Below are positions 1 to 64,000 of a stretch of DNA of 64,000 nucleotides, one piece after another. The position numbers and the translations under genes are program-made. The notes beneath the pieces were generated by a model, which worked only from the letters and a program-made list of their open reading frames with translations, made no database searches and was not told the DNA's origin. Location: positions 75,923-139,922 of the forward strand of contig CAYRRP010000001.1 of NCBI GenBank assembly GCA_964426735.1. The letters run 5' to 3'. Position 1 is the first letter of the stretch. The number at the start of each line of letters is the position of its first letter. This stretch comes from an uncultured Candidatus Saccharibacteria bacterium (GTDB lineage: Bacteria > Patescibacteriota > Minisyncoccia > Phycocordibacterales > DATDWN01).

Positions 1-48
1 GGAAGTATGTTTGGCGGAAAGTCAGCTCTTGTTGATCTAGGAAGATAA

Positions 49-1584
49 TCAAATCGCGTCAAACTTTGGAGCATTCCGTATAGAGTTCCTTTTCTCGATG
101 ATTCCTAGTTTCTCTCTACTACTTAAGTGATTGAGATCACGGTCATCTCTTGGTGGAAATACACCAAATGATACCGACCTATGATTATTCTCAATAACTT
201 TAGAAAGTAATATGGAAAAAGCATCAGCTAAGTCATCGTGTCTTTCCGAACCAAAACCAGTTAGTTGATTAATAAGTTGCTCTACTCCACTTTTAGGAAA
301 CAACACTTGACCACTTTCTATAAGAAAACTAACAGCACTCAATCTGTCATATTTGTCTCCCACAGAACGCACACCTACTACATTACAATTTTCTTTTTTG
401 AGATGTTCAATAATCGAAGCTTGATATCCGTTAGTTTCAACAAAGAGCTTGGGTCTATTAAGTACAGATGATATCATCTTAGCTTGCTCAATAGTTTCAA
501 GAGAAGTCAGTCGTTTGTTAACGATATTTGGTAGGATATATATTCTCAAGTTCTGTCCTCTACCTTGAACGATAGCAGGTATCATAGCAGTGTAGTCTGC
601 ACTATCTTTCAGTGATATAGCTAAATCAATACCAACTGCTCTATATGTATGGAAGTTATCAGGTGGAAGTACATCATATGATTGTATCCACCCTCTTTGA
701 ATAACCTGATCTTCTCTCTCAACAATTTGGAGTAGATATTCTCTCTGCCAAGCTAAAAGATTAAAGCATTTTGCTTTTTCCATTTGTATATCGTCATCAT
801 TTTGAAACTTGCCAGACCATAGAGGTATATTATTCTCATCAACAATAGGATATTCTCTAAAAATACTTTTTGAATTGTTATTTTCAAAGATACCCTTAAG
901 TCTCATGAGTAGAGAATCTTGGTGCAGTGGTGTACCAATGAAAATCATCCTTGTGTCTTTATCGCCAGCAGGTAACACATCACCCGTCAGCCACTCAAAC
1001 AGTTTATCTCTACTCTCTTGTGTTTTAACTGATTCAGAATCCTCTAGGTCGTCGCAAACAATTACATCGGGTCTATGTTGGTTGTGTCGTATACCTCTCA
1101 CACTTTGTTCTACTGACCCAATTGAGATTCTTGCTCCGTATTGAAGCAAGATGAGTGATTGAGCACCCCATTGGTTGTTCTCTTCCTTAAACGGACCAAG
1201 ATCACGACGTAGTTCATCGTTTTGCTCCAGTTCTTTCTTAATATTCATCAAGTGATTTTGAGCTTTACTCTGTGTCTTTCCGAGAATTAAGGGAAACTTC
1301 TTTTGTTGTTCTCCAAGTATAGACCAAATAACATATGACATAGTCACAATGGTACTCTTAGCACTTCCTCTAAAGGCAGTAATGACAAGATTTTGTATAT
1401 CCATATCTTCCGTTAACTGAAATATTTCTCTTTGAAAATCAGCAGTTCTGTATTTAACATAGTGTCTACCAAAGTAGTAGTGGAAAAACCAATAATGGCT
1501 TTTGCGAACCATTGCTACTCGAAAGGCTTTATCCTTTATCATTCTCTCTATTATCTTCTCCTCATCAGGATTTAGATTTGTCAT
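49..1584 (-). CDS. phage terminase large subunit (TerL), prophage remnant
   Basis: 511 aa. Walker A-like ITAFRGSAKSTIV and Walker B-like VIVCDDLED in the N-terminal half; C-terminal RNaseH-like nuclease half. Typical TerL architecture. Confidence 0.8.
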   Translation of the reverse strand: MTNLNPDEEKIIERMIKDKAFRVAMVRKSHYWFFHYYFGRHYVKYRTADFQREIFQLTEDMDIQNLVITAFRGSAKSTIVTMSYVIWSILGEQQKKFPLILGKTQSKAQNHLMNIKKELEQNDELRRDLGPFKEENNQWGAQSLILLQYGARISIGSVEQSVRGIRHNQHRPDVIVCDDLEDSESVKTQESRDKLFEWLTGDVLPAGDKDTRMIFIGTPLHQDSLLMRLKGIFENNNSKSIFREYPIVDENNIPLWSGKFQNDDDIQMEKAKCFNLLAWQREYLLQIVEREDQVIQRGWIQSYDVLPPDNFHTYRAVGIDLAISLKDSADYTAMIPAIVQGRGQNLRIYILPNIVNKRLTSLETIEQAKMISSVLNRPKLFVETNGYQASIIEHLKKENCNVVGVRSVGDKYDRLSAVSFLIESGQVLFPKSGVEQLINQLTGFGSERHDDLADAFSILLSKVIENNHRSVSFGVFPPRDDRDLNHLSSREKLGIIEKRNSIRNAPKFDAI

Positions 1585-1966
1585 GGTTTTGTGGAGGCAT
1601 AGCCAAAAGCAGAGCTTTCTTAATTAAGTCCTCTTGCTCTGGAGAGAGTGGTGCGTTCTGATTTTCCAGTTTTACTGTAGCTTCGACCTTTTCTCTGAAT
1701 TTAGGATTTCTGTGTCTTAACCAAAAACTGATAGCGTTCCAGTTTCTATCCTTAATGAGAGATAGAAGTTGATTCTCACTCATGTCATTAACCAAGGCTT
1801 CACCTTCAGACAAGGCAAGTTCCATTTCGTCTAGAAACTTTGGATCTTCCTTACGCCAACGGTAGATACTGTTTCTAGAGATATTTGTTTTCTCACATGC
1901 TACCTGAACTATGGGGATTTTACGGAGTTGTTCGAGGAAAGTATTCTTGATTTTATTCTTCTTCAT
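1565..1966 (-). CDS. terminase small subunit-like HTH protein
   Basis: 133 aa immediately upstream of TerL and overlapping it by a few codons. N-terminal HTH-like segment (ISRNSIYRWRKEDPKF), the usual TerS-TerL arrangement. Confidence 0.5.
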   Translation of the reverse strand: MKKNKIKNTFLEQLRKIPIVQVACEKTNISRNSIYRWRKEDPKFLDEMELALSEGEALVNDMSENQLLSLIKDRNWNAISFWLRHRNPKFREKVEATVKLENQNAPLSPEQEDLIKKALLLAMPPQNHDKSKS

Positions 1967-3233
1967 ATTTGTGAATTATCTTAGCTTTCTTTCCTGTAAG
2001 TAACTCAAATCGTTTGATAGCTAAATCACAAAATCGTGGTTCAAGTTCCACTGCATATACTCGTCGCTTTAACTGTTCCGCACATATCATAGTGCTAGAT
2101 GATCCAGCAAAGGAATCAAGAATGATGTCGCCAGGTTTAGTACACCGTCTAATCGCTTTCTCATGGAGCTTAGGGGGTTTACTCGTCGCATGCTCGTATT
2201 CTTTACCAGACAGTCGTTTTACAAACCACAAGTCCAAATGATCCAATGCTTCAGTTAGAAGATTGTTTCCAGTTGTGATTTCTTTGTTCATTACCTCATT
2301 AAGGTTCTGAATGTTTTTAGTAATGTATGGTTTGCCACGAACTCCGTATGTACATGGCTCGTAGCATTTGTTGAATGCCACAGTCGGTACTGGGTTCTGT
2401 GAGTTTTTGACCCACAAACAGACTCGTTTGTTTTCAATACCAAGTTCACGGTATATATCTTGGACGAATCCAATATATATTTGGTCCGACCAATAGAAGA
2501 TATGAGTATCTGGTTTAGATACAGACAGAGCATTAACCATGCTTTTTCTCAAGAACTCTTTGTATTCGACGTCTGTTCTGTTGTCGTTTACATTTCCACC
2601 ATAATTTTGTTTACCACCAATACCTCCGTTGTAATTGATTTTGATATTGTATACAGGATCGCTGTAAATCATTGACGCTTTCTCTTTGCCGAATAATTTC
2701 TTGAGAGAAGTTTGGTCTAATGAATCACCACAATAAAGCTTGTGACCTCCCATGAAAATCATATCTCCAAGTTTAGTTTTTGGTTTGGTGATTTTCTTGA
2801 GTTCAGCATCAACATCAAACTGATCATCTTCTGCTTCAAGGTTCTCCGACCAGATATCTTGGAGTTCATTCTTATCAAATCCAATATCAGTGAGTGTATC
2901 CATATCAAAGGATTTTAGTCCTTCAAAATCCCACTCACCATCGTTAGTGTTACTTTCGAGAGCGATTTTGTTTCTCTCGTCTTTGGTTAACTTGCGATTA
3001 GGAATGAGAACAGTAACTTCTTGTATACCAAGTTCAGTTAATGCTTTCTTTCTCTGGTTTCCCGAAAGTACTGTCCCATCTGTATCAATTTTGATGACAT
3101 CATGGAAACCACGTTGTTTGATACGATCCTTCAATTTCTCAAATGCTTCTTTAGTAATTTTCCTCGGATTGTTTCTCCAAGCTTTTAGAGACTTAACGCT
3201 CCGTTTTTCGGAACGCCATATTAATTTAGTCAT
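1953..3233 (-). CDS. ParB-like nuclease domain / DNA methyltransferase fusion (N6-adenine or N4-cytosine, beta-class motif order)
   Basis: 426 aa. N-terminal ParB-like domain, then MTase motif IV-like IYSDPVYN followed by motif I-like ILDSFAGSSST. Motif IV precedes motif I, as in the ParB-MTase fusions common in phages. Confidence 0.75.
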   Translation of the reverse strand: MTKLIWRSEKRSVKSLKAWRNNPRKITKEAFEKLKDRIKQRGFHDVIKIDTDGTVLSGNQRKKALTELGIQEVTVLIPNRKLTKDERNKIALESNTNDGEWDFEGLKSFDMDTLTDIGFDKNELQDIWSENLEAEDDQFDVDAELKKITKPKTKLGDMIFMGGHKLYCGDSLDQTSLKKLFGKEKASMIYSDPVYNIKINYNGGIGGKQNYGGNVNDNRTDVEYKEFLRKSMVNALSVSKPDTHIFYWSDQIYIGFVQDIYRELGIENKRVCLWVKNSQNPVPTVAFNKCYEPCTYGVRGKPYITKNIQNLNEVMNKEITTGNNLLTEALDHLDLWFVKRLSGKEYEHATSKPPKLHEKAIRRCTKPGDIILDSFAGSSSTMICAEQLKRRVYAVELEPRFCDLAIKRFELLTGKKAKIIHKYEEE

Positions 3234-3260
3234 GTTGTTTTAAGTTAGAACTGTTAAAAC

Positions 3261-3376
3261 AATTTAGGTCTCAGTTTAGGTGCAAACAAAAAACGGCACG
3301 AAATAGCGAGTTTAGATCAAATCTCGACCGATCTAAAACTCACACAATTTAGGTACCGTTTAGTTCCAGTTAGTTT
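3261..3376. repeat. iteron-like TTTAG(G/A)T repeats plus an 8-nt inverted repeat in the phage-module upstream region
   Basis: AATTTAGGT at 3261 and 3347, AGTTTAGGT at 3273, TTTAGATC(N12)GATCTAAA at 3311-3338, GTTTAGTT at 3358 and 3369. Lies between the divergent ParB-MTase gene and the 3490 gene. Confidence 0.5.
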
Positions 3377-3489
3377 CTTGCTATTACAAGTACCTGTAGT
3401 ATAGCTCTATGTGGGGAGGGGTCAAGTGGATAACTTTTATTAAATAGACCATTTCGTTATACAAGTCTTTAAAATGGTAAAATAGGCTT

Positions 3490-4797
3490 ATGTCGTCATT
3501 AGGACCAACGATCATTTTCGATAAGTCAGTACTTCAATCACTTAGTGAAGATGAGTCTGTTTGGCTTGATGCTTTTTATCATTCAATAATTACACCCCTA
3601 TTTTATGTGGAAACTCTAGCCGATTTGGCTAAGAAATCTGAATTAAGACCTGCGGAAGATACTGTTCGCATGATTGCAAACAAAGTACCTGAAATGGGTT
3701 CTAGCCCAAATACTCATCACAGAGAACTGGTAGTCGGTAATCTGTTGGGATATGAAGTTAGTAATTCTAGAAGACCAATTCTTAGCGGAGGTAAGAGATA
3801 TACCATGAATAATAAGATCGGTGTCGTTTTTGATGAACCTCCAGAAACTAAAGCTTTTCAACGCTGGCAAAAACAAGAGTTTAATGAACTTGAAAGAGAG
3901 ATTGCTTCACTATGGAGGCAAGCTCTTGCAGAATTTGACTATGATTATTATTTTAATTTAATCAGAGAAATTACTGGTTCAACATTTACAAAACCAAAAA
4001 ATATTGAGGAAGCATACGATATGGCTTCAAAGATAGTTCGTGGAGAAGGTGACAGGTATAAATTATTGATAATGGCTAGAAATTTATTCAACATAAGCGA
4101 TGCAGGTTTCAGAGAAATATTGAAAGGATGGAATAAAAGTGGAATGCTTTCTATAAGCCAATTCGCTCCATATGCGAGTCATGTATTAAAAGTTGATATC
4201 TTTTTTATATTATGTACTAGTTCAAGTCTCATTTCTAGAGATAGAAAAAGTAACAGAGCAGATATGGCTTATTTGTATTATCTACCATTCGCCAATATTT
4301 TTACTTCAAGCGACAATTTACACAAAAGAGTCACACCGTTATTTTTAGAATCAGATCAAAGATTTATTTATGGTCCTGATTTAAAAAAGGATTTATCAGA
4401 ATTAGATGAGCACTTTTTTAAATTAAAAACCGATGATGAAAAAAGAGGTGGGGTTTTTGGTTTTGCCTGGTATCCTCCAGACAACAGTAGATTTTTAACT
4501 ACTCAGATGTGGGACAACATGAGACCTAACTGGAGATTGAGTGATAATCCAATGAGACAAGAAAAAATAAAGCCTAAAAATCAAAAGGTTCCAGATGGAT
4601 TAAAGGAGCACATTAAGAATGCTTATGAACAAATAAAGGCACAAAAAGGGACTCCAGTCTCTCCAGAGTTTGACCTTGAGGAAGCAAATGATGTAATTGT
4701 AAAAAGGACGGTTAGGGGGAGAAAAGGTAAATGGCAACTATTTTCAGATGAGATGATGAACTCTAAAGAGAGACTAATGGATGATGATGCAGATTAG
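3490..4797 (+). CDS. hypothetical protein (435 aa), possibly prophage accessory
   Basis: Long ORF with complex composition and no motif I can name. Sits directly next to the prophage module. Confidence 0.55.
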   Translation: MSSLGPTIIFDKSVLQSLSEDESVWLDAFYHSIITPLFYVETLADLAKKSELRPAEDTVRMIANKVPEMGSSPNTHHRELVVGNLLGYEVSNSRRPILSGGKRYTMNNKIGVVFDEPPETKAFQRWQKQEFNELEREIASLWRQALAEFDYDYYFNLIREITGSTFTKPKNIEEAYDMASKIVRGEGDRYKLLIMARNLFNISDAGFREILKGWNKSGMLSISQFAPYASHVLKVDIFFILCTSSSLISRDRKSNRADMAYLYYLPFANIFTSSDNLHKRVTPLFLESDQRFIYGPDLKKDLSELDEHFFKLKTDDEKRGGVFGFAWYPPDNSRFLTTQMWDNMRPNWRLSDNPMRQEKIKPKNQKVPDGLKEHIKNAYEQIKAQKGTPVSPEFDLEEANDVIVKRTVRGRKGKWQLFSDEMMNSKERLMDDDAD

Positions 4798-4841
4798 TTA
4801 TTTGCGTTAGTCTATTTTTTCACTAATATACAAATATAACG

Positions 4842-5786
4842 ATGAAAAAGTATGAAGATATATTTGTGTCCACACCTAAACCCTTTCAAGAAATTGGGAG
4901 TAATTTTGTTATTTCTGGATTAGTTCCAGTCTCTTGGTTAAAAGATGAGTTTGGAACTTTTGATAATCGGTTATTTTTAGATCTAATTGATATTGATGGT
5001 ATAGCTTTTAGTTGTGACACAATCTTTCTTCCGAGAATTAACTGGTTATGGAGATTATTAAGGAAAGTACCGTTTGATGCTAATGTCCAGTTTAACCAAT
5101 TTAACCTCGGCTTCTTAGAAAAATCTCAAGGAAGAGTTACTATTAAAATTTCAGCAAAGATGGAGGATGATAAATCTGTTTATATACCACTAATCATTAA
5201 GGAGTTAGAGCCAGAAAATGGAGTAGATCTTGAAGTACTAGAAAAACATAAAACTGTCGGTAGTAGGATAAAGCAGTATAAACAAGATTTAAAAGATTAT
5301 TACAGACAACTTGAAGAAATCAGAAAAAGACGTGAAGTTAAAGATAATATTTTTGATGATGCAGAATCAAATAAATTTTCATACTCAGGAGACCTAAATT
5401 TTGCTCATGAAATTTTGAACATTTTAAATCAATCAGAAGAAAATTTCGAAGAGTATCTTTATAGTGAGGAGGACAAAGAAGAACAAAAGTTAGAGGAGAA
5501 ATATAAAGATGCAATTGCGTGGAGGGGACCACTTTTTCGTGGACTGGTTGCAAAATTTGGTCCATTTGAAATGAGAGTCTATAGTAATGACCATGATAAA
5601 CATTTCCATGTAATACATAAAAGTAAGGGCGTGAACGCAAGATTTTCTTTTCCTCAAATTGAACTGATGAACTATAAAAAATCTAGAAATACCATTGGAA
5701 GTAAAGAATTAAAAAAAATTTGTGAGTTTTGTAAACGACCAGAAATTTTTGAAAGATTAGAAAAAGAATTCAGTAAGAGACAATAA
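4842..5786 (+). CDS. hypothetical protein with C-terminal DUF4160 domain
   Basis: 314 aa. C-terminal ...RVYSNDHDKHFHVIHKSKGVNARFSF... matches the DUF4160 signature (NDHxPPHFH). An acidic coiled-coil linker separates it from an N-terminal beta-rich domain. Confidence 0.5.
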   Translation: MKKYEDIFVSTPKPFQEIGSNFVISGLVPVSWLKDEFGTFDNRLFLDLIDIDGIAFSCDTIFLPRINWLWRLLRKVPFDANVQFNQFNLGFLEKSQGRVTIKISAKMEDDKSVYIPLIIKELEPENGVDLEVLEKHKTVGSRIKQYKQDLKDYYRQLEEIRKRREVKDNIFDDAESNKFSYSGDLNFAHEILNILNQSEENFEEYLYSEEDKEEQKLEEKYKDAIAWRGPLFRGLVAKFGPFEMRVYSNDHDKHFHVIHKSKGVNARFSFPQIELMNYKKSRNTIGSKELKKICEFCKRPEIFERLEKEFSKRQ

Positions 5787-5824
5787 CGAGATTTATAAGT
5801 AAAGTGAAGTGATGATTGTCTGTA

Positions 5825-6130
5825 CTACCAACTTCTATTCCACCATGATCCGAATTTTCCAAAAAGAAGTAGGAAGAATCCCAGTATACTAATAGAAAGA
5901 CCCATGCCAGTCTTTGGATCACTAAACCCTAAAACTGAAAGCCATGCTAGAAAGTAATATCCTCCACCTATGAACATGAGCCAACCAAGAGCTATAGTGA
6001 CTTTCCACTTTTTTGATACTGTCTGAGCGCCGTCTACTCTAACAGTTGTTTTTGAATTACCAATTCCAAACAATGATAAAATCCATCCAGAGATGACTGC
6101 TATCACAATTCCACTAAGTATCTGATTCAT
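5825..6130 (-). CDS. small membrane protein
   Basis: About 100 aa with 3 predicted TM helices. The ORF track starts at TTG (6139); an ATG at 6128-6130 is the likelier start. Confidence 0.45.
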   Translation of the reverse strand: MNQILSGIVIAVISGWILSLFGIGNSKTTVRVDGAQTVSKKWKVTIALGWLMFIGGGYYFLAWLSVLGFSDPKTGMGLSISILGFFLLLFGKFGSWWNRSW

Positions 6131-6395
6131 AATAAGCAAAGAATACCGAGAGGGTGGTAAAAAGTAAAGTGACAGTCAGAAGTCTCTTTCAAGTGTCACT
6201 TTTGTCACTATTTGAAAAAATCAGTGTGCTCAAGACCCGTCGATATGATATTGTTAAATTAGCTAAATCCACCAATCTGGGCTTGACCGACCACGGTTCT
6301 AGCTCGAGTCGGCCAGCCAAGTCGAGCACAGCACGAGTTGTGTTATTTGTCAACAGCACTCGAGCGCTCAAGTTGCGTCGTCAATTTAATTTTTA

Positions 6396-7187
6396 TTGAA
6401 CTTTATGGAATCACTAAATAAAGCAATTGAGAACCTAAAGCTAAATAACGATGTAGACGCAGTTTTTCTCACAGGTTCGAACGCTATAAACCAATCAAAA
6501 TCATACAGTGATATTGATTTGGTGGTTATTCTGAAAGAAAACAAAAATAGTCTATATTCTCTATACAAATGGATTGATGGTATTTTTGCTGAAATTTTCT
6601 TTTTTGATTTGTCAGATATGCAAAGAATTGCTTCAGCAACAAACATTGATTCTGATAATTTCGATGCAATATTGTTTGATTGGATAAAAAAATCAAATAT
6701 ATATTTTGATAAATCTGGATTGGTTACAAATTTGAAATTGAAAGCTTTAGAAGTTGATACTTCACATGTTTCTGAAAAATCCAAAAAAGGTTATTGGCAA
6801 AGAATAAATCACAATTATATTGCTGATAAAAGATATTTTGATTCTGGAGATCAAATTTACCATGAAGCTCTGGAAATGAAATTATTCTATAGCATGGAAC
6901 AAGTTACCTGTGCTTATTTTACTCTACGAGATATACCGTGGAGAGGAGAGAAAAACGCTATTTTGTATATGAAAGAAAATGCAAAAGATTTTTACGAATT
7001 GTTTCAAAGCTATACTTCTGCAGTAACTCTACATGAAAGATTTAAGGCATATTCAGAAATGGTTGATTTGGTTTTTACCGATGAATATAAAAAATGGACA
7101 AAGGAGAATGAAATAATTCTTAAAAAAGATTTTTCTGTTGCAGAAAAGGATGATCTTGTTTCTATTTATGTAAAATCATTATTTTAA
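6396..7187 (+). CDS. nucleotidyltransferase-fold protein (aminoglycoside/minimal nucleotidyltransferase-like)
   Basis: 263 aa. N-terminal NTase motif GSNAINQSKSYSDIDLVVIL (hG[GS]...DhD), C-terminal helical domain. Confidence 0.6.
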   Translation: MNFMESLNKAIENLKLNNDVDAVFLTGSNAINQSKSYSDIDLVVILKENKNSLYSLYKWIDGIFAEIFFFDLSDMQRIASATNIDSDNFDAILFDWIKKSNIYFDKSGLVTNLKLKALEVDTSHVSEKSKKGYWQRINHNYIADKRYFDSGDQIYHEALEMKLFYSMEQVTCAYFTLRDIPWRGEKNAILYMKENAKDFYELFQSYTSAVTLHERFKAYSEMVDLVFTDEYKKWTKENEIILKKDFSVAEKDDLVSIYVKSLF

Positions 7188-7195
7188 AAAATAAC

Positions 7196-7678
7196 ATGCA
7201 AATAAAATCACAATTCACTGATAATGGGAATATAGCACAAGTGGTATATGAGGATTGTGACTCTTTTAACCATCTTTTATCAAAAAAAGTGACACAAGTA
7301 TACGCTATCTGTTTCCTAGATGACAAAATGCTAGTTGTTCACAATAAACATGCATGGGGTTTAGTTGGTGGTGGTCTTGAACCAAACGAAACATATGAAG
7401 AATGTTTGAAAAGAGAAATAAAAGAAGAATCAAATATGAGAGTTCTTTCTTTTGCACCTGTAGGTGCCCAAGAAGTTCAATTTGATGGCAAAATAATCTA
7501 CCAACTTCGTTATGCTTGCATCATTCATCCATATGGTGATTTTGTCTCTGACCCAGACGGAGATGTATCTGAAATTAAACTAATTGATTCAAAAGATTAT
7601 AAAGAATATTTTGACTGGGGTGAAATTGGAGAAAGAATCATAGAAAGAGCACTCGAACTTAAGAATAAATTAGCTTAA
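7196..7678 (+). CDS. NUDIX hydrolase (paralog 1)
   Basis: Nudix box GGGLEPNETYEECLKREIKEESN. Shares the C-terminal block PYGDFVSDPDGDxSEIKLID with the ORFs at 7686 and 11897. Confidence 0.8.
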   Translation: MQIKSQFTDNGNIAQVVYEDCDSFNHLLSKKVTQVYAICFLDDKMLVVHNKHAWGLVGGGLEPNETYEECLKREIKEESNMRVLSFAPVGAQEVQFDGKIIYQLRYACIIHPYGDFVSDPDGDVSEIKLIDSKDYKEYFDWGEIGERIIERALELKNKLA

Positions 7679-7685
7679 CAAAATC

Positions 7686-8180
7686 ATGGAAATAAAATCA
7701 CAATTTAAATCACGTAATGGAGAAATGGTTGATTACGTGTTCAGAGAAGGATTTGATCCGATGGGGGGATTAGATGGAAAAGTTCTGCAGGCTGTCCATG
7801 GTTTTTGTTTTTATGGTGACAAATTGGTAGTAGTATACGCAAATGATAAGGGGTATTGGACATTTCCAGGCGGTAGTATAGAACCCGGAGAAACATGGCA
7901 AGAAGCTACTACCCGAGAGATAAAAGAAGAATCAAATATGAAAGTGTTACATCAGGAATTGATTGGATATATCGATGTATATGAAAAAGACCGCACTATT
8001 CGACAAACCAGATCGTTTTGTATAGTTGAACCATACGGTGATTTCGTTTCTGATCCGGATGGAGATATTTCAGAAATAAAGTTGATTGACCCAAAAGACT
8101 ACGGACAGTATGTAAAATGGGGAGAAATTGGTGATCACATTGTGAAGCGAGCGATGGAAATGTTTGGAAAATATAAATAA
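7686..8180 (+). CDS. NUDIX hydrolase (paralog 2)
   Basis: Nudix box PGGSIEPGETWQEATTREIKEESN. About 50% identical to the neighbouring paralogs. Confidence 0.8.
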   Translation: MEIKSQFKSRNGEMVDYVFREGFDPMGGLDGKVLQAVHGFCFYGDKLVVVYANDKGYWTFPGGSIEPGETWQEATTREIKEESNMKVLHQELIGYIDVYEKDRTIRQTRSFCIVEPYGDFVSDPDGDISEIKLIDPKDYGQYVKWGEIGDHIVKRAMEMFGKYK

Positions 8181-8373
8181 AATTATGAAAGAAATTGAGA
8201 ATAATCTTATTTCAGCCCGTCAAAATATTTTGGATAAATTATTGAATTTCTTTCAAAATAAGGCTACTGAATGTCATGTTTTCGGATCCATAGCTAGAGG
8301 TGATACTGATGCATATAGCGATATGGATATTTTTTATGCTTCTTGGTTTTACATTCTCATTCACAACTCATAA
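8164..8373 (+). pseudogene. truncated minimal nucleotidyltransferase fragment
   Basis: 69 aa. Contains the NTase motif GSIARGDTDAYSDMDI but ends about 40-60 aa short of a complete MNT fold. Overlaps the upstream gene end. Confidence 0.4.
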
Positions 8374-8518
8374 AATCACTCATCCTATACACAGGATTAT
8401 TGCTGGTATAGCGGTCATTTTGTTTTTTACTTTTGTGTGGGTGATGCTGGCGACAGGATAATTGGACAGTCCATTTCTGACACCACCGTCAGGTGGTGTA
8501 TAGTAAAGTAGTCTACAT

Positions 8519-9118
8519 ATGAAATCAAAAATTTTAGAACTTGCATCATTGATTCTTGACTTTGGAAAAGTAGATCGAAAGACATCTCACCAAGATGGTG
8601 TTTATCCTGAATCTGATACGGACCATACTGTCATGCTTGGTATATTGGCACCATCTATTGCCGAGCGTTTATATCCAGATCTTGATCGAGGGCTTTTGGT
8701 GCAGTTTGCACTGATTCATGACCTGGTTGAAGTGCATACGGGAGACACACCAACACTTATCGGTGTAAGTGATGCATTTTTTGCAGATAAAGAAGCTCGA
8801 GAATATGACTCACTAAAGCGTATTGAAGAAATGTTTGGACCTGTATTTCCGTGGGTACATACTACGATAGAGCATTATGAACGCTTGGATACAAAAGAAG
8901 CTCGGTTTATAAAAACACTTGATAAAATTTTGCCGAAGCTTACTGTGATATTAAACCAGGGTGCTGGGCTCAAACGTCACGGACATATTACTAAAGATGA
9001 AGTAAAAAAGACTTTTGTTATCCAGAAGAAGAAGTTGGAGGGTATTGCTCATGATATGCCAGAACTACTTGAGCTCTGGCAACACTTTATGGATAAAGAG
9101 CTCGAATTTTTGGAATGA
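8519..9118 (+). CDS. HD-domain 5'-deoxynucleotidase (YfbR-like)
   Basis: H...HD...D metal-binding pattern (ESDTDHT ... LIHDLVEVHTGD), as in the YfbR/HD_3 family. Confidence 0.7.
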   Translation: MKSKILELASLILDFGKVDRKTSHQDGVYPESDTDHTVMLGILAPSIAERLYPDLDRGLLVQFALIHDLVEVHTGDTPTLIGVSDAFFADKEAREYDSLKRIEEMFGPVFPWVHTTIEHYERLDTKEARFIKTLDKILPKLTVILNQGAGLKRHGHITKDEVKKTFVIQKKKLEGIAHDMPELLELWQHFMDKELEFLE

Positions 9119-9152
9119 TACAAGTAATATATTTCTGGTATACTTTTCTCAT

Positions 9153-9587
9153 ATGCAAAAAATTAAAATCGAAACAATAATCAATGCTCCAGTAGCAAAA
9201 GTTTGGGAACACTGGAATAGTCCAGAAAGCATTAAAGGGTGGGCTTTTGCCAGTGATACGTGGGAATGTCCGTATGCGGAAAATGATGTAAAAGTGGGAG
9301 GTAGATTTTTGACTCGAATGTCCGCAAAAGACGGGAGCGCTTCTTTTGATTTTACCGGTACGTACACAGAAGTTGTTCCGTTTGAAAAAATCACATACAT
9401 AATGGATAAAGCTGATACTGAAGCAGAGCATAGAGAATGCGATATTATTTTTACTGATCTTGGAGACGGTACTACAAAAATAGAAGAAGAATTTTCTCCC
9501 GAAGAAGTAAATAGTGAAGATATACAAAGAGCCGGATGGTCTGCAATACTTGAAAACTTTAAAAAGTTTGTAGAAAACAAAGCATAA
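9153..9587 (+). CDS. SRPBCC (AHSA1/YndB-like) domain protein
   Basis: About 144 aa with a conserved VWEHWNSPE...W start typical of the Aha1/SRPBCC fold. Start taken at the ATG at 9153; the ORF track begins earlier. Confidence 0.5.
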   Translation: MQKIKIETIINAPVAKVWEHWNSPESIKGWAFASDTWECPYAENDVKVGGRFLTRMSAKDGSASFDFTGTYTEVVPFEKITYIMDKADTEAEHRECDIIFTDLGDGTTKIEEEFSPEEVNSEDIQRAGWSAILENFKKFVENKA

Positions 9588-9615
9588 CGTATTTGATAAT
9601 ATAGTTTGCTATACT

Positions 9616-10152
9616 ATGAGTATGGAAGAATTGCCTCAAAATAAAATAGAATTAGCAAGAGAGTTTGCTGACAGAAAATTTAGAGAAACAGGAATAGGAA
9701 ATCATTTTTTGGAAGTATGTCATATTTTACAAAATGATTTTGGAATTGATGATATAGATATCTTAACTGCAGGTCTCCTTCATGATACGTTAGAGGATAC
9801 GAGCGCTACATACGAAGAAATAGAAAGTATTTTTGGGAAAAATGTAGCTGATATGGTAGAAGAAGTAAGTCATCCAAAAAACTACACCGCTGAACAAAAA
9901 GTAGAATATTACGAAAAACTCAAACATATTTCATGGGGTGGAAAAATGATTAAGTTGGCAGATTTTAAATCCCACCTTAAGAGATTTATCGGAGCATTTA
10001 CAGGAGAGAATAACTTAAAGAAATTTACATATAATGAATATTGTCTGTATATTCGTGGTTTTCTAGAGAGTTGTGATGATTCTTCTGCTAAAGAAGAAGT
10101 AACTAATTTAAATGACAAGTTAGAAAGTTATATTATGGGGATAAACAAATAA
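9616..10152 (+). CDS. HD-domain phosphohydrolase, SpoT/Mesh1-like small (p)ppGpp hydrolase-like
   Basis: HFLEVCH ... LLHDTLEDT ... D motif set of the Rel/SpoT hydrolase (HD_4) domain. 178 aa. The promoter-like ATAGTTTGCTATACT directly abuts the ATG. Confidence 0.6.
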   Translation: MSMEELPQNKIELAREFADRKFRETGIGNHFLEVCHILQNDFGIDDIDILTAGLLHDTLEDTSATYEEIESIFGKNVADMVEEVSHPKNYTAEQKVEYYEKLKHISWGGKMIKLADFKSHLKRFIGAFTGENNLKKFTYNEYCLYIRGFLESCDDSSAKEEVTNLNDKLESYIMGINK

Positions 10153-10183
10153 AATGATCAAGTATTTTTCATATAAATAATTT

Positions 10184-10696
10184 ATGAAAATTCTTAGAAC
10201 CATCAGAGATGTAGATATAGGAAGTGGGCTTCAAGAGCCAGAGACTTTTCGTGAACGAAAAGCAAGTCGAGGAGTTATTTTTGATAAAGAAAATAAGGTT
10301 GCTCTCGTGTATTCTGCAAAGAATCAATATCATAAATTGCCAGGAGGGGGAGTAGGTGAGGGAGAAGATTTGGAAGTGGCTTTGCAACGAGAATTGATTG
10401 AAGAAGTTGGATGTAAAGTCGAGAGTATTGAGGAACTTGGAATTGTAGAGGAATATAGAAACAAAATTGGTTTGCATCAGATTTCATATGGTTATATAGC
10501 TCGGGTAGTCGAAAAAGGTACAGCTCAGTTAGAAGCAAATGAGGTTGAGGAAAAATATATCACAAAATGGTTTGATTTAGATGTTGCAATTGAAACTTTG
10601 GAAGCTGAATCAATCACGGATCATTATGATGGTAAGTTTATGTGGATGCGTGACATAACTTTTCTTAAGGAGGCAAGACAAACAAAGTGCAACTAA
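10184..10696 (+). CDS. NUDIX hydrolase
   Basis: Nudix box PGGGVGEGEDLEVALQRELIEEVG. Confidence 0.75.
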   Translation: MKILRTIRDVDIGSGLQEPETFRERKASRGVIFDKENKVALVYSAKNQYHKLPGGGVGEGEDLEVALQRELIEEVGCKVESIEELGIVEEYRNKIGLHQISYGYIARVVEKGTAQLEANEVEEKYITKWFDLDVAIETLEAESITDHYDGKFMWMRDITFLKEARQTKCN

Positions 10697-10714
10697 TTCA
10701 GGTATAATTTAAAT

Positions 10715-11239
10715 ATGGAAGAATTTATATCACCAGAACAAATTAAATTTCCTGAAATAGCTCAAGAAATTAATGAAATGGCTGAGGTTGACCAGAATAT
10801 GCGACAAAGAGAAATCGATGAGCCTGATTTTTGGGATGATTCAGTTGATAAGAAGAATACAGAGAGAATGAAAGAAATAGTTGGGGAAATAGGTTGGCCT
10901 TCAGTTTCAAGAGTTGGAAAGGAGGCTTCAATTGATGCGTGGTTATTGGTTCAGCATGCGGATCATGATGTGGAGTTTCAATCGTATTGTCTGTCTCTCA
11001 TAAATGAATTACCTACGGGTGAAGTCCGTGCTGAAGATATTGCACTTCTTACAGATAGGGTGCGAGTTAATTCAGGTCAACCGCAGGTTTACGGGACTCA
11101 ATTTAGACAAGTGGATGGAAAACATATTCCAAAGGATATTGAGGATATTGAAAATGTAAATGAAAGACGAAAAGCGGTAGGGTTAGATTCTTTAGAAGAG
11201 AATATCGAAAGAATGTATAAAAAGTATCCTTTAAAATAG
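10715..11239 (+). CDS. hypothetical protein (174 aa) inside the nucleotide-hydrolase island
   Basis: ORF with balanced composition, 18 nt after the upstream gene. No assignable motif. Confidence 0.5.
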   Translation: MEEFISPEQIKFPEIAQEINEMAEVDQNMRQREIDEPDFWDDSVDKKNTERMKEIVGEIGWPSVSRVGKEASIDAWLLVQHADHDVEFQSYCLSLINELPTGEVRAEDIALLTDRVRVNSGQPQVYGTQFRQVDGKHIPKDIEDIENVNERRKAVGLDSLEENIERMYKKYPLK

Positions 11240-11330
11240 GATTAAAGAAGTCAGGAGCTATTGTCACGGAGCAGAAAGTGGATTGGTTGTTATGTGCACA
11301 ACCTCCTTTATTAATTGGTATACTTACACT

Positions 11331-11891
11331 ATGAAAATATTTTTAGTGAGACACGGGGAAACCGAAGAAAACGTTGCAGGTCTTTTGATGGGGCAACATC
11401 AAGGAGTGTTGACTGAAAAAGGGAAAACTCAAGCAAGTGAGACTGCTGGTATGTTGAAGGATTATACATTTGCACACATCTATTCTTCCGATTTGAATCG
11501 GTGCGTAGATACTGCTGAAATTATTAAAGAGTTTCATCCTGATACACCTCTGACATTTACTAAAGATCTGAGGGAACGACATCTTGGGATTTTCCAGGGA
11601 CAACCTCACATATCTGTAGACTGGGAAGCGTTACCGGGTACTTGGGATGATAAGAAACCGGAAAATGGTGAGTCTGTGGCTGAGTTGAAAAAGCGAGCGC
11701 TAGATTTTATTGAATACCTCTACACAATTCATCCGAGCGAAAGTATATTGCTTATTTCTCATAATGGATGGATAAAACAAATTATTTCACATTTTTCTGG
11801 TGTGCCATCTAAGGAAGTGGGTAAGGTAGAAAATGCTCAGGTTATTGAAGTTGAAGTGGGTGAAAATCTAGAAGGGAAAATTTTGAACTAG
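11331..11891 (+). CDS. histidine phosphatase family protein (phosphoglycerate mutase-like)
   Basis: MKIFLVRHGETEEN (RHG catalytic motif) at the ATG at 11331. 186 aa. Confidence 0.75.
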   Translation: MKIFLVRHGETEENVAGLLMGQHQGVLTEKGKTQASETAGMLKDYTFAHIYSSDLNRCVDTAEIIKEFHPDTPLTFTKDLRERHLGIFQGQPHISVDWEALPGTWDDKKPENGESVAELKKRALDFIEYLYTIHPSESILLISHNGWIKQIISHFSGVPSKEVGKVENAQVIEVEVGENLEGKILN

Positions 11892-11896
11892 TATAT

Positions 11897-12385
11897 ATGC
11901 AAATCGTATCAACTATCACTAATAAACAAGGAGAGACTTTTAAATCTATCTATCATGAAGGTGAAAATCCTAATGAAAATTTAGATGGAGTTATTTTGCC
12001 TGGCTCAGGCGGACATTGTTTTTGTGGTGACAAGTTGGTAATTGTAAAATCCGGTAATGATTGGGGTTTTCCAGGGGGTGGAATTGAAAAAGGAGAGACA
12101 TGGCAGGATGCTGTCGCACGGGAGGTAAAAGAAGAAGCAAATATGAAAGTGGTACACCACGAGCTTATTGGCTACCAAGACTTTTTTATGAAAAAACACA
12201 CATTGCGCCATGTGCACTCTCTCTGTATTGTCGAGCCGTATGGAGACTTTGAATCTGATCCAGATAACGATATTACGGAGATAAAACTCATTGATCCGAA
12301 AGATTTTAAAGAATACATCAACTGGGGTGAAGTTGGTGATTATCTAATGAAACAAGCTTTGGAAATGAAAGATTTGATAAAATGA
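11897..12385 (+). CDS. NUDIX hydrolase (paralog 3)
   Basis: Nudix box PGGGIEKGETWQDAVAREVKEEAN. C-terminal block PYGDFESDPDNDITEIKLIDPKDF is shared with the 7196 and 7686 paralogs. Confidence 0.8.
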   Translation: MQIVSTITNKQGETFKSIYHEGENPNENLDGVILPGSGGHCFCGDKLVIVKSGNDWGFPGGGIEKGETWQDAVAREVKEEANMKVVHHELIGYQDFFMKKHTLRHVHSLCIVEPYGDFESDPDNDITEIKLIDPKDFKEYINWGEVGDYLMKQALEMKDLIK

Positions 12386-12512
12386 TTTGATTACTAAGAA
12401 CCCATCATTAGGTTTGTTTACTTAAATTTGTTGTCCAACAGAAAAATAATAGAAGTAAGAAAACGCTTGTGTTTTTAATAAAAAATGGTATTGTAAATTT
12501 TGAGGTGCTCTG

Positions 12513-12857
12513 ATGTTATATTACGAAAGTGCAGTACAATGTCCGCAAGAAGGAAGCTTGGGTGAATCTCTAGTTCAGGTTGTCTCAGAAGAAGACGGAG
12601 TCTATCTTATTGTTCTTCCGGACGGAGTCACTCCTGGGAGACGAGAAGCTGCAGAGAAGTTTGCAGAGGCAGTTGCGAACCTTCGTGCAAGAGCTCCTGG
12701 TTGTTCATTTTCTTTCACTCCGTTTGATTATGAGTCATCTAAGGAATCTAGCGGCGTCACATCGTGGCTAGCAGTTCGAGGACGTGTTTTGCCACGACGA
12801 TTGAGTTTGATGGATAGGATGCTGAGAGTACTTGCTCTACCGTCAGTGAGATATTAA
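12513..12857 (+). CDS. hypothetical small protein (GC-elevated)
   Basis: 114 aa. RBS GAGGTG 6 nt upstream. Own rho-independent terminator. Locally elevated GC. Confidence 0.4.
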   Translation: MLYYESAVQCPQEGSLGESLVQVVSEEDGVYLIVLPDGVTPGRREAAEKFAEAVANLRARAPGCSFSFTPFDYESSKESSGVTSWLAVRGRVLPRRLSLMDRMLRVLALPSVRY

Positions 12858-12862
12858 CTTAA

Positions 12863-12905
12863 CCGCCCGCGAGAGCCAAACGCTTTCGCGGGCGGCTTTC
12901 ATTTA
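12863..12905 (+). terminator. rho-independent terminator
   Basis: CCGCCCGCGAGAGCCAAACGCTTTCGCGGGCGG followed by a T-run. Confidence 0.75.
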
Positions 12906-12989
12906 TACGTAAAATATAACTTTGTTATAGGTTGCGATTGTAATTTTAAATAAAATACTGTAGAAATATACCTAGAAAGGGAAACATCC

Positions 12990-13301
12990 ATGGGTAGTAA
13001 TTATTATGCTAAAAGATTCGGCAAAGTGGTGTCTGCCACTGAAGATCAGGTGACTGAGATACTGCAGGTCAACACGAAAGCAGCTGCAGCAAAAGAGTAT
13101 GTTCTCCAGTGCATGCCGGAGGTCAGAATCAACAGAAATGAAGAAGTTTATTGCCCTTACGCAGCATGTGGAGCCCAACAATCTTCGCTCACGATCGGAA
13201 TTCATACGTGTCGAAACAGCAAGTGTGGCAGAATGTTTAGGGTGCCGGACACTGCCACCAATCGGCGGATCAGAAAAGAACTCCAACACGATAGGTTTTG
13301 A
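12990..13301 (+). CDS. small cysteine-rich (zinc-ribbon-like) hypothetical protein
   Basis: 103 aa. C-x4-C ... C-x4-C arrangement (CPYAACGAQ ... CRNSKCGRMF). RBS AAAGGGAAA. Own terminator at 13334-13367. GC-elevated. Confidence 0.4.
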   Translation: MGSNYYAKRFGKVVSATEDQVTEILQVNTKAAAAKEYVLQCMPEVRINRNEEVYCPYAACGAQQSSLTIGIHTCRNSKCGRMFRVPDTATNRRIRKELQHDRF

Positions 13302-13333
13302 CATCCTTTATTGTTGGCTCAAAGGTGGCTTTA

Positions 13334-13367
13334 ATCGGAGTTGTTTTGCAACAACTCCGATTTTTTG
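13334..13367 (+). terminator. rho-independent terminator
   Basis: ATCGGAGTTGTTTTGCAACAACTCCGAT followed by TTTTTTG. Confidence 0.75.
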
Positions 13368-13455
13368 TATTCGATATTTGCTACCCTCTATTTTCTCAAA
13401 CTTTGGTATTTTTTATAAATTCAAATCTAAACAAATAGTTTGCTATACTAACACC

Positions 13456-14055
13456 ATGAAAAAACAAGTTGTTGTTATCCATGGTGGAGATACATTTGAA
13501 AATTATGAGGCGTATGTCGATTTTCTAAAAAATTTTGAAATTGATCTTGAGAGATATAAGACAAGTAAAAATGATTGGAAGCCGTGGCTCAGGCAAAAAC
13601 TCGGAGAGGAGTATGAGGTTATATTGCCTACAATGCCAAACAAGACAAATGCACAGTTTGGAGAGTGGAAACTCTGGTTTGAGAAAATAATTCCACTGTT
13701 AAATGATCAGGTTGTATTGGTAGGGCATTCTCTCGGAGCGTCTTTTTTGGTTAAATATTTATCGGAAAATATATTTCCAAAAAAGATACAAGGTGTATTT
13801 CTCGTAAGCGGGGTTTTTGATACAGATTCGGAAGGGTATTTGTTGTGGAGTTTTGCATTACCAGAAAAGCTCGACTTGCAGACAGAACATATATACCTCT
13901 ATCACAGCAAAGATGATCCTGTTGTACCATTTTCTGCTCTTGGGGATTTTATGAATGTGTTACCTGGTGCTCATGCGAGAGTGTTTGAAGACAGGAGACA
14001 TATAAACCAAGAAGAATTTCCAGAACTCGCCGAAGATATTTTAAGTGTGGAATAA
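13456..14055 (+). CDS. alpha/beta serine hydrolase (RBBP9/YdeN family)
   Basis: VVVIHGGDT ... LVGHSLGAS (GxSxG nucleophile elbow) ... D/H pattern. TATACT-N6-ATG leaderless promoter arrangement. Confidence 0.7.
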   Translation: MKKQVVVIHGGDTFENYEAYVDFLKNFEIDLERYKTSKNDWKPWLRQKLGEEYEVILPTMPNKTNAQFGEWKLWFEKIIPLLNDQVVLVGHSLGASFLVKYLSENIFPKKIQGVFLVSGVFDTDSEGYLLWSFALPEKLDLQTEHIYLYHSKDDPVVPFSALGDFMNVLPGAHARVFEDRRHINQEEFPELAEDILSVE

Positions 14056-14069
14056 CATATATGTAATAT

Positions 14070-14330
14070 ATGAAAGATTTCAAACCAAAACATACTCCTT
14101 TTGTTGTGTTGGGTATACTGTCTCTCGTATGCTCGCGTATATTATTTTCATTGTTTAATGACCCTGAGGGTGCAAATCTACTTGTGGTTGTAGTAATGGC
14201 ATTGATTATGTATTTCTTGTCGCTGACTCCGTATATACTTGTGGCTTCACTCAATAGTCAGAGTAAATTTTTAGGTGGGATTTTGATTCAAATAGTATCA
14301 CTTGTCACTTTCTGGGTGTATTTAAAATAG
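14070..14330 (+). CDS. small membrane protein
   Basis: 86 aa with 2-3 TM helices. Confidence 0.4.
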   Translation: MKDFKPKHTPFVVLGILSLVCSRILFSLFNDPEGANLLVVVVMALIMYFLSLTPYILVASLNSQSKFLGGILIQIVSLVTFWVYLK

Positions 14331-14402
14331 GTTACGTATAGTATATAGAAGTGAGATAAGGTATTCCTATAAAATTAATATAACTTTGGTATACTTAAAT
14401 TC

Positions 14403-15275
14403 ATGTTCGTTATTCCTAAGAAAAAAAGTATACAAGTTGCTAGCATACTTTCTGTGGTAGTGTTTTTTTACCTGGTTATCGTAGTAGATGTATTTCATAT
14501 TATCGGTACAGCTGAGCAGTCCCAAGTGGGTACAGTGGCACTTTCTACTACACAACAAAGCGTGCCTCCAAGTGAACAAGATTTGCTTGGTAAGGCAGAA
14601 TTGAGTTATGCAGGAGGGACGATAGGGAGAAATAAAAATATTGAACTAGGTGCATCTTTGATTGACGGTACAGTTGTTTTTCCTGGAGAGGAATTTTCGT
14701 TTATTAAAGCGTTGGGAGAGGTTACTGAAGAAGGTGGTTTTAGTAATGAAAAAGTCTTTCTCAATGGTGAAGTAACAAAGGGGATTGGTGGCGGACTTTG
14801 TCAGGTATCAACAACTCTTTTCAGAGGCATACTTGAAGCTGGTTTTCCTGTAACCGAGCGGCACAATCATAGCTATACTGTTTCTCGATACGATGCTGGT
14901 CTCGATGCAACATATTCAGATCCTGGTGTTGATTTGAAATTTTTAAACGATATGAAGTATCCAGTGGTAGTGCGTGCAAAAACAGAAGAACAAAAAGTGG
15001 TTATTGAACTTCGTGGTATTTCTGACGGAAGAGTTGCGAGTACAACAGAACCAGAAATTATACATATCGTTGACGTACCACCTCCACGTATTGTTGCTAC
15101 CACCACCGTCTTTAAAAAAGGACAAGAATGTGTAAATAGTCCACAGATTGGCTATACCGCAAAGGTAGAATATAGTATTTTTTATCCAGACAATACAGTA
15201 AAAGAGCAAATCTTTTCTTCTACATATAAACCATTGCAAAGAATATGTTACGTGATGGCGACAAGTACGCAATAA
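14403..15275 (+). CDS. VanW family protein
   Basis: N-terminal TM helix and the VanW signature GGGLCQVSTTLF. Confidence 0.75.
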   Translation: MFVIPKKKSIQVASILSVVVFFYLVIVVDVFHIIGTAEQSQVGTVALSTTQQSVPPSEQDLLGKAELSYAGGTIGRNKNIELGASLIDGTVVFPGEEFSFIKALGEVTEEGGFSNEKVFLNGEVTKGIGGGLCQVSTTLFRGILEAGFPVTERHNHSYTVSRYDAGLDATYSDPGVDLKFLNDMKYPVVVRAKTEEQKVVIELRGISDGRVASTTEPEIIHIVDVPPPRIVATTTVFKKGQECVNSPQIGYTAKVEYSIFYPDNTVKEQIFSSTYKPLQRICYVMATSTQ

Positions 15276-15288
15276 TATAGACAATACT

Positions 15289-16119
15289 ATGATTAAAAAA
15301 ATACTACGAGTGGTGATTGTTGTTTGTGTAGGGGTTGTTGTGTGGTGTGTATTTTTGAAACCAGTGCCACTTACAGGGGATTGGCAAGAGCATCTCAAAA
15401 TAGCTTCAACTGCAGAATTTAATGGTGATACTGTTACCGTTAAGAATGTAAGAAATTTTAGGTATTACCCTCAGGAGAAAGATATGCATCCTGGATATTA
15501 TGATCGTACCTACAATCTCAATGAAGTAACACAAGTGTGGTATGTAGCAGAACCATTTAATGAAAATGAATCAGCAGCACATACATTTGTTTCTTTTGAA
15601 TTTAAAAATGGCGATTTTCTTTCTATTAGTATAGAGGCACGAAAAACAAAAGAACAAACATACAGTATTTGGAAAGGTTTTTTGCGTACGTATCCGCTTA
15701 TCTATATTGCTGCCGATGAACGAGACGTGATACTTCTTCGTGCAAATCTTCGAAAAGACAAGGTGTATGTATATCCAGTAAAATTTGAAAAACCAGAAAA
15801 TAGACGACTCTTGTTGGTAGATATGCTCACACGAATGAATGAACTTACTACAACAAAGCCTGCGTGGTATAACACATTATTTGCAAATTGTACGTCGAGT
15901 ATTGCGGGGCATGTAAATAAGCTCTCGCCAGGGCGCATTTCTATTTTCTCATGGGAACTCTGGCTCACCGCTTCTGCCGATGAGCTTGCACTTGAGCATG
16001 GACTACTTGATACTGATTTGTCTATTGAAAAAGCTCGTGAAAAATATTCAATCAATGAAACGTCTCTCAGGGTGGGGGATGTGCCAGAGTATTCCACAGA
16101 AATTCGAAAATTTAAATGA
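15289..16119 (+). CDS. DUF4105-like membrane-anchored protein
   Basis: N-terminal TM helix, about 270 aa, conserved NCTS motif region reminiscent of DUF4105 (Lnb N-terminal domain). Confidence 0.45.
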   Translation: MIKKILRVVIVVCVGVVVWCVFLKPVPLTGDWQEHLKIASTAEFNGDTVTVKNVRNFRYYPQEKDMHPGYYDRTYNLNEVTQVWYVAEPFNENESAAHTFVSFEFKNGDFLSISIEARKTKEQTYSIWKGFLRTYPLIYIAADERDVILLRANLRKDKVYVYPVKFEKPENRRLLLVDMLTRMNELTTTKPAWYNTLFANCTSSIAGHVNKLSPGRISIFSWELWLTASADELALEHGLLDTDLSIEKAREKYSINETSLRVGDVPEYSTEIRKFK

Positions 16120-16226
16120 TATACTTATTGTATATAAATAATTGTAATTTTATGGCAAAAGGAAACACACATACAAAAGAAAAAAAGAAACCAAAAAAGC
16201 CAAAGGCTAAATAGTCTGAAGCGACA

Positions 16227-16262
16227 AAAAACCTTCTCTGTTTAAAGAAAAGGTTTTTTGTT
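16227..16262 (+). terminator. rho-independent terminator
   Basis: AAAAACCTTCTCTGTTTAAAGAAAAGGTTTTTTG. Confidence 0.6.
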
Positions 16263-16273
16263 AGAATAGTTGC

Positions 16274-16840
16274 ATGTTTGATTTTATTGATCCGAAGACT
16301 ATATACACAATTATTCATGTGTTTGGGGCGATTTTAGGAGCCGGAGGGGCATTTGTGAGTGATGGTATGTTTTTTGACACTATCAAAGATGGAAGAGTGA
16401 CAAAACGTGAGCTTGATTTTATGAAGCTCGGAGGGAGGTTTGTGTGGACGGGGCTTTTTGTACTCCTTATATCAGGTATATTTCTTGTATCTACCGACCC
16501 TGCGCGTTATCTTGTATCAGATAAATTTATTGCTAAAGTTGTTATTGTTGCCGTGATTGTATTAAATGGAATTATATTTCATACTATTCATATTCCTCAT
16601 ATCAGAAATCATCTCGGTATTAAACTTAAAGAGTCAGAGACTTTTCTAAAAAAATCTTCATTTATCATGGCGAGTGGTGCACTCTCACTCGTCTCATGGG
16701 TGGTGACAGTAATCCTCGGAAGTCTTCGTCATGTTCCATACAATTACGCTGAAATATTGAGTGTGTATGTGGTGTGCGTGACAGTCGCTATTGTGGGGGC
16801 ATTGACTATGAAAAGAGTGGTGTTGCATATTAAAAATTAA
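16274..16840 (+). CDS. polytopic membrane protein
   Basis: 188 aa with about 5 TM helices. Confidence 0.5.
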   Translation: MFDFIDPKTIYTIIHVFGAILGAGGAFVSDGMFFDTIKDGRVTKRELDFMKLGGRFVWTGLFVLLISGIFLVSTDPARYLVSDKFIAKVVIVAVIVLNGIIFHTIHIPHIRNHLGIKLKESETFLKKSSFIMASGALSLVSWVVTVILGSLRHVPYNYAEILSVYVVCVTVAIVGALTMKRVVLHIKN

Positions 16841-16850
16841 AAAATTATGT

Positions 16851-17255
16851 ATGAAAGAAGATGCATTGTTTTATGTTGGACAGAAAGCATTTATTAAAAA
16901 AGGTGATGAAGTACTAGTGCTTGGAGATCCTGTTGAAGGACTCGATTACCCTGGTGGGAAAATTCAGGAAGGTGAATTTGATTTGGTAGAGTCATTAAAA
17001 AGAGAAGTAAGAGAAGAAACAGGGTTAGAGATTTCAGTTGGTGAACCTTTTGCAACATGGACAAATGTATTTCCTGCACAGCATCGCCTTGCAGGGAAGC
17101 GAGTATTTTTAGTGGGGTATAGATGTGGGTATGTATCTGGAGAAGTTCAGTTGAGTAACGAACATGATAAATTTTCTTGGGTTACAAAAGATAACTTTAA
17201 TACAGTAGATGATGGCACATCATATTTTGAAATTTTAAAGAAGTACTTTGCATAA
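16851..17255 (+). CDS. NUDIX hydrolase
   Basis: Nudix box PGGKIQEGEFDLVESLKREVREETGL. Confidence 0.75.
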   Translation: MKEDALFYVGQKAFIKKGDEVLVLGDPVEGLDYPGGKIQEGEFDLVESLKREVREETGLEISVGEPFATWTNVFPAQHRLAGKRVFLVGYRCGYVSGEVQLSNEHDKFSWVTKDNFNTVDDGTSYFEILKKYFA

Positions 17256-17544
17256 ATCTCAAACATTCACATTCACATCAGAAGTTTGGAAATGGCCGGG
17301 GTTTGCAGGGTGGCATTTTGTGACGTTATCAAAGAAAATATCCGCAGAGATTAAGAAAAATGGAAAGCCGTATGGTGCGGGGTTTGTGAAAGTGGAAGTG
17401 GTGGTGAGGAAGTCGACATGGACTACTGCACTTTTCCCACATAAAGATTCCGAGGGGTATCTTCTCTCAATCAAGAAAAAAGTCCGAGAAAAAGAAAATA
17501 TTTGGGAGGGAGATAAGGTGAACGTACGAATAACATTGGTGTAA
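17248..17544 (+). CDS. DUF1905 domain protein
   Basis: 98 aa. W..F..V...A ... V.V.V ... W.T.L.P...G ... EGD.V pattern typical of DUF1905. Confidence 0.5.
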   Translation: MHKSQTFTFTSEVWKWPGFAGWHFVTLSKKISAEIKKNGKPYGAGFVKVEVVVRKSTWTTALFPHKDSEGYLLSIKKKVREKENIWEGDKVNVRITLV

Positions 17545-17567
17545 AAACCTGGTATACTATTTCCATG

Positions 17568-17671
17568 ATCCCGTTAGAAATAACGGAAATCGATTGATGG
17601 TGGTATATTATTAACATATTAAATACATAGAGGAATTATAGATAGCTGTAATTTCCTATTTCTAACGGGAT
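17568..17671 (+). promoter_or_regulatory. long-range inverted repeat enclosing the 5' region of the FAD oxidase gene
   Basis: Left arm ATCCCGTTAGAAATAACGGAAAT (17568-17590) and right arm ATTTCCTATTTCTAACGGGAT (17651-17671). The right arm abuts the ATG at 17670. The promoter-like TGGTATACT at 17550 lies just upstream. Confidence 0.4.
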
Positions 17672-19328
17672 GACATCACAAGAAATCAAAGACGCACTTG
17701 CTCCATTACTTGAAGGAGATATTGATATAGAAGAAAAAACACTAACCATCTATTCGCGTGACGCGAGTCTCTTTGAGATCAAACCTCAGGTAGTGATTTT
17801 CCCTAAACATGCAAAAGATGTGGGGACGATTGTAAAATGGGTAAGCGAGAACAAACAAAAAGACCCAACTCTTTCTATTACCGCACGTTCTGGAGGTACT
17901 GATATGTCTGGTGGTTCTATCAACAATTCAATCATCCTCGATTTTACTCGCTATATGAATGCGATCAGAAGTGTGAAAGATAAAGTGGGTGTAGTAGAGC
18001 CGGGGTGCTACTATCGTGATTTTGAAAAAGAAACACTCAAACAAAATTGGCTTATGCCGTCGTATACTGCTTCGAGAGAGATTTGTGCAGTGGGAGGAAT
18101 GGTTGCAAACAATGCAGGTGGAGAGAATACGGTAAAGTATGGAAAAGTAGAAGAATTTCTCGCACACCTGAAAGTAGTATTTACCGATGGTAATGAATAC
18201 CTCATCAAACCAATAACATATACCGAGCTTGAGACAAAAGTGGCAGAGCAGGGCTTTGAAGGTTCACTCTATAAAAAAATCTGGGAGCTCATTTCACTTC
18301 ATAAAGAAAAGATAATGGCGGCTAAGCCAAATGTATCTAAAAATTCAGCGGGGTACTATATCTGGAATATTTGGGATGAAAAAACACAAACATTTGATTT
18401 GTGTAAATTAATCGTCGGTTCTCAAGGAACACTTGGTATCATTACCGAAATTGGTTTTAAACTTGTTGAAAAGCCTGCATATGGAAGTTTGCTTGCGATC
18501 TTCATGCCGTCTCTTGATCATCTACCGGAGATTGTAAATGAGGTAATGGTCTACAAACCAGATAGTTTTGAAACATATGACGATTATAGTCTGAAGCTTG
18601 CGGTAACATTCTTTTTTGATTTCTTTGCGCAGATGGGTTTTGTAGGTGCGGTCAAGCTTGGGCTTCAGTTTTTCCCTGAAGCACTTCTTATGCTTACTGG
18701 AGGTATTCCAAAGCTCACACTTCTCGTACAATTTACCGGTGACACAAAAGAGGATGTGCATACTCGACTTTCTGAACTCCAGAAAAAACTTGCCCATTTG
18801 AAACTAAAATCACGTATTACAAAAAGTCCAATTGAGGCAGAAAAGTATTGGGAGATTCGCCGACAAAGCTTCAATATGCTTCGTAAGCATGTGCACGGTA
18901 AACGCACTGCTCCATTTGTTGATGATATTATTGTAAAACCAGAACATCTTCCAGAATTTCTACCGAAAGTTGAAGCGATACTTGATAAAGCAAAACTCAT
19001 TTACACAGTAGCTGGACATGCAGGAGATGGAAACTTTCATATTATTCCGCTCATGGATCTCAATGCTCCGTATTCAGAAGATATTATTCTTGATATTGGA
19101 AAACAAATTTATGATTTGGTAGTTGAATATAAGGGCTCTATTACTGCAGAACACAATGACGGTATCGTGCGCACTCCGTATCTCGAGATGATGTATGGTC
19201 CTGAGATAATCGGTTTGTTCAAACAAACAAAAGAAATATTTGATCCATTATATATTCTCAACCCTGGTAAAAAAGTCGGCGGAACATTCGAAGATATTAG
19301 ACGAACACTTATTCGGAAGAATAACTAA
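17670..19328 (+). CDS. FAD-binding oxidoreductase (GlcD / D-lactate dehydrogenase-like FAD-linked oxidase)
   Basis: 552 aa. FAD-binding PCMH-type N-domain (ARSGGTDMSGGSI), C-terminal FAD-oxidase_C-like domain. Confidence 0.75.
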   Translation: MTSQEIKDALAPLLEGDIDIEEKTLTIYSRDASLFEIKPQVVIFPKHAKDVGTIVKWVSENKQKDPTLSITARSGGTDMSGGSINNSIILDFTRYMNAIRSVKDKVGVVEPGCYYRDFEKETLKQNWLMPSYTASREICAVGGMVANNAGGENTVKYGKVEEFLAHLKVVFTDGNEYLIKPITYTELETKVAEQGFEGSLYKKIWELISLHKEKIMAAKPNVSKNSAGYYIWNIWDEKTQTFDLCKLIVGSQGTLGIITEIGFKLVEKPAYGSLLAIFMPSLDHLPEIVNEVMVYKPDSFETYDDYSLKLAVTFFFDFFAQMGFVGAVKLGLQFFPEALLMLTGGIPKLTLLVQFTGDTKEDVHTRLSELQKKLAHLKLKSRITKSPIEAEKYWEIRRQSFNMLRKHVHGKRTAPFVDDIIVKPEHLPEFLPKVEAILDKAKLIYTVAGHAGDGNFHIIPLMDLNAPYSEDIILDIGKQIYDLVVEYKGSITAEHNDGIVRTPYLEMMYGPEIIGLFKQTKEIFDPLYILNPGKKVGGTFEDIRRTLIRKNN

Positions 19329-19339
19329 TTATAAAAATT

Positions 19340-20275
19340 ATGTCTAAGTACTTAGTCACTGGAGGGGCGGGATTTATTGGGTCTAATATTGTGAAAAGGC
19401 TTGTGGAGATGGGTGAGGAAGTAAGAGTGCTTGATAATCTGGTTACAGGAAAAAAAGAAAATCTACAAGGTTTATTTGAAAAAATTGAGTACATAGAGGG
19501 TGATTTTACGGACATAGATGTTGCAAGAAAAGCGGTACTTGATGTTGACTATGTATTACATCAAGGAGCAATACCTTCGGTACCTCGTTCAGTTGATAAC
19601 CCGATCCAAACCAATAATGCTAATATTTTAGGAACATTGAATATGTTAGTTGCATCACGTGATGCTCAAGTAAAGCGTTTTGTGTACGCAGCGTCTTCAG
19701 CAGCATATGGAGACTCACCGACAATGCCTAAAGTAGAAACAATGCCAACGGCTCCTAAATCACCATATGCAATTCAAAAATTAACTGCTGAGCAGTATTG
19801 TCAAAACTTTTTTACTTTATATGGACTTGAAACGGTATGTCTGAGGTATTTTAACGTATTTGGTCCACAACAGGATCCATCTTCTGTGTATTCTGCAGTT
19901 ATTCCATTATTTATTAAAAAGATGATGATAGGTGAAGCTCCTGTTATTTATGGAGATGGGACAACGTCTCGAGATTTTACCTATGTTGATAACAATGTCG
20001 ATGCAAATATATCCGCATGTATATCAGGAAAAGAGTGTGCTGGCGAAGTTATTAATATCGCGTGTGGTTACGAAATATCTCTTAATGAATTGGTGGAAAA
20101 GATAAATATACAACTTGGAGTACATGTTAATCCTATATACAAGGAAGAAAGAAAAGGAGACGTAAAACATTCACTTGCTGATATTACCAAAGCAAAAAAT
20201 CTGCTCAATTATACGCCACGCGTGAATTTTGATGAAGGATTAAGAAAAACTATTGAATTTTATAAACATAATTAG
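19340..20275 (+). CDS. NAD-dependent epimerase/dehydratase (UDP-sugar 4-epimerase-like SDR)
   Basis: GGAGFIGSN Rossmann motif and YxxxK catalytic pair (PYAIQK). 311 aa. Confidence 0.8.
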   Translation: MSKYLVTGGAGFIGSNIVKRLVEMGEEVRVLDNLVTGKKENLQGLFEKIEYIEGDFTDIDVARKAVLDVDYVLHQGAIPSVPRSVDNPIQTNNANILGTLNMLVASRDAQVKRFVYAASSAAYGDSPTMPKVETMPTAPKSPYAIQKLTAEQYCQNFFTLYGLETVCLRYFNVFGPQQDPSSVYSAVIPLFIKKMMIGEAPVIYGDGTTSRDFTYVDNNVDANISACISGKECAGEVINIACGYEISLNELVEKINIQLGVHVNPIYKEERKGDVKHSLADITKAKNLLNYTPRVNFDEGLRKTIEFYKHN

Positions 20276-20290
20276 GAATTAAATGGTGAT

Positions 20291-21574
20291 TTAAGTAAGT
20301 TGCTTGTGTAGTTTGTATATATCTCCAGCTCCTAGTGTAATAATTACAGTATTTTCGGCACATTCCTGGATCTTTTCTTGCGCATCCTCAAAAGTTTTTA
20401 CAAGAAAAGCTTTTTTTCCTGGAATACTTTTTACAAGCATTTCTGAAGTGATAGATGGGTCAAATTCTTCACGTGATGCATAAATTGGCAAAATATAAAT
20501 TTCATCCGCAAGATCGAATGATTGAGAAAATCCTTTCAAGAGTGATTTAGTTCTACTGAACAGATGAGGTTGAAAAAAGACTACCTTTTTCATGCTAGGG
20601 TGTTTCTCTTGAAGCCCCTGAAGGACAGCTTTTATTTCTGTAGGGTGATGGGCATAGTCATCATAGAGAAGTGCTCCGTTTTTTGTTTTTCCATGAAAAT
20701 CAAAACGTCTCCATGTTCCATTAAACTGTGCGAGAGAATTTTCGATCACTGTAGTATCAACAGCAAGGAAGTGTGCGATAGCTTGTGCCACGGCAGCATT
20801 CTGTTGATTATGTAAACCAGGTGCTTTAAGTAGTCTTTGTGTATTAATGTATGAAGTGTAATCAATGATTGTACAACATAAACCATCTAAAACAGGAATA
20901 AGTTTTGGGTCAGATGGGTTACAAATGATCGCTCCTGATCTTGGGACTCGGAGGGCAAGTTCTCTGAAAGCTGACTGTATGTCCGCAAGGTCTCTATAAT
21001 AATCTAAATGATCTGTATCAATATTGGTGATAGCAAGAACAGTTGGGTAAAGGTTTAAAAAAGATCGGCGGTATTCACATGCTTCTACTATAAAATAATT
21101 ACTTCGCCCAACAATGAGGTTACTCTCAGAGTCTTTCATAAGACTACCAACAATGACAGTGGGGTCAAGTGAAGAATCTATACATATTTTTGCAAGCATT
21201 GCAGTACTTGTGGTCTTTCCGTGTGTACCAGAGATTGCGATGGTGCACATATCTTTTGAGATAAGTGCAAGCATTTGAGGATATGTTTTTGTTGGAATAT
21301 TATGTGAATGAGCTCGCAATAACTCAGGGTTGTTTTCAGGAATAGCAATTGTGTGTACGACTAAATCAACATCGGCACCAATATTTTCTTCAGTTTGTCC
21401 AGCAAAAATCTGTATCCCGAGTGCAGTAAGTTGATCAGTAACATGAGAAGTGTTTATATCAGAACCTGTCACAATTTTACCTGAGACATGCATGAGTCGA
21501 GCGATGGCAGATATTCCGATTCCGCCAATGCCAATAAAGTGAACCTTTTTGATTTGATTGAGATCTATTTCCAT
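20291..21574 (-). CDS. murC: UDP-N-acetylmuramate--L-alanine ligase
   Basis: GIGGIGISAIARLM N-terminal Rossmann motif and P-loop GTHGKTTSTAML. 427 aa. Confidence 0.9.
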   Translation of the reverse strand: MEIDLNQIKKVHFIGIGGIGISAIARLMHVSGKIVTGSDINTSHVTDQLTALGIQIFAGQTEENIGADVDLVVHTIAIPENNPELLRAHSHNIPTKTYPQMLALISKDMCTIAISGTHGKTTSTAMLAKICIDSSLDPTVIVGSLMKDSESNLIVGRSNYFIVEACEYRRSFLNLYPTVLAITNIDTDHLDYYRDLADIQSAFRELALRVPRSGAIICNPSDPKLIPVLDGLCCTIIDYTSYINTQRLLKAPGLHNQQNAAVAQAIAHFLAVDTTVIENSLAQFNGTWRRFDFHGKTKNGALLYDDYAHHPTEIKAVLQGLQEKHPSMKKVVFFQPHLFSRTKSLLKGFSQSFDLADEIYILPIYASREEFDPSITSEMLVKSIPGKKAFLVKTFEDAQEKIQECAENTVIITLGAGDIYKLHKQLT

Positions 21575-22917
21575 TTTTTTATGATACGTATGAACTGATC
21601 ATTTCGATCATATTCATTCTTAAATAAACCAAATGATGCAAACCCAGGGCTAAACAATATAACGTCTCCTCTTGTTGCGTGTGTAAGCGTATATGCAACA
21701 GCTTTTTTTAACCCATCTACTTCGATATATCTAGTGTGTAGATTCTTTTTTAATATATCTGTCCCAGTACCAGGAAGGAGAATGCTTTGCACGGAGTGTT
21801 TTTGTATGGTTTTAGATAGTGTTGTAGTATCCAGACCTTTGTTTGAACCACCGAGAATAAGGGTGATGTTACTTTTAGGATATCTATAGGAAACCGCTTT
21901 GATTCCAGCGATAGTGGCTTCTGGTGTTGTTGAGTTATTGTCATTGATGATGTGGATACCTGAGACAGTGTGAAGATGTTGTAGCCTCCCTTCAAGACCA
22001 GTAAATGAACGTAATGCCTTTTGTATTGATGAGTCGTCTAATCCACATTTTTTTGCGACTGTATATGCATATGAAGCATTACGGATATTATGTTCCCCAA
22101 AAATATGCATAGGAGTATTTGAAACTTTTGAAATAGTTGGCGTGTATATATTACTTTGTATAGTGTTTGGTAGTAATGCACGCATGGTTTTATTTGTTAC
22201 TAACACATCGTCTTTTTTCTGGAATATACATATATTTGATTTATCTTTAAGATATATTTTCATGTCATTCTTATAATAGTTCATATGATCAGGCATAAGA
22301 TTTGTGAATACTGCAATGTTGGGAGAAATTTTTTCATCCCCAAATCCTTGGCATTGCCATGAGTCAAGTTCGAGCACTACAAAATCTCCAGATGAAACTT
22401 TTGATAGTAAAGGAAGAGTCGCTTTCATTCGCATATTACCACCTAAATGTACTTTAGAGCCTAGTTTTTTCTCATTACTTTTGAGTAGGTGGTACGTAAT
22501 AGCTGTGGTCATAGACTTACCTCGTGTACCTGTAATGCCAATAAGCGTAATATCAAGTTTTGTGTCATATATGATACGAGCAAACAATGAGGCGTCCATC
22601 ACAACAGGAATATTCTGTGCGCGAGCATGAGTGATGTACGGTGAATCAATCGGTACTCCTGCCGCTTTAACAACAATATCTACTTTTTCGAAATCTTCTA
22701 TTTTGTGTGTACCAAGCACGTATCGAATATTTTTGTATTTTTTGAGTGCCTGAAGGGAAGTTTCAAGTTCAGTTTTGTTTTTTAGATCAGTTACGGTGAG
22801 TTCTGCACCACAATCTGCAAGAAAAGATGTGACTTGTAAACCACGACCAAGGACGCCAAGTCCCATAATGGTAATCTTTTTATTTTTAAATCTAGATATA
22901 TATAAATTTTTATTCAT
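21565..22917 (-). CDS. murD: UDP-N-acetylmuramoylalanine--D-glutamate ligase
   Basis: GLGVLGRG N-terminal motif and P-loop ITGTRGKSMTTAI. Overlaps the murC start by 10 nt. Confidence 0.9.
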   Translation of the reverse strand: MNKNLYISRFKNKKITIMGLGVLGRGLQVTSFLADCGAELTVTDLKNKTELETSLQALKKYKNIRYVLGTHKIEDFEKVDIVVKAAGVPIDSPYITHARAQNIPVVMDASLFARIIYDTKLDITLIGITGTRGKSMTTAITYHLLKSNEKKLGSKVHLGGNMRMKATLPLLSKVSSGDFVVLELDSWQCQGFGDEKISPNIAVFTNLMPDHMNYYKNDMKIYLKDKSNICIFQKKDDVLVTNKTMRALLPNTIQSNIYTPTISKVSNTPMHIFGEHNIRNASYAYTVAKKCGLDDSSIQKALRSFTGLEGRLQHLHTVSGIHIINDNNSTTPEATIAGIKAVSYRYPKSNITLILGGSNKGLDTTTLSKTIQKHSVQSILLPGTGTDILKKNLHTRYIEVDGLKKAVAYTLTHATRGDVILFSPGFASFGLFKNEYDRNDQFIRIIKKWK

Positions 22918-22921
22918 ATGG

Positions 22922-24367
22922 TTACTGTTTTTCTACTTCCTCTTTGTCTGAGAAATGCGTCGTATGGTCAGAGAATATCTGATATTGCTCATGACCTTTA
23001 CCAGCAACAACAACGATGTCACCAGCTTGTGCGTGAGTAAATGCGTGGGCGATGGCAAGAGATCGGTCGGGAATACAGATATATTTTTTTTCTGAGGGTA
23101 TATCTTTAATCATGTCTTTTAATATATCTTCAACTGACTCACTTCGAGGGTTATCAGAAGTAAAAATTGATATATCAGATAATGTACTTGAGATAACACC
23201 CATCGGACTTCGTTTCCCTTTATCACGATCACCACCACAACCGATCACAGTGATGATTTTTGTGTGTAGATTTGATATTTGTCTCAATGTAGAGAGTATG
23301 TTTGAAAGGGCGTCCGGTGTATGTGCGTAGTCGATTACAGAATATACACCAGACTTTGATTTTAGAAATTCAAGTCTTCCAGATGGAGGAGTGAGTTGAG
23401 TAATCGTTTCGAGTAAAGTGTTTTTAGGAATTCCTAAGAGGATGCTTGCTCCATATATGCCAAGTATGTTGTATGCATTAAAAATACCAGTAAGTTTTGA
23501 GAAGCATTCTTCATTGTTGATTGAAAGAAGCAGTCCTTCAAATGACTGATTGATTATCTTACCTGTAAATTCTGAGTGAGTTGTATTGTTAAGCGAAAAA
23601 TAATATTCTTTTGCCCGTGTATCATTAAGCATCTCTACTGAATATGGATCATCTGCATTTGCAAGAGCAAAAGAATGTTTTGATAGATTGTCAAAAAGTT
23701 CTTTTTTGGCACGAGCATATGCATCAAGAGTTTTGTGGTAATCGAGATGGTCATGAGTAAGGTTTGTAAATATTGCTCCGGTGAAAAAAAGACCATACGT
23801 TCTTTTTTGATGTATTGCGTGAGATGAGCACTCCATGAATGCATGTGTGCATCCTTTCGAAACTGCATATGCAAGAAAGGAATTTAAGGTAATGGGATCT
23901 GGAGTTGTGTGCGTTGCGGGAAATACTTCATCGTTAATTTTATTTTCTATTGTTGATAAAAGAGCAGTGTTATATCCAAGTATACGGAAGGTCTTAAAAA
24001 GCAAGGTGGCTGTTGTTGTTTTTCCATTTGTTCCAGTTACTCCGATTACTTTTAGTTTTTCTGAAGGATTGTTGTAAAAATTTTTAGCGATTTGGGCAAG
24101 AGCGATTCGAGCATCTCTGACTTGAATATATACTACCCCTGAAGTTTCCATAGGTGGTTTATTTTCTGAGATGATCACCGTGGCGCCTTTCTGAGTTGCT
24201 TCACGTATAAAAGTGTTACCATCTCTTAAAGTGCCCGTTAGAGCGATAAATAGTGATTGAGGTTGTGCTGTTCGAGAATCAATAGAAAGAGATGATATGT
24301 ATATATCAGTGATAGTGTTACTTTGTATGGTTTCAACTTCTTGCAAAAGATCAGTTAGTTTTTTCAT
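22922..24367 (-). CDS. murE: UDP-N-acetylmuramoyl-L-alanyl-D-glutamate--2,6-diaminopimelate ligase
   Basis: P-loop GVTGTNGKTTTATLL. A DNPR motif (TSDNPRSE) indicates meso-DAP specificity. Start probably at MKKLTDLL. Confidence 0.9.
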   Translation of the reverse strand: MKKLTDLLQEVETIQSNTITDIYISSLSIDSRTAQPQSLFIALTGTLRDGNTFIREATQKGATVIISENKPPMETSGVVYIQVRDARIALAQIAKNFYNNPSEKLKVIGVTGTNGKTTTATLLFKTFRILGYNTALLSTIENKINDEVFPATHTTPDPITLNSFLAYAVSKGCTHAFMECSSHAIHQKRTYGLFFTGAIFTNLTHDHLDYHKTLDAYARAKKELFDNLSKHSFALANADDPYSVEMLNDTRAKEYYFSLNNTTHSEFTGKIINQSFEGLLLSINNEECFSKLTGIFNAYNILGIYGASILLGIPKNTLLETITQLTPPSGRLEFLKSKSGVYSVIDYAHTPDALSNILSTLRQISNLHTKIITVIGCGGDRDKGKRSPMGVISSTLSDISIFTSDNPRSESVEDILKDMIKDIPSEKKYICIPDRSLAIAHAFTHAQAGDIVVVAGKGHEQYQIFSDHTTHFSDKEEVEKQ

Positions 24368-24368
24368 T

Positions 24369-25889
24369 TTAAAATTCATTAAGAAGAGATACATCTGCAC
24401 CGATTGAGTTCAATCGTTCGGCAATATTTTCGTATCCGCGATTAATAGCATATACATTACGAAGAATGGAAGTTCCTGTGGCACCAAGCATTGCAACAAG
24501 GATGATCATTGATGGACGAAGAGCGGGTGGGCATACCACTTGTGTCGCGTGTAGAGGTGTGGGTCCGTTAATAAATACCCTATGAGGGTCAGCGATAATA
24601 ATGTCGCTACCAAGACGGTTTAATTCATTGAAATAGATTGCTCGGCTTTCCCACATCCAGTCATGAATAAGGGTGGTACCTTTTGCCTGAGTTGCGATAG
24701 GTACAAAGAAGGGCAGATTGTCTGAATTTATGCCCGGGTATGCAGATGCATGAATCTTATCTTTTAATGCGGTAAGTTTTGAAGGATACACTGTTATATC
24801 ACATAGTTTGGTGTATCCATTTTTTGCTACATAGAGAGGTCCTTCTGTGTATTTCATTCCCATTTTTTCAAGCTTTAGTATCTCCAGAGAAAGAAAATCA
24901 ATTGGACATCGTGTGATGGTAAGTTTTGATTTTGTAACGAGTGCTGCGGCAATAAACATCATTGATTCGGTAGGGTCTTCACTGTTCCAATATTCAATTG
25001 GTTTATTTATCTCGCTTATTCCATGAATAATAAGTGTACTTGTGCCAATTCCTTCAATCTTCACTCCGCATTGTTTAAGAAAAAAACACACTTCTTGTAC
25101 CTGATAATTTGGTGGAGTAAAACGAAGAGTGGTAGTACCTGGAATAAGTGCAGAAGCAATAAGAAGGTTTTCTGTAGCTGTGTCTGAAGCTTCAAATAAT
25201 ACAATATCCGCGGGCTGTAGCTTCTTAGTTATTATTTCATAATGTGTTTGTTTGGTGGCTATATGTGCACCGAGCGACTCAAGTCCGTATCGATGGGCGG
25301 CGATTGTTCGTTGCCCCATTTTACATCCACCTGCATGTGGTATTGTAAAATTTTTTTCGTGATGTATGAGTGCACCAATAAGCATAAGTACTGATCGTAT
25401 GCGTGTTGAATTTACGGCACGTAATTTTTCTACAGAAAATTTTTTGGGAGGTTGGATGCGCACCGTATTTTTATCCACCCAGTCAATTTTAACGCCAATA
25501 CACTCAAATATTTCAATAATGCGACTGATTTCCTCAATCCGAGGGATGCCGTGGAGTGTTGTTGTGTTTTTGTTGAGGAGGGAAGCGCAAAAAAGACCAA
25601 GCGCACCATTTTTAGATGTGTTGGTTTGTATTGATCCTGATAACGTTTTTCCTCCTGTAATCTTAAAATCATCTGTAGTGTTCTCTACTTTTACAATCGT
25701 TTTACCAAGAATGGTACTTATTTTAGAAAGTAAATCTGCAGTTAGGTTTTGATCGCCTTTTTCTATTCGAGCAACGGCACTCTGAGAAGTTTTTAGTTTT
25801 TTTGCGAAATCTCCTTGTGTCAAACCTGCATCCTCACGCATTTGTTTAATAATCATCCCTATTTTTTCCATGCTTTTTTGTTGAGACAT
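24369..25889 (-). CDS. murA: UDP-N-acetylglucosamine 1-carboxyvinyltransferase with N-terminal XRE-type HTH domain
   Basis: 506 aa. Residues about 10-70 form an HTH_XRE fold (MREDAGLTQGDFAKKLKTSQSAVARIEKGDQNLTADLLSKISTILG). The remainder is canonical MurA (SKNGALGL; active-site Cys in HAGGCKMGQRTI). Confidence 0.85.
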   Translation of the reverse strand: MSQQKSMEKIGMIIKQMREDAGLTQGDFAKKLKTSQSAVARIEKGDQNLTADLLSKISTILGKTIVKVENTTDDFKITGGKTLSGSIQTNTSKNGALGLFCASLLNKNTTTLHGIPRIEEISRIIEIFECIGVKIDWVDKNTVRIQPPKKFSVEKLRAVNSTRIRSVLMLIGALIHHEKNFTIPHAGGCKMGQRTIAAHRYGLESLGAHIATKQTHYEIITKKLQPADIVLFEASDTATENLLIASALIPGTTTLRFTPPNYQVQEVCFFLKQCGVKIEGIGTSTLIIHGISEINKPIEYWNSEDPTESMMFIAAALVTKSKLTITRCPIDFLSLEILKLEKMGMKYTEGPLYVAKNGYTKLCDITVYPSKLTALKDKIHASAYPGINSDNLPFFVPIATQAKGTTLIHDWMWESRAIYFNELNRLGSDIIIADPHRVFINGPTPLHATQVVCPPALRPSMIILVAMLGATGTSILRNVYAINRGYENIAERLNSIGADVSLLNEF

Positions 25890-25895
25890 ATGTTT

Positions 25896-25968
25896 GTGGA
25901 TAAGTAATTAGATATATCATATATGATATATTATTATTTACAACAAAAGGTAACTGTGGATAATTAAA
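25896..25968. promoter_or_regulatory. murA/murB divergent promoter region with operator-like repeats
   Basis: Direct repeat TGTGGATAAGTAA (25896-25908) and TGTGGATAATTAA (25956-25968) flank a palindrome GATATATCATATATGATATAT (25911-25931). Confidence 0.5.
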
Positions 25969-25972
25969 AAAT

Positions 25973-26857
25973 ATGAACATTCAAAAAGATATTATTCTTG
26001 CGCCATACACTACATACCATATCGGCGGGCCAGCGGATTATTTTGTGGTAGCTCACACAAAGCATCAGTTGTCAGAGGCAATTACATATGCTCGAAAAAA
26101 TAAAATGCCGTATTTCGTACTTGGGTCAGGAGCAAATATTTTATGTTCTGATAAAGGGTTTAGAGGTTTGGTGATAAAAAATGAAGCACACAATTTTTAT
26201 TTTAAAGATAGTACTTTGGTTGCAGAAAGTGGTGCAACGATCGCTTCACTTATACAAAAAAGTTTGGAGAAAAATTTATCAGACCTTGAACATTTTGCAG
26301 GTATACCAAGTACAGTGGGTGGAGCACTGTGGCAAAACCTTCATTTTCTTTCACCTGATCGTAAGGAAACAGTTTTTATTGAGACTGTTCTAGAGTCAGC
26401 GGAAATTATGGATGAATCAGGAGATATTTTTGTAGTAGATAAAGATTTTTTTGAGTTTGGGTACGATAAAAGTATCTTGCATACACGGAATTTAGTTGTT
26501 CTCGAAGCAAAATTTAAACTTGAGTATAAAGATAAAGAAAGAATCAAAAGACAGGTAGAAGATAATTTAAAATGGAGAAATGATAAGCAGCCACCTGTCG
26601 AACTTTTTCCTTCGTGCGGGTCAGTGTTCAAGAAAATAGAAGGAGTGGGAGCAGGAAGACTTATCGATCAAGTGGGTTTAAAAGGTTTTCGAGTCGGAGG
26701 AGCGCAAGTCTCAGAGAAGCATGCAAATTTTATTATAAATACAGGAGATGCAACCGCAAATGACGTTATGAGTGTTATCGGTTTCATCAAAGAAAAGGTA
26801 CTTAAGGAAACAGGGTATACACTTGAGACCGAGATTAGTTTTATTGGGGAGTTTTAA
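25973..26857 (+). CDS. murB: UDP-N-acetylenolpyruvoylglucosamine reductase
   Basis: FAD-binding N-domain (GGPADYFVV) and C-terminal SCGSVFKK motif. 294 aa. Confidence 0.9.
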   Translation: MNIQKDIILAPYTTYHIGGPADYFVVAHTKHQLSEAITYARKNKMPYFVLGSGANILCSDKGFRGLVIKNEAHNFYFKDSTLVAESGATIASLIQKSLEKNLSDLEHFAGIPSTVGGALWQNLHFLSPDRKETVFIETVLESAEIMDESGDIFVVDKDFFEFGYDKSILHTRNLVVLEAKFKLEYKDKERIKRQVEDNLKWRNDKQPPVELFPSCGSVFKKIEGVGAGRLIDQVGLKGFRVGGAQVSEKHANFIINTGDATANDVMSVIGFIKEKVLKETGYTLETEISFIGEF

Positions 26858-27763
26858 TTATTTTTTAATTAGTGAAGATGCTGTTTCCATACACCAACTT
26901 TTAAAAATATCTTTTAATGAAAGATTTGCTCCTGCGACCATTTTTGGAATTAATGAAGTGTTCGTCATCCCAGGTATTGTATTGATTTCTAAAAAGTAAA
27001 CTTTATTTTCGTTGGTGACGATAAAATCTGATCGTGATATATGACGAACTTCCAGGTGTGTATGGATCAGTAGAGCTTGTCGTTGTAACTCTTGTGTAAG
27101 AGAGTCAGGTATTTCAGCAGGGCATACTTCTGTCGCTAGTTTGTCAGGATTATATTTACTCTCAAAATCAAAAAAAGTATTTTTGGGAATAATTTCAATT
27201 ACAGGTAATGCAAATACCTTACTATCATAGTCTAGAATCCCTACAGTAAATTCTCTCCCTTTAACTGGTTCTTCTATAAGAAATTTAAGATGAGAATTTT
27301 CTACTAACAACTCATTCATCTCTTCTTGGGTGGTACATAGTTTTGAAGCAACTGATGATCCTCCTAGTCTTGGTTTAACAAAAGCAGGGAATGTTCCGGA
27401 TAGCTCTTTTGGGGATAAAATACCAAGAGAGCTAAGAATTTCTTTTGTGTATTTCTTATCTATTGTAATAGAATGAGTGGTTGTGTTGGAAAATAAAAAA
27501 GGGATTGCTAGAGACTTTAGTAGTGCTTGTAATGTTCCATCTTCACCTCCTTCACCGTGGATAATAGGAATAGCGAGATTAAAGGTCTGTGCACACTTTA
27601 GAAATTTATCTTGATCTTCAGGAAATGTAAAAAGCTCAGTTTCTGCAAAATCAATAAGATCTTGAATGTTTCGAGCAGATCTAATAGAAACCTCACGTTC
27701 ACCAGTCTCTCCTCCAGTTATTAGTGCTATTCTCATAAGCTTTAATAGTAACAAATTTTGCAA
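26858..27763 (-). CDS. ddl: D-alanine--D-alanine ligase
   Basis: MRIALITGGETGEREVSIRSA N-terminus; ATP-grasp fold with EINTIPGMTNTSLIP near the C-terminus. Confidence 0.85.
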   Translation of the reverse strand: MQNLLLLKLMRIALITGGETGEREVSIRSARNIQDLIDFAETELFTFPEDQDKFLKCAQTFNLAIPIIHGEGGEDGTLQALLKSLAIPFLFSNTTTHSITIDKKYTKEILSSLGILSPKELSGTFPAFVKPRLGGSSVASKLCTTQEEMNELLVENSHLKFLIEEPVKGREFTVGILDYDSKVFALPVIEIIPKNTFFDFESKYNPDKLATEVCPAEIPDSLTQELQRQALLIHTHLEVRHISRSDFIVTNENKVYFLEINTIPGMTNTSLIPKMVAGANLSLKDIFKSWCMETASSLIKK

Positions 27764-27840
27764 AGTTGGATAGTAATCTAAAAGAGTAAAGTTGGGAATA
27801 CCCTTTCGGCAAGTCGTTTTTTGTGTTACTCTACAGACTT

Positions 27841-29337
27841 ATGTCAAAAGACGAGGTAATACTTCGATTTGAAAAAGTTAGTTTTCAGTACGAGCCAAAT
27901 AAACCTATTTTAGATGAGGTGTCATTTTCTGTACGTAAAAATTCAAAAATTACGATCATGGGTCAAAATGGTGGTGGAAAAAGCACAACCTTTGGAATGA
28001 TTACGGGCACTATCAAACCTGAAGAAGGGCAAATTTTCAAAACAGCAGGACTGACGATTGCACTTTCTCGTCAAGTCATTCCTCGAGACGAACTAGACCT
28101 CACTGTGCGTGCATTTTTTGAAAAAGCATTTGCTGATGCAGCAAAAGCTGGACTTCGCAAAGATGCAGGGAAAATTTATGACATTGATCCTCGTATTGAT
28201 GAGGTGCTTGAAGTAGTAAACCTCAAAGGTCATGAGAAAATGCACGATCGTATTATTCGTACATTTTCTGGTGGTCAGCAGGCACGCCTCCTCCTTGCCT
28301 CAGCACTTATCCAAGATCCAGATCTCCTTCTTTTGGATGAGCCTACAAACAATCTTGATAAAGCGGGAATCGAACATCTCACTTCATTTTTGAAAGCGTA
28401 TAAAAAAACGGTAATAGTCATTTCCCACGAAGCTGATTTTCTCAATGCCTTTACTGACGGGGTGCTCTATCTCGATGTGTTTACAAAAAAAATTGAGCAG
28501 TATGTCGGTAACTATTTTGATGTGGTGCGACAGATTGCGGTACAGGTAGAAAAAGAAAACAGAAAGAACGCTCAACTCGAAAAGGAAATTCAAGCAAACA
28601 AAGACAAAGCAAACTTCTTTGCAAACAAAGGAGGTCAGATGCGCCTCGTAGCTCGTCGGATGCGTGACAAAGCAGAAGAGCTTGAGGAAAGTATTGTTGA
28701 TACTCGAAGAGAGGATAAGACAATTAAACCATTTAAAATTCCTGCACCTGTGCAAAACGGAGATATTCTTACAATTACAGAATTTTCAACAATAAGTCCA
28801 AAAACTCATAAACCGGTCAAGAGAAAAACAGATGTAGTTCTTCGAAAAAATCAACATCTTCTTTTGAAAGGTCCAAACGGTATTGGAAAAAGTACACTTC
28901 TTGAGTCAATTGCTTCAGGTAAAAATCCGGGGGCGATGATAGCACCAGGGGTAACGGTGGGGTATTACAGACAAGATTTTTCAACACTCAACTTTGATGA
29001 TACAGTCAGAGAATCCCTTATGTCTGTAATGAAAGAACATAGAGAAGAAACAATGCGCGCTGTAGCTGCAGGATTTTTGATTACAGGTGATCTGGTGAAT
29101 GCAAAGATTGGCAGTCTTTCTGAAGGACAGAAAGGACTTGTTGCGTTTGCACGACTTGTGCTTCAACAACCAAACCTCCTTATCCTCGATGAGCCGACAA
29201 ATCATATCAACTTCCGCCACATCCCCGTTATTGCAGAAGCGCTCAATACTTATGAGGGAGCAATGGTAGTGGTGAGTCACGTACCAGAATTTGTAGAAAA
29301 GATTCGTATTGATGAAATCCTTGATCTCGAAAAATAA
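27841..29337 (+). CDS. ABC-F family ATPase (two tandem ABC domains, no TMD)
   Basis: Walker A GQNGGGKST and KGPNGIGKST. Signatures LSGGQQARL and LSEGQKGLV. Charged inter-domain linker. Confidence 0.8.
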   Translation: MSKDEVILRFEKVSFQYEPNKPILDEVSFSVRKNSKITIMGQNGGGKSTTFGMITGTIKPEEGQIFKTAGLTIALSRQVIPRDELDLTVRAFFEKAFADAAKAGLRKDAGKIYDIDPRIDEVLEVVNLKGHEKMHDRIIRTFSGGQQARLLLASALIQDPDLLLLDEPTNNLDKAGIEHLTSFLKAYKKTVIVISHEADFLNAFTDGVLYLDVFTKKIEQYVGNYFDVVRQIAVQVEKENRKNAQLEKEIQANKDKANFFANKGGQMRLVARRMRDKAEELEESIVDTRREDKTIKPFKIPAPVQNGDILTITEFSTISPKTHKPVKRKTDVVLRKNQHLLLKGPNGIGKSTLLESIASGKNPGAMIAPGVTVGYYRQDFSTLNFDDTVRESLMSVMKEHREETMRAVAAGFLITGDLVNAKIGSLSEGQKGLVAFARLVLQQPNLLILDEPTNHINFRHIPVIAEALNTYEGAMVVVSHVPEFVEKIRIDEILDLEK

Positions 29338-29383
29338 TTAGTGTAACCCTCTATATTGGCAAATTTAGTTGTTGAACTATAGA

Positions 29384-29416
29384 AAACAAACTCTCGGAAA
29401 TGAGAGTTTGTTTTCT
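29384..29416. terminator. bidirectional rho-independent terminator
   Basis: AAACAAACTCTCGGAAATGAGAGTTTGTTT, flanked by an A-run upstream and a T-run downstream. Confidence 0.7.
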
Positions 29417-29421
29417 ACCTA

Positions 29422-29694
29422 CTATAATCCATGATGCTCCTTTTCTCTGATTTTCTCTATTGCATCAAACGCTTCCTTTTCTTCTTTCACTTTATTTTCT
29501 TCCTCCATTCTTCGATGTTTTCGTTCTTCCTTATGAGCAAGAGGCTCATGGCGTTTTTTTATGCGAGTATGACCATGCTTTTCTCCCGAATGTTTGTGGT
29601 GTGTAAAAAAATTATATAGAGTAAATTTTTTTGTAATTGTATCAATTATTTCCATATACCGATATAACTCTAACGCAATAATGTGTGTATACAT
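29422..29694 (-). CDS. His/Lys-rich small hypothetical protein
   Basis: 90-aa ORF, highly charged and His-rich (HHKHSGEKHGH...). Terminator directly downstream. Start uncertain. Confidence 0.35.
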   Translation of the reverse strand: MYTHIIALELYRYMEIIDTITKKFTLYNFFTHHKHSGEKHGHTRIKKRHEPLAHKEERKHRRMEEENKVKEEKEAFDAIEKIREKEHHGL

Positions 29695-29777
29695 ATATTT
29701 GTTAATTAATTGGTAAAGGACTAAACAAACTCACTTTAAGTATATCACTTTGATATTTTCTGGTACTATATGCATAT

Positions 29778-30284
29778 ATGAAAAAACAGGTTGTAGTGAA
29801 CGATAAGATTCAAAAAGGCTATACATATACACTTTCTGAGCCAATTGGTAAAAATTTTGATCCAGTGTTCAAGCCAGATTTGACTCCACAAGAGATGCTT
29901 GAGCTCGGAGTATTTGGTGGAAAGTATATGACTGACTGCAGGGATGAATTCCCAAAACAATGGTTTACGCATGCCAAACTTTCTCCAGAAAAAAAAGACC
30001 CTTCACTTAATTTTTTTGGAGTTGATGCGAGTCAGTCGCGCGAAGAGTGGCAGAAAAAAAGGTGGATGCATAAAGATGATCCACGAGGGTGGTTCCAGTG
30101 GTACTGTAGATATTATATGGGTCGTCGAATGCCTGTCGAAGACCAGCGTCAGATCAAGCGATGGAGAGCGATGGTGCGCCATATGTCACAAATACAAAAC
30201 AATTGCCGTGCTGGAGATTTCTCGTGTCATACCAAACAGCGACAAGCACTTCTCCATTGGGCATATGACAGTCGAAAAATGTAG
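29778..30284 (+). CDS. hypothetical protein (168 aa)
   Basis: Leaderless-type -10 box upstream. Trp/Arg-rich core GWFQWYCRYYMGRR and an RQALLH (Rx4H) segment. No family assigned. Confidence 0.5.
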   Translation: MKKQVVVNDKIQKGYTYTLSEPIGKNFDPVFKPDLTPQEMLELGVFGGKYMTDCRDEFPKQWFTHAKLSPEKKDPSLNFFGVDASQSREEWQKKRWMHKDDPRGWFQWYCRYYMGRRMPVEDQRQIKRWRAMVRHMSQIQNNCRAGDFSCHTKQRQALLHWAYDSRKM

Positions 30285-30296
30285 TATAATTTATAT

Positions 30297-30734
30297 ATGA
30301 AAAAAATTTTAATTATAGGTGTCTTAATAGTATGTATTGGAGGTGGAATAGTTGTATTATTCAAACAAAAAAATACACCACCGCAAGCAGTTATAAATCC
30401 TGGTCCAATGCAGTATAAAGATTTGGTATATATAGAAGCACCTTTTTCTGGTACAAAAGTGACGAGTCCATTGGTGGTTTCCGGGCGTGCACGAGGGAAC
30501 TGGTATTTTGAAGCGTCATTTCCAGTAAAACTTTTAGATGGTAATGGAAATCAAATTGTAATTGCTCCTGCACAAGCCCAAGGGGATTGGATGACTACAG
30601 ACTATGTGCCTTTTTCTGTGACGCTGACCTTCCCAACACCAGCAACTGCCACAGGTACCCTTATTTTGCAAAAAGACAATCCTTCAGGAGAACCTCAGTT
30701 TGATGATTATGTCTCAATCCCAGTAACTTTCTAA
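30297..30734 (+). CDS. Gmad2 immunoglobulin-like domain protein, membrane-anchored
   Basis: N-terminal TM helix. SPLVVSGRARGNWYFEASFPVKLLDGNGN...YVPFSVTLTF matches the Gmad2 (PF10648) pattern. Confidence 0.6.
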   Translation: MKKILIIGVLIVCIGGGIVVLFKQKNTPPQAVINPGPMQYKDLVYIEAPFSGTKVTSPLVVSGRARGNWYFEASFPVKLLDGNGNQIVIAPAQAQGDWMTTDYVPFSVTLTFPTPATATGTLILQKDNPSGEPQFDDYVSIPVTF

Positions 30735-30735
30735 C

Positions 30736-30756
30736 TACATAGGGGTACCCTATGTA
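30736..30756. repeat. 21-nt near-palindrome TACATAGGGGTACCCTATGTA (copy 1)
   Basis: Sits immediately after the Gmad2 stop codon. One of three copies in this window. Confidence 0.8.
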
Positions 30757-30771
30757 CCAATAAAACAATCA

Positions 30772-31368
30772 ATGAATAACAAGAAAGTTTCTTTTACTGT
30801 TTCAGTATTCCTTGTATTATTTCTGTTACTCTCAAAATACATAGGGTACCCCTATGTAAAAGAGATGCGATCTCAAGTGTCAGCTATAGTACAGGCTCAA
30901 GTTGAGGCAGAGAATGTTTCAACAACAACTCCTGTATATCCCATAAAGACTGAAGATTTGTATGTTGTCTCACGTGTAGTGGATGGAGATACGATTGAAG
31001 TGATTCGCGATAACGTGAAGGAAAAAGTACGCTTGATTGGTGTTAATACTCCAGAGACTGTGGATCCACGAAAAAAAGTGGAGTGTTTTGGAAAAGAAGC
31101 CTCTGCTCATGCGAAAGAAATATTACTTGGTCAAAAAGTGAAACTTGTGTCTGATGATACTCAAACAAAATACGATAAGTACGGTAGACTTTTGGCGTAT
31201 GTATACACAGACGATGGGCTATTTATAAACAAACACATGATCAGTGAGGGGTATGCGTATGAGTATACCTACAGAGTGCCGTATCTTTTTCAAAATGAAT
31301 TTAAAGAAGCTCAAGTAAAAGCTCAAACTCAAGGGAAGGGTTTGTGGAGAGCGGGAATGTGTGAGTAA
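30772..31368 (+). CDS. secreted/membrane-anchored thermonuclease (SNase-like)
   Basis: N-terminal signal/TM segment. VVDGDTIEV ... RLIGVNTPET ... matches the staphylococcal nuclease catalytic core. Palindrome copy 2 lies inside its N-terminal coding region (YIGYPYV). Confidence 0.8.
   Translation: MNNKKVSFTVSVFLVLFLLLSKYIGYPYVKEMRSQVSAIVQAQVEAENVSTTTPVYPIKTEDLYVVSRVVDGDTIEVIRDNVKEKVRLIGVNTPETVDPRKKVECFGKEASAHAKEILLGQKVKLVSDDTQTKYDKYGRLLAYVYTDDGLFINKHMISEGYAYEYTYRVPYLFQNEFKEAQVKAQTQGKGLWRAGMCE
30838..30858. repeat. 21-nt near-palindrome (copy 2, inverted orientation of copy 1)
   Basis: TACATAGGGTACCCCTATGTA, the reverse complement of copies 1 and 3. Embedded in nuclease codons 23-29. Confidence 0.8.
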
Positions 31369-31394
31369 AACTGAGTGATGCAAGGTGATTGAAC

Positions 31395-31445
31395 TATTAC
31401 GGTACTATTGACAGATAGTAAAATAATAGTACGCTACTATAGTAC
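31395..31445 (+). promoter_or_regulatory. operator-like inverted repeats upstream of the 31482 gene
   Basis: TACTAT-N6-ATAGTA followed by ATAGTA-CGC-TACTAT (GGTACTATTGACAGATAGTAAAATAATAGTACGCTACTATAGTACT). Downstream gene uses a GTG start with a GGAG RBS. Confidence 0.45.
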
Positions 31446-31481
31446 TGATCTTTTTAATTCAAAAAGCCGAGGAGAATGTAA

Positions 31482-32138
31482 GTGCTAAAATTAACCTGGA
31501 AAGATGTTCCGAACTTTGCGTTCAAGATTCATGTTCAATTGTTTGTCCGTAAGGCGACGTATGAACATGGGAGTCTCAAGAAACTGGCGACGGATATTTC
31601 TAATCGCTACTTGAAGGGGAAAGACTTCGAGTTGATGGTGCAAACCTATCTCGATATCTGCTGGACGATTGACGGCATCAAGACAAAAACCATTGGCACG
31701 GCAGCACCAATTACTCGAAGTAATACACTCATGCAAGCAATTGCAATGGTGTATATGAACGAGAACCCTGTTACTATTGAGCAGTGTGATCAGATCAACC
31801 GATTCGCAGAGAAATGTAAAAACAGCTCAGTGAGTATTCATAATTGGTTTTTCCCCAAGGTCTACACTCTCTGGATGTATGCAAGTTATGCGAGTCAGAT
31901 CAATGATTTTGCGCGCAATCTCGTTGTTGATCCTCAAATAGACGAATCAACGCTCGCATTCCTTTACGAATCTATGAAAGGTGTTGGGGCAGAGATCAAC
32001 GAAATAGTTACTGAACTGTCAATGCTTCGGAAATATGGTGTGAAATCTTCATTCTTTCAGGATGGGATGTTGCATGGTCCGGATGAGGCATGGGTCTTTA
32101 CTGATTTTCATGAACTCATTCCTCAAATTTCTGAATGA
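31482..32138 (+). CDS. hypothetical protein (218 aa), GC-elevated cassette gene 1
   Basis: GTG start with a GGAG RBS at -11. About 42-48% GC against about 30-38% for the surrounding genes. No recognisable motifs. Confidence 0.5.
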   Translation: MLKLTWKDVPNFAFKIHVQLFVRKATYEHGSLKKLATDISNRYLKGKDFELMVQTYLDICWTIDGIKTKTIGTAAPITRSNTLMQAIAMVYMNENPVTIEQCDQINRFAEKCKNSSVSIHNWFFPKVYTLWMYASYASQINDFARNLVVDPQIDESTLAFLYESMKGVGAEINEIVTELSMLRKYGVKSSFFQDGMLHGPDEAWVFTDFHELIPQISE

Positions 32139-32147
32139 CGTCAGTTT

Positions 32148-32840
32148 ATGCCCTCAATTCCACTTGCGGTCGTGAGCCTTTCTAACAAGAGCGATCTCAC
32201 TGAGATTGGTTTTACCACCAAGCTTCATGAGAGTGGTATAGGAAAAATGTCCGGCGCCGGTTCACTATTTACAACCCGCGGATTCATGCATATCGATAGT
32301 AAAGGTGAACTTGACACTTCACCCGGTCTCGGCCTTATGCCTGTTCGAGAAATTTTCGAAAGGCATAACAAGGTTGCATTTTATGAGACCTTACGTTTCG
32401 TGCATGCCATTCGTCTTTACGATTTAGTTGTACCTATAACCACGGTCTCACAGATGCCTCAACCCCTCGTTCCTAAAGGTATTCTCGATCGGCTAAAAGG
32501 TGTCTTGAACAAGAAGCATCTTTTGCAGCTTGACCTTATCATTCCGCGTGTGCGCACTCTCGAGAACGTCGATCAGCTCATTCGTGAGTTGGAAGACGAG
32601 ATCGAGAAAGCAGATACGGAAACCATGGTACGCACGAAACGCGAACTACGACGTCACGAAGTGATCTACCATGTTCGTAGACTTCCCAAAGGTAAGCATC
32701 CAACTGCAGAAGCGCGAGCGCGTGCAGCTGAGTACAATATCGTACTTGCAGATGACGAAACCTTTGTGAAGCCTCACGAGCGTGGTGAAGGTAGTCTTGT
32801 AAAAACACTTCATCAGGCAGTGGTACGCCAGGGTAAGTAG
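32148..32840 (+). CDS. hypothetical protein (230 aa), GC-elevated cassette gene 2
   Basis: Starts 9 nt after gene 1, so an operon is likely. About 48% GC. Charged C-terminal half. No recognisable motifs. Confidence 0.5.
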   Translation: MPSIPLAVVSLSNKSDLTEIGFTTKLHESGIGKMSGAGSLFTTRGFMHIDSKGELDTSPGLGLMPVREIFERHNKVAFYETLRFVHAIRLYDLVVPITTVSQMPQPLVPKGILDRLKGVLNKKHLLQLDLIIPRVRTLENVDQLIRELEDEIEKADTETMVRTKRELRRHEVIYHVRRLPKGKHPTAEARARAAEYNIVLADDETFVKPHERGEGSLVKTLHQAVVRQGK

Positions 32841-32856
32841 CTGTATTTTCATAGGT

Positions 32857-32886
32857 AGGCCCCGCAAAACATCGCGGGGCTTTTCT
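32857..32886 (+). terminator. rho-independent terminator
   Basis: GCCCCGCAAAACATCGCGGGGC followed by TTTTCTG. Confidence 0.75.
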
Positions 32887-32892
32887 GTATAC

Positions 32893-32912
32893 TACATAGG
32901 GGTACCCTATGT
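32893..32912. repeat. 21-nt near-palindrome (copy 3, same orientation as copy 1)
   Basis: ACTACATAGGGGTACCCTATGT lying between two convergent terminators. Confidence 0.8.
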
Positions 32913-32915
32913 GTT

Positions 32916-32958
32916 ATTAAAAAGAAAGCCACCCGAGAAGCAGGGCGCTTTCGGGTGG
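32916..32958 (-). terminator. rho-independent terminator (minus strand)
   Basis: CCACCCGAGAAGCAGGGCGCTTTCGGGTGG with a T-run on the minus strand. Confidence 0.65.
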
Positions 32959-32979
32959 TTACAAGTGTCAGCTAGCAAG

Positions 32980-33285
32980 CTAGCCAAATACTTTTTTGTT
33001 GAACACACTCAGTGTCCAAAGTGTCAGGCCGACTGCCCACACCATCATGCCCGCAATTGGGCCGTGATGTTGTGTGATAGGCCACGACAGAACAAAAAGT
33101 CCTGCACCAATTAGACTTGCGCAAAATAGGCTTGTTTCGCGTATGGTGCTCAGGGTCAGAATGAGTGCAACAGTTGCGGTTACGGTTGGGGCTAGTTGTT
33201 CAGCAAGTTTGAGAAAAAGCCCGAATATCACCAGGGCGTAGGTTAGAAACCCAAGTCCTTGGAGCCAGTCAATTAGGTTTTTCAT
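32980..33285 (-). CDS. small membrane protein (GC-elevated)
   Basis: 101 aa with 3 TM helices. Own terminator. Confidence 0.45.
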   Translation of the reverse strand: MKNLIDWLQGLGFLTYALVIFGLFLKLAEQLAPTVTATVALILTLSTIRETSLFCASLIGAGLFVLSWPITQHHGPIAGMMVWAVGLTLWTLSVFNKKVFG

Positions 33286-33542
33286 GGGGGTCTGTGGTTA
33301 CAATACCACCTATTTTTCATATATGTCAATGATTTTTATTGACAAAATATACAAGAGGTGCTATACTTCTTGGGTAACTAAATCTCATTTTTCTCAGGAG
33401 GTTTCTCTCTGCGCAACGCGCTTTATTGAAAAATTCGAGACCATTTCGCGGTTTGTGTTAAATTAAGCGAAAAAGTTATAAGGGCTCGAATCCTTCAGTA
33501 AATATACAATTCAGTATATTTCTATTAAGTAAAAATATATAT

Positions 33543-34817
33543 ATGTATTCAGAAAGACCTCAATCAAGAGGAAGTAATTTTTCACGACCATCTGCAGGTG
33601 GATATCGAGGAGCGCGACCAAGTTTCGGCTCACGTCCATCTTTTGGTTCTCGTGGAGGTTCACGATTTGCACCACGTCGCCAAGCAGGCAGACGAGGACA
33701 GTCAACTTTCAATGATATTTCTCGTTTCGTAAATAAAGCAACAAAAGCTGAAGAAGTGGAGGTATTCGTACCAAAGCATGCTTTTAGTGATTTTGCGATT
33801 CACGAAGCGCTTAAAGCGGTTATTCTCAAAAAAGGATATACGACTCCAACTCCGATCCAGGATACGTCAATTCCTCACATTTTAGCCGGTCTAGATGTGG
33901 TGGGTATTGCAAACACCGGTACCGGAAAGACAGCTTCATTCCTTATCCCTCTCATTCACAAAGTGATGATTGGTATTATGGCAAAGCGCAATGAGCAGGT
34001 GCTTATCGTCGCTCCGACACGTGAACTCGCAATTCAAATTGATGCTGAATTTAAAAAATTCACTGATGGTTTAAATTTGTATTCAGTGTGTGTAGTTGGT
34101 GGTGCTCCAATCAACAAACAGATCCGCGAACTCCGCTCTCATAATGATTTTATCATCGGGACTCCAGGACGTATCAAAGATTTGATGGAGCAGGGATATA
34201 TTAATCTTTCAAAATTTAACACAATCGTACTCGATGAAGCTGACCGAATGCTTGATATGGGATTTGTGGGTGATATGCGCTTTATGATGGCTAAGATGCC
34301 ACAAGTGCGACACACACTTTTCTTCTCAGCGACTCTGTCAAAAGAAATCGAACAGTTGATTGGGGAGTTTCTCAACAATCCAGTGCGAGTATCTGTAAAG
34401 ACACGAGATACGTCAAAAAATATTGACCAAGACGTGGTACGAACAGGTGGAAAGGATAAGCTCGATGTACTTCACGATATTTTGAATCAGCCAGAATGTG
34501 ACAAAGTCATTATTTTCGGACGAACAAAACATGGAGTAGAAAGACTTTCTGAAATGCTCGCAAAACGAGGTTTTAAAGCAGATGCGATCCATGGTGACAA
34601 AAATCACACTGGACGACAGCGAGCGTTGACCAAGTTTAAAGAAAACCAGGTGCAGATTCTTGTGGCAACAGATGTTGCTGCTCGAGGACTCGACATTCCA
34701 AACGTTTCTCATGTGATCAATTACGATCTTCCGTCAACGTACGAAGACTATGTTCACAGAATCGGACGAACCGGCCGCGCAGGGAAACCAGGAAAGGCCC
34801 TTACGTTTATCGACTAG
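33543..34817 (+). CDS. DEAD-box ATP-dependent RNA helicase with N-terminal RG/S-rich tail
   Basis: Q-motif, GTGKTASFLIP (motif I), DEAD, SAT, HRIGRTGRAG (motif VI). The N-terminal 60 aa is Arg/Gly/Ser-rich. Confidence 0.9.
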   Translation: MYSERPQSRGSNFSRPSAGGYRGARPSFGSRPSFGSRGGSRFAPRRQAGRRGQSTFNDISRFVNKATKAEEVEVFVPKHAFSDFAIHEALKAVILKKGYTTPTPIQDTSIPHILAGLDVVGIANTGTGKTASFLIPLIHKVMIGIMAKRNEQVLIVAPTRELAIQIDAEFKKFTDGLNLYSVCVVGGAPINKQIRELRSHNDFIIGTPGRIKDLMEQGYINLSKFNTIVLDEADRMLDMGFVGDMRFMMAKMPQVRHTLFFSATLSKEIEQLIGEFLNNPVRVSVKTRDTSKNIDQDVVRTGGKDKLDVLHDILNQPECDKVIIFGRTKHGVERLSEMLAKRGFKADAIHGDKNHTGRQRALTKFKENQVQILVATDVAARGLDIPNVSHVINYDLPSTYEDYVHRIGRTGRAGKPGKALTFID

Positions 34818-34825
34818 TAAAACTT

Positions 34826-34930
34826 CCACATTTGGCAAATTTCTTTGTCGAGCGTCGGTAAAATAATTCTCAACGTACGTTAGTACGTTTCCAATTATTT
34901 TCCTAGCTCTTCGCGAACTTTGCTCAAATC
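34826..34930 (+). repeat. ~105-nt intergenic repeat, copy A
   Basis: TTGGCAAATTTCTTTGTCGAGCGTCGGTAAAATAATTCTCAACGTACGTTAGTACGTTTCCAATTATTTTCCTAGCTCTTCGCGAACTTTGCTCAA. Internally palindromic (GAAAATAATT...AATTATTTTC). Confidence 0.75.
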
Positions 34931-34952
34931 TGAAAGTTTTAGGGTTACAACA

Positions 34953-34978
34953 AAAAACCGCCAGGGCGGTTTTTTGCT
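34953..34978 (+). terminator. rho-independent terminator
   Basis: AAAAAACCGCCAGGGCGGTTTTTTGC. Confidence 0.8.
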
Positions 34979-35027
34979 TGGTATAGATTTCCCAGACATC
35001 ATTTATAACTTTTGCTATACTTATTTC

Positions 35028-36206
35028 ATGGAAGGAGCACCAACATCACATTCGGAACGAATATCTGATCGATCTGAAAAGTATCGGGAAATTAGAGAAA
35101 GAATGCGAGAAACTGTCCCTGATGGCGCAATGATATTTGGCGAAGAGGCTCTTGCTGATATAGATATAAATCGAAAAATAGTTAAAGATATAGATGATGA
35201 TCTTGCTGAAGAAACGAATGAAGAGAAAAAAGAAAAATTACTTGACCATAAAATCTTTTTTGAAGGCTGCTGTAAAAAGAGACTCTCGGAGCTTAAAACT
35301 GATATAGAAGATCGGGCCGCTATCGATGCACTACCTTTTTTTGAAACGATATCAACCTCTCCGCATATTGAAAAGTTAGTCAAAGATGAATTGCCGTTGA
35401 TTAAAAAATTGAGCAAGTATGATGCAATTACGCTCTTTGTGTGTACAGTGAATAAAGATATTCCAGATCAATTATTTGAAGAGATGGTGCGGACATATGT
35501 AAACTTTTGGGAGAAAAAGCAGGAAGAATTTCATGAAAAGGCACCGTACATGTTAGCTGAATTTAAAGAAAAAACACTGCAGGCTATAAAAGAAAATAAA
35601 CTACCTATTACTCAAGAGTTATTAGAAGAAAGAATGGATGATACCAGAATCTATTTAGCAGATGCAATGTCTATAGGAGATTGTACGAATGGAGATTATA
35701 GTGTTAAAGAAGGTGTGGTGAGAGTTGCTTATAGAGATGATGAAGAAGCCCAGGAGAAAACTGTCTTTCATGAAATGGTGCACGCACTTTCAGGGCGAAC
35801 AGTAAGACTCAGGAGCGGAGACCTAGATCATCAGCGGAATGGTTTAGTTTTTTGGGTTTATAACAGCAAAGGTAATAAAAGCGGTAAACAATTCAGGTGG
35901 CTAAATGAAGCTGTAACTGAAGAAATTACCATTGAACTTTTGGGAATAGAACCTGAAGATGCTGCATATCCTCGAGAACGAAGGTATCTTCAGGAACTCT
36001 ACAATCAAGGTGTCTCTAAAGAATTGGTTTATGGAGCTTATTTTGAAAATTATGATCCTGATTCTCAAGAAAAAGTTCCTAAATGGAAGGAATTAGTTCG
36101 TCTTATTAAGGATACACATCCAGAAATACCTGATGATAGGGGTGGTGTGGAATACATAAAAAAAGTAGAAGAGGAAATTAAACGAAGGAAAGGTGGTTCT
36201 AACTGA
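35028..36206 (+). CDS. HExxH-motif hypothetical protein (putative metallopeptidase-like)
   Basis: TATACT-N6-ATG leaderless arrangement at 35016-35030. Motif VFHEMVHALSGR; acidic N-terminal third. About 393 aa. Confidence 0.5.
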   Translation: MEGAPTSHSERISDRSEKYREIRERMRETVPDGAMIFGEEALADIDINRKIVKDIDDDLAEETNEEKKEKLLDHKIFFEGCCKKRLSELKTDIEDRAAIDALPFFETISTSPHIEKLVKDELPLIKKLSKYDAITLFVCTVNKDIPDQLFEEMVRTYVNFWEKKQEEFHEKAPYMLAEFKEKTLQAIKENKLPITQELLEERMDDTRIYLADAMSIGDCTNGDYSVKEGVVRVAYRDDEEAQEKTVFHEMVHALSGRTVRLRSGDLDHQRNGLVFWVYNSKGNKSGKQFRWLNEAVTEEITIELLGIEPEDAAYPRERRYLQELYNQGVSKELVYGAYFENYDPDSQEKVPKWKELVRLIKDTHPEIPDDRGGVEYIKKVEEEIKRRKGGSN

Positions 36207-36244
36207 TCCTATTTCAAAAGTACGTTTTGTGGGATAATAGATAT

Positions 36245-36937
36245 ATGCAAAAAATATTAATTGGGTTTTGTTTTGGGTTGCTTTTGGTGCTTGGGGGTGT
36301 TTTGTATTTTCGTGCGGACAAGCTTCAGGTAGCAGAACTCACTACAAATACTATTGAGACAGATTTCTATACTATAAAAGTTACCCAACCGAAAAACGCA
36401 GAAAAGGATTTTCCTGAGATTTTTGCTGTAACAAAAAATGCGATTACAACATTTGAAAAACAATATGGAAACTTGAGCCCTGAAGATATCGAAACTCTTG
36501 GTCTCGGAGGAGATCGTATCTATGACTTACAAATAGATACCACAGTTGCTACTTCTTCGAAGACAGTTTCGTATATTTTGACGTTATACGAATTTACTGG
36601 AGGTGCGCACGGTAATACTGCAGTGAAGACATTTACGTATGATAAAGACAATACATTCATCGATGAAAAGAAATTGTTTGGAGAAAATAACTGGCGACCA
36701 GTGGTGTCCGATATTACCTATGCGTATTTGAAAGAAAAATTAAAAGAAAACACAACCGATGAAGCTCTCAGAGAGGGGACAAAACCTGAGGGAGAAAATC
36801 TATCCACCTGGTATCTCAAAGGTGATGATGTGATCTTTATATTCGGGCAATATCAAATCGGCGCGTATGTGCTTGGTATTCAGGAGGTACCAATATCTCG
36901 TGAAAAATTGAGTGAAGTTTTATTAATTAACAACTAA
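36245..36937 (+). CDS. DUF3298/DUF4163 (RsiV-like) domain protein, membrane-anchored
   Basis: N-terminal TM helix and the LYEFTGGAHGNT signature of DUF3298. Confidence 0.55.
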   Translation: MQKILIGFCFGLLLVLGGVLYFRADKLQVAELTTNTIETDFYTIKVTQPKNAEKDFPEIFAVTKNAITTFEKQYGNLSPEDIETLGLGGDRIYDLQIDTTVATSSKTVSYILTLYEFTGGAHGNTAVKTFTYDKDNTFIDEKKLFGENNWRPVVSDITYAYLKEKLKENTTDEALREGTKPEGENLSTWYLKGDDVIFIFGQYQIGAYVLGIQEVPISREKLSEVLLINN

Positions 36938-36951
36938 AATAAAGAAGTTAC

Positions 36952-37058
36952 GCAATTGAGCAAAGTTCTAGGCAGGCTAGGAAAATAATTGTAGGCGTAC
37001 TCGTTGTACGATGGAAATTATTTTCAGTAGCCTAACAACGAAATTTGCCAAGTGCGGA
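36952..37058 (-). repeat. ~105-nt intergenic repeat, copy C (inverted relative to A and B)
   Basis: The reverse complement aligns to copy A at about 80% identity over about 105 nt (TTGGCAAATTTCgTTGT ... AAAATAATT ... CGTAC ... AGTACG ... CAATTATTTTCCTAGC ... GAACTTTGCTCAA). Confidence 0.75.
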
Positions 37059-37073
37059 AGTTCTAGAAAACAT

Positions 37074-37598
37074 ATGGAGAAAGCTGTATTTGGAGGGGGC
37101 TGTTTCTGGTGTGTGGAAGCTGTGTTTAAAATGCTCAAAGGTGTGAGTGAGGTGTATCCAGGATACGCCGGAGGTACGGTGCCGAATCCAACTTACGAAC
37201 AGGTATGCACGGGAGATACCGGACATGCTGAGGTGGTAGTGGTGGAGTATGATCCTTCAGTTATTAAATATACAGATTTAATGACGGTGTTTTTTGCAAG
37301 CCACAATCCGACCGAGAAAAACAGGTAGGGGGCAGATGTGGGGACTCAGTACCGCTCTGTGATTTTCTATACAACAGAACGGCAAAAAGAAGATGCCTTC
37401 GCGTACATTAAGGAAATAGAGAGTGTGGGTGGAGGTAAGCCAATAGTCACTGAAGTAGAGCCTTTGACCGAAGTATATAAAGCAGAGGATTACCATAAAG
37501 ATTATTTAGCAAATCATCCATCCGCACCGTATTGTCAGATTGTTATTGAACCAAAACTCGACAAAGTAAAAGAGCGATTTGCAAAACTAATAAAATAG
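37074..37598 (+). pseudogene. msrA: peptide methionine sulfoxide reductase MsrA interrupted by an in-frame TAG
   Basis: [12 protein letters not shown] catalytic-Cys motif. ...[25 protein letters not shown] continues in the same frame. The TAG (37326-37328) replaces the conserved Gln (CAG) of the NRQGNDVGTQYRS block. Confidence 0.7.
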
Positions 37599-37690
37599 GC
37601 GAACTTCTTTGTTGGACGTCGGCAATTTGATTGTCATCGTACATTAGTACGCCTCCAATCAAATTCCTTGTCCGCCTCGAATTTCATCCT
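37597..37690 (+). repeat. ~105-nt intergenic repeat, copy B
   Basis: TAGGCGAACTTCTTTGTTGGACGTCGGCAATTTGATTGTCATCGTACATTAGTACGCCTCCAATCAAATTCCTTGTCCGCCTCGAATTTCATC. About 70% identical to copy A without gaps. Confidence 0.7.
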
Positions 37691-37713
37691 ATTTAATTAG
37701 TTTTGCTAGTGAC

Positions 37714-38121
37714 ATGTATAAATTAAATAATATAAAAACTATGGAAATTGACGAAGAAGAGTTGAAAGCAAAGCTTACTCCAGAGGAGTATAAGGTGTTG
37801 CGAGAAAAGGGAACTGAAGCTCCGTTTTCAGGTGCACTGTTGCATGATGAGCGAAGTGGTATGTATACATGCAAAGTGTGTGGGCAAGAACTTTTTGCCT
37901 CAGATGCAAAATTTGATTCAGGTACTGGTTGGCCAAGTTTTGATCAGGCTATACCGGGGAGTGTGGTAGAAACAGAAGATGTGTCGCATGGAATGTCTCG
38001 AACAGAGATTACGTGTTCACAATGTGGATCACACTTGGGGCATGTGTTTAATGATGGACCGACTGTTACAGGAAAGAGGTATTGTCTTAATTCAGTGTGC
38101 TTAGACCTAAAGGTCAAATAA
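37714..38121 (+). CDS. msrB: peptide methionine sulfoxide reductase MsrB
   Basis: Two CxxC zinc knuckles (CKVCGQ, CSQCGS) and the catalytic region [10 protein letters not shown]. Confidence 0.85.
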
Positions 38122-38678
38122 CGGCTCTGGTCTTTTTCACCAATCTCATCGTCTAAAATTAAAAAATACTCCTCACCTTACAAAAAGTAAGGCTCGTCAT
38201 ATTTTTAAATTTTATACGCGACCTTGGCGAAAAATCCACAGAGTGTGGTTATATGGCTTAGGATAAAGATAAAGTTATCCACCTGTGCGTATTTGCGATT
38301 AACCTAACTGTTAGGTAGTATATATGTATACAAAAATACCCACATTGTTGGACTAGATACGGTTGGTATAACAGCTTATCGATAAGTCTTAAGTGAGTTT
38401 TTCGGTCACCAGTTATACCAAATAGGATGGGATTGTATCTAGCCCAATAACAAGGGTATTTTTGCTTTGTTAATTTTACCTTATGGTGCTTAAAAAAGTT
38501 TGCAAAAAACAGTGGAAAACCCCTCTTTCTTCCCACCGCGATACAAAAGCAAACTGATGTAAAATATTGCATCAAATAATGGCTTCGATTAAAGCTTTTT
38601 TAGAACTTTATTTTACTACAACATATTTTTAGGAGAAAACATCTTTCCTTTTTAATTTTTTATGTTGTTTTAGTAAAA

Positions 38679-39974
38679 ATGAAATTAGAATTCATGTGTT
38701 TTGCTATAATGTTGTCTATGCAAGACTCAGGAATTCCTCTCGACATCGTCTTTTCTGTTAGCGAATATCTCGATGCGTTAAATCGCTCGCTTAAGAGTGT
38801 GCGGGCAAAAATACTCGGTGAAGTTTCAGGGATACAGGAGTATCCAGGGCGGAGTTATCTTTATTTTTCAATCAAAGACAAAAAGGATGGAAGTACAGCA
38901 AAGTGCTTCATGTGGAAGCAGGACTACAAAAACTCCGGAGTGTTGCTCGAAGAAGGGATGGAAATGATGATCACTGCATATCCAAATGTCTACAAACCAA
39001 ACGGAGGAATGACACTTCAAGTGGAGAGTGTGGAGCTTGTGGGGGAAGGTGCCCTGAAGATTGCATATGAAAAGCTTAAAGCACAGCTCGAAAAGGAAGG
39101 ACTTTTTGATGAAGCAAACAAAAAAGCACTTCCACTTCTCCCGCACCGTATCGGTATTATTACCTCAAAGAGTGGTGCAGTGATAAATGATTTCCTTTCA
39201 AATATTGGTAAGTATGGTTTTGAGCTTTTGTTTGTTGATTCAAAAGTGGAGGGTGAAGGTGCGGTCAAAGATCTTCTCTCTGCTCTCCGTACGCTCTACA
39301 CACAAAAGGTGGATGTACTCATACTGATGCGTGGAGGAGGTTCCCTAGAGTCATTTCAGGCTTTTAACAACGAGTCTGTGGTACGTGCAGTATCAAAGTT
39401 TAATGCGCCTGTGATTACCGGTATTGGGCACGACAAAGATGTTCCACTTATTTCTTTTGTGTCTGATAAAAATGTATCTACTCCCACTGCAGCAGCAAAT
39501 CTTTTAAACACCGGATGGAAAGAATCATTTCACGAGGTAACTTTAGTAGAAGAAAAAATACTTGGACGATTTGAAAAGCTCTTGCAAAATAATCGGTATG
39601 AATTGGAAAATGCAGAGCGTATAATTGAAGATAGTTTCTATACGGTATTTGAAAGGTTTAAAGAATATAGGGAAATACTTGTGCGGTCGCTTAAAGATGT
39701 AGGTAATACGATAGAGCGAATGAGCGAACAGATTAAAGAAGCACAGTATCGTATTATCCGAGGGTTTACAGAAGATGTAGAAAGAAAAAAAGATACAGTC
39801 GAACAATATGAAAAACTATTGATTCAGCAAAATCCAGAGCGACAACTCAAGCTCGGATGGAGTATTACGAGAAACAAGAATGGTCAGGTGGTACGAAGTG
39901 TGAAAGATGTGAAGAAAGGAGATGAGCTTGTGGTTTCGGTTTCAGATGGGATTATTCATACAATAACTAACTAA
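38679..39974 (+). CDS. xseA: exodeoxyribonuclease VII large subunit
   Basis: N-terminal OB-fold (SVSEYLDALNRSLKSV...ILGEVSG) and the catalytic core GIGHDKDVPLISFVSD...STPTAAAN. 431 aa. Confidence 0.8.
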   Translation: MKLEFMCFAIMLSMQDSGIPLDIVFSVSEYLDALNRSLKSVRAKILGEVSGIQEYPGRSYLYFSIKDKKDGSTAKCFMWKQDYKNSGVLLEEGMEMMITAYPNVYKPNGGMTLQVESVELVGEGALKIAYEKLKAQLEKEGLFDEANKKALPLLPHRIGIITSKSGAVINDFLSNIGKYGFELLFVDSKVEGEGAVKDLLSALRTLYTQKVDVLILMRGGGSLESFQAFNNESVVRAVSKFNAPVITGIGHDKDVPLISFVSDKNVSTPTAAANLLNTGWKESFHEVTLVEEKILGRFEKLLQNNRYELENAERIIEDSFYTVFERFKEYREILVRSLKDVGNTIERMSEQIKEAQYRIIRGFTEDVERKKDTVEQYEKLLIQQNPERQLKLGWSITRNKNGQVVRSVKDVKKGDELVVSVSDGIIHTITN

Positions 39975-39978
39975 TATA

Positions 39979-40194
39979 ATGAAAAAAACAGATTCAAAAA
40001 AGACGAATGATATCGGAGATATGCTCAAGAGACTCGGTGCGATTGTGTCCTGGTTTGAGTCTCAAAAAGAAATGGATGTAGAAAAAGCCCTTGAGCAAGT
40101 GAAAGAGGGTGTGATGCTGATTAAAGATTCAAAAGAACGTCTCAAGGAAATTGAAAATGAGTTTAAAGAAATTAAGAAGAGTATTGAAGATTAG
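39979..40194 (+). CDS. xseB: exodeoxyribonuclease VII small subunit
   Basis: 71-aa helical protein 4 nt after xseA; the LE.V..G helical pattern of XseB. Confidence 0.65.
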   Translation: MKKTDSKKTNDIGDMLKRLGAIVSWFESQKEMDVEKALEQVKEGVMLIKDSKERLKEIENEFKEIKKSIED

Positions 40195-40195
40195 G

Positions 40196-40224
40196 AAAAA
40201 AGAGGCCAAGCGGCCTCTTTTATT
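40196..40224. terminator. bidirectional rho-independent terminator
   Basis: AAAAAAGAGGCCAAGCGGCCTCTTTTATT. Confidence 0.8.
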
Positions 40225-40387
40225 CTTCCAGATCGTCGTCGGGAAGAAAACAAATAGTGCATTCTCGAGTGAGTTTTTTCCCAGTAGGGTGATTTGGCGG
40301 TTCAAGTAGACGCTTCAGCGTGTATTGTTTACAAACAGTACAGTATTCGCTGGTTGAACCTCGAAAGATTGCAGATTCTACAGACAC
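40220..40387 (-). CDS. unlisted small C4 zinc-ribbon protein (55 aa, GTG start)
   Basis: Strong SD GAGGAGG 8 nt upstream of a GTG. Encodes VSVESAIFRGSTSEYCTVCKQYTLKRLLEPPNHPTGKKLTRECTICFLPDDDLEE with CxxC-x24-CxxC. Stop codon runs straight into the terminator hairpin. Absent from the ORF track (under 60 aa, non-ATG start). Confidence 0.45.
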   Translation of the reverse strand: MSVESAIFRGSTSEYCTVCKQYTLKRLLEPPNHPTGKKLTRECTICFLPDDDLEE

Positions 40388-40416
40388 TGTAGATACCTCC
40401 TCTTAATAACCTATAC

Positions 40417-41463
40417 CTATCTCAACAATTCGTCAATTTTTGCTGCCACAATAAAGTCGTTGTCAGAGAGTCCTTTGATGGCATGTGTAGTGAGTACGAT
40501 CTTCACTTTATTGAAATCAAACAGGTGTAGATCTGGGTGGTGATTTTCAACATCTGCAATATGAGCCACTCTATTTACAAAGCGCATTGCCTCTCGAAAG
40601 TTTGTAAATTGTACAATCTTTTCAATATGCTTATCTTCAACAAGTACCCATTGATTGATTTGTTCAAGAAGGATCTCATTTTGTTCGTGGGTGAGTGGTG
40701 CAACACCTCCTTCGCACGGTACACATTCTTTTTGTGCAAGAGGATTCACTGGTTCGAAATGCTCGATAGGGATACCGTTGCGTACGGGAGCATTTTTAAT
40801 AATATCAATAATCTCATCCTCATTATCAGTAATAGTAAAGAGTGTTAGATCTTCTGGTTCAATAGTCTTTCTAAACAACAACTCTTTTTTCATTGTTTCA
40901 TACATTTCATCCCAGAATTCATGTCCCACAAGAATAATAGGTACTCGTTCGATTTTTTTTGTTTGGACAAGAGTTACTACTTCAAAAAATTCATCAAGTG
41001 TACCAAAACCTCCCGGGAAAAAGATATATGCTTCTGCTGCAAAAGAAAGACATACTTTACGGCTAAAGAAGTAATAAAAATCAAGATGTTTCGTAAGGTA
41101 AGGATTTACAATCTGTTCTCGAGGGAGTTGGATGGTAAGTCCGGCTGACTCTCCGCCAGCTTCAAATGCCCCTTTGTTTGCTCCTTCCATAATACCGGGT
41201 CCTCCACCAGTGACGATTGCGTAGTTGAGTTCTTTTGCAATACGAAATGCAAGTGCTTCGGCTTTTTTATAAAATATATTATCGGGACCAAGATTTACTC
41301 CGCCAAAAAAAGTCACTGACCGTGGAAGATCTTCAAGAAAACTAAAACCTTCTTTAAATTCTCGGCTAATTAAAGAAATGCGCTCGTGTGCAGCGGCATG
41401 CATTTCTTTTTTTGTTAATGTTTTGAATTCTGTTTTTTCGCGGATTATTTTTTTTTCACTCAT
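40417..41463 (-). CDS. LOG-family (TIGR00730) nucleotide phosphoribohydrolase fused to pterin-4a-carbinolamine dehydratase (PCD/DCoH) domain
   Basis: 348 aa. N-terminal LOG motifs GGGPGIMEG and PGGFGTLDE. The C-terminal about 95 aa carries the PCD signature ENHHPDLHLFDFNKVKIVLTTHAIKGLSDNDFIVAAKIDEL. Confidence 0.75.
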   Translation of the reverse strand: MSEKKIIREKTEFKTLTKKEMHAAAHERISLISREFKEGFSFLEDLPRSVTFFGGVNLGPDNIFYKKAEALAFRIAKELNYAIVTGGGPGIMEGANKGAFEAGGESAGLTIQLPREQIVNPYLTKHLDFYYFFSRKVCLSFAAEAYIFFPGGFGTLDEFFEVVTLVQTKKIERVPIILVGHEFWDEMYETMKKELLFRKTIEPEDLTLFTITDNEDEIIDIIKNAPVRNGIPIEHFEPVNPLAQKECVPCEGGVAPLTHEQNEILLEQINQWVLVEDKHIEKIVQFTNFREAMRFVNRVAHIADVENHHPDLHLFDFNKVKIVLTTHAIKGLSDNDFIVAAKIDELLR

Positions 41464-41553
41464 AAGAGTATTGTACCTTGAGCAAGTCCATAAAGTCTAT
41501 AAAGTCAAAAGTCCATCAAGTCATGATGCATATGCATTTACTTTAGACTTTTT

Positions 41554-42294
41554 TTAAAGACCTAAAGAATTTAGAAAAGTTTCTCTTTCTTCGTTGACAA
41601 TTTCTCGATACTGTCCGGGTTTTGTATCATTAAGAAGAATATTTTGAACGCGCACTCGTTTGAGATCGATGACAGTGTAGCCGAGCTTTTCGGTCATGCG
41701 GCGGATTTGTCGGTTTTTACCTTCAGTCATGGTGATAGAGAAAGTTGCTTCTTTGATTTTCTTCATTTTGGTTGGTCGAGTGACATATGGTTCTTGTTTA
41801 CTGCCGATATCGACACCTTCTGCCATGTTACGCAAAAAACCAGGAGTGAACTTTTTGTTGACGGTCACCACATATTCTTTTTCGTGGTTTTTGTCGGGGT
41901 TCAAGAGTCGGTCAGTGATGCGCCCATCATTGGTGAGTATGATAAGTCCATATGAATCTTTGTCGAGACGTCCGACAGGGAATACTCGAGTGCGATAATG
42001 TACCGCGTCAACAATTTCTTGATCGTCTCCTTGTGCGTTTGAGCTCACCATTCCTTTTGGTTTGTTGTATGCAAGATATACATACTGGTTTGGTTTGCGT
42101 TTTTGACTCACAACCACTACATCTGCTTCGGTAACTTTGTCTCCAAGTGCCGCTTTTTTACCGTTTATAGTGACTAAGCCCTTGGTTATAATGTCGTCCG
42201 CTCCGCGTCGAGTAGCGTAACCTTTGTCAGCCAGATATTTATTGATACGAATAGTTTTTTGTTCCATATACTTCACTATAGCACTATATTTCAA
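41554..42294 (-). CDS. pseudouridine synthase, RsuA/RluB family
   Basis: N-terminal S4 domain (RINKYLADKGYATRRGADDIITKGLVTING) and catalytic PVGRLDKDSYGLIILTNDG. Start may be at MEQKTIR. Confidence 0.8.
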   Translation of the reverse strand: MKYSAIVKYMEQKTIRINKYLADKGYATRRGADDIITKGLVTINGKKAALGDKVTEADVVVVSQKRKPNQYVYLAYNKPKGMVSSNAQGDDQEIVDAVHYRTRVFPVGRLDKDSYGLIILTNDGRITDRLLNPDKNHEKEYVVTVNKKFTPGFLRNMAEGVDIGSKQEPYVTRPTKMKKIKEATFSITMTEGKNRQIRRMTEKLGYTVIDLKRVRVQNILLNDTKPGQYREIVNEERETFLNSLGL

Positions 42295-42307
42295 ATTTAA
42301 ATATGGT

Positions 42308-42775
42308 ATGATGTTTGGTATGAGAACACTAAAAAGAAACGAATGGATTGCTGTTTCAGTGTCTTTATTTGTAATCGGATTCTTTTTTCTCTTTGGAGAA
42401 AATATATTAAGTATTATAAATCGAAATGAGTCTTCTTATTCAAAAAATATGAATACATCAGAAATTATTATTGAAGATACAGTTGTTGGTACAGGACAGG
42501 AAGCATTGCCTGGTCGCCAGGTGACTGTGGAGTACACAGGAAAATTTACCAATGGAAAGGTGTTTGATACATCAGTGGGACGAGGACCTTTTTCATTTGT
42601 GTTAGGTGCGGGACAGGTGATACAGGGATGGGATAAAGGAGTGGTAGGTATGAAGGTGGGTGGCAAACGGATGCTCACTGTACCGCCTGAATATGGATAT
42701 GGGGCAAATGATTATGGTCCGATTCCAGGAGGATCAACACTTGTGTTTGAGGTTGAGTTGCTTGGAGTAGAATAA
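42308..42775 (+). CDS. FKBP-type peptidyl-prolyl cis-trans isomerase, membrane-anchored
   Basis: N-terminal TM helix and the FKBP core VTVEYTGKFTNGKVFDTS...FVLGAGQVIQGWDKGVVGMKVGGKRML. Confidence 0.85.
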   Translation: MMFGMRTLKRNEWIAVSVSLFVIGFFFLFGENILSIINRNESSYSKNMNTSEIIIEDTVVGTGQEALPGRQVTVEYTGKFTNGKVFDTSVGRGPFSFVLGAGQVIQGWDKGVVGMKVGGKRMLTVPPEYGYGANDYGPIPGGSTLVFEVELLGVE

Positions 42776-42783
42776 GACAAGTT

Positions 42784-42812
42784 GAAACCCGCTCTAGGCG
42801 GGTTTCTTGTTG
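42784..42812 (+). terminator. rho-independent terminator
   Basis: GAAACCCGCTCTAGGCGGGTTTCTTGTT. Confidence 0.75.
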
Positions 42813-43094
42813 AGAGGGGAACGATTTTTCAACCCCGCGTTCCAAGACGATACCCACCATTTTTCTTGGTTGCCTTTCCGAAGGGTTTGTTTGGAGGGGC
42901 AGTCTCTTCACTGATGGGTGGTTCGGTTTTGAGCTTACTCTTGAGGGAGATACCTACAGTAAATCCAATCAAGATGATAAGTGACATGGCACCCCAAAAA
43001 TCAAAAGCCATCTTAAGGGGATGGGTTGGATGGGGTGTTTTTGTTTGAGCAGAAATCGTAGCTTGGTGCAAGGAGCCTCCTGCTAAAAATCTAA

Positions 43095-44342
<1,248 letters not shown>

Positions 44343-44618
44343 TATAATTTAAAACAACACGCATAAACTTTTGGTAAAGTTTTGCTATGCTCGCCAATCA
44401 AGAAAAATAATTGACTTCTGACGGCTACCTTCTCGCAAACTCGTCGAGGAATACCTCTCCTCAAACAGTGCTTCAGGTTGCGCCGTCTCTGATGAGTACA
44501 TCAGGCAGTCGTTATTTTCTAATTGGCTGTGCAATGTTGTTTTTAAATTACATTAAAATAAACTGAATGCTGTTGCAATTATTTTGAGATTGTTTTATTC
44601 TAAATTCAGGAGGTGTAT

Positions 44619-44826
44619 ATGCGAATTGATTTTCGCAAATGGAATGGTTCTTGAACGAAGGGAGGTGGTAAACCTACGGCACACCTCCTGTGTGCTGGCG
44701 GGTGAAATCCCGCAAAGATGAATATTGAGGAAAGGGGAAGGTGGAGGAGGTGAAATTGCTATCCCTGTAGCTTTTATCACCTCCTTTCACATCATTCTCG
44801 TAGACGGCATATGCCGTTTTTTCTTT
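44619..44826 (+). promoter_or_regulatory. structured leader upstream of uvrB: SD plus 11-codon ORF, GC-rich hairpins, intrinsic terminator
   Basis: AGGAGGTG-N5-ATG encoding MRIDFRKWNGS (44619-44654). Then hairpins GGAGGTG...CACCTCC (twice) and GGCGGGTGAAATCCCGC. Ends with ACGGCATATGCCGT plus a T-run at 44803-44826, 44 nt before the uvrB start. Confidence 0.45.
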
Positions 44827-44869
44827 TGCATGCTCTGTATTTAAATTGTTCACGTGGTATAGTAATCTC

Positions 44870-46993
44870 ATGTCAGAGGTCTTTAAACTTAAAAATGACT
44901 ATCTCCCTGCAGGAGACCAACCAAAAGCGATTGAATCGCTTGTTTCTGGTGTAAAAAAGGGTCTCAGACACCAGACCTTGGTGGGTGTTACAGGTTCAGG
45001 AAAGACTTTTACAGCGGCAAATGTGATTGCCCAAATCGGTAAACCGACTCTCGTAATCGCTCACAACAAAACTCTCGCCGCCCAGCTCGCCCAAGAGTAC
45101 CGAGAGTTTTTCCCAGACAATGCAGTGCATTATTTTGTATCCTACTACGACTACTATCAGCCAGAGGCCTACATGCCGACGACCGATACCTTTATTGAAA
45201 AAGAAGCGACAATCAATGAAGAGATTGAGCGTCTTCGACACGCATCGACCCAAGCACTCCTCACTCGTAAAGATGTGATTATCGTTGCGTCCGTATCGTG
45301 TATTTATGGTCTCGGAAGTCCCATTGAATACGAAAAAGTAAATATGAAGATAGAGCAAGGAATGAAAATCACTCGTGCGGACTTTATTCGTCGCCTTGTC
45401 GATATTCATTTTGAGCGTACTCCTGCTGACCTCACACCAGGAAGTTTTCGTGCGCTTGGTAACACGGTGGAGATCATGCCTGTGTCAGAAAAGATTGTCT
45501 TTCGTATTGAACTTTCACCAGATGGTATTACTGAAATATTAAAACTCGATCCAGTGACTCGTAGTGTACTTGAAACGGTACGTGTATTTTATCTTTTCCC
45601 CGCAAAGCACTTTATCAGTAGCAAAGAAGCGTCAGAAAAAGCATTTAAGACTATCAAAGCAGAGCTCGCATCTCAGCTCAAAAAATTTGAAAAAGAAGGA
45701 AAAGTTCTCGAAGCGGAGCGTATCAAGCGCCGCACCACTTATGACCTCGCCATGATCAAGGAAATGGGATACTGCAGTGGTATTGAAAACTATTCACGAC
45801 ACTTTTCAGGTAAACTTCCTGGAGAAGCTCCTGATACTCTCATTTCATATTTTCCACACAATGCGGATGGTACTCCAGACTTTTTGACGATTATCGATGA
45901 GTCACATGTGACCGTACCTCAGCTTGGTGGTATGTATGCCGGTGATGCGTCACGAAAAGAAACATTGGTAAACTTTGGTTTTCGTCTTCCGTCTGCAAAA
46001 GATAACCGCCCGCTTAAGTTTGAAGAATTTGAAAAAAGTGTAGGGCAAACTATATATACAACAGCAACACCGAGTGTGTATGAAAAGGAAAAGAGTCAAA
46101 ACATGGTTGAACAGGTGATTCGTCCGACAGGACTGACTGATCCGTTGGTTGAAGTACGACCGGTTATTGAAAGAGGAAAATATAAAGGACAGATTTTTGA
46201 TTTGATTGCAGAAGCAGAAAAAGAAATCAAAAAAGGTGGGCGCGTGATTGCAACCACGCTCACTAAAAAAATGGCAGAAGACCTGACTGAATTTCTGAAA
46301 GAGAAAAAAATAAAAGCAGAGTATATTCATAGTGATATTAAAACTATTCAGCGTATTGAAATCCTCACTGAGTTTCGTCGAGGAACATTTGATGTGATAG
46401 TGGGAGTAAACTTGCTTCGAGAAGGACTCGATCTTCCAGAGGTAACGTTGATTGGTATTTTGGATGCGGATAAAGAAGGTTTTCTTCGTTCTGAGACTGC
46501 ACTTGTGCAGATTATTGGGCGTGCAGCACGAAATGTGGAGGGGCGAGTGATTTTGTATGCAGACAACATGACCGGTTCTATGGAGCGAGCGATGGCAGAG
46601 ACTAAGCGTCGTCGAGATATTCAGATTGCATATAATACAAAACACGGTATTACTCCAAAAACAATCATTAAACAAATCAAAGATATTACCGATCAGTTGC
46701 AGTCAAAACACGACAAGACAGTACTTGGCATGATTGCGTTTGATCAGAAAATGATGGGAGGTGAAGCGAAACTCACACGCAAGGGAATTGAAAAATTGAT
46801 CAAACATAAAGAGCGTCAGATGCAGGCTTCGGTAAAGATACTCGACTTTGAAACTGCGGCACTCTTACGCGATGAGCTCAAAAAACTGATAGAAATGAAA
46901 GAGAGTAAAGCTGATATAGAAGTGAAAGCCGAAGATTTTAGTGTAGTGATCAAACCAGAGCTTGGAGTTCCTGGTAAAAAGAAAAAAGGCTAA
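44870..46993 (+). CDS. uvrB: excinuclease ABC subunit B
   Basis: Helicase motifs (VTGSGKTFTAANVIAQ), a beta-hairpin region and a C-terminal UVR domain. TATAGT-N6-ATG leaderless arrangement at 44858-44872. Confidence 0.9.
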   Translation: MSEVFKLKNDYLPAGDQPKAIESLVSGVKKGLRHQTLVGVTGSGKTFTAANVIAQIGKPTLVIAHNKTLAAQLAQEYREFFPDNAVHYFVSYYDYYQPEAYMPTTDTFIEKEATINEEIERLRHASTQALLTRKDVIIVASVSCIYGLGSPIEYEKVNMKIEQGMKITRADFIRRLVDIHFERTPADLTPGSFRALGNTVEIMPVSEKIVFRIELSPDGITEILKLDPVTRSVLETVRVFYLFPAKHFISSKEASEKAFKTIKAELASQLKKFEKEGKVLEAERIKRRTTYDLAMIKEMGYCSGIENYSRHFSGKLPGEAPDTLISYFPHNADGTPDFLTIIDESHVTVPQLGGMYAGDASRKETLVNFGFRLPSAKDNRPLKFEEFEKSVGQTIYTTATPSVYEKEKSQNMVEQVIRPTGLTDPLVEVRPVIERGKYKGQIFDLIAEAEKEIKKGGRVIATTLTKKMAEDLTEFLKEKKIKAEYIHSDIKTIQRIEILTEFRRGTFDVIVGVNLLREGLDLPEVTLIGILDADKEGFLRSETALVQIIGRAARNVEGRVILYADNMTGSMERAMAETKRRRDIQIAYNTKHGITPKTIIKQIKDITDQLQSKHDKTVLGMIAFDQKMMGGEAKLTRKGIEKLIKHKERQMQASVKILDFETAALLRDELKKLIEMKESKADIEVKAEDFSVVIKPELGVPGKKKKG

Positions 46994-47065
46994 AACATTT
47001 TTTACTAAAAATGTTCACCCGACCAACTGTACTCATTTGGTTTAGGGGAAGAAAAAATAATAGAT

Positions 47066-47095
47066 AGGCGCTTTCGGGCGCCTGTTGTTTTTTGT
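47066..47095 (+). terminator. rho-independent terminator
   Basis: AGGCGCTTTCGGGCGCCTGTTGTTTTTTG. Confidence 0.75.
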
Positions 47096-47131
47096 ACAAA
47101 AATACGGCATAGTGTTTCAGGAGGAAAGGAA

Positions 47132-47629
47132 ATGCGATTTGTTGTATCATACCGATTTGTGAGACATGCGGATATCAAAAAGATGGGAAAAAGATATTTT
47201 AAACTCTTGCCCTTATGGGTTCAGAATGCGTTAAAACCTCAATCTGTGATAATAATCGCTCCTTCATCAGATGATGCGGAGCGTATCAAAAAAAGTGGAA
47301 GTATCCGGCATAACGAAAAAGTTTTCACGGTTGTATTTGGAAACGATATCAAAGGTGCATATGTGGAATTGTTTACACAGATAATCAAATGTTCTATTGA
47401 TATTGATCCTCAGCGACGCCAACTGTTTCATCGTTATGTGCAGAATTTATATGATCCATGTGGTTTTTTGCAGAAAAAAGATGTTGCTTCTGCACTTTAC
47501 ACGCATCTTACGTTGTATCTTTTGCGGAATGATGAATTCTTGAATCGAAACGAAGAGCGTCGCGTATTGTGTGAGGAGATTGTACGAGATATCAATGCTC
47601 TCGTGCTTCCGTACGGCGCCCTACAATAG
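47132..47629 (+). CDS. hypothetical protein (165 aa) between uvrB and uvrA
   Basis: Strong SD CAGGAGGAAAGGAA before the ATG. The terminator hairpin includes its stop codon. Confidence 0.5.
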   Translation: MRFVVSYRFVRHADIKKMGKRYFKLLPLWVQNALKPQSVIIIAPSSDDAERIKKSGSIRHNEKVFTVVFGNDIKGAYVELFTQIIKCSIDIDPQRRQLFHRYVQNLYDPCGFLQKKDVASALYTHLTLYLLRNDEFLNRNEERRVLCEEIVRDINALVLPYGALQ

Positions 47630-47641
47630 GGCGCCGTTTTA
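47612..47641 (+). terminator. rho-independent terminator
   Basis: ACGGCGCCCTACAATAGGGCGCCGTTTT. Confidence 0.75.
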
Positions 47642-47725
47642 TGTACAAAACATTGATGTAATGGTATGATACATGGATTAATTTATACATACCCTAGAGC
47701 CCGTTTTGCGGGCCCGTTTACGTAT

Positions 47726-50425
47726 ATGAAAGACAAAAAAACACACAAACCAGAGGCTAAACCTACAGAAGTAGGTCGCCCGACTCCCGTGGAACGGGAG
47801 TTTAGGGATAAGATTATCGTGCGAGGTGCACGGACACACAATCTCAAAAATATAACCGTGGAAATGCCACGGGGTACGATGAACGTATTTACCGGACTCT
47901 CAGGGTCAGGTAAGTCATCTCTTGCATTTGATACGATTTTTGCAGAGGGTCAGCGTCGATACGTAGAGTCTCTTTCTTCATATGCACGTCAGTTTTTGCG
48001 TCAAATGCAAAAGCCAGATGTAGATGAGATTGTAGGACTTTCTCCTGCTATCTCGATCGATCAAAAGTCTCGCTCAAACAATCCTCGTTCGACCGTGGCT
48101 ACTATCACAGAAATCTACGACTATCTTCGTATCTTGTATTCACGTATTGGCCATCCACACTGTCTTGTGTGTGGTGATGAAATTAAAAAACTTTCAAATG
48201 AAGAGATTAAAAATTTTCTTTTAGAGAAAATTGCCCTTCAAAAGACAGCCTTCAAAAAAGTACGCACAGAGAAAAAAGTGCCGATGCCTATGTATGCAGA
48301 GATTTTCGCGCCGATTGTTCGAGGACGAAAAGGTGAATACTATCAGCTCCTCTATGACCTTCTTGGAAAGGGGTATTCTCATGTGCTCGTGGACGGCAAA
48401 CGATATGCGCTTCGTGAACGTATCGAACTTTCAAAAACAAAACGTCATGACATTGATGTGCTTGTGGACAGTATCAGTATCTTAGATTTTTTGGATAATG
48501 AAGCGGATGCACAAGAACGTCTCGCCGAGTCCCTCGAAAAAGCACTCGAAGAATCAGAGGGTTTGGTGAAGGTGCTTTTCCGTGATATGGGTCGCGAGCA
48601 AGATGAAAAGGATTATAAACCAGAAGAGGTTTTCATGTCCTCAAAACTTTCGTGTCCAAAAGATGGATACTCATATCCAGAAGTAGAGCCACGACTTTTT
48701 TCATTCAACTCTCCCTACGGTGCATGTCCAGAGTGTAACGGTCTTGGTACGCGACACTTTTTTGGTAATGAACAGTGTCCAAAATGTAACGGTGCACGAC
48801 TTCGAGAAGAAGCGCTTCATGTGCTTATTGGCAAGAAAAATATTGTCGATTTTGTGGCACTTTCAATCAAAGATGCAAATGAATTTCTTGAAACTCTCAA
48901 GCTTTCTGATCGAGAAAAAAATATCGCGAAAGTGGTACTTAAAGAAATCAAATCTCGCATTGATTTTATGGTAAATGTGGGTATTGAATATTTGTCGCTT
49001 GACCGTCGTGCACACACACTATCGGGTGGAGAAGCTCAGCGTATTAGACTCGCGTCTCAGCTCGGTTCTGGGCTTGTGGGGGCACTCTACGTGCTCGATG
49101 AGCCGACGATCGGTCTCCATTCTCGGGACAATGACCGCCTTATTCAGACATTACTCAACCTTCGTGATCTTGGAAACACCATCATTGTCGTGGAACATGA
49201 TGAGGATACTATTTTTGCATCAGATTATATTGTTGATATCGGACCGGGTGCAGGTGTGCATGGTGGAAATGTGGTGGTAGCAGGATATCTCGACGAGCTC
49301 GTCACTGCAAAGAAAAATACATCAGGATCTATTACACTCGATTATTTGCGTGGGGACAATTTTGTAGAAGTGCCAGAAAAAAGACGAGATACTCCAAAAG
49401 GTGAAATTCAAATCAGAGGAGGGAAAGTCTTTAATATTAAAAATCTTAATGTGGATATTCCACTTGGGAAGTTTGTGTCAGTGACCGGAGTGTCTGGTTC
49501 AGGGAAGTCTTCGTTTGTGTATGAGATTGTACATAAGAATCTCCTTGCTCGCCTTGAGCGAAAGTATCGAAGTGCAGAAACTTTCAATGCAAAGAGTTTT
49601 ACAGGAACCGAATATCTCGGACGAGCTATCTTGATCGACCAGAGTCCGATCGGCCGTACACCACGAAGTAATCCTGCAACATACACCGGTGCATGGACAT
49701 TTATCCGCGATCTTTTTGCTGAGACAGCAGAGGCACGAGCACGAGGATGGAAATCAAGTCGCTTTTCTTTCAATGTGAAAGGTGGACGATGTGAGACGTG
49801 TCAGGGAAATGGAGAGATTGAAGTAGAAATGCACTTTTTGCCTACTGTGTACGTACCATGTGATGTATGTAAAGGAAAACGCTTTATGAAAGAAACGCTT
49901 GATGTGAAGTACAAAAAGAAAAATGTGTATGATGTACTTGAAATGACTATAGAGGAGGCGCTTGCGTTTTATGAAGATATTCCTGCTATCTATGATCGCT
50001 TGAAGAGTTTGAGTGATGTAGGACTTGGATACCTCAAGCTCGGACAGTCTGCAACCACTCTCTCAGGAGGAGAGGCACAACGTGTGAAGATTTCTTCGGA
50101 GCTTTACCGTCCACACCTACAGAAAACAATATATCTTTTAGATGAGCCAACGATCGGTCTGCACTACGAAGACGTAAAAAAACTTATTGAGATTTTGCAA
50201 AAACTGGTAGATAAAGGAAATACAGTGGTGGTGATTGAGCACAATCTTGACCTGATCAAGTCATCAGACTATGTGATCGACATCGGTCCTGAAGGTGGAG
50301 CAGGCGGAGGAAATATTGTGGCAAAAGGAACTCCTGAAGAAGTAGCAAATGTTGAAAAGAGTTATACAGGGAAATATCTGGCAAAAGTGTTGAAGGATTA
50401 TAGAAATCGGAAGAATAGAGACTAG
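47726..50425 (+). CDS. uvrA: excinuclease ABC subunit A
   Basis: Two ABC modules ([15 protein letters not shown] with [14 protein letters not shown], and [13 protein letters not shown] with [15 protein letters not shown]) and zinc-finger Cys clusters. N-terminal extension. The ORF track starts at 47666; the ATG at 47726 is the likelier start. Confidence 0.9.
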
Positions 50426-50449
50426 AGGTTAGAAGTTAGAGATAAGAAA

Positions 50450-50485
50450 AAGCGGGCCCCACAGTGATGTGGTGCCCGCGTTTCG
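50450..50485. terminator. bidirectional terminator (stronger on the minus strand)
   Basis: GCGGGCCCCACAGTGATGTGGTGCCCGC. On the minus strand it is followed by CTTTTTCTT. Confidence 0.6.
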
Positions 50486-50487
50486 GG

Positions 50488-50787
50488 TTAGTTGTTTTTA
50501 TACCCAAGTATTACCTCGGATACGTATTTTGTTGCCGATGGGTACCGGGACTCGGCAGCCATCTTGCGAAATCTCCACAACTCATCCTCAGTTAGTCTTA
50601 CGGCTATCTGGTGGTTCCTAACCGCCTCCGGTTTGTCCGGATCTTTAATCCGGGTTTTCCTTTCCCCACAGACGAGTTTCCGGATGTACTCGGAGACCGT
50701 ACGGCACCCGACGTGAGGTAAAAGGGCCTTTATTTGAGCATGTTCTCTTGGTGTGGTACGTACACACACCATGTAGGTTCTGTTCAT
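50488..50787 (-). CDS. MobC-like mobilisation/RHH-type protein (GC-rich, foreign)
   Basis: Two tandem segments of the V-R-T/L-T-x-E ... SEYIR pattern (VCVRTTPREHAQIKALLPHVGCRTVSEYIRKLV and IAVRLTEDELWRFRKMAAESRYPSATKYV). About 50% GC. Confidence 0.4.
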   Translation of the reverse strand: MNRTYMVCVRTTPREHAQIKALLPHVGCRTVSEYIRKLVCGERKTRIKDPDKPEAVRNHQIAVRLTEDELWRFRKMAAESRYPSATKYVSEVILGYKNN

Positions 50788-50832
50788 AGGTAACTCCTGA
50801 GTACTTTATACCACGCTATAAACTTAAGTCAA

Positions 50833-51060
50833 CTACCTCTGCCCAACGCCTTCTCTAAATCCTCGGATTCCTTCTAGAAGGTTTTTGTCCGATTCTGTGT
50901 GTTGTTTGACAAACCAGCGTGCTGTTAGATAACAACAAGCTCGACCTCCTCGAAACAAAGTCTCAAGGATTAGTGTTTCTATGGATCCATTGTTTTTACT
51001 AGCAAGAGTGGAGAGCATCTCCATTTGCTCGTCAGAAAGATTAAGCGTCACTTGTGGCAT
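50833..51060 (-). CDS. ribbon-helix-helix (CopG-like) small protein
   Basis: MPQVTLNLSDEQMEMLSTLASKNNGSIETLI matches the beta-strand-helix-helix pattern. RBS GAAGGG 6 nt upstream of the ATG at 51060. The ORF track extends further upstream. Confidence 0.4.
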   Translation of the reverse strand: MPQVTLNLSDEQMEMLSTLASKNNGSIETLILETLFRGGRACCYLTARWFVKQHTESDKNLLEGIRGFREGVGQR

Positions 51061-51096
51061 TTGGCACCCTTCTTTTTTTAGAGTATAATACTTCCC

Positions 51097-52413
51097 ATGA
51101 CTCGTCAATCCCTTATCGAATCAATCAAAAAGTTTCCAGAGACACCAGGGGTGTACTTCTTTACCCGACGCTTAGGTAATCCTAAGCGTTTAGGGTTGGA
51201 GTCAGACCCTAAATCACCGCGAATACGTAATAACCAGGTAAAGATTTTATACATCGGCAAGGCCACCTCTCTCCGCGACAGAGTGCGAAGCTATTTTTCC
51301 AACGATATTGCAGTCACTCGAGGTCCAAAGATTGTTGGCATGCTTGAGGAGTGTACAGATATTACGTTTGAAAAAACAGACTCAGTGCTTGAAGCACTTC
51401 TCCTTGAGGCTCACTTAATCAAAAAATATCAACCAGAATACAACACCAAAGAAAAGGATAATAAAAGTTTTTATTACGTTGTCATAACAAAAGAGGATTT
51501 CCCTCGAGTACTTTTGGTACGTGGGCGAGATATTCTCGTAGGGGCACTATCGACCAAGAAAAAAATTGATTACACGATCGCTCATTCATTCGGACCGTTT
51601 CCTTCAGGGCAGACACTTCGCGATGCACTTGGTCTTATTCGCAAAATTTTTCCATTTCGAGATAAATGCGTACCATGTGCAGATGAAAAATGTAAACCGT
51701 GTTTTAACCGACAGATCGGACTTTGTCCTGGTGTGTGTACGGGAGAAATTTCACAAGAAGCATACGGTGCCACTATCAAACACATCATCCGTTTTTTAAA
51801 TGGTGAGAAAAAAGCGATTGTAAAAGACCTGGAAAAACAAATGAAGGTTCTTGCGAAAGCACAAAAGTTTGAAGAAGCGGGAGAGTTGAAAAAGCAGATA
51901 TTTGCCCTGACACATATTCACGATGTATCACTCATTAAAGAAGAAAACTTTGAAGCAAAAGCCCCTTCTGGTTTTCGTATCGAATCATATGATATTGCAC
52001 ACATGTCAGGACAAAACATGGTGGGTGTAATGACGGTGCTTGAAGATGGGCAGATAGAAAAAGGGGAGTATCGTAAATTTAAAATACAACACAATACAGG
52101 TGCAGATGATACAAAAGCACTCAAAGAGGTGATTACACGCCGTCTTGGGCACAATGAGTGGCGATTGCCACAGCTTATTGTTGTTGATGGCGGTGTTGCT
52201 CAAAAAAAAGCAATTGAACGTGTGCTTAAAGAAAATATGGTAGGGATTCCGGTGGTCTCTGTGGTAAAAGATGAACGACATAAGCCAAAAGAAATTTTAG
52301 GGGACAAAAAATATTTGAAATATGAGAAAGAAATCTTGCTTGCCAATGCAGAAGCACATCGGTATGCGATTGGTTTTCATAAAATGTTGAGAAATAAAGG
52401 AATGCGAGGGTAG
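51097..52413 (+). CDS. uvrC: excinuclease ABC subunit C (short form lacking the C-terminal HhH2 domain)
   Basis: GIY-YIG (GVYFF...ILYIGKATSLRDRVRSYF), UVR domain (KAQKFEEAGELKKQIFAL) and an RNaseH-like endonuclease domain (ESYDIAHMSGQNMVGV...YRKFKIQ). Ends after this, about 160 aa shorter than canonical UvrC. TATAAT-N7-ATG. Confidence 0.85.
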   Translation: MTRQSLIESIKKFPETPGVYFFTRRLGNPKRLGLESDPKSPRIRNNQVKILYIGKATSLRDRVRSYFSNDIAVTRGPKIVGMLEECTDITFEKTDSVLEALLLEAHLIKKYQPEYNTKEKDNKSFYYVVITKEDFPRVLLVRGRDILVGALSTKKKIDYTIAHSFGPFPSGQTLRDALGLIRKIFPFRDKCVPCADEKCKPCFNRQIGLCPGVCTGEISQEAYGATIKHIIRFLNGEKKAIVKDLEKQMKVLAKAQKFEEAGELKKQIFALTHIHDVSLIKEENFEAKAPSGFRIESYDIAHMSGQNMVGVMTVLEDGQIEKGEYRKFKIQHNTGADDTKALKEVITRRLGHNEWRLPQLIVVDGGVAQKKAIERVLKENMVGIPVVSVVKDERHKPKEILGDKKYLKYEKEILLANAEAHRYAIGFHKMLRNKGMRG

Positions 52414-52455
52414 TAGTCTATTTCTGTTTTGTTTCCGCTAAAATTTTTTCTCCCT

Positions 52456-52487
52456 GTCCCGCGCCATTTGGTGCGGGATTTTCTTTT
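52456..52487 (+). terminator. rho-independent terminator
   Basis: CCCGCGCCATTTGGTGCGGG followed by ATTTTCTTTT. Confidence 0.75.
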
Positions 52488-52562
52488 GCACAAATACTTC
52501 GAAACAAAAAAATGAAAGGGTAAACTATACAGAGCACTTGGTACGCATGATATAATCTTTAC

Positions 52563-53528
52563 ATGAATACATCACCGATCAGAGTTGCAGTGTTACGGGG
52601 AGGACCATCTCATGAATACGATGTCTCATTACGTACGGGAAGTGAAGTGTTGAAACATTTACCTCCACAGTATAAAGGGATTGATATACTAATCGATAGA
52701 GATGGTGTGTGGCACATGAACGGCACACCAAAATCTCCCGAGAAAATTTTCCCACACATCGATATTGTATGGAATGCTCTCCACGGACACTTTGGTGAAG
52801 ATGGAAAAATCCAACATATACTCGAAATGCATGGTATACCACATACAGGATCTTCTGTGTTACCGAGTGCACTTGGAGTAAATAAAGTATTATCTAAAAA
52901 TGTGTTCGCAAAATACGGTATTCGCACACCACACTCTATTGCTGTACATAAAGATGAGATGTCGAATGCAAAAATACATGAAATATTTACGACACTTCCA
53001 CATCCTGCCATCGTAAAACCTGCGTCCGGCGGATCATCACTTGGTGTAAAAGTGGTACAAACCATTCCCGAACTTATTGAAGCACTTGAAGAAGCATTTG
53101 CATATGGAGAAAAGGTTGTTGTTGAAGAATACATCACTGGACGCGAAGCTACGTGTGGTATCATCTCAGGTTTTAGAGATGAAAATCTCTATGCGCTTCC
53201 TGTGCTTGAGGTAAAAAAACCAGATGGACTTTTACATCATACGTTTGATCATAAGATGGAGGGAGGAGTCGAGTTTGACCATATGAGTCTGACCGCACTC
53301 GAAAAAGCAGAAGCAAAGCGTGTAGCGATGCTTGCACATAAAGCTCTCGGACTCTCACATTATTCTCGCTCAGATATGATCGTACATCCAAAACGAGGAG
53401 TCTTTTTGTTAGAAGTAAATAGTCAACCAAGTCTGAAGGATGGAAGTTCGTTTGCACACGGACTTGAACATATCGGAAGCTCACTTTCTCAATTTTTGGG
53501 ACATGTGCTCGGAAGGGTGACAATATAA
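52563..53528 (+). CDS. D-alanine--D-alanine ligase family ATP-grasp protein (second copy)
   Basis: RVAVLRGGPSHEYDVSLRTGSEV N-terminus, ATP-grasp core and EVNSQPSL motif. TATAAT-N6-ATG. Only about 25-30% identical to ddl at 26858. Confidence 0.75.
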   Translation: MNTSPIRVAVLRGGPSHEYDVSLRTGSEVLKHLPPQYKGIDILIDRDGVWHMNGTPKSPEKIFPHIDIVWNALHGHFGEDGKIQHILEMHGIPHTGSSVLPSALGVNKVLSKNVFAKYGIRTPHSIAVHKDEMSNAKIHEIFTTLPHPAIVKPASGGSSLGVKVVQTIPELIEALEEAFAYGEKVVVEEYITGREATCGIISGFRDENLYALPVLEVKKPDGLLHHTFDHKMEGGVEFDHMSLTALEKAEAKRVAMLAHKALGLSHYSRSDMIVHPKRGVFLLEVNSQPSLKDGSSFAHGLEHIGSSLSQFLGHVLGRVTI

Positions 53529-53550
53529 TACATACATAGGCATTGTGTGA

Positions 53551-53592
53551 AAAAAGAGCGATGGACAAAGTTGTCCCTCGCTCTTGTTTTGT
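53551..53592. terminator. bidirectional rho-independent terminator
   Basis: AAAAAAGAGCGATGGACAAAGTTGTCCCTCGCTCTTGTTTTGTT. Confidence 0.7.
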
Positions 53593-53997
53593 TCACCAGA
53601 CAATGCCTTCCTTCTGGAAAACATCAATAGTGTCTCTTTGCTGTCTCCAACAATCATGGATTGCCTGAGACTGTCTCTTCATGGCGCCGATTCCGCCCGG
53701 CTTCGTGGTCCACAGCACTGCACCGAATTTACATTTGTAGTTGCCAGGATGAAATGGTGCGGATTCACTTTTTTGATCCAGATTCTTTATCTGGACATAC
53801 CGCAAATTGTCGGCGGTCACTTGCAGTTTTTTTGCGTACTGGTCTACGCAATCCCAATGAGCTAGCCGTTTCTTTTCCTGAGAACGGTTCGGGTCTTTTA
53901 CGTTGAAAACGTACAAGCCATTTTCGCACGTATATTCCTTTGTCTCACCGAACACAACCCCAGCCGCAGCCAGGGCAATTACTAGTATGAAGAACAT
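53593..53997 (-). CDS. secreted cysteine-containing small protein (GC-elevated)
   Basis: 134 aa with a signal peptide-like N-terminus and 4 Cys. About 47% GC. Confidence 0.45.
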   Translation of the reverse strand: MFFILVIALAAAGVVFGETKEYTCENGLYVFNVKDPNRSQEKKRLAHWDCVDQYAKKLQVTADNLRYVQIKNLDQKSESAPFHPGNYKCKFGAVLWTTKPGGIGAMKRQSQAIHDCWRQQRDTIDVFQKEGIVW

Positions 53998-54080
53998 CAG
54001 GTGCCTCCTATGAATAGTATACCTAAACTAAAATATGTATATCAAGTTATAACGTGGTACAAGATATAATAAATACCGTG

Positions 54081-54455
54081 TCATCCGTTCAGTGTAAACA
54101 AATATACGCCGACAATAATAGCGACGATACCGTAAGTGATGAAGAATCGTCTTGATTTTTTGATAGCAATTTCACTCAGTAATTTCGGTGCAAAAATATA
54201 TACAATTCCTTTGAGTCCAACAAGCCATGCAAAGATTGTCACAATCATTCGCCATGACCCATCCCAGATGCTGTATGGTATAAGATACATTGAAGAGAGA
54301 AAGATGAGAATCACACCTGTCAGATACATAGTTGCCGGATGATCAAAGAAGTCTTTTAAAAGATGAGGGATGCTCTTGCGCTTAAAGATTATAAAGAATC
54401 CACTCATAATCAAATACACAGAAAGTATTTTTAAGGTAATCAATGTGGTATCCAT
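54081..54455 (-). CDS. membrane protein
   Basis: 124 aa with 4 TM helices. Confidence 0.45.
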   Translation of the reverse strand: MDTTLITLKILSVYLIMSGFFIIFKRKSIPHLLKDFFDHPATMYLTGVILIFLSSMYLIPYSIWDGSWRMIVTIFAWLVGLKGIVYIFAPKLLSEIAIKKSRRFFITYGIVAIIVGVYLFTLNG

Positions 54456-54532
54456 AATATATGACTAGTTATTAATATAATAATTGTATACTTGATGGGG
54501 TGTAAAGCAAAAGGTGCATGTTCCGTGGTAGG

Positions 54533-54976
54533 TCATGCACCCTGTTTTGGTTTGCGATATATAAATATAAGATAGTTAAGTGATGCGATACCACCACAAA
54601 GAAGAATAATGGTGATCAGTATGTCAGGGACCTGAAAACCAAGGTGCTTGAGTTGCTCTACGACAAAAGGCTTGTAATCCCAACCTTGAGCGTATCCGGG
54701 ATGTGCGAGTTCTCTCAAATATCCTGATATAAGAGACAAGGGGCATCTAAAGCTGAAAAGCAGATTTAAGAGGAGGGTGTTTGCTACAAAAACACGGTGG
54801 ATAAATACAAAACGAGGACATTCTTTCTTTGAAACAAAGAAGCCAATAGTCCAATATGTTTTTATAACAAAATGGATGACATCCACAAGGAGAGCGAGGA
54901 TAGTGTATATCATTAAGGAACCTTTCTGTGAAAAGTTTAACATAAAAGAGTGTGTGCCTGATAAGGTGTAACTCAA
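54533..54976 (-). CDS. DUF2784-like membrane protein
   Basis: TM helices and an FRCPLSLISGYLRELA (CPLT-like) motif. Confidence 0.4.
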   Translation of the reverse strand: MSYTLSGTHSFMLNFSQKGSLMIYTILALLVDVIHFVIKTYWTIGFFVSKKECPRFVFIHRVFVANTLLLNLLFSFRCPLSLISGYLRELAHPGYAQGWDYKPFVVEQLKHLGFQVPDILITIILLCGGIASLNYLIFIYRKPKQGA

Positions 54977-55009
54977 ATTGTGTGGGGATATGTAAAAAAG
55001 ACCTGCACT

Positions 55010-55336
55010 TCATGTGCAAGCCTTTTTGTTATCGGTTCCCTCAGTGATACGTGCGTAGTGACACCCATCATTTGGGGTCAGTCCCCAGATGATTCTCCAT
55101 CCTCGCTCCTCCCACCATTCTTCAGCGCGCTGGGTTACATATCGGTTCCACTCCTCCATGCGTTTTCTGGTGTTTTCGTGGGGATTGTTGAGGTGGATTA
55201 CCAGATCCGTCGGCGGGCTTATTCTAAGCCATTCATTTTTCCAGGTTTTTACCAGTTCTACATATTCACTAAAGTATATGTCGAACTGAGATTCTTCTTC
55301 GGCCATATTATATCTCTCCTCTGATGAGTGTAGCAT
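55010..55336 (-). CDS. hypothetical protein
   Basis: 108-aa acidic, Trp-rich ORF. No match. Confidence 0.4.
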   Translation of the reverse strand: MLHSSEERYNMAEEESQFDIYFSEYVELVKTWKNEWLRISPPTDLVIHLNNPHENTRKRMEEWNRYVTQRAEEWWEERGWRIIWGLTPNDGCHYARITEGTDNKKACT

Positions 55337-55392
55337 GGGGGATAAAATTTACAAGAAAAGACCGCCCGATGAGGGGCGGTCTCTTTGAGGGG

Positions 55393-55611
55393 TTAGTTGG
55401 ACGTGAGGAAGCGTTTAAAACTCCAAAGCGCTAGAAATATCCCAAAAACGAATACGCTTGTTTTAAACACTGTCATGAAATCATAACACGGGATGGGCAC
55501 CCCGACGATGACAAACACTCGCCAAGCAAATGTTGCCACAAATGACATAAAAAATACAAAAACGAAAAACCGTATTATTGACATGCTCTTTCTCCTATAT
55601 AAATAAAACAT
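55393..55611 (-). CDS. small membrane protein
   Basis: 72 aa with 2 TM helices. Confidence 0.35.
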   Translation of the reverse strand: MFYLYRRKSMSIIRFFVFVFFMSFVATFAWRVFVIVGVPIPCYDFMTVFKTSVFVFGIFLALWSFKRFLTSN

Positions 55612-55688
55612 ATTTATATAATTATGTCAATTTTATAACAGAAAACCCGCACAAGATACGAACGGGTATTTCCGTCCGCTGGTGCGGG

Positions 55689-56141
55689 CTAGTTTGCTTT
55701 GAGAGCAGCATGGATGGCCTGGAGCAGATTATCAAATCTGTATTCTTTCCTACAGTGTGAGACGTTTGGCATTTCGAAGGTAGAAGAGTCGATACATTCC
55801 TTGTCATTGCCAGTGAAGAAAATGACTGGCATATTCATACCCTCACTCCGCATCCACCTGAGCAGTCTTTCACCACCATCATGATTATCCCATTTCTTTG
55901 CCAGCCCAGGAAATTGGGCGGATATCTGCACAAGGTCTGCTTCCAGCGTTGCTGATTGTCCAATAAGTGGGAGAAGTTGTTCCATAATGACGACAGTCGC
56001 TCCTCTGTTGAAGTCTTGGTTTGAGATAAAACTTCCGGCACCTCGGAAAGCTTGGATAGTTGCCGACGGGAACTGATCTTGAAGTGTTTCCTTCATAGGT
56101 TCACTATCAAAATGGTCAGGTTCAACAATGACTAAGGTCAT
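55689..56141 (-). CDS. receiver-fold-like protein with non-canonical acceptor (possible pseudo-receiver)
   Basis: MTLVIVEPD ... VVIMEQLLP ... VIFFTG follows the receiver beta1/beta3/beta4 pattern, but with E where the phospho-acceptor Asp is expected. Start at the internal Met (ORF track extends to 56240). Confidence 0.3.
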   Translation of the reverse strand: MTLVIVEPDHFDSEPMKETLQDQFPSATIQAFRGAGSFISNQDFNRGATVVIMEQLLPLIGQSATLEADLVQISAQFPGLAKKWDNHDGGERLLRWMRSEGMNMPVIFFTGNDKECIDSSTFEMPNVSHCRKEYRFDNLLQAIHAALKAN

Positions 56142-56328
56142 AGTATTTGATTTTCTCCTATAGGTATTTATATAGGAAAATAGGGAAGTGTCAATAAATC
56201 CTACAGGAATCTCTCCTGCAACTTTTTCTCGCCGTCGCATGGAAAATTTTGGGCATCAGACTTGCGACATTGTTGTATTAAAATAATATAATTAGGAAAG
56301 CCACGGGAGCATGTGCTTTCCGTGGCAT

Positions 56329-56646
56329 CTATGTTGTACAGTAGTCTGGATGTTTGTTACTGACACGCCATCCGAGCTTGTTGAACTCATGGTTTTTGGG
56401 GATGTAACCATCCCAGGCGACCAATGTGAAGTTTTTGCAGTAGGTGGATTCAATTACCTTACCACAACGGACGTTATCCTCAGTTATCTCTAATCCTGGC
56501 AGGAGTTCCTTCATCTCTGCTACCAGTTCACGGTAGGCCTTCAGGGTCTCAGGGGTGTAACCGCGAAGAAGATGAATATTTGCCCACACATGAGTGTCCG
56601 TCGGCTGAAAATCCCGACGGATAAAAATATTTTTATGAATTGACAA
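56329..56646 (-). CDS. hypothetical protein
   Basis: 105 aa, about 46% GC. No match. Confidence 0.4.
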   Translation of the reverse strand: MSIHKNIFIRRDFQPTDTHVWANIHLLRGYTPETLKAYRELVAEMKELLPGLEITEDNVRCGKVIESTYCKNFTLVAWDGYIPKNHEFNKLGWRVSNKHPDYCTT

Positions 56647-56844
56647 TTTGGTGTACCTCTATATAAATATAATCATACATAAATAAATATGTCAAGTATT
56701 ATAGATCGTACAGGGTACTCTTCCTATTTTTTGATTCGTCGTCACTTATCAAAAAAAGGACGCAGATTCGCGAAAACCGCTGGGGCGGTCGTAAACCGCG
56801 AATCCGTTCGAGTCCTGACGCAAAGCTCTGCTTTGCTTAGAGTC

Positions 56845-56872
56845 CACAAACAAAAAACGCCTCGCGGCGTTT
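56845..56872 (-). terminator. rho-independent terminator downstream of tRNA-Ala
   Basis: On the minus strand: AACGCCGCGAGGCGTT followed by TTTTTTGTTTG. Confidence 0.75.
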
Positions 56873-56878
56873 CGTTTG

Positions 56879-56951
56879 TGGACCGTACAGGACTCGAACC
56901 TGCCACCCCATCATTGCAAATGATGTGCTCTACCAGATGAGCTAACGGCCC
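56879..56951 (-). tRNA. tRNA-Ala (anticodon UGC)
   Basis: Minus-strand GGGCCGTTAGCTCATCTGGTAGAGCACATCATTTGCAATGATGGGGTGGCAGGTTCGAGTCCTGTACGGTCCA. G3:U70 Ala identity pair, D-loop AGCTCA..GGTAGAGC, T-loop GGTTCGAGTCC, anticodon loop TTTGCAA. CCA not encoded. Confidence 0.85.
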
Positions 56952-57013
56952 AATAATGAAGACTTATACATAGTATCAAAACCAACTTAAAAATCAAATA
57001 GGTCGTATGAGGT

Positions 57014-57040
57014 ATAAAAAATGCCGTGCAGTTGCACGGC
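57014..57040 (-). terminator. rho-independent terminator (minus strand) upstream of tRNA-Ala
   Basis: On the minus strand: GCCGTGCAACTGCACGGC followed by ATTTTTTAT. Suggests a minus-strand transcript ending here, within the ORF-free 56952-57427 region. Confidence 0.6.
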
Positions 57041-57651
57041 CGTGGTGGAAGTTTAGCCTTACAGTTATAAACCTAACTCACATGCAGGGATGAGAAAGGG
57101 AATTGGCTGCCAAGAGGAGGTTCTTGGTGTATACGTAACTGGTTATTCGATCCAGCTACGTCTTACACAAAGCTAAGCTTCCATTCATGGATTATACAGT
57201 AGTATATTGTTTTAGCAAGAACACGTGTATAGATAGAAATACTTGCATTATGTAAATGGTATGGTATTATATATGTGTAGGATTGCTCATTGAAATCTCG
57301 TTACAGGAACCTCATTTCTTCTTTTTCGATCAGATATGGTCGCAAGGGAAGAGAGGGGTAGCCTGGCGATTAGCTGGCGTACTATGCTTGTCCGCATAGT
57401 ATACTGTCCTTCTCATAGAACACGAATATGAAAATATTCTCTGTTTTTGGATTAGGTTTGCTGATTGTCATGCTTCAGTTCCTAACTCCCGAGATTTTCT
57501 CTGGATTTGAGAACACACTCCTCGTGTTCTTTCAGACCATCCAGACTATATTGGCACAAAGCCAATCTGCGATGACTGCAGGGTTCATACCTCCGCAGAT
57601 GCCGCAGTAATACACAGAAACCAGATTGGGATACTACATCCATCTGGTTTT

Positions 57652-58113
57652 TTGCTGTATGCTATATATATGATTCATGCACTTGATTTTCTTATTATTA
57701 GATTCTGTCGAAGTATGGCGGAGCCATTGTCTCGATTTGGATTGTTTGTAGTATTTTTTTGGTTTGGTGCACTCAAGGTTCTCGGTCTTTCTCCTGCGAG
57801 TCCACTTGTACAAGCGCTTTTTGAACATACGATACCGGTGATGCCTTTTTCATTATTTATTATTATTTTCGGAGTGCTTGAGATGTTGATCGGGGTGATG
57901 TTCCTTCTTCGTGGTGCTGAGCGTGCAGTGATACCACTTCTCTTTTTTCATATGGCAACAACTATCATGCCACTGTTTTTGCTTCAGTCAGTCACATGGT
58001 CTGGGTTTCTTATCCCAACGCTCGAAGGTCAATACATCATTAAAAATATTCTCATTATTGCGGCAGCAATCGGTATTGCGTCACATCTTCATCCACTCAA
58101 GAAAATTAATTAA
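57652..58113 (+). CDS. DUF417 (YkgB-like) inner membrane protein
   Basis: 153 aa with 4 TM helices and an ...FFWFGALKVLG...GVLEMLIGVMFLL pattern. Confidence 0.5.
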   Translation: MLYAIYMIHALDFLIIRFCRSMAEPLSRFGLFVVFFWFGALKVLGLSPASPLVQALFEHTIPVMPFSLFIIIFGVLEMLIGVMFLLRGAERAVIPLLFFHMATTIMPLFLLQSVTWSGFLIPTLEGQYIIKNILIIAAAIGIASHLHPLKKIN

Positions 58114-58768
58114 ATCTATATCGCACAAGCGTCCACACACCTCGCAATGCATCAATTGCTCTGATTTTCTTGCCCTCTGTGTGAGTTCGAGGGTGATATG
58201 AAATCGGTATTTCAATAATAGTCTTTTGTCGAAGAAGAATTTTTGCAGTGATTTCTGCTTCAATCTCAAAACCATTTGATACGAGATCTAGTTGTCGGGC
58301 GAGGTGAGAAGGTAGTATTTTATAACATGTATAAATATCGTAGAGGGTACTACCATAGAGTAGATTACAGAGAGATGAAAGGATATAGTTTGCGATACGG
58401 TTGAGGATGTATCCTTGGTTGCGTGAACGTTTGCCGTATATCACCATATCAGGACGAGTAATCGAAGACCAGAGCGTATGAAGTGTTTCAGGTAGGTATT
58501 CTAAATCTGCATCTTGAATTGCAATATAGTCTCCTGAAGCGTGGGATAGACCATGACGTACAGCACTTCCTTTTCCCTCATTTTCTTTGCGGATATAAAA
58601 AACAGTTTGAGAGGCGAGGTGTGATGCGATCTCTGGTGTACGATCTGTTGATCCATCATCGATGATGAGTATTTCATGTTCTGTGTGTGAAAATGCGCTC
58701 TGTACATGAAGTACTACATGCTCGAGAGTGTTTTCTTCGTTATATACAGGAATAATAATTGAAAGCTT
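58106..58768 (-). CDS. family 2 glycosyltransferase (DPM1-like)
   Basis: MKLSIIIPVYNEE ... ILIIDDGSTDRT ... QDADLEY carries the GT-A DxD motifs. Confidence 0.8.
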   Translation of the reverse strand, partial: KLSIIIPVYNEENTLEHVVLHVQSAFSHTEHEILIIDDGSTDRTPEIASHLASQTVFYIRKENEGKGSAVRHGLSHASGDYIAIQDADLEYLPETLHTLWSSITRPDMVIYGKRSRNQGYILNRIANYILSSLCNLLYGSTLYDIYTCYKILPSHLARQLDLVSNGFEIEAEITAKILLRQKTIIEIPISYHPRTHTEGKKIRAIDALRGVWTLVRYRFN

Positions 58769-58772
58769 CATA

Positions 58773-60341
58773 TTATTCTGTAACACTAAACATACTTTTT
58801 GGAAGTTCGTATTGTGTAATTAACTGATTGTTCTTTTCTACACGTTTAAGAAAAATAATTGTAAAATCATCCACATATACCGGTGCCCAAAGAGGATTTT
58901 TGATAAGTGTGATAAGGAATGTTTGTGCCCATGGAGTGCTGTCGAGTCTATAAAACCACACTGCATTGAAATTATATTCTTTTGATTTTTCTTCCCATAC
59001 TGCAGGATTTTCTTGCATTGGTTTGTATGTATCAAAAAAGAATGACTCGGGGTATACCTCAGGTCTATTGTCGACAAATACTTTTTCTTTTCGTTCTGGA
59101 GTAAAGAGGCTAAAAATAAGTAGTCCGCCGATGTCATAGTTTGAAAAGAAAGGACCCTCTATCTGATGTGTTTTTACAAATAACGCAGAATCAGCATTTC
59201 GTGGATATAATCCAAAACCCCAACGAGATGATCCAGGAAGGCGATCATTGAATCGAGCAAAAATACACACGATAAGGAAAAGAGAAATAATAATTGACCA
59301 TGCCCATGCGGTAGAGGCATCTTTTCCATGAGATGTTTCATCTTTTTTGTAGAGAAGATGAATAAGAGTTCCAAGGAAAGGAAGTAATATGAGTCCAAAT
59401 AAAGTGAGGTGTCTAATACCGAAAAAACTTAATCCTCCAAATGCGAGCGTGATAATACCCAATGCAACAGGAAATCGTTTAACGCCTGTGTGTATACATA
59501 CAACAATACTGAGTATGCTTGCAATCAGTGCAGATAGTTTCCACCACAAAAAGTTTGGGTTAATGAAGTTGAGCGTTTGAAGAAAAGAGATGGATTGGTT
59601 TTCTGCTACCATGTATCCATAATTTTCAAAAATCTTGAATGGGTAGAGTGCTCCAGAAAGTCCATATGGACTTATCAAAAGACCTATTCCACAGAGGAGT
59701 ATGATTAATAAAAACATTTTTACTTTTTCCCAGTCTTTTCGCAGTAAACTTTCACATAAAAAAGTGCCAACAAGTAGTGGACCTAAGATTGCGTAAATGT
59801 GAATGTTGATCCAAAACACACTAAGTACAGGAAGAATGTAGAGGTAGGTTTTCTTTAGTTTATCATCATTAAATCTAATAAGGATATACAGAAAGATTGC
59901 AATAAAAAGATAACTCAAACCTTCAGGGCGAATCTCACTTCGTTCGGCAATCAGTGGTATGAGAAATAGGGATAGTGGGATAGTTATGTAAAGTGGTATT
60001 TTTTTTGAAACAAGAGAAAAAAGAATAAGAAAAGTAAGTATGAGTGTGCAGATGTATGAGAGTGACAGTCCTGTCCAACCAAACATGCTATACGTGAGAT
60101 ATGCAATAATACCGTACCCCCAGTGGTGGTTGATGAAGGGAAAATCAGGAAAAGTGAAAGAGAAAAAGTTGGTATGGAGAAGTGCAGAGCGAGATACGGC
60201 GTATTCTTTTGCGTGCAAAAGCACCTCGCCATTTTTAATATGTCTACCGATATCTGCTGCAGGGAGATTGATCTTTTGAACTAAAAATATTCCCAAAAAA
60301 ACCGAAAGGATAAGCGCGACAATAAGAGTGCTTTTCTTCAT
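58773..60341 (-). CDS. polytopic membrane protein, putative GT-C-type glycosyltransferase/mannosyltransferase
   Basis: About 520 aa with 10 or more TM helices and a soluble C-terminal domain. Translationally coupled to the downstream GT2. Confidence 0.5.
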   Translation of the reverse strand: MKKSTLIVALILSVFLGIFLVQKINLPAADIGRHIKNGEVLLHAKEYAVSRSALLHTNFFSFTFPDFPFINHHWGYGIIAYLTYSMFGWTGLSLSYICTLILTFLILFSLVSKKIPLYITIPLSLFLIPLIAERSEIRPEGLSYLFIAIFLYILIRFNDDKLKKTYLYILPVLSVFWINIHIYAILGPLLVGTFLCESLLRKDWEKVKMFLLIILLCGIGLLISPYGLSGALYPFKIFENYGYMVAENQSISFLQTLNFINPNFLWWKLSALIASILSIVVCIHTGVKRFPVALGIITLAFGGLSFFGIRHLTLFGLILLPFLGTLIHLLYKKDETSHGKDASTAWAWSIIISLFLIVCIFARFNDRLPGSSRWGFGLYPRNADSALFVKTHQIEGPFFSNYDIGGLLIFSLFTPERKEKVFVDNRPEVYPESFFFDTYKPMQENPAVWEEKSKEYNFNAVWFYRLDSTPWAQTFLITLIKNPLWAPVYVDDFTIIFLKRVEKNNQLITQYELPKSMFSVTE

Positions 60342-60365
60342 ATATATAGTATACAATATGAGGAT

Positions 60366-61580
60366 ATGAATATTCCAACTCAAATTATTATTTTCGGCAT
60401 TACTGGAGACCTTTCACAGAAGAAAATCCTCCCTTCGCTCTTTAGTTTGTATATTGAGGGACTGCTCCCTAAAAAGCTGGTCCTCACTGGTTTTTCTCGA
60501 CGAGATTTTTCAAAGAGTGATATTGAGGATTTTGTGCGAGGTGTATTGCCTGAGCATGAAAAAAGAGAAGACTTTGTAAAACTTTTTTCATATGTGCAAG
60601 GGGATTTTTCTTCGCTTGATTCGTACATGAGGTTGCTGGAGCAGGTCGACGCTCACGATATCGATTTTATGCAATGTTCAAACAAACTGTACTATCTATC
60701 CGTATCACCTCAATACTATGCCCATATTTTCTGCTTACTCAAAGAATCTGGTTTGAGTTTTCCTTGTGGAGGAGATCTTGGATGGGCACGCATACTAGTG
60801 GAAAAACCATTTGGTTCACATAAAGAATCTGCAGAGGCGCTCAACGTGCTTGTAGAAGAGCTTTTTTTGGAGCAGCAGGTGTATCGTATCGACCACTACA
60901 TGGCGAAAACATCACTTCAAAAAATTATTGAATTTCGCAAGAGTAATACATACAAAGAAAAATGGAACAGTGAGTATATCAAAGAAATTAACATTGATTT
61001 ACTAGAAACTGCAACGGTTGAAAATCGGGGAGAGTTTTACGATTCGCTCGGGGTGGTATACGACGTGGGGCAAAACCATATCTTGCAAATGATTGCACTT
61101 GCGGTGCGTCCATTAAAGGATAATGAGACAGCTGATGAAGTACAAAAAGCCAGGGAGAATGTGTTTGAGTCACTATCTGTTGATGTAAAAAACGCGCAAA
61201 GAGCTCAGTACGAAGGTTACAAAGAGCACAAAGGAGTTAAGAATGATTCTGATACGGAGACATATATTGATGTGACTTTGCACTCCTCGCTTCCTGCGTT
61301 TGCTGGCGTGCCGATACGAGTGCGCTCCGGCAAAGCTCAACCAAAGTCTTTTACGGCGGTGACGGTGGTTTGGAAAGATGGGACAGAAACAGTATTTGAA
61401 ACGCCAGCATCGGAGAGTAATGAAGCATACAAAAAAGTATTGCTCGATTGTATGAATGGAGACCAGACTGTCTTTACTTCAGGAAAGGAAGTAGAACTCG
61501 GGTGGCATATTGCGGAAGAGGTGAAAAAAGTGATACAACAAAAACCACTTGAGGAATATCAAGTGGGAAAAATGCTATAA
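60366..61580 (+). CDS. glucose-6-phosphate dehydrogenase family protein (short)
   Basis: N-terminal IFGITGDLSQKKILPSLFSL (G6PD NADP site) and YRIDHYMAKTSLQ (RIDHYLGKE-like active site). 404 aa, shorter than canonical Zwf. Confidence 0.6.
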   Translation: MNIPTQIIIFGITGDLSQKKILPSLFSLYIEGLLPKKLVLTGFSRRDFSKSDIEDFVRGVLPEHEKREDFVKLFSYVQGDFSSLDSYMRLLEQVDAHDIDFMQCSNKLYYLSVSPQYYAHIFCLLKESGLSFPCGGDLGWARILVEKPFGSHKESAEALNVLVEELFLEQQVYRIDHYMAKTSLQKIIEFRKSNTYKEKWNSEYIKEINIDLLETATVENRGEFYDSLGVVYDVGQNHILQMIALAVRPLKDNETADEVQKARENVFESLSVDVKNAQRAQYEGYKEHKGVKNDSDTETYIDVTLHSSLPAFAGVPIRVRSGKAQPKSFTAVTVVWKDGTETVFETPASESNEAYKKVLLDCMNGDQTVFTSGKEVELGWHIAEEVKKVIQQKPLEEYQVGKML

Positions 61581-62384
61581 GTATTTTTCAATATTCTTTT
61601 TGTGCTCCTCATATGTCTTCGCACAGTGTATTTTCTTTTTCTTGTCGTGGAGGTAAAACATACAGCTTGTCTTTTGAGGATTGTATGCAGCTTCGAGAGC
61701 AGCAAGTCCAGGGTTTGCTATCGGTGTAGGAGGTAAACTTTTGTTTTGATATGTGTTGTATGGAGATACAATATATTTATCTTCTGACTTTACTTGAGGC
61801 CACCACAAATCCTCATCTCCCTTTGCATACTGAAGTGTTGCGTCCATTTGAAGTTTCATTCCAGCAAAAATACGATTCCAAATAATTCCTGAAATCAGAC
61901 GCATGTCACTTTTGCCACCCGCTTCACGTTGGATGATAGAAGCAACAATCAAAGCAGTATCTTCATTGAGGATTGTAGTGTTTTTACTTCGTTTGATTTC
62001 TTTTGTTTTTTTATCAAATGCTTTGATCATCATCTCACTCACTTCTTCTGGTTCAGCATCTTTCATAATCATGTAATTTTGTGGAAAATAAAATCCTTCA
62101 GAAGTTTTTTTTCCGAGTGCAATATGTGCGTTTAAAAAATCTTCTTTATCTTGCTCATCCCACCCAAGTTTTGCTCCGACTGATTCAGCCACTTGTTCTT
62201 TGCGCCATCCTTCTTGAATATAGATCATTCGTACCGAAGGGTTTGCGAGGTTTTGATAAAAAGAGAGTGATGCAAGCTCAGAAAAAGGTATGTGATAATA
62301 ATGAAGAAGATATCCGAGTGCGATAAGAGGTATAAAAGGAAATATAAAAAAATATGGAACTTTTTTAATACGAAAAGGTCGTTT
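61575..62384 (-). CDS. mltG: endolytic murein transglycosylase MltG (YceG-like)
   Basis: N-terminal TM helix; ASIIQREAG; SPYNTYQNKSLPPTPIANPGLAALEAA. Confidence 0.75.
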   Translation of the reverse strand, partial: KRPFRIKKVPYFFIFPFIPLIALGYLLHYYHIPFSELASLSFYQNLANPSVRMIYIQEGWRKEQVAESVGAKLGWDEQDKEDFLNAHIALGKKTSEGFYFPQNYMIMKDAEPEEVSEMMIKAFDKKTKEIKRSKNTTILNEDTALIVASIIQREAGGKSDMRLISGIIWNRIFAGMKLQMDATLQYAKGDEDLWWPQVKSEDKYIVSPYNTYQNKSLPPTPIANPGLAALEAAYNPQKTSCMFYLHDKKKKIHCAKTYEEHKKNIEKYL

Positions 62385-62429
62385 CATGGCTTTGAAATAG
62401 TATACTAAGTATAGTATAGTAGTCTGCAT

Positions 62430-62660
62430 ATGTCACTAAAAACATTTTTTTTAAAGAAGATGCTTTCATCAAAAATGAAAGGTGTTCCACAAGCAGAGCA
62501 AGATAAGATATTTGATATGATTGAAAAAAACCCAGATCTTTTCCAGAAGATTGGTGTTGAAGTACAAGAAAAGATGCAGAAAGAAGGGAAGGATCAAATG
62601 CAGGCTGCGATGGAGGTGATGCAGAAACATAAAGACCAACTCCAAGGTCTCATGAAGTAG
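62430..62660 (+). CDS. small helical hypothetical protein
   Basis: 76-aa Lys/Gln/Met-rich ORF. Low confidence. Confidence 0.3.
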   Translation: MSLKTFFLKKMLSSKMKGVPQAEQDKIFDMIEKNPDLFQKIGVEVQEKMQKEGKDQMQAAMEVMQKHKDQLQGLMK

Positions 62661-62876
62661 GAATTTTAAATTTGGTAAATTTCGTTGTTGGAATTCATTC
62701 AAATTTAAAATCCTTAGTAGCCTATTTCTCGTCGAATTTTTCTTAAATAGTAAACTTTGTAGGATTCAAAAAAGATCAAAAATAATCGAGGTTTGTAGGC
62801 CTCACAAAAAACCACTCTTGAACGGAGTGATTTTTTATATCCGAATGCGCTATCCACACCTATTTTCGTTGACGGT

Positions 62877-62888
62877 GAACAAGTGTTC
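62877..62888 (+). promoter_or_regulatory. LexA (SOS) box, Cheo-type GAAC-N4-GTTC
   Basis: GTGAACAAGTGTTCAC is a perfect 16-nt palindrome. It lies about 50 nt upstream of the small ORF that is translationally coupled to lexA. Confidence 0.6.
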
Positions 62889-62936
62889 ACCTATGATAAT
62901 GATATACAAGAAACGCATAATAATTATAAAAACCAT

Positions 62937-63144
62937 GAGTAAACAAAATTTTGAAAAAGCATTGCGAGATGAACTAGAAGTTTTGAATGAGACGATCGAT
63001 CGAAAGATTATCAAAGGTCTTTCGTATGCCGCTGAAGCTCGTCGACACAAAGCGATTCTTTCTCAGATACTTGAGATACGACGCCGAGACAATCGTTCAA
63101 GCTGGTTCTTGCGATCACTTGGGTTTACTTCATTTTTATTCTAA
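62937..63144 (+). CDS. small SOS-regulated protein upstream of lexA (candidate cell-division inhibitor)
   Basis: 69 aa (MSKQNFEKALRDELEVL...RSSWFLRSLGFTSFLF) with a hydrophobic C-terminus. Stop overlaps the lexA ATG (TAATG). LexA box upstream. Confidence 0.4.
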
Positions 63145-63707
63145 TGAATTCATATAAAGATAAAATTTTTGCTTTTTACGGGCGATACAAACGGATGCCA
63201 AACTATCAAGAGATCATGGATCTTGTTGGTTTCAAATCCAAAAATGCAGTGTATAAACTCATCAATAAACTTATTGATGAAGGGGTCGTGACAAAAGACT
63301 CAAAGGGTAAGCTTGTACCCACACGAATGTTTGATGAGGTGCCACTTTTAGGTCTGGTGGAGGCAGGTTTTCCTACTACAGCTGATGAAGAAGTACTTGA
63401 GACTCTCTCACTTGATAACTATCTCATCAAACACAAAGAGTCCACCTATCTTCTTGAAGTTAAAGGTGATTCGATGATTGAAGAAGGTATTAAGGAAGGT
63501 GACCTTGTTATCGTGGAGCGAAGGGGGGATGCTAAAGAGGGAGATATTGTAATTGCAGAAGTCGATGGTGGATGGACGATGAAATATTACAAGAAAAAAG
63601 GAAACCAAGTCTACCTCATGCCTGCCAACAAAAACTACAAACCCATCTATCCAGAATATGATCTCAAAATCGCCGCGATTGTGAAGGGAGTAATTCGTAA
63701 GTACTAA
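63144..63707 (+). CDS. lexA: LexA repressor
   Basis: N-terminal winged HTH and a C-terminal S24 peptidase domain with GDSM (Ser nucleophile) and the catalytic Lys in TMKYYKK. Self-cleavage site region LGLVEAGFP. Confidence 0.85.
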   Translation: MNSYKDKIFAFYGRYKRMPNYQEIMDLVGFKSKNAVYKLINKLIDEGVVTKDSKGKLVPTRMFDEVPLLGLVEAGFPTTADEEVLETLSLDNYLIKHKESTYLLEVKGDSMIEEGIKEGDLVIVERRGDAKEGDIVIAEVDGGWTMKYYKKKGNQVYLMPANKNYKPIYPEYDLKIAAIVKGVIRKY

Positions 63708-63708
63708 A

Positions 63709-64000
63709 ATGAAAAAAGATTTTGATAAGTGGAACGAGGTTAAAAAGAAGACTGAAGCAGAACAGCCAAGGTTGTATACCGTGAGAGAAATCTGGTGGTG
63801 TAGATTTGGACTAAATATTGGGACAGAGCAGGATGGTAAGGGTGAATGGTATGTGAGGCCGTGCATTATCTTGAGAGGATTTGGTCCAGATGCATGTCTT
63901 GTTGTTCCTCTCACCACATCTCCACGTAAACATGTCTTAAGAATATCATTGGGTAAAATCAATGGAGAAAAAGCGAATGCGAACCTTTCTCAGATAAGAG
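63709..64000 (+). CDS. PemK/MazF-family toxin-like protein (3' partial at window end)
   Basis: REIWWCRFGLNIGTEQDGKGEWYVRPCIIL...VVPLTTS resembles the Kid/PemK/MazF mRNA interferase core. Truncated by the window end. Confidence 0.5.
   Translation, partial: MKKDFDKWNEVKKKTEAEQPRLYTVREIWWCRFGLNIGTEQDGKGEWYVRPCIILRGFGPDACLVVPLTTSPRKHVLRISLGKINGEKANANLSQIR

What the first reader, a model, noticed from the sequence alone, without database searches (positions are those of the whole stretch)
31395..33300. GC-elevated two-gene operon of unknown function with its own operator-like inverted repeats, next to a secreted nuclease
Genes 31482-32138 (218 aa, GTG start, GGAG RBS) and 32148-32840 (230 aa, 9-nt gap) are about 42-48% GC in a roughly 30-38% GC background. 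Neither carries a motif I can assign. They end in a strong terminator and are preceded by two nested TACTAT/ATAGTA inverted repeats (31395-31445). A convergent GC-elevated small membrane protein (32980-33285) follows with its own terminator. A horizontally acquired, separately regulated module of two unknown proteins beside an extracellular nuclease and Gmad2 protein is a candidate for an undescribed system, for example defence, toxin/immunity or nucleic-acid uptake. That functional guess is inference.
Basis: partly seen in the sequence, partly recalled or inferred. Interest (0 to 1): 0.65.

Follow-up and report, generated by a model that had tools for sequence, protein, structure and literature searches.

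The report
One unknown gene broken by a stop
The supposed two-gene operon is a single horizontally acquired gene of an uncharacterised Patescibacteria protein family, cut in two in this strain by one premature stop codon, so it is a freshly broken accessory gene rather than a new two-protein system.

Summary
The ORFs, RBS, 9-nt gap, terminator, inverted repeats and raised GC are all present. But ORF A (31482-32138) and ORF B (32148-32840) are in the same frame, separated only by TGA at 32136-32138. Every close relative reads TGG (Trp) there and encodes one 449-452-aa protein: L007 at 89% identity and four intact alleles at 90-99%. An exhaustive HMMER search found 276 cluster representatives, nearly all about 450 aa and aligned end to end.

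dN/dS against L007 is 0.13-0.14 for both halves. The B half is nucleotide-identical to an intact allele, so the nonsense change is recent. The stop falls inside the predicted central domain.

The gene is strain-variable cargo in a slot between a conserved SNase gene and a DEAD-box helicase gene. That slot holds other single genes in relatives. GC3 is about 2 SD above the window's genes.

The family matches nothing in Pfam, NCBIfam, PADLOC, PHROGs, PDB sequences or PDB/BFVD folds (AF2 pLDDT 81). Its C-terminal ~50-residue module recurs on unrelated proteins. The upstream inverted repeat is not conserved in the orthologue. The nuclease, Gmad2 and small membrane genes are independent of it. Function is unknown; a conflict-related or selfish role is only inferred.

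The parts
31371..32918 (+). Inserted cassette (about 1.55 kb) relative to the empty sites in relatives: promoter, gene, terminator and a second hairpin. It is flanked by an imperfect direct repeat, ATGTGTGAGTAAAA (31357-31370) and ATGTGTTATTAAAA (32909-32922).
   Evidence: Alignment of the window's two junctions with the empty sites of L005 and L006. The repeat matches 12 of 14 positions, read directly from the sequence.
31393..31439 (.). Inverted repeats around the -35 hexamer. The best is a perfect 8-bp pair, GTACTATT (31402-31409) / AATAGTAC (31425-31432).
   Evidence: They are marginally above chance. The left arm is missing in the L007 orthologous locus, so an operator role is unsupported.
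31408..31435 (+). Likely promoter: a perfect TTGACA (31408-31413), a 16-nt spacer and a weak -10, TACGCT (31430-31435).
   Evidence: Read from the sequence. TTGACA is conserved in L007 and L027. A perfect TTGACA lies upstream of the family gene in 11 of 15 loci. The consensus scan did not call it, because the -10 is weak. Promoter function is inferred.
31469..31474 (+). Shine-Dalgarno GAGGAG, 7 nt before the GTG start.
   Evidence: identical in L007 and L027.
31482..32135 (+).
32136..32138 (+). Premature stop TGA. It is TGG (Trp219) in L007 and L027 and in the intact alleles P0153, P0168, P0169 and P0170.
32139..32840 (+). It holds the rest of the central domain, a long acidic helix and the C-terminal ~50-aa basic module.
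32857..32882 (+). Intrinsic terminator of the gene.
   Evidence: conserved in L007.
32893..32913 (.). Second hairpin at the right end of the insert (9-bp stem).
   Evidence: The 120-nt region folds with a z-score of -6.1.

Best explanation
Shown:
- Window 31482-32840 is one gene of about 452 codons, not two.
- In this strain a single G-to-A change at 32138 turns Trp219 (TGG) into TGA.
- The gene belongs to an uncharacterised family of about 450-aa proteins. The members that could be placed come from Patescibacteria (CPR) contigs, and members are almost always single full-length ORFs.
- Both halves evolved under purifying selection until recently.
- The stop lies inside the predicted central domain, between strands.
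- The gene is a self-contained cassette with its own promoter, Shine-Dalgarno site and terminator.
- Its GC3 is about 2 SD above that of the host genes.
- It sits in a strain-variable slot between a conserved SNase gene and a conserved DEAD-box helicase gene. That slot holds different single genes in relatives.

Inferred:
- The copy in this window is a young pseudogene, or at best a crippled split version.
- The cassette was acquired horizontally by illegitimate or homology-facilitated recombination. It carries no recombinase. The flanking direct repeats differ in length between two independent insertions (14 nt here, 87 nt in L030).
- The protein is cytoplasmic. It has an N-terminal helical domain, a conserved alpha/beta core and a basic C-terminal helix-loop module that looks like a nucleic-acid- or partner-binding tail.
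- Its role is most likely in genetic conflict, either defence/abortive infection or a selfish accessory gene. I put this last step at only about 0.25-0.3.
For: One gene, not two:
- A and B share a frame.
- L007 reads TGG at the junction and encodes 449 aa at 89% identity.
- The 90% cluster holds four intact 452-aa alleles on 15 contigs, against the truncated allele on 4 contigs.
- The repaired L001 homologue aligns end to end at 54% identity.
- The exhaustive HMMER search found 276 representatives at E<1e-3, nearly all 435-470 aa and covering query residues ~10-445.

Selection and age of the stop:
- dN/dS is 0.128 for A and 0.140 for B against L007.
- There are 13 nucleotide differences from the intact allele L027, none of them in B.

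Structure:
- The AF2 model has pLDDT 81.4 and pTM 0.76.
- Residue 219 lies in a helix between strands 202-208 and 229-235.

Accessory status and hot spot:
- The gene is absent from L005, L006, L009 and L010, whose DEAD-box helicase proteins are 89-98% identical to the window's.
- In its place those loci carry Myb-like, 134-aa or membrane genes.

Horizontal transfer:
- GC and GC3 z-scores are about 2.
- The gene's GC exceeds that of the surrounding locus in 6 of 7 host contigs.
- The genomic neighbourhood differs in every lineage and there is no conserved partner.
- Published work reports frequent individually transferred genes among Patescibacteria (PMC12455944).

TGA is an ordinary stop here: it ends 10 of 57 ORFs, and no suppressor tRNA is present in the window.
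Against: - The B half is still intact, and an ATG lies 9 nt after the TGA. Termination-reinitiation or fragment complementation could preserve some function.
- There are no expression data.
- The stop was seen only in assemblies (the window and three Logan runs). Reads were not inspected.
- The conflict or defence role rests on context alone. No PADLOC, Pfam or PHROG model matches, and no effector motif was recognised.
- The viral and phage collections lack the family.
- A known defence gene is nearby in only one locus: L028 has a type I R-M system 4-7 kb away.
Confidence: 0.8

Rival explanations
1. A real two-gene operon: A and B are separate, co-translated subunits of an undescribed two-protein system, such as defence or toxin/immunity, controlled by the upstream inverted-repeat operator.
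For: There are two ORFs with a 9-nt gap and an ATG for B. There is a strong Shine-Dalgarno site for A, one terminator, and an inverted repeat over the -35 hexamer.
Against: - The ORFs share a frame and are separated by one stop.
- All orthologues and nearly all of the listed homologues are single ORFs.
- B has no Shine-Dalgarno site.
- The split falls within a predicted domain.
- The inverted repeat is not conserved in L007.
Confidence: 0.07
2. Programmed or tolerated read-through: the UGA is decoded at low frequency, for example by near-cognate tRNA-Trp. This strain would then still make some full-length protein, perhaps as a way to lower the dose of a costly gene.
For: The ancestral codon is Trp (TGG), the amino acid most easily inserted at UGA by near-cognate decoding (established knowledge). 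The B half shows no decay.
Against: - TGA ends 10 of 57 ORFs in the window.
- The window holds no suppressor or Sec tRNA and no Rfam element.
- msrA nearby is broken by a different stop codon, TAG, which points to random nonsense mutation.
- The lack of decay in B is equally explained by a recent mutation.
Confidence: 0.06
3. The family is itself a mobility protein, a new transposase, integrase or homing nuclease. The cassette would be an autonomous one-gene mobile element, or the integrated form of a mini-replicon whose Rep protein binds the upstream repeats.
For: - The gene is solitary, carries its own promoter, and occupies different intergenic sites. In L029 it lies between the RNR small- and large-subunit genes.
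- Presence varies among close relatives.
- Target-derived direct repeats flank two independent insertions: 14 nt here and 87 nt in L030/L035.
- GC is foreign to the host.
Against: - There are no terminal inverted repeats.
- The direct repeats differ in length and were not found in other loci.
- The window holds a single copy, and no locus examined holds more than one.
- No DDE, HUH, Tyr/Ser recombinase or nuclease motif was detected, and no fold match was found.
- The family is absent from viral contigs and phage records. In plasmid records only the C-terminal module matches.
Confidence: 0.07

Closest known systems
Unnamed 'hypothetical protein' family of Patescibacteria, for example MCX6740313.1 (NTZ49_03740, Ca. 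Parcubacteria) and MEY4602701.1 (RL292_642, Ca. Parcubacteria)
   Same: There is full-length homology: 36% identity to MCX6740313.1 and 91% to MEY4602701.1. All family motifs are shared: LRKYGVK, AWV, GEL, YE..R....RLYDLVVP, LPR.R and the C-terminal H.V..H.R.LP.G...S..A...ET.V..H.RG.
   Different: The window copy carries TGA in place of Trp219 and is called as two ORFs. No member has a described function, Pfam model or solved structure.
Variable hot spots flanked by core genes, carrying alternative cargo (for example core defence hotspots of Pseudomonas aeruginosa, PMC10250203, and the variable defence locus of Streptococcus suis, PMC5398294; titles and abstracts only)
   Same: The flanks are conserved (SNase and DEAD-box helicase). 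The cargo alternates among close relatives: this gene, a Myb-like gene, a 134-aa ORF or a small membrane protein. The composition is foreign to the host.
   Different: The slot holds only one or two small genes. None of the cargo matches a known defence family. The host is a CPR bacterium.
Free-standing homing endonuclease genes of phages, for example T4 mobE between nrdA and nrdB (recalled from memory, not tested)
   Same: The lifestyle is similar: a solitary ORF with its own promoter, wedged between conserved genes. In L029 it lies between the RNR subunit genes.
   Different: No HNH, GIY-YIG, LAGLIDADG or PD-(D/E)xK signature or fold was found. The family is absent from phage collections. 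There is no evidence of homing.
Peripheral-subunit-binding domain (PF02817 E3_binding) and other short helix-extended-helix modules (SAP, Rho_N; the latter two from memory)
   Same: The C-terminal module contains PS..AR..A.E.GI.L, which resembles the PSBD signature. Two of 18 isolated modules hit PF02817 at best E=0.0014, and one of 70 full-length members at E=0.0059.
   Different: The hits were scattered and of marginal E-value. The module is flanked by His/Arg-rich strands (H.V..H.R and V..H.RG) that PSBD lacks. It occurs at the C-terminus of otherwise unrelated proteins.

Membership tests
Uncharacterised ~450-aa Patescibacteria family (MCX6740313.1 / MEY4602701.1 type) | End-to-end homology over about 450 residues | tested here: met
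   The joined A+B query aligns over residues ~10-445 to most of the 150 listed hits (E down to 1e-141). It aligns in full with L007 and with the repaired L001 sequence.
Uncharacterised ~450-aa Patescibacteria family (MCX6740313.1 / MEY4602701.1 type) | Conserved residues: K188, R356, A415, T427 and H432 invariant; Y185, G186, W204, G275, Y301, D314, P318, E373, H392, R399, L401, P402, G404, R434 and G435 at >=90% | tested here: met
   All are present in the window sequence, which is the first row of A3.
Uncharacterised ~450-aa Patescibacteria family (MCX6740313.1 / MEY4602701.1 type) | Encoded as one uninterrupted ORF | tested here: not met
   TGA at 32136-32138 replaces Trp219. The window copy is therefore a disrupted member.
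Two-gene operon / toxin-antitoxin-type pair | Two separate genes kept separate in relatives | tested here: not met
   Orthologues and homologues are single ORFs.
Known anti-phage defence families (PADLOC-DB v2) | A significant HMM match of the protein to a defence model | tested here: not met
   There were only three isolated hits at E 0.002-0.01 (PglZ, JetB, PD-Lambda-5_A), each in 1 of 23 members.
Insertion sequence / transposon | Terminal inverted repeats, fixed-length target duplication, recognisable transposase, multiple copies | tested here: not met
   There are no terminal inverted repeats. The direct repeats are 14 nt here and 87 nt in L030, and none were found elsewhere. No transposase domain was detected. 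The window holds one copy.
Homing endonucleases (HNH, GIY-YIG, LAGLIDADG, PD-(D/E)xK) | Catalytic motif or fold | tested here: not met
PF02817 E3_binding (PSBD) | A score above the Pfam gathering threshold | tested here: not met
   Two of 18 modules (best E=0.0014) and 1 of 70 full-length members (E=0.0059) matched, none consistently.
Alternative genetic code (table 4 or 25: TGA = Trp or Gly) | TGA not used as a stop; in-frame TGA at conserved positions in many genes | tested here: not met
   TGA ends 10 of 57 ORFs. Only one gene has an internal TGA, and the other broken gene has TAG. The window has no tRNA with a UCA anticodon.
Operator-controlled (autoregulated) promoter | An inverted repeat over the promoter that is conserved in orthologues | tested here: not met
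   The left arm is absent in L007. Across 15 family loci no shared upstream inverted-repeat sequence emerged, and most loci did not exceed shuffles.

The most novel reading that the evidence does not exclude
The intact family, with a fold that has no PDB or BFVD analogue and a portable ~50-residue C-terminal module shared with unrelated proteins, is a new class of single-protein conflict element. It would be either an anti-phage or abortive-infection protein, or a self-propagating gene cassette. It would spread as a promoter-gene-terminator unit into intergenic hot spots and be readily lost by nonsense mutation because it is costly.
Probability: 0.2. Interest if true: 0.65.

Novelty: new variant of a known kind. 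Interest (0 to 1): 0.33.

Why it matters
- It corrects an annotation trap. Two adjacent 'hypothetical proteins' in public records of this genome (P0167 and P0002) are halves of one gene.
- It defines a sizeable unannotated family: 276 representatives at 50% identity, about 450 aa, with a confident AF2 model and no known fold match. It also defines a separable C-terminal module. Both would merit a Pfam entry and an experimental test.
- It documents a small gene-turnover hot spot in a streamlined CPR genome, and two fresh nonsense mutations within 5 kb. This bears on how such reduced genomes gain and lose accessory genes.
- It does not, by itself, reveal a new system.

Tried and rejected
- **Library scans.** A, B and the membrane ORF were scanned singly against Pfam, NCBIfam, PADLOC and PHROGs, and 23 or 70 family members were scanned as well. 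Nothing consistent appeared. The weak PglZ hit (12-13 bits against a cut-off of 400, in 1 of 23 members) was rejected as noise.
- **PDB sequence searches.** Profile searches with the whole family and with the C-terminal module gave only chance hits.
- **Structure prediction.** AF2 with 3 sequences was unusable (pLDDT 43). With 23 sequences it was good.
- **Viral, phage and plasmid collections.** Viral contigs and phage records lack the family. Plasmid records gave only a Paenibacillus pSC2 protein that shares the C-terminal module.
- **Conserved neighbours.** An all-against-all comparison of ORFs from 15 loci found none. Pfam annotation of the neighbours was heterogeneous.
- **Flanking repeats as a general feature.** They were seen only in L030/L035 and, imperfectly, in the window.
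- **Operator hypothesis.** The palindrome is not enriched in the window, is not conserved in L007, and has no family-wide pattern.
- **Recoding hypotheses.** These were rejected on stop-codon usage, the tRNA scan and the Rfam scan.
- **Link to p428.** Its co-occurrence with the gene (2 of 2 against 0 of 4) was not seen in other family loci, and its composition is native.
Full report
**Observation**

ORF A runs 31482-32138 (218 aa, GTG start, GAGGAG seven bases upstream). ORF B runs 32148-32840 (230 aa), after a 9-nt gap. A strong intrinsic terminator follows at 32857-32882. A convergent 101-aa membrane ORF (32980-33285) has its own promoter-like and terminator-like sites. Composition is raised. 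The joined gene has GC 0.449 and GC3 0.446. For 54 other ORFs in the window the means are GC 0.382 (sd 0.033) and GC3 0.308 (sd 0.063). That is about +2 SD and second of 55. The window averages 38.6% GC, so the contrast is real but smaller than stated. Inverted repeats surround a perfect TTGACA at 31408-31413. The best is GTACTATT(15 nt)AATAGTAC. Only 1-3.5% of dinucleotide shuffles do as well.

**One gene, not two**

A and B are in the same frame. Translating 31482-32840 gives ...HELIPQISE*RQFMPSIPLAV..., with one TGA at 32136-32138. Several lines show that this is a broken single gene:
- A word-based search found almost nothing except a contig (L001) on which the A and B homologues are fused. 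After repair of a one-base frameshift in that contig, the fusion aligns end to end with A+B at 54% identity.
- An exhaustive HMMER search with the joined sequence returned 276 cluster representatives at E<1e-3 and 56 at E<1e-30. Nearly all are 435-470 aa and aligned from about residue 10 to 445.
- The orthologous locus in a related genome (L007, 89% protein identity) reads TGG (Trp) at the exact position of the TGA.
- The 90%-identity cluster holds four intact 452-aa alleles on 15 contigs, all with Trp219. One of them is MEY4602701.1. The truncated 218-aa form is on 4 contigs.
- TGA is an ordinary stop in this genome (10 of 57 ORFs). The window has no suppressor tRNA and no Rfam element.

**Age and consequence of the lesion**

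Against L007, dN/dS is 0.128 for the A part and 0.140 for the B part. The whole gene was therefore under purifying selection. Against the intact allele in L027 there are 13 nucleotide differences. All lie in the A part, one of them is the G-to-A at 32138, and the B part is identical. The nonsense change is thus recent.

An AF2 model built on 23 family members is confident (pLDDT 81.4, pTM 0.76). It shows these parts:
- a helical N-terminal domain (about residues 15-185);
- a central alpha/beta domain (strands between 190 and 271, helices to about 323);
- a long acidic helix (350-388);
- a small C-terminal beta-alpha-beta unit (397-429).

Residue 219 sits between strands 202-208 and 229-235, so the stop cuts through a domain. 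B has no Shine-Dalgarno site. I conclude, by inference, that this copy is a young pseudogene or a badly impaired split version.

**Genomic setting**

Relatives were found through the DEAD-box helicase and are titled Saccharibacteria, Zambryskiibacteriota, Parcubacteria or Patescibacteria MAGs. They keep the order MurB-Ddl-ABC-F-p168-Gmad2-SNase ... DEAD helicase-PdaC-MsrA-MsrB. Between the SNase and helicase genes they differ:
- this gene plus the membrane ORF (the window);
- this gene alone (L007);
- the membrane ORF alone (L006);
- a Myb-like gene of 152-171 aa (L005, L009);
- an unrelated 134-aa ORF (L010).

The slot is therefore a small gene-turnover hot spot. The SNase, Gmad2 and membrane genes are independent of the gene under study.

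Comparison with the empty sites delimits an insert of about 1.55 kb (31371-32918). An imperfect direct repeat of the SNase 3' end flanks it: ATGTGTGAGTAAAA and ATGTGTTATTAAAA.

In other lineages the family gene is again solitary, but it lies in different places:
- between the RNR small- and large-subunit genes (L029);
- next to GAPDH (L030);
- near Y1-transposase-like genes and a type I R-M system (L028);
- next to kinase and phosphatase genes (L001).

No partner is conserved across 15 loci, and the neighbours are heterogeneous. The gene's GC exceeds that of its host contig in 6 of 7 cases. A perfect TTGACA lies upstream in 11 of 15 loci. In L030/L035 an 87-nt direct repeat that carries a promoter flanks the gene. 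No terminal inverted repeats or regular target duplications were found.

These features fit horizontal spread of a promoter-gene-terminator cassette by illegitimate or homology-assisted recombination. This is in line with the reported abundance of individually transferred genes among Patescibacteria (PMC12455944).

**What the protein is**

Nothing known matches it:
- Pfam, NCBIfam, PADLOC and PHROGs gave no consistent hit for single proteins or for 23-70 members.
- PDB sequence profiles gave only chance hits.
- Foldseek against PDB and BFVD gave nothing at E<0.1.
- AFDB could not be searched.

The family has strongly conserved motifs. K188 in LRKYGVK, R356, A415, T427 and H432 are invariant over 70 sequences.

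The last ~50 residues read H.V..H.R.LP.G..PS..AR..A.E.GI.L...ETFV..H.RG. They form a portable module that also ends unrelated proteins:
- freshwater-metagenome proteins with Sel1-like or Trp-rich repeats;
- a 464-aa protein of the Paenibacillus polymyxa plasmid pSC2.

Profile-profile alignment covers only this module (probability 95-97%). Its helix resembles the peripheral-subunit-binding-domain signature, but only marginally and inconsistently. A binding role for this basic tail is inference.

**The operator idea**

The inverted repeat is identical in the intact allele of the same species, but its left arm is missing in L007. The palindrome TACTATAGTA is not enriched in the window. Upstream inverted repeats in other family loci are either terminators of the preceding gene or unrelated in sequence. 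I regard the operator reading as unsupported.

**Function**

No function is shown. The points in favour of a conflict-related accessory gene (defence/abortive infection) or a selfish cassette are these: strain-variable single-gene cargo in a hot spot; foreign composition; a self-contained expression unit; patchy distribution; and easy loss by nonsense mutation. I favour that class at roughly 0.25-0.3.

Self-mobility (a new transposase, a homing nuclease or a mini-replicon Rep) is a weaker rival. The flanking repeats vary in length, no catalytic motif or fold was recognised, and each locus holds one copy.

**Verdict**

The sequence features are real. The 'two-gene operon with an operator next to a nuclease' is not. 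What is there is a recently inactivated copy of a horizontally acquired gene from an undescribed family found mainly in CPR bacteria. Interest is modest for this locus. The family and its C-terminal module are worth cataloguing and testing.

Noticed in passing
window 37011-37598 (stop at 37326-37328): msrA is also interrupted by an in-frame stop. The window has TAG where the L007 orthologue has CAG (Gln), in the conserved NRQGADVGTQYRS stretch. It is the second nonsense-broken gene within 5 kb. Both changes are G:C-to-A:T transitions.
   Followed up: partly
window 34920-36206: This 428-aa ORF has an HEMVH motif and only weak SprT-like/M76 hits. Among close relatives it is present only in the two genomes that also carry the studied gene (the window and L007). 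It is absent in L005, L006, L009 and L010. Its composition is native (GC3 0.263), and it does not accompany the family in other lineages.
   Followed up: partly
window 31369-33340 and L005:9139-9720, L006:4667-5080, L009:5150-5700, L010:9120-9700: The SNase-DEAD helicase intergenic slot is a gene-turnover hot spot. Close relatives carry different single genes there: Myb/SANT-like proteins of 152-171 aa, a 134-aa ORF, and the 101-aa membrane protein.
   Followed up: yes
L030:5949-6035 and 7452-7538 (same in L035): An 87-nt direct repeat (94% identical) brackets the family gene and its terminator. The repeat contains a complete TTGACT-17-TATAAT promoter. The called start of P0158 at 6001 lies inside the repeat and is probably too far upstream.
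   Followed up: partly
L043-L053 (e.g. L044:50-1348, L050:4258-6237) and L055:4831-6225: A second set of proteins shares only the ~50-residue C-terminal module. It comprises freshwater-metagenome proteins with Sel1-like or Trp-rich repeats and WP_013386250.1 of Paenibacillus plasmid pSC2. In the Paenibacillus protein the final H.RG is replaced by Y.AG.
   Followed up: partly
L001:378-870: The contig carrying the fused homologue encodes small ankyrin-repeat-like and F-box-like ORFs upstream. Its GC is mosaic (0.37-0.59). This is unusual for a bacterial contig, and the host was not identified.
   Followed up: no
window 33368-33542: The DEAD-box helicase has a leader of about 175 nt after a near-consensus promoter (TTGACA-17-TATACT at 33339-33367). 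Stretches of this leader recur in L005-L007. No Rfam family matches it.
   Followed up: no

Follow-up and report, generated by a model that had tools for sequence, protein, structure and literature searches.

What are the long palindromic spacers around the helicase, msrA and msrB genes of this DNA? The genomes of CPR/Patescibacteria are usually called streamlined, with tiny spacers, and the 64,000-nt stretch analysed here (the window) bears out the initial annotation's description of a compact genome with gaps below 50 nt, its median intergenic gap being 44 nt by crude ORF calls. Against this background the initial annotation had noticed three related intergenic repeats, A, C and B. In this study, we consider it likely that these repeats, together with the further copies F and E and the remnant D, are ~130-nt non-autonomous palindromic mobile elements of Parcubacteria-group bacteria (CPR/Patescibacteria), resembling in their apparent behaviour the RPE, REPIN and ERIC repeats. 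They belong to a large, apparently undescribed family of ~130-base hairpin repeats, a form of "selfish DNA" that occupies the ends of genes and at times the interior of essential genes in tiny-genome Parcubacteria (CPR).

Extent and structure of the copies

The three intergenic repeats are present where they had been reported, but each is longer than described, a paired structure of ~130 nt, and the count of three was incomplete: the window holds four full copies (A, C, B and F), the mini copy E and the 5' remnant D, the latter two and copy F having been overlooked (Table 1). Over the extents first annotated, an identity of 70-80% holds for A and C (73%) but not for A and B (61%) or C and B (58%); the differences of copy B are mostly compensated, as in the replacement of AAAATAATT/AATTATTTT by AATTTGATT/AATCAAATT. 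Each full copy is a single long imperfect hairpin of 128-131 nt and, as had been proposed, either strand folds into one long hairpin, as RNA or as DNA, with z of -5.5 to -10 (-42.7 kcal/mol and z -6.5 for the RNA hairpin of copy A). The element is nevertheless not strand-symmetric, since its sequence is clearly oriented, scoring ~120-130 bits forward and ~50 in reverse. Moreover, the similarity does not come from low-complexity AT runs, since a 21-position apical pattern matches A, B and C where shuffles expect 0.00 matches, and the covariance-model E-values of these copies are ~1e-27 to 1e-32.

Table 1. Copies of the element and the displaced terminator in the window
Feature	Position	Strand	Description
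Remnant D	~29338-29382	+	5' fragment, TTGGCAAATTTAGTTGTTG at 29356; repeat search and pattern match, 1 mismatch
Copy A	34815-34944	+	Full length; covariance model R1 138.8 bits, R2 126 bits
Native intrinsic terminator of helicase gene, AAAAAACCGCCAGGGCGGTTTTTT	34950-34979	+	Outside the repeat
Copy C	36939-37068	-	Full length, inverted; covariance model 127.6 and 121.8 bits, minus strand
Copy B	37579-37708	+	Full length; covariance model 139.2 and 128.5 bits
Copy F	38119-38249	+	Full length, divergent third subfamily; R2 40.2 bits, E 3.6e-7, full model
Copy E	62655-62719	+	Internally deleted mini copy; R1 35.3 bits, R2 36.3 bits

The observation that the repeats sit immediately after stop codons was correct. 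The first triplet of copy A is the helicase stop TAG (34815-34817), the outer stem of copy B contains the final five msrA codons and the TAG stop (37596-37598), and copy C, which occupies the spacer between a PdaC-like gene and msrA, begins 2 nt past the PdaC-like TAA. Copies A and B are of different subtypes, the former with outer blocks GGCAAATTTC/GAACTTTGCTC and stem AAAATAATT, the latter with blocks GGCGAACTTC/GAATTTCATCC, stem AATTTGATT and 19-nt arms that are 95% complementary. Copy F begins at the msrB stop TAA and has its architecture and blocks in common with copies in two other loci (L008:1908 and L021:5118). Copy E, made up of the outer stem, the 5' block TTGGTAAATTTCGTTGT and the 3' end, lies directly 3' of the stop of a gene for 78 aa, and the orthologous gene in L045 is followed by a full-length copy (2932-3062). 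Remnant D is found between the stop of an ABC-F gene and a native bidirectional terminator.

Occupied and empty sites in related genomes

Element DNA has been gained and lost among close relatives. In L030, which is syntenic to the copy A locus, the helicase stop is followed by GTTACAAC and the terminator with the element absent, indicating that copy A was inserted behind the stop and ahead of the native terminator. This terminator stands directly after the stop codon in L030 and after a different palindromic insert in L029, and in the window it has been displaced downstream by copy A; the inserts at the helicase stop belong to different subfamilies in the window and in L029 (independent insertions). 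At the locus of remnant D, the syntenic L030 has the stop, 9 nt and the terminator, with the segment absent. The spacers that hold copies C, B and F are likewise short elsewhere: PdaC-like/msrA is just 3-11 nt in L026, L029 and L030, msrA/msrB is 5 nt in L026 and L027, and msrB/xseA is 3-19 nt in L016, L026 and L027. All three copies are absent from L026, whose order is PdaC-5 nt-msrA-5 nt-msrB-19 nt-xseA, and copy F has an ortholog in L029 (6379-6509). The reverse situation also occurs: the rluA-like/FKBP spacer has a copy in L016 and L030 and none in the window or L027, and the xseA/xseB spacer, 4 nt in the window, has a copy in L029. A single repeat family accounts for most of the unusually long spacers here, which are 5-19 nt in a relative and 130-560 nt in the window.

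Copies decay by internal deletion, as seen in E, D and similar remnants. Subfamilies cross genomes, and distinct ones coexist in one genome: the closest relative of copy B (91%) is in another MAG (L019), over the aligned core copy C has 83-84% identity with copies in L003 and L016, which occupy non-orthologous sites in a related MAG, and copies within a genome are 60-80% identical. Genes flanking copies include tuf, ftsZ, ftsA, infB, nusA, recA and argS. In different genomes copies recur after tuf (host proteins 92% identical), argS (72% and 32%), ftsW (31%) and rplK (57%). It is possible that this recurrence in distant genomes reflects a host-level function and not insertion hot spots.

Size and covariation of the family

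A covariance-model scan, which the initial annotation had suggested, recovered 82 distinct copies from 565 kb of sequence of the Parcubacteria group, and the repeat is plentiful in related genomes and metagenomes, so that the grounds on which the initial annotation would have counted its observation as refuted do not apply. Nearly all copies are 127-134 nt long, the exceptions being a few with apical insertions (to ~207 nt), mini copy E with its 65 nt and a single match truncated at an end. Hosts are labelled Zambryskibacteria, Parcubacteria or Minisyncoccota. The exact apical pattern has 21 matches in genome contigs, several per genome, of which 20 are labelled CPR-type and one Nitrospiraceae; the outer-block pattern has 44 metagenome matches. 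Judged from unbiased syntenic loci, the density of the family is probably tens of copies per megabase. The Rfam comparison, also suggested before, gave no family match to the element, with a tRNA as the sole match in the window at the gathering threshold and chance matches far under the cut-offs around the copies. Phages, plasmids and E. coli gave no match either, including by blastn of copy A against 5,426 complete E. coli genomes (E<=1e-3).

From its base inward, the element consists of an outer stem of 8-10 bp that is paired and variable in sequence, its outermost ends being the least conserved part; two conserved inverted blocks in sub-terminal position, TTGGCAAATTTC and GAACTTTGCTCAA, which include a bulge that is fixed and a pyrimidine-pyrimidine mismatch; a first internal loop, in which TTTGT faces CCTC; a middle stem that varies; another internal loop, in which CTCAyC faces rCTCC; and an apical stem-loop. 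A fixed interval of 70-73 nt separates the conserved blocks TGGCAAATTTC and GAACTTTGCTCA, and the interiors are very diverse but paired. In an alignment of 29 copies, 91% of pair cells are paired and double changes are present in 36 of 46 pairs, values reached by none of 500 shuffles, and slid controls gave 30-45% pairing. G.T-type and A.C-type mismatches are about equal (43 and 45) and one-sided changes are rare, a pattern that fits Watson-Crick, DNA-like maintenance. Functional RNAs, too, typically combine a fixed length with conserved nucleotides in their loops.

Insertions within genes

Four of the 82 copies are intragenic, and those that are translated belong to only one subfamily, read only on the reverse strand. 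In TsaD an insert of ~40-46 residues occupies site 1 in L065 and L052 and another position, site 2, in L042, so that each site is seen empty where the other is filled, and the Dus protein of L073 has the same type of insert, making three independent in-frame insertions (two sites in tsaD, one in dus). The encoded peptide, LSKVRGKTEQ...FDKEICQ, is conserved, and the Pfam domain match of the TsaD and Dus proteins that contain it is broken into two stretches. Together with the two orientations and the empty sites, the in-frame copies agree with the earlier proposal of a DNA-level MITE-like or REP-like repeat and not a strand-specific leader.

Site 2 of the L042 tsaD gene (L042:5954), apparently the youngest insertion, has on either side the 7-nt sequence AAAATAG, a perfect direct repeat both copies of which align to the same K-I-(D/E) residues of empty-site homologues. 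Such a repeat, if general, would indicate a DDE-type enzyme over a single-strand mechanism.

Orientation and junctions

Most sites are gene boundaries, with the upstream stop typically in the first few bases of the element. The upstream stop lies inside the first 1-37 nt in 36 copies, and the 3' end lies within 8 nt of a stop in only 8; a role at the mRNA level could explain why stop-adjacent copies are biased towards the sense orientation. Relative to the flanking genes, the two orientations stand at 45 to 28 overall and 29 to 16 in co-directional gene pairs. With the coding-strand effect removed, the G-rich strand carries the forward strand of the element in 37 of 47 copies, and counted by locus the ratio is 22 to 3 (22/25 loci, p ~1e-4). 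In the window, four of the five model-detected copies, and remnant D too, have this orientation. The orientation of the element therefore tracks the G-rich strand and not simply transcription. As a general rule the G-rich strand is the leading strand, and by this rule we infer that copies are biased relative to the replication strand, as IS200/IS605 elements are.

A consistent target duplication is absent among 80 copies, flanks matching at 6-7 of 7 positions in 11% of cases and in 9% of mismatched-flank controls, and no clear duplication was seen at three junctions where occupied and empty sites could be compared. These junctions are directly 3' of CTAG, TTAA or CTAA, and the insertion sites have no fixed motif at a fixed column. 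No transposase or HUH gene was found in 598 ORFs from ~565 kb around the copies (8-15 kb per locus); a crude screen of the nearby ORFs for a HUH...Y motif, over the same distances, was negative, and no transposase bounded by element blocks was seen in the loci covered. The strand bias, the lack of target duplication and the stop-codon junctions lead to a concrete hypothesis of single-stranded-DNA mobility. The element would probably move as a single-strand DNA hairpin, pairing would be retained since copies that cannot fold cannot propagate, and the transcribed hairpin would probably change mRNA 3' or 5' ends as a side effect.

Alternative explanations

A classical MITE, cut and pasted as double-stranded DNA by a DDE transposase that recognises terminal inverted repeats and duplicates its target, is a possibility to which we give a low probability. 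It would account for the form of the element, an imperfect inverted repeat throughout with conserved sub-terminal blocks, and for AAAATAG at what is apparently the youngest insertion. The flank repeats at control level and the three junctions, though, do not show the expected duplication, the outermost ends are the least conserved part, no block-bounded transposase was seen in the loci covered, and the mechanism itself does not predict a G-rich-strand bias.

It is tentatively possible that the element is not just selfish DNA but a protein-recognised module co-opted by CPR bacteria, either a REPIN-like population with a domesticated HUH enzyme or an mRNA-end module. The constant geometry of this module would be that of the two internal loops that are conserved, the fixed bulge and the interior of 70-73 nt. 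If the former were true, a single-copy domesticated HUH enzyme at the replication fork would keep the element population; in the latter case the module would be kept after the highly expressed tuf, argS, ftsW and rplK, and the stop codon embedded at the foot of the hairpin would link the termination of translation with folding.

Rather doubtful is a structured RNA selected by the host, as a cis-acting 3' UTR or a separate small RNA, whose spread would be recruitment and not selfish transposition. In cis it might be a stabiliser, an RNase III or RNase E processing site, or a termination-coupled switch. The strong covariation, fixed length and conserved internal-loop nucleotides speak for it, as do the sense orientation of stop-adjacent copies (36 vs 8) and the copies kept after tuf, argS, ftsW and rplK in different genomes. 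Several copies have a stop codon before them and an intrinsic terminator of its own kind after them and are therefore transcribed, and an effect on the fate of mRNA is known for ERIC and Correia repeats (PMC10969869). However, the orientation relative to genes is only 45 vs 28 (29 vs 16 in co-directional pairs), about the ratio expected from an 80% replication-strand bias and 67% leading-strand genes, and in 77 of 80 copies the strand that mRNA usually contains folds less well than its complement, by 8.7 kcal/mol. Copies are also translated within tsaD and dus and missing from the orthologous spacers of close relatives, and the element has neither an Rfam match nor a conserved flanking promoter.

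Very improbable is a site in duplex DNA at which a host protein of nucleoid, gyrase or IHF type would bind or act architecturally, as proposed for REP/BIME, the palindrome serving dimer binding. Conserved central and sub-terminal blocks, intergenic dispersal and an orientation tied to the replication strand would suit such a site, but the helices vary while staying complementary (36/46 pairs compensated), as expected of a folded single strand, the conserved positions are asymmetric loops and mismatches that do not exist in duplex DNA, and the copies are dispensable among close relatives.

Integron attC sites carry R''(RYYYAAC)...R'(GTTRRRY) at the stem base and have a uniform orientation, an adjacent intI and cassette genes. 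Hairpins of attC-like size right after stops, plausibly folded as single strands, with four copies in 3.4 kb flanking single genes (helicase-A, msrA-B, msrB-F), recall a gene-cassette array, but this reading is hardly credible and is contradicted by the inverted copy C, the housekeeping genes flanked (tuf, ftsZ, ftsA, infB, nusA, recA, argS), the copies within ORFs, the lack of an integrase beside any copy in the examined loci, and a sole GTTRRRY-like heptamer, GTTGGAC, that is on the 5' and not the 3' arm, without the R''/R' arrangement and with pairing running ~20 bp past it.

Relation to known repeat families

The reading that we prefer, a non-autonomous palindromic mobile element, has its closest parallels in well-known repeats. 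RPEs make in-frame insertions into genes (PMC10969869). Like them, the element is palindromic (~100-150 bp), dispersed between the genes of a reduced-genome host and decays by deletion, and a transposase is known for neither (PMC10969869); it also enters unrelated housekeeping genes in frame, adding a conserved peptide and leaving the ORF intact. By contrast, the host here is Parcubacteria-group CPR and not Rickettsia, the comparison being one of properties and not sequence, and copies are mostly intergenic and anchored at stop codons, with only 4/82 intragenic.

In REPINs the ends are conserved, the spacer has a fixed length and compensatory changes occur (PMC3116915). The element shares with REPIN/RAYT systems two inverted conserved regions and a spacer whose length and pairing, not sequence, are conserved (PMC3116915), as well as frequent compensatory changes (36/46 pairs) and subfamilies that coexist per genome. 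Unlike in those systems, there is no RAYT or TnpA gene near any copy (8-15 kb per locus), the blocks are not short GC-rich REP-type palindromes with 5' GTAG, the element measures ~130 nt and contains a pair of conserved internal loops, and it is not strictly extragenic, with copies inside tsaD and dus. IS200/IS605 elements use the lagging-strand template, where they enter 3' of a short target sequence (PMC5027513), and with both groups the element has in common the lack of consistent target duplication and a replication-associated strand bias (PMC5027513). As regards a PATE-like target, three junctions are just 3' of TAA/TAG, while among the copies no motif stands out at a fixed column.

ERIC (127 bp) is also an imperfect palindrome of near-equal length. 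It is found in transcribed intergenic DNA near gene 3' ends in either orientation, with internally deleted variants, rare intragenic copies, cross-species similarity and no known mobilising enzyme (PMC10969869), as is the element. The two differ in host phylum and have no sequence similarity (blastn, 5,426 E. coli genomes). We know of no description of a replication-strand bias or of stop-codon embedding for ERIC. Correia, RUP and other DDE-type MITEs are likewise short, non-autonomous inverted repeats that form transcript hairpins and can supply or alter expression signals. They have conserved terminal inverted repeats, a regular duplication (e.g. TA) and a recognisable parent IS, none of which the element has in the loci covered. 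It is nevertheless short (<300 bp), non-coding, multi-copy and insertion-polymorphic, as MITEs are.

The rare behaviour of RPEs, in-frame insertion into essential genes, thus recurs in a second, unrelated reduced-genome lineage, and the tolerance of palindromic DNA in proteins is now testable by comparison. The covariance model can be used for annotation and strain typing. Moreover, two short-read assemblies of the same organism, independent of each other, are broken within copy A or just past it, which makes the family a practical cause of fragmentation in MAGs.

Results

Copies of the hairpin repeat in the window

The three related intergenic segments described in the initial annotation (A, B and C) were correctly placed, all of them lying within 34600-37900. 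Repeat finding paired A with C in two inverted repeats (57 and 52 nt) and also linked B to both. The similarity described over about 95-105 nt stood, but the copies are longer than that (Table). An identity of 70-80% had been given, which holds for A and C (73% over the segments as first delimited); B is further from both than had been said, at 61% (A-B) and 58% (C-B). Most of the differences in B are compensated on the opposite arm, and with these three sequences alone double changes are already found in 16 of the 46 predicted pairs. In agreement with the proposal that the copies are internally palindromic and could fold on either strand, a single long hairpin was predicted for each (RNA z -6.2 to -10, DNA z -5.5 to -8.7). 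An apical pattern of 21 positions matched exactly A, B and C in the window, where shuffles expect 0.00 matches; the repeats are thus genuine and not a low-complexity artefact.

Unfiltered runs of two covariance models, R1 built from three copies and R2 from 29, recovered three further elements in the window, F, E and D. The divergent subfamily to which F belongs also includes L008:1908 and L021:5118. Deletion derivatives exist: the mini copy E corresponds, in deleted form, to a full copy lying 3' of the orthologous 78-aa gene in locus L045. Relative to the syntenic locus L030, the remnant D appears as 45 additional nt separating a stop codon from the native terminator.

Copies of the hairpin repeat family in the window
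Copy	Position	Strand	Description
A	34815-34944	+	imperfect palindrome, 128-131 nt per copy
C	36939-37068	-	imperfect palindrome, 128-131 nt per copy
B	37579-37708	+	imperfect palindrome, 128-131 nt per copy
F	38119-38249	+	fourth full-length copy; starts at the msrB stop codon
E	62655-62719	+	65-nt mini copy; outer stem and 5' block retained
D	at 29356		5' remnant

Two short-read assemblies made independently from the same organism (L001, L002) stop 118 nt past the helicase gene, and the next contig (L024) begins within copy A (window about 34910-34935). Logan contigs share an overlap of ~26 nt within A, which marks an assembly break and no demonstrated indel, and insertion polymorphism in the source population was rejected. 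Given that assemblies end at copy A, the repeat family appears to fragment assemblies.

Distribution of the family

The family is widespread and, in the collections searched, confined to these CPR lineages. An exact scan for the apical pattern, with one genome per species, gave 21 loci, of which 20 carry the labels Zambryskibacteria, Parcubacteria, Patescibacteria or 'Saccharibacteria' and one lies on a MAG contig labelled 'Nitrospiraceae'; six of these loci came from one MAG and eight from another. R1 found full-length matches in all complete apical-pattern loci and additional copies besides. A second, independent metagenome scan with the outer blocks alone (TGGCAAATTTC-N62-82-GAACTTTGCTCA) gave 44 loci with highly diverse interiors, the same architecture and a block spacing of always 70-73 nt. 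In total, 82 distinct copies were collected in 565 kb. The window organism is closely related to MAGs labelled Zambryskiibacteriota or Minisyncoccota (msrB 90-96% amino acid identity).

Rfam had no relevant match at either the gathering or the E<=10 threshold. Carriage by phages or plasmids was rejected, as there were 0 pattern matches in IMG/VR and no blastn match to phages or plasmids, and homology to ERIC was rejected in the absence of any E. coli match to the element.

Conserved structure and covariation

The hairpin is conserved, with covariation. In the 29-copy alignment standard pairs make up 91% of pair cells, against 75% in shuffles and 30-45% with slid partners, compensatory double changes occur in 36 of 46 pairs, and none of 500 shuffles reached the observed pairing values. 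One-sided (G.U-type) changes are rare and mismatches of the G.T type (43) and the A.C type (45) are equally frequent, so that no strand preference could be read from them and the upkeep of pairing is Watson-Crick and strand-neutral. The total length of the element is also conserved, as are several unpaired features: the sub-terminal helix (GGCAAATTTC/GAACTTTGCTC) has a bulge and a pyrimidine-pyrimidine mismatch, and there are two internal loops, TTTGT opposite CCTC and CTCAyC opposite rCTCC. The first set of copies was selected on the apical region and the second on the outer blocks, so in each set the part not used for selection is sampled without bias. Apical region and outer blocks alike are conserved within subfamilies, and the helices in between covary. 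In 77 of 80 copies the more stable RNA fold is that of the purine-rich reverse strand, by 8.7 kcal/mol.

Several readings of the element as a signal or gene were rejected: an internal promoter, as a consensus scan found fewer promoter-like sites than in shuffles; an internal terminator, as several copies are followed by a separate terminator; a sigma-54-like reading of TGGCA-N-TTTGT, which misses the -12 GC; a Shine-Dalgarno or anti-Shine-Dalgarno reading of the CCTCC/GGAGG loop, with its inconsistent distance to start codons; and a conserved small ORF, as about half of the copies contain an open frame by chance and the frame is conserved only in the subfamily inside genes.

Empty and occupied sites among relatives

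Five syntenic relatives were recovered, and among such close relatives copies are gained and lost. In L026 the gene order is PdaC-5 nt-msrA-5 nt-msrB-19 nt-xseA, so the sites of C, B and F are empty there, and in L016 msrB and xseA are 3 nt apart. A copy lies between the rluA-like and FKBP genes in L016 and L030 and is absent from the window (about 38 nt) and L027; L029 has one between xseA and xseB, genes that are 4 nt apart in the window, and its xseA runs into the element and ends at an internal TAG. L030 carries a copy within the helicase leader, directly after a TAA.

Stop-codon junctions are used repeatedly. The helicase stop in L030 is followed by GTTACAAC and a terminator with no element at that point, and copy A in the window is placed exactly between the stop and GTTACAAC. 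At the identical point in L029 the insert is a member of another subfamily; the junction was therefore used twice independently. Between msrA and msrB, four relatives have four different palindromic fillers, and L026, L027 and L028 have none. The fillers compared were window 37599-37740, L016 493-672, L029 5899-6000 and L030 5858-6000; one bears inverted arrays of GACTT/AAGTC, and the spacer is just 5 nt in three other relatives. It seems that palindromic fillers of several families colonise this junction.

Copy C shares 83-84% identity (aligned core) with copies at non-orthologous sites in a related MAG, the flanking coding DNA sharing 72-82%. The nearest relative of B (91%) sits in a different MAG, and the copies of one genome share just ~60-80% with each other, which indicates old subfamilies common to genomes rather than a recent burst.

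In-frame insertions in genes

Clustering of the ORFs around the copies revealed element matches inside long ORFs, in frame. The TsaD proteins of L065 and L052 carry an insert of ~40-46 residues after ...IYSNFI.K..G that L042 is without, and TsaD of L042 carries a homologous insert at another site, after ...AEKLIKK, that L065 and L052 are without; a Dus protein of L073 has an insert of the same kind. The inserted peptide, LSKV(R/Q)GKTEQ...FDKEICQ, is the reverse-strand translation of the element, FDKEICQ corresponding to the reverse complement of TTGGCAAATTTCTTTGTCAAA. Pfam confirmed TsaD and Dus, with the domain match of each broken into two stretches.

Position and orientation

Of the 73 copies for which a gene could be called on the 5' side, 45 have their 5' end towards a stop codon; in 36 of them this stop falls in nt 1-37 of the model, most commonly ending 6 nt into it. 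Only eight copies have their 3' end <=8 nt from a stop. Distances to start codons are unreliable, the ORF caller picking the first possible start. The neighbours are ordinary housekeeping genes (tuf, fusA, infB, nusA, ftsA, ftsZ, ftsW, smc, recA, argS, rplK), and the positions after tuf, argS, ftsW and rplK recur in distant genomes.

There is a strand bias in orientation. After the coding-strand component of GC skew (k = 0.088) had been separated, the residual skew of the strand on which the element reads forward was positive (r = 0.049; 33 of 42 loci). The element is forward on the G-rich strand in 37 of 47 copies, or 22 against 3 when counted by locus (p about 1e-4). In the window, the + strand is G-rich even inside minus-strand genes (r = 0.093); A, B, F, E and the remnant D are forward on it, and C alone is reversed. 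An 80% bias to one replication strand, together with a 67% share of coding DNA on that strand, predicts ~61% co-orientation of copy and neighbouring gene, and 62% (45 of 73) was observed. The replication strand may thus be the primary determinant of orientation.

Target duplication and putative mobilising enzyme

A systematic search for flanking direct repeats gave the same score distribution as mismatched flanks, and a target-site duplication was rejected. A perfect 7-nt flanking repeat was present only at the tsaD insertion of L042; both copies of this repeat correspond to the same residues in the empty-site homologues. At three junctions where an occupied site was compared with an empty one, the junction is immediately 3' of CTAG, TTAA or CTAA and shows no clear duplication, and no parse as a TA- or YTAR-type duplication was consistent across the helicase, xseA and 5'-UTR junctions. 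Protein clusters neighbouring the copies were housekeeping families only, with no recurrent transposase-like family; no blocks bounding an ORF were found near copies, block spacings of 0.3-4 kb being noise and short remnants. No HUH...Y motif was found in the 598 ORFs near copies. All of these are weak negatives, since the searches covered the surroundings of the copies.

Discussion

Elements of this kind are well known (RPE, REPIN, ERIC, MITE), and the present family is a further member; full-text searches of the literature turned up no account of elements like these from Patescibacteria or Parcubacteria. In-frame insertion in genes is a hallmark of Rickettsia palindromic elements (PMC10969869), which the copies in TsaD and Dus match. 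Two features add to its value: RPE-like coding insertions, of which this is a second and independent case, and a testable tie to the replication strand.

We propose that the hairpin is kept because a trans-acting enzyme would recognise it, with single-stranded DNA at the fork as the putative substrate, for which IS200/IS605 (PMC5027513) and REP/RAYT (PMC3116915) are precedents. Transcribed copies may in addition act on mRNA ends, as ERIC and Correia elements are reported to do (PMC10969869).

The chief alternative is a structured RNA selected by the host. Copies are dispensable between relatives, their orientation is mixed, the element is translated within genes, and mRNAs usually carry the less stable strand; a structured RNA is therefore disfavoured as the primary explanation, with a secondary role possible. 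A classical DDE-type MITE is possible, although its defining duplication is missing and no parent IS was found around the copies. An integron attC site was rejected on box arrangement, orientation and gene content, and a duplex-binding site fails specific tests.

Other features of the region

The msrA gene (37074-37598), bordered by copy C on one side and B on the other, has an in-frame TAG at 37326-37328 in place of the CAG of relatives, which encodes the Q of the NRQG motif; the TAG recurs in independent Logan assemblies, and two PMSR fragments are called there. As TAG is an ordinary stop in 18 window genes, either this one is a nonsense mutation that makes msrA a pseudogene or it is read through. 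The helicase and the PdaC-like gene flank a 392-aa ORF (35028-36206) that contains an HEMVH (HExxH) motif and has no Pfam match; missing from the syntenic L029 and L030, this ORF is an insertion adjoining copy A. The msrB-xseA spacer measures 558 nt in the window and 3-19 nt in three relatives. It contains a second, unrelated long hairpin (38331-38464; 30-nt arms, 83% complementary) and, beyond it (38490-38575), a stretch conserved with L029 (GTGGAAAACCC...CTTCCCACCGCGATACAAAAG), neither with an Rfam match.

A perfect 19-nt palindrome, ACATAGGGGTACCCTATGT, occurs twice (30734-30765 and 32891-32922), each time shortly past a stop codon, and may represent a further small repeat family, a terminator or an operator. 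A promoter-like TTGACA...TATACT and, behind it, a leader of ~190 nt (together 33335-33540) precede the DEAD-box helicase and are strongly conserved in L029 and L030; the leader is possibly a regulatory 5' UTR of the cold-shock-helicase type. Three paralogous coding stretches (7367-8134 and 12060-12339; 66-76% identity over 77-115 nt) point to a small family of gene duplicates that has no relation to the hairpin repeat.

What the first reader, a model, noticed from the sequence alone, without database searches (positions are those of the whole stretch)
40417..41463. LOG-family phosphoribohydrolase fused to a pterin-4a-carbinolamine dehydratase (PCD/DCoH) domain
A single 348-aa ORF joins a complete LOG/TIGR00730 domain (GGGPGIMEG, PGGFGTLDE) to a C-terminal domain with the PCD signature (E-N-H-H-P-D-L ... 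THAIKGLSDNDF ... AAKIDEL). PCD normally recycles the pterin cofactor of aromatic amino-acid hydroxylases, or acts as the DCoH dimerisation cofactor. I know of no functional link between PCD and LOG nucleotide/cytokinin-type chemistry, so the fusion predicts a coupling between the two (substrate channelling or a regulatory partnership).
Basis: partly seen in the sequence, partly recalled or inferred. Interest (0 to 1): 0.5.

Follow-up and report, generated by a model that had tools for sequence, protein, structure and literature searches.

The report
Conserved LOG–pterin dehydratase fusion protein
A group of tiny, host-dependent bacteria (Parcubacteria) carries a real, inherited gene that joins a nucleotide-cleaving enzyme to a pterin-recycling enzyme through a floppy linker; the combination has not been described, but nothing here shows that the two halves need each other.

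Summary
Window 40417-41463 (minus strand) is one 348-aa ORF with a complete type-II LOG domain and a complete PCD domain. Both pass Pfam gathering scores and keep all catalytic motifs.

It is not an artefact. 104 of the 120 best database clusters have the same architecture, at 50-92% identity. Every hit that carries an organism name is from Parcubacteria.

In a library of 1.84 billion 50%-identity representatives, the family collapses to one full-length cluster plus two fragments. It is therefore one lineage-specific fusion. The LOG and PCD trees are congruent, which points to a single origin and vertical descent.

The evidence argues against tight coupling:
- The linker is 9-29 aa long, 15% identical, and has low pLDDT.
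- Two AF2 models give pTM 0.64-0.65, so no inter-domain packing is predicted.
- Two LOG-only orthologues in the same synteny nest inside the fused clade, so the PCD domain was lost at least twice.
- No other LOG locus examined (about 79) has a PCD gene within 10 kb.
- The fused PCD has the same conserved positions as free-standing PCDs.

Best reading: a bifunctional protein, a hexameric nucleoside-5'-monophosphate N-glycosidase core with tethered canonical PCD domains. The physiological pterin-type substrate is unknown. Interest is moderate.

The parts
40417..41463 (-). Whole gene: LOG-PCD fusion protein, 348 aa plus stop codon
   Evidence: ORF list; Pfam and NCBIfam; 104 homologous clusters with the same architecture
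41332..41412 (-). Residues 18-44: long N-terminal helix alpha1, the type-II LOG hallmark that builds the six-helix bundle of the hexamer in CgLOGII and TtLOGII
   Evidence: AF2 DSSP helix 18-44. Aligns to 5wq3 from residue 48. Its role in hexamerisation is described in PMC5379747. R28, E35 and F40 are invariant.
40771..41331 (-). Residues 45-231: LOG Rossmann-like catalytic core, ending in the conserved APVRNG
40990..41016 (-). PGGFGTLDE (residues 150-158): nucleotide-phosphate-binding motif with Asp157 and catalytic Glu158. The catalytic Arg135 lies at 41059-41061.
   Evidence: Regex and alignment. P150, G151, G152, G154, T155, D157, E158, R135 and K136 are invariant in 41 sequences. Roles of Arg155, Asp177 and Glu178 in CgLOGII are given in PMC5379747.
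40741..40770 (-). Residues 232-241: inter-domain linker, variable in length (9-29 aa) and sequence across the family
   Evidence: Alignment A1. Mean pairwise identity 0.15 and the length range. pLDDT falls to 59-77 here, and to 42 in the P0087 model.
40420..40740 (-). Residues 242-348: pterin-4a-carbinolamine dehydratase (PCD/DCoH) domain of the long bacterial form, with an N-terminal CxxCE
40456..40554 (-). Residues 304-336: PCD catalytic motif DVENHHPDLHLFDFNKVKIVLTTHAIKGLSDND, containing His308, His309, Pro310, His327 and Asp336
   Evidence: Regex match to [EDKH]-x3-H-[HN]-[PCS]-x5,6-[YWF]-x9-[HW]-x8,15-D (the motif is recalled from Naponelli et al. 2008). H308, H309, P310 and D336 are invariant and H327 is 96% conserved.

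Best explanation
The gene encodes a genuine bifunctional protein that arose once in a Parcubacteria (Paceibacteria/Zambryskibacteria-type) lineage and has been inherited vertically.

The N-terminal 231 residues are a type-IIa LOG enzyme. By inference it is a hexamer built around its N-terminal helix. It would hydrolyse the N-glycosidic bond of nucleoside 5'-monophosphates to give a free base plus ribose 5-phosphate. That activity is useful to bacteria that live by scavenging nucleotides.

The C-terminal 107 residues are a canonical pterin-4a-carbinolamine dehydratase. By inference it dehydrates a 4a-hydroxy-tetrahydropterin-type carbinolamine exactly as free-standing PCDs of the same subfamily do. 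It hangs on a flexible 9-29-residue tether at the periphery of the LOG core.

By inference, the fusion gives co-expression and co-localisation, and possibly dimeric cross-bracing of the LOG hexamer by PCD dimers. It is not an obligate channelled two-step reaction.

What is shown: the ORF, both domains, all catalytic motifs, conservation, single origin, secondary losses and the flexible linker. What is inferred: the two activities, the oligomeric state, the physiological substrates and the absence of channelling.
For: - Domains and cut-offs.
- Type-II features (N-terminal helix, Arg, Asp, Glu, PGGFGTLDE).
- The PCD motif is complete in the window protein and in 99 of 104 fused homologues.
- Both domains are under purifying selection, with mean identity 0.61 and 0.52, against 0.15 for the linker.
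- All 31 positions conserved at 80% or more in the nearest free-standing PCDs are conserved to the same residue in the fused domains, and there are no fusion-specific conserved residues.
- The family forms one 50%-identity cluster plus two fragments among 1.84 billion representatives.
- The LOG and PCD neighbour-joining (NJ) trees are congruent.
- LOG-only orthologues L011 and L013 nest inside the fused clade, sit in the same FKBP-TGT-UvrB synteny, and L013 keeps a linker-like tail.
- No PCD gene lies within 10 kb of any other LOG locus examined.
- pTM is 0.65 and 0.64 with pLDDT 89. This is about what the LOG domain alone would contribute (230 of 348 residues), and the linker has low pLDDT.
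Against: - A fusion kept down to about 50% identity usually signals some functional relationship, so pure co-expression may understate it.
- The PCD domain scores below the NCBIfam equivalog cut-offs (110.3 against 137).
- No pterin-dependent hydroxylase, Moco, folate or queuosine-synthesis gene was found in the 64-kb window. It is therefore unclear what a canonical PCD would act on in these reduced genomes.
- The NJ trees carry no bootstrap support.
- No PAE or multimer model was available, so domain packing in the oligomer is untested.
Confidence: 0.55

Rival explanations
1. Coupled salvage of a modified purine or 7-deazapurine-type base. LOG would release a base from a scavenged modified nucleotide, for example queuosine- or preQ-type 5'-monophosphate, as eukaryotic Qng1 does. 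The PCD domain would dehydrate a carbinolamine or hydrated form of that base. This would feed the neighbouring, atypical tRNA-guanine transglycosylase.
For: - LOG or LOG-PCD lies divergently next to FKBP-TGT-UvrB in all 10 Parcubacteria loci examined, with shared proteins only 52-62% identical.
- TGT is also directly upstream of a type-II LOG in two Collinsella loci.
- All TGTs in these syntenic loci have a remodelled specificity loop, GGSFEKEDM in place of GGLAVGEGQDEM.
- Type-II LOG relatives have varied base preferences.
- Qng1 acts on queuosine 5'-monophosphate (PMC9881137 abstract).
Against: - The synteny is with LOG, not with PCD: LOG-only orthologues keep it.
- The genes are divergently oriented and embedded in housekeeping genes (uvrABC, xseAB), so inherited gene order suffices as an explanation.
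- Only 2 of about 75 LOG loci outside Patescibacteria have TGT nearby.
- No known queuosine precursor carries a carbinolamine for PCD to act on.
- The PCD domain shows no change in its conserved residues.
Confidence: 0.08
2. A pterin-cofactor (Moco/molybdopterin-type or other phosphorylated pterin) handling module. The LOG domain would bind the phosphorylated pterin in its phosphate loop, as LOG-like Moco carrier proteins do. The PCD domain would repair or recycle the oxidised or hydrated pterin ring.
For: - COG2154 PCDs have been assigned a role in Moco metabolism in organisms without aromatic amino-acid hydroxylases (PMC3223725).
- This would give both domains one class of ligand.
Against: - Carrier proteins lack the catalytic Arg and the PGGxGTxxE motif. 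Here both are invariant, as expected for an active hydrolase.
- No Moco-biosynthesis or Moco-enzyme gene appears in the window or in the flanks of related loci.
- From general knowledge, Patescibacteria are not known to use Moco. This was not tested genome-wide.
Confidence: 0.08
3. The PCD domain acts mainly as a DCoH-like structural or regulatory module, in dimerisation or partner binding, that modulates the LOG hexamer. Its dehydratase chemistry would be irrelevant.
For: - DCoH is a known protein-binding dimerisation cofactor with the same fold (PDB hits 1dch and 1uso).
- Type-II LOGs are trimers of dimers, so tethered dimerising domains could cross-brace them.
- The third catalytic His is replaced by Tyr or Phe in 3 of 104 homologues.
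- The domain is dispensable in two sublineages.
Against: - The catalytic His-His-Pro, His and Asp residues are 96-99% conserved, and the whole conservation pattern equals that of free-standing enzymes. A purely structural role would not maintain this.
Confidence: 0.12
4. Artefact: a frameshift, a read-through error or a chimeric assembly joins two separate genes.
For: None found.
Against: - 104 independent clusters from four data sources have the same continuous ORF.
- Loci L001-L005 and L010 carry it in one frame.
- Composition is uniform across the gene.
Confidence: 0.01

Closest known systems
Type-IIa LOG phosphoribohydrolases (CgLOGII/Cg1261 5wq3, TtLOGII/TT1465 1wek, S. coelicolor 5zi9, N. 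meningitidis YgdH 9us2)
   Different: The known members are single-domain proteins of about 210-260 aa. This one carries a C-terminal PCD domain. Base preference is unknown: relatives range from AMP or cytokinin nucleotides to UMP or CMP.
Free-standing bacterial pterin-4a-carbinolamine dehydratases of the long (PhhB-like, CxxCE) form, PF01329 / COG2154
   Different: The domain is tethered to another enzyme. It scores below the NCBIfam equivalog cut-offs. No aromatic amino-acid hydroxylase partner is seen in the window.
Molybdenum cofactor carrier protein (MCP, 2iz5) and related LOG-like pterin binders
   Different: MCPs lack the catalytic Arg and the PGGxGTxxE motif. Both are invariant here.
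PCD-like Rubisco assembly factors (acRAF 4low, plant RAF2)
   Different: These factors have lost the PCD catalytic residues (from memory of Wheatley et al. 2014). The window domain keeps them and is much closer to true PCDs. No Rubisco gene is in the window.
PpnN (E. coli YgdH) nucleotide 5'-monophosphate nucleosidase
   Same: A LOG-family core with the same chemistry. It is also a LOG domain with extra domains attached.
   Different: PpnN has different flanking domains and alarmone regulation. NF038390 scores only 27.8 bits against a cut-off of 450.

Membership tests
LOG family, type II (TIGR00730 / PF03641) | Profile score above the curated cut-off | tested here: met
   TIGR00730 scores 127.1 bits against 96.35. 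PF03641 scores 101 bits against 27.
LOG family, type II (TIGR00730 / PF03641) | PGGxGTxxE motif with catalytic Glu, plus catalytic Arg (Arg155 and Glu178 in CgLOGII) and the type-II Asp177 | tested here: met
   PGGFGTLDE at residues 150-158. R135, D157 and E158 are invariant in 41 homologues. Residue roles are from PMC5379747.
LOG family, type II (TIGR00730 / PF03641) | Extended N-terminal alpha-helix that forms the six-helix bundle of a hexamer | tested here: met
   A helix at residues 18-44 is predicted at pLDDT 72-92 and aligns with the 5wq3 N-terminal helix. The hexameric state itself cannot be tested with these tools.
LOG family, type II (TIGR00730 / PF03641) | Phosphoribohydrolase activity on nucleoside 5'-monophosphates | not testable with these tools
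   Needs an enzyme assay.
Pterin-4a-carbinolamine dehydratase (PF01329 / COG2154) | Pfam score above the gathering threshold over the full profile length | tested here: met
   94.6 bits against 26, covering profile positions 2-91 of 91.
Pterin-4a-carbinolamine dehydratase (PF01329 / COG2154) | Catalytic motif [EDKH]-x3-H-[HN]-[PCS]-x5,6-[YWF]-x9-[HW]-x8,15-D | tested here: met
   Matched at residues 304-336, and in 99 of 104 fused homologues. The motif definition is recalled from Naponelli et al. 2008; the paper is not held.
Pterin-4a-carbinolamine dehydratase (PF01329 / COG2154) | NCBIfam equivalog cut-off for 4a-hydroxytetrahydrobiopterin dehydratase | tested here: not met
   The best model, NF002019, scores 110.3 bits against a cut-off of 137. 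NF002017 scores 71.2 against 80. The domain is clearly in the family but is not nameable as an equivalog by NCBI's rule.
Pterin-4a-carbinolamine dehydratase (PF01329 / COG2154) | A pterin-dependent aromatic amino-acid hydroxylase or other pterin user in the genome | tested here: inconclusive
   None in the 64-kb window or in the 20-kb flanks of six related loci. Whole genomes could not be examined.
Molybdenum cofactor carrier protein (LOG-like) | Loss of the catalytic Arg and of the PGGxGTxxE motif | tested here: not met
   Both are retained and invariant. The criterion is from PMC5379747.
PpnN nucleosidase | Equivalog profile NF038390 with the PpnN-specific flanking domains | tested here: not met
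   27.8 bits against a cut-off of 450; only the LOG core matches.
PCD-like Rubisco assembly factor (acRAF/RAF2) | PCD fold without the catalytic His residues, encoded with Rubisco or carboxysome genes | tested here: not met

The most novel reading that the evidence does not exclude
The fusion marks an undescribed two-step salvage or repair reaction in nucleotide-scavenging ultra-small bacteria. The LOG domain would release a pterin-like, 7-deazapurine or oxidatively hydrated base from a scavenged nucleoside monophosphate. The tethered PCD domain would dehydrate its carbinolamine form to give a usable base, possibly one supplied to the neighbouring TGT with its remodelled specificity loop. This would give PCD a physiological role in the many bacteria that have PCD but no pterin-dependent hydroxylase.
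Probability: 0.1. Interest if true: 0.7.

Novelty: new variant of a known kind. Interest (0 to 1): 0.35.

Why it matters
PCD genes occur in many bacteria that have no aromatic amino-acid hydroxylase, and their role there has never been settled. Type-II LOG enzymes also lack a clear physiological substrate outside cytokinin producers. A conserved natural fusion of the two in genome-reduced, nucleotide-scavenging bacteria offers a concrete experimental handle: one recombinant protein tests both activities and any cross-talk. It also gives a comparative-genomics handle, because sublineages that lost the PCD domain can be compared with those that kept it. If the halves prove independent, the case is a useful caution that conserved fusions in streamlined genomes need not mean substrate channelling.

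Tried and rejected
- **Frameshift or chimera:** rejected.
- **General LOG-PCD gene neighbourhood** (a 'Rosetta stone' test): tblastn with the PCD domain against 89 fetched loci found PCD only in the fused genes and in the four standalone-PCD loci I had fetched on purpose. None lay beside another LOG.
- **Standalone PCDs of other Patescibacteria:** their neighbours are UDG/EVE, MetK, or MazG+NADAR. None is LOG or TGT.
- **PCD-only protein search:** it returned only free-standing PCDs and did not list the fused proteins.
- **The roughly 450-aa hits whose precomputed Pfam list includes PF02481 (DprA):** they turned out to be tandem LOG-LOG proteins without PCD.
- **afdb50 structure library:** unavailable.
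- **Naponelli et al. 2008:** not held.
- **Exact look-up of the window protein's contig:** nothing on record.
- **Literature searches** for LOG+PCD fusion, COG1611/COG2154, Patescibacteria+PCD and CPR+pterin: no description of this architecture.
- **The 55-aa 2xCxxC ORF downstream (40220-40387):** not conserved in related loci.
- **Promoter and terminator scan around the gene:** no more sites than in shuffled sequence.

Full report

Yes. Window 40417..41463 holds one ATG-initiated ORF of 348 aa on the minus strand. Pfam places a LOG domain (PF03641, residues 92-220, E 7.5e-29) and a full-length Pterin_4a domain (PF01329, residues 256-346, E 3.9e-27) on it. Both score far above their gathering thresholds. 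NCBIfam TIGR00730 is passed (127.1 bits against 96.35). The PCD equivalog models align over residues 239-347 but stay below their strict cut-offs (110.3 against 137).

Against solved structures the N-terminal part is closest to type-II LOGs: 5wq3 at E 1.6e-49, then 5zi9, 1wek and 9us2. The C-terminal part matches PCD/DCoH entries 2ebb, 2v6s, 1uso and 1dch.

**2. Is it an artefact?**

No. Of the 120 best 90%-identity clusters in a 5.8-billion-protein collection, 104 carry the same LOG+PCD architecture. They are 50-92% identical and 340-396 aa long, apart from a few shorter fragments and partial sequences, and they come from NCBI, JGI, ENA and Logan assemblies. Every hit that carries an organism name is from Parcubacteria, Zambryskibacteria, Paceibacterota or Minisyncoccota, that is, from the Patescibacteria/CPR. 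In six fetched loci the two domains lie in one frame. Composition is uniform across the gene.

**3. Anatomy**

An alignment of 41 members (A1) shows these invariant residues:
- LOG signatures G86, G87, G88, G90, M92.
- R135 and K136.
- P150, G151, G152, G154, T155, D157, E158.
- PCD residues W272, H308, H309, P310, N335, D336, F337.

E306, H327 and the N-terminal C247/C250 pair are nearly invariant.

According to the structural study of CgLOGII, type-II LOGs are defined by three things. The first is an extra N-terminal helix that builds a six-helix bundle and makes the enzyme a hexamer. The second is catalytic Arg155 and Glu178. The third is Asp177 inside PGGFGTLDE (PMC5379747). The window protein has the predicted helix (residues 18-44), plus R135, D157, E158 and the identical PGGFGTLDE.

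The canonical PCD motif, recalled from Naponelli et al. 2008, is matched at residues 304-336. It is matched in 99 of 104 fused homologues. The exceptions mostly replace the third His by Tyr or Phe.

The two domains are joined by a segment of 9-29 residues with 15% mean identity. The LOG core has 61% and the PCD domain 52%.

**4. Structure**

I ran AF2 on the window protein with 41 sequences. It gave pLDDT 89 and pTM 0.65, with the linker at pLDDT 59-77. I ran it again on P0087, a 52%-identical homologue with a longer linker. It gave pLDDT 88.9 and pTM 0.64, with the linker below 50. A pTM close to the size fraction of the larger domain (230 of 348) is what two rigid bodies without a defined mutual orientation give. 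This is my inference, because no PAE was available.

No solved chain covers both domains. Foldseek agrees.

**5. Distribution and history**

In a library of 1.84 billion representatives clustered at 50% identity, the full-length query finds PCD-containing proteins only in P0063 (360 aa) and two fragments. Every other top-150 hit is LOG-only or a tandem LOG-LOG protein. The fusion family is therefore about one 50%-identity cluster, that is, one lineage. More distant fusions that score below the top 150 cannot be excluded.

NJ trees, without bootstrap, show three things:
- The fused LOG domains form one clade.
- The fused PCD domains form one clade, apart from the basal P0082.
- The subclades match between the two trees.

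This fits one fusion event followed by vertical descent.

Two LOG-only genes, L011 and L013, nest inside the fused clade. L011 stops just after APVRNG plus 14 residues. L013 keeps a tail resembling the linker of its fused neighbours. Neither has PCD within 10 kb. Both sit in the same synteny as the fused genes. The PCD domain was therefore lost at least twice.

**6. Context**

In all Parcubacteria loci examined the gene lies divergently beside FKBP, TGT and UvrB, usually followed by UvrA and UvrC. The other flank varies. In the window an RluF-like pseudouridine synthase is inserted between LOG-PCD and FKBP, and xseA/xseB lie on the other side.

The synteny belongs to LOG, not to PCD, because LOG-only orthologues share it. 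Outside Patescibacteria, only two Collinsella loci out of about 75 have TGT next to a type-II LOG. Free-standing PCDs of other Patescibacteria have unrelated neighbours. A Pfam survey of 50 window ORFs found no aromatic amino-acid hydroxylase and no pterin, Moco or queuosine-biosynthesis gene.

**7. What the PCD domain is like**

It is 55-60% identical to free-standing PCDs of about 110 aa, some of them from Patescibacteria. I compared 103 fused domains with 120 free-standing ones. Every position conserved at 80% or more in one set is conserved to the same residue in the other, except one weakly constrained position. No fusion-specific conserved residue exists. The domain is therefore under the same constraints as the free enzyme, which argues against neofunctionalisation and against a merely structural role.

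**8. Explanation**

The best-supported reading is a bifunctional protein. Its core is a hexameric type-IIa LOG nucleoside-5'-monophosphate N-glycosidase. Relatives of this core cleave AMP or cytokinin nucleotides, or prefer UMP or CMP, so base preference cannot be read from homology. The core carries flexibly tethered canonical PCD domains. The activities, the oligomeric state and the substrates are inferred.

The fusion probably secures co-expression and co-localisation rather than channelling. Rivals, with my probabilities:
- Coupled modified-base salvage linked to the neighbouring atypical TGT: 0.08.
- A pterin or Moco-type handling module: 0.08. Moco carrier proteins are LOG-like and COG2154 has been tied to Moco metabolism. 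However, the catalytic LOG residues that carrier proteins lack are invariant here.
- A DCoH-like structural role: 0.12.
- Artefact: 0.01.

**9. Novelty and score**

The architecture is already present in public databases. NCBI names it only as 'TIGR00730 family Rossman fold protein', although Pfam hits to both domains are on record. None of my literature searches found it described. It is a new variant, an undescribed domain combination, of two well-known families, and it is confined to one CPR lineage. The evidence points to loose rather than obligate coupling, so I rate interest as moderate (0.35). The most novel reading not excluded is a new salvage or repair reaction that would explain orphan bacterial PCDs. 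I give it a probability of about 0.1.

Noticed in passing
window 43137-44342 (+); also the TGT genes in L001-L005 and L010-L014: The tRNA-guanine transglycosylase passes the TIGR00430 equivalog. However, its substrate-specificity loop is shortened from GGLAVGEGQDEM (Z. mobilis) to GGSFEKEDM, and it has an insertion of about 34 aa at residues 106-139. All TGTs in the syntenic Parcubacteria loci share GIGG[ST]F[EDVAI]KEDM, and the Glu235 equivalent is not conserved. This may indicate a different 7-deazaguanine substrate.
   Followed up: partly
window 6396-17255 (+): An island of nucleotide-housecleaning genes: five NUDIX hydrolases (7196-7678, 7686-8180, 10184-10696, 11897-12385, 16851-17255), two HD phosphohydrolases (8519-9118, 9616-10152), a histidine phosphatase (11283-11891) and a nucleotidyltransferase (6396-7187).
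   Followed up: no
window 24369-25889 (-): A 506-aa protein joins an N-terminal HTH_3 (XRE-type) DNA-binding domain (residues 14-66) to a full MurA/EPSP_synthase domain (residues 78-493). This is another unusual fusion, and it sits in the mur gene cluster.
   Followed up: no
window 37011-37598 (+): msrA is interrupted by an in-frame TAG at 37326-37328, at the position of the conserved Gln (…[18 protein letters not shown]…). This is a nonsense mutation, a pseudogene or a sequencing error. msrB next door (37714-38121) is intact.
   Followed up: partly
window 40220-40387 (-): A 55-aa ORF with two CxxC pairs (zinc-ribbon-like) and a GAGGAGG Shine-Dalgarno-like sequence lies just downstream of the LOG-PCD gene. 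It has no counterpart in related loci.
   Followed up: yes
proteins P0101-P0120, P0241 and others (other Patescibacteria, e.g. Magasanikbacteria): A family of about 450 aa consists of two tandem type-II LOG domains in one chain. The precomputed Pfam list of most members includes PF02481 (DprA). Many longer multi-LOG proteins also exist.
   Followed up: partly
L074 34-1287 and L084 33-1391 (Collinsella): The tgt gene lies directly upstream of, and co-directional with, a type-II LOG gene. This is the only TGT-LOG adjacency seen outside Patescibacteria among about 75 loci.
   Followed up: partly
L006 7350-8791; L009 6678-8522: Free-standing PCD genes of other Patescibacteria sit beside nucleic-acid or nucleotide-related genes. 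In L006 they are a uracil-DNA glycosylase and an EVE-domain gene that overlaps PCD by 4 bp. In L009 they are MazG and NADAR. This could be chance.
   Followed up: no
window 49-3233 (-): A terminase large-subunit-like gene (Terminase_6C) and an N6/N4 DNA methylase lie at the window edge. They may be a prophage remnant.
   Followed up: no
window 26858-27763 (-) and 52563-53528 (+): The same 64 kb holds two D-Ala-D-Ala ligase paralogues.
   Followed up: no
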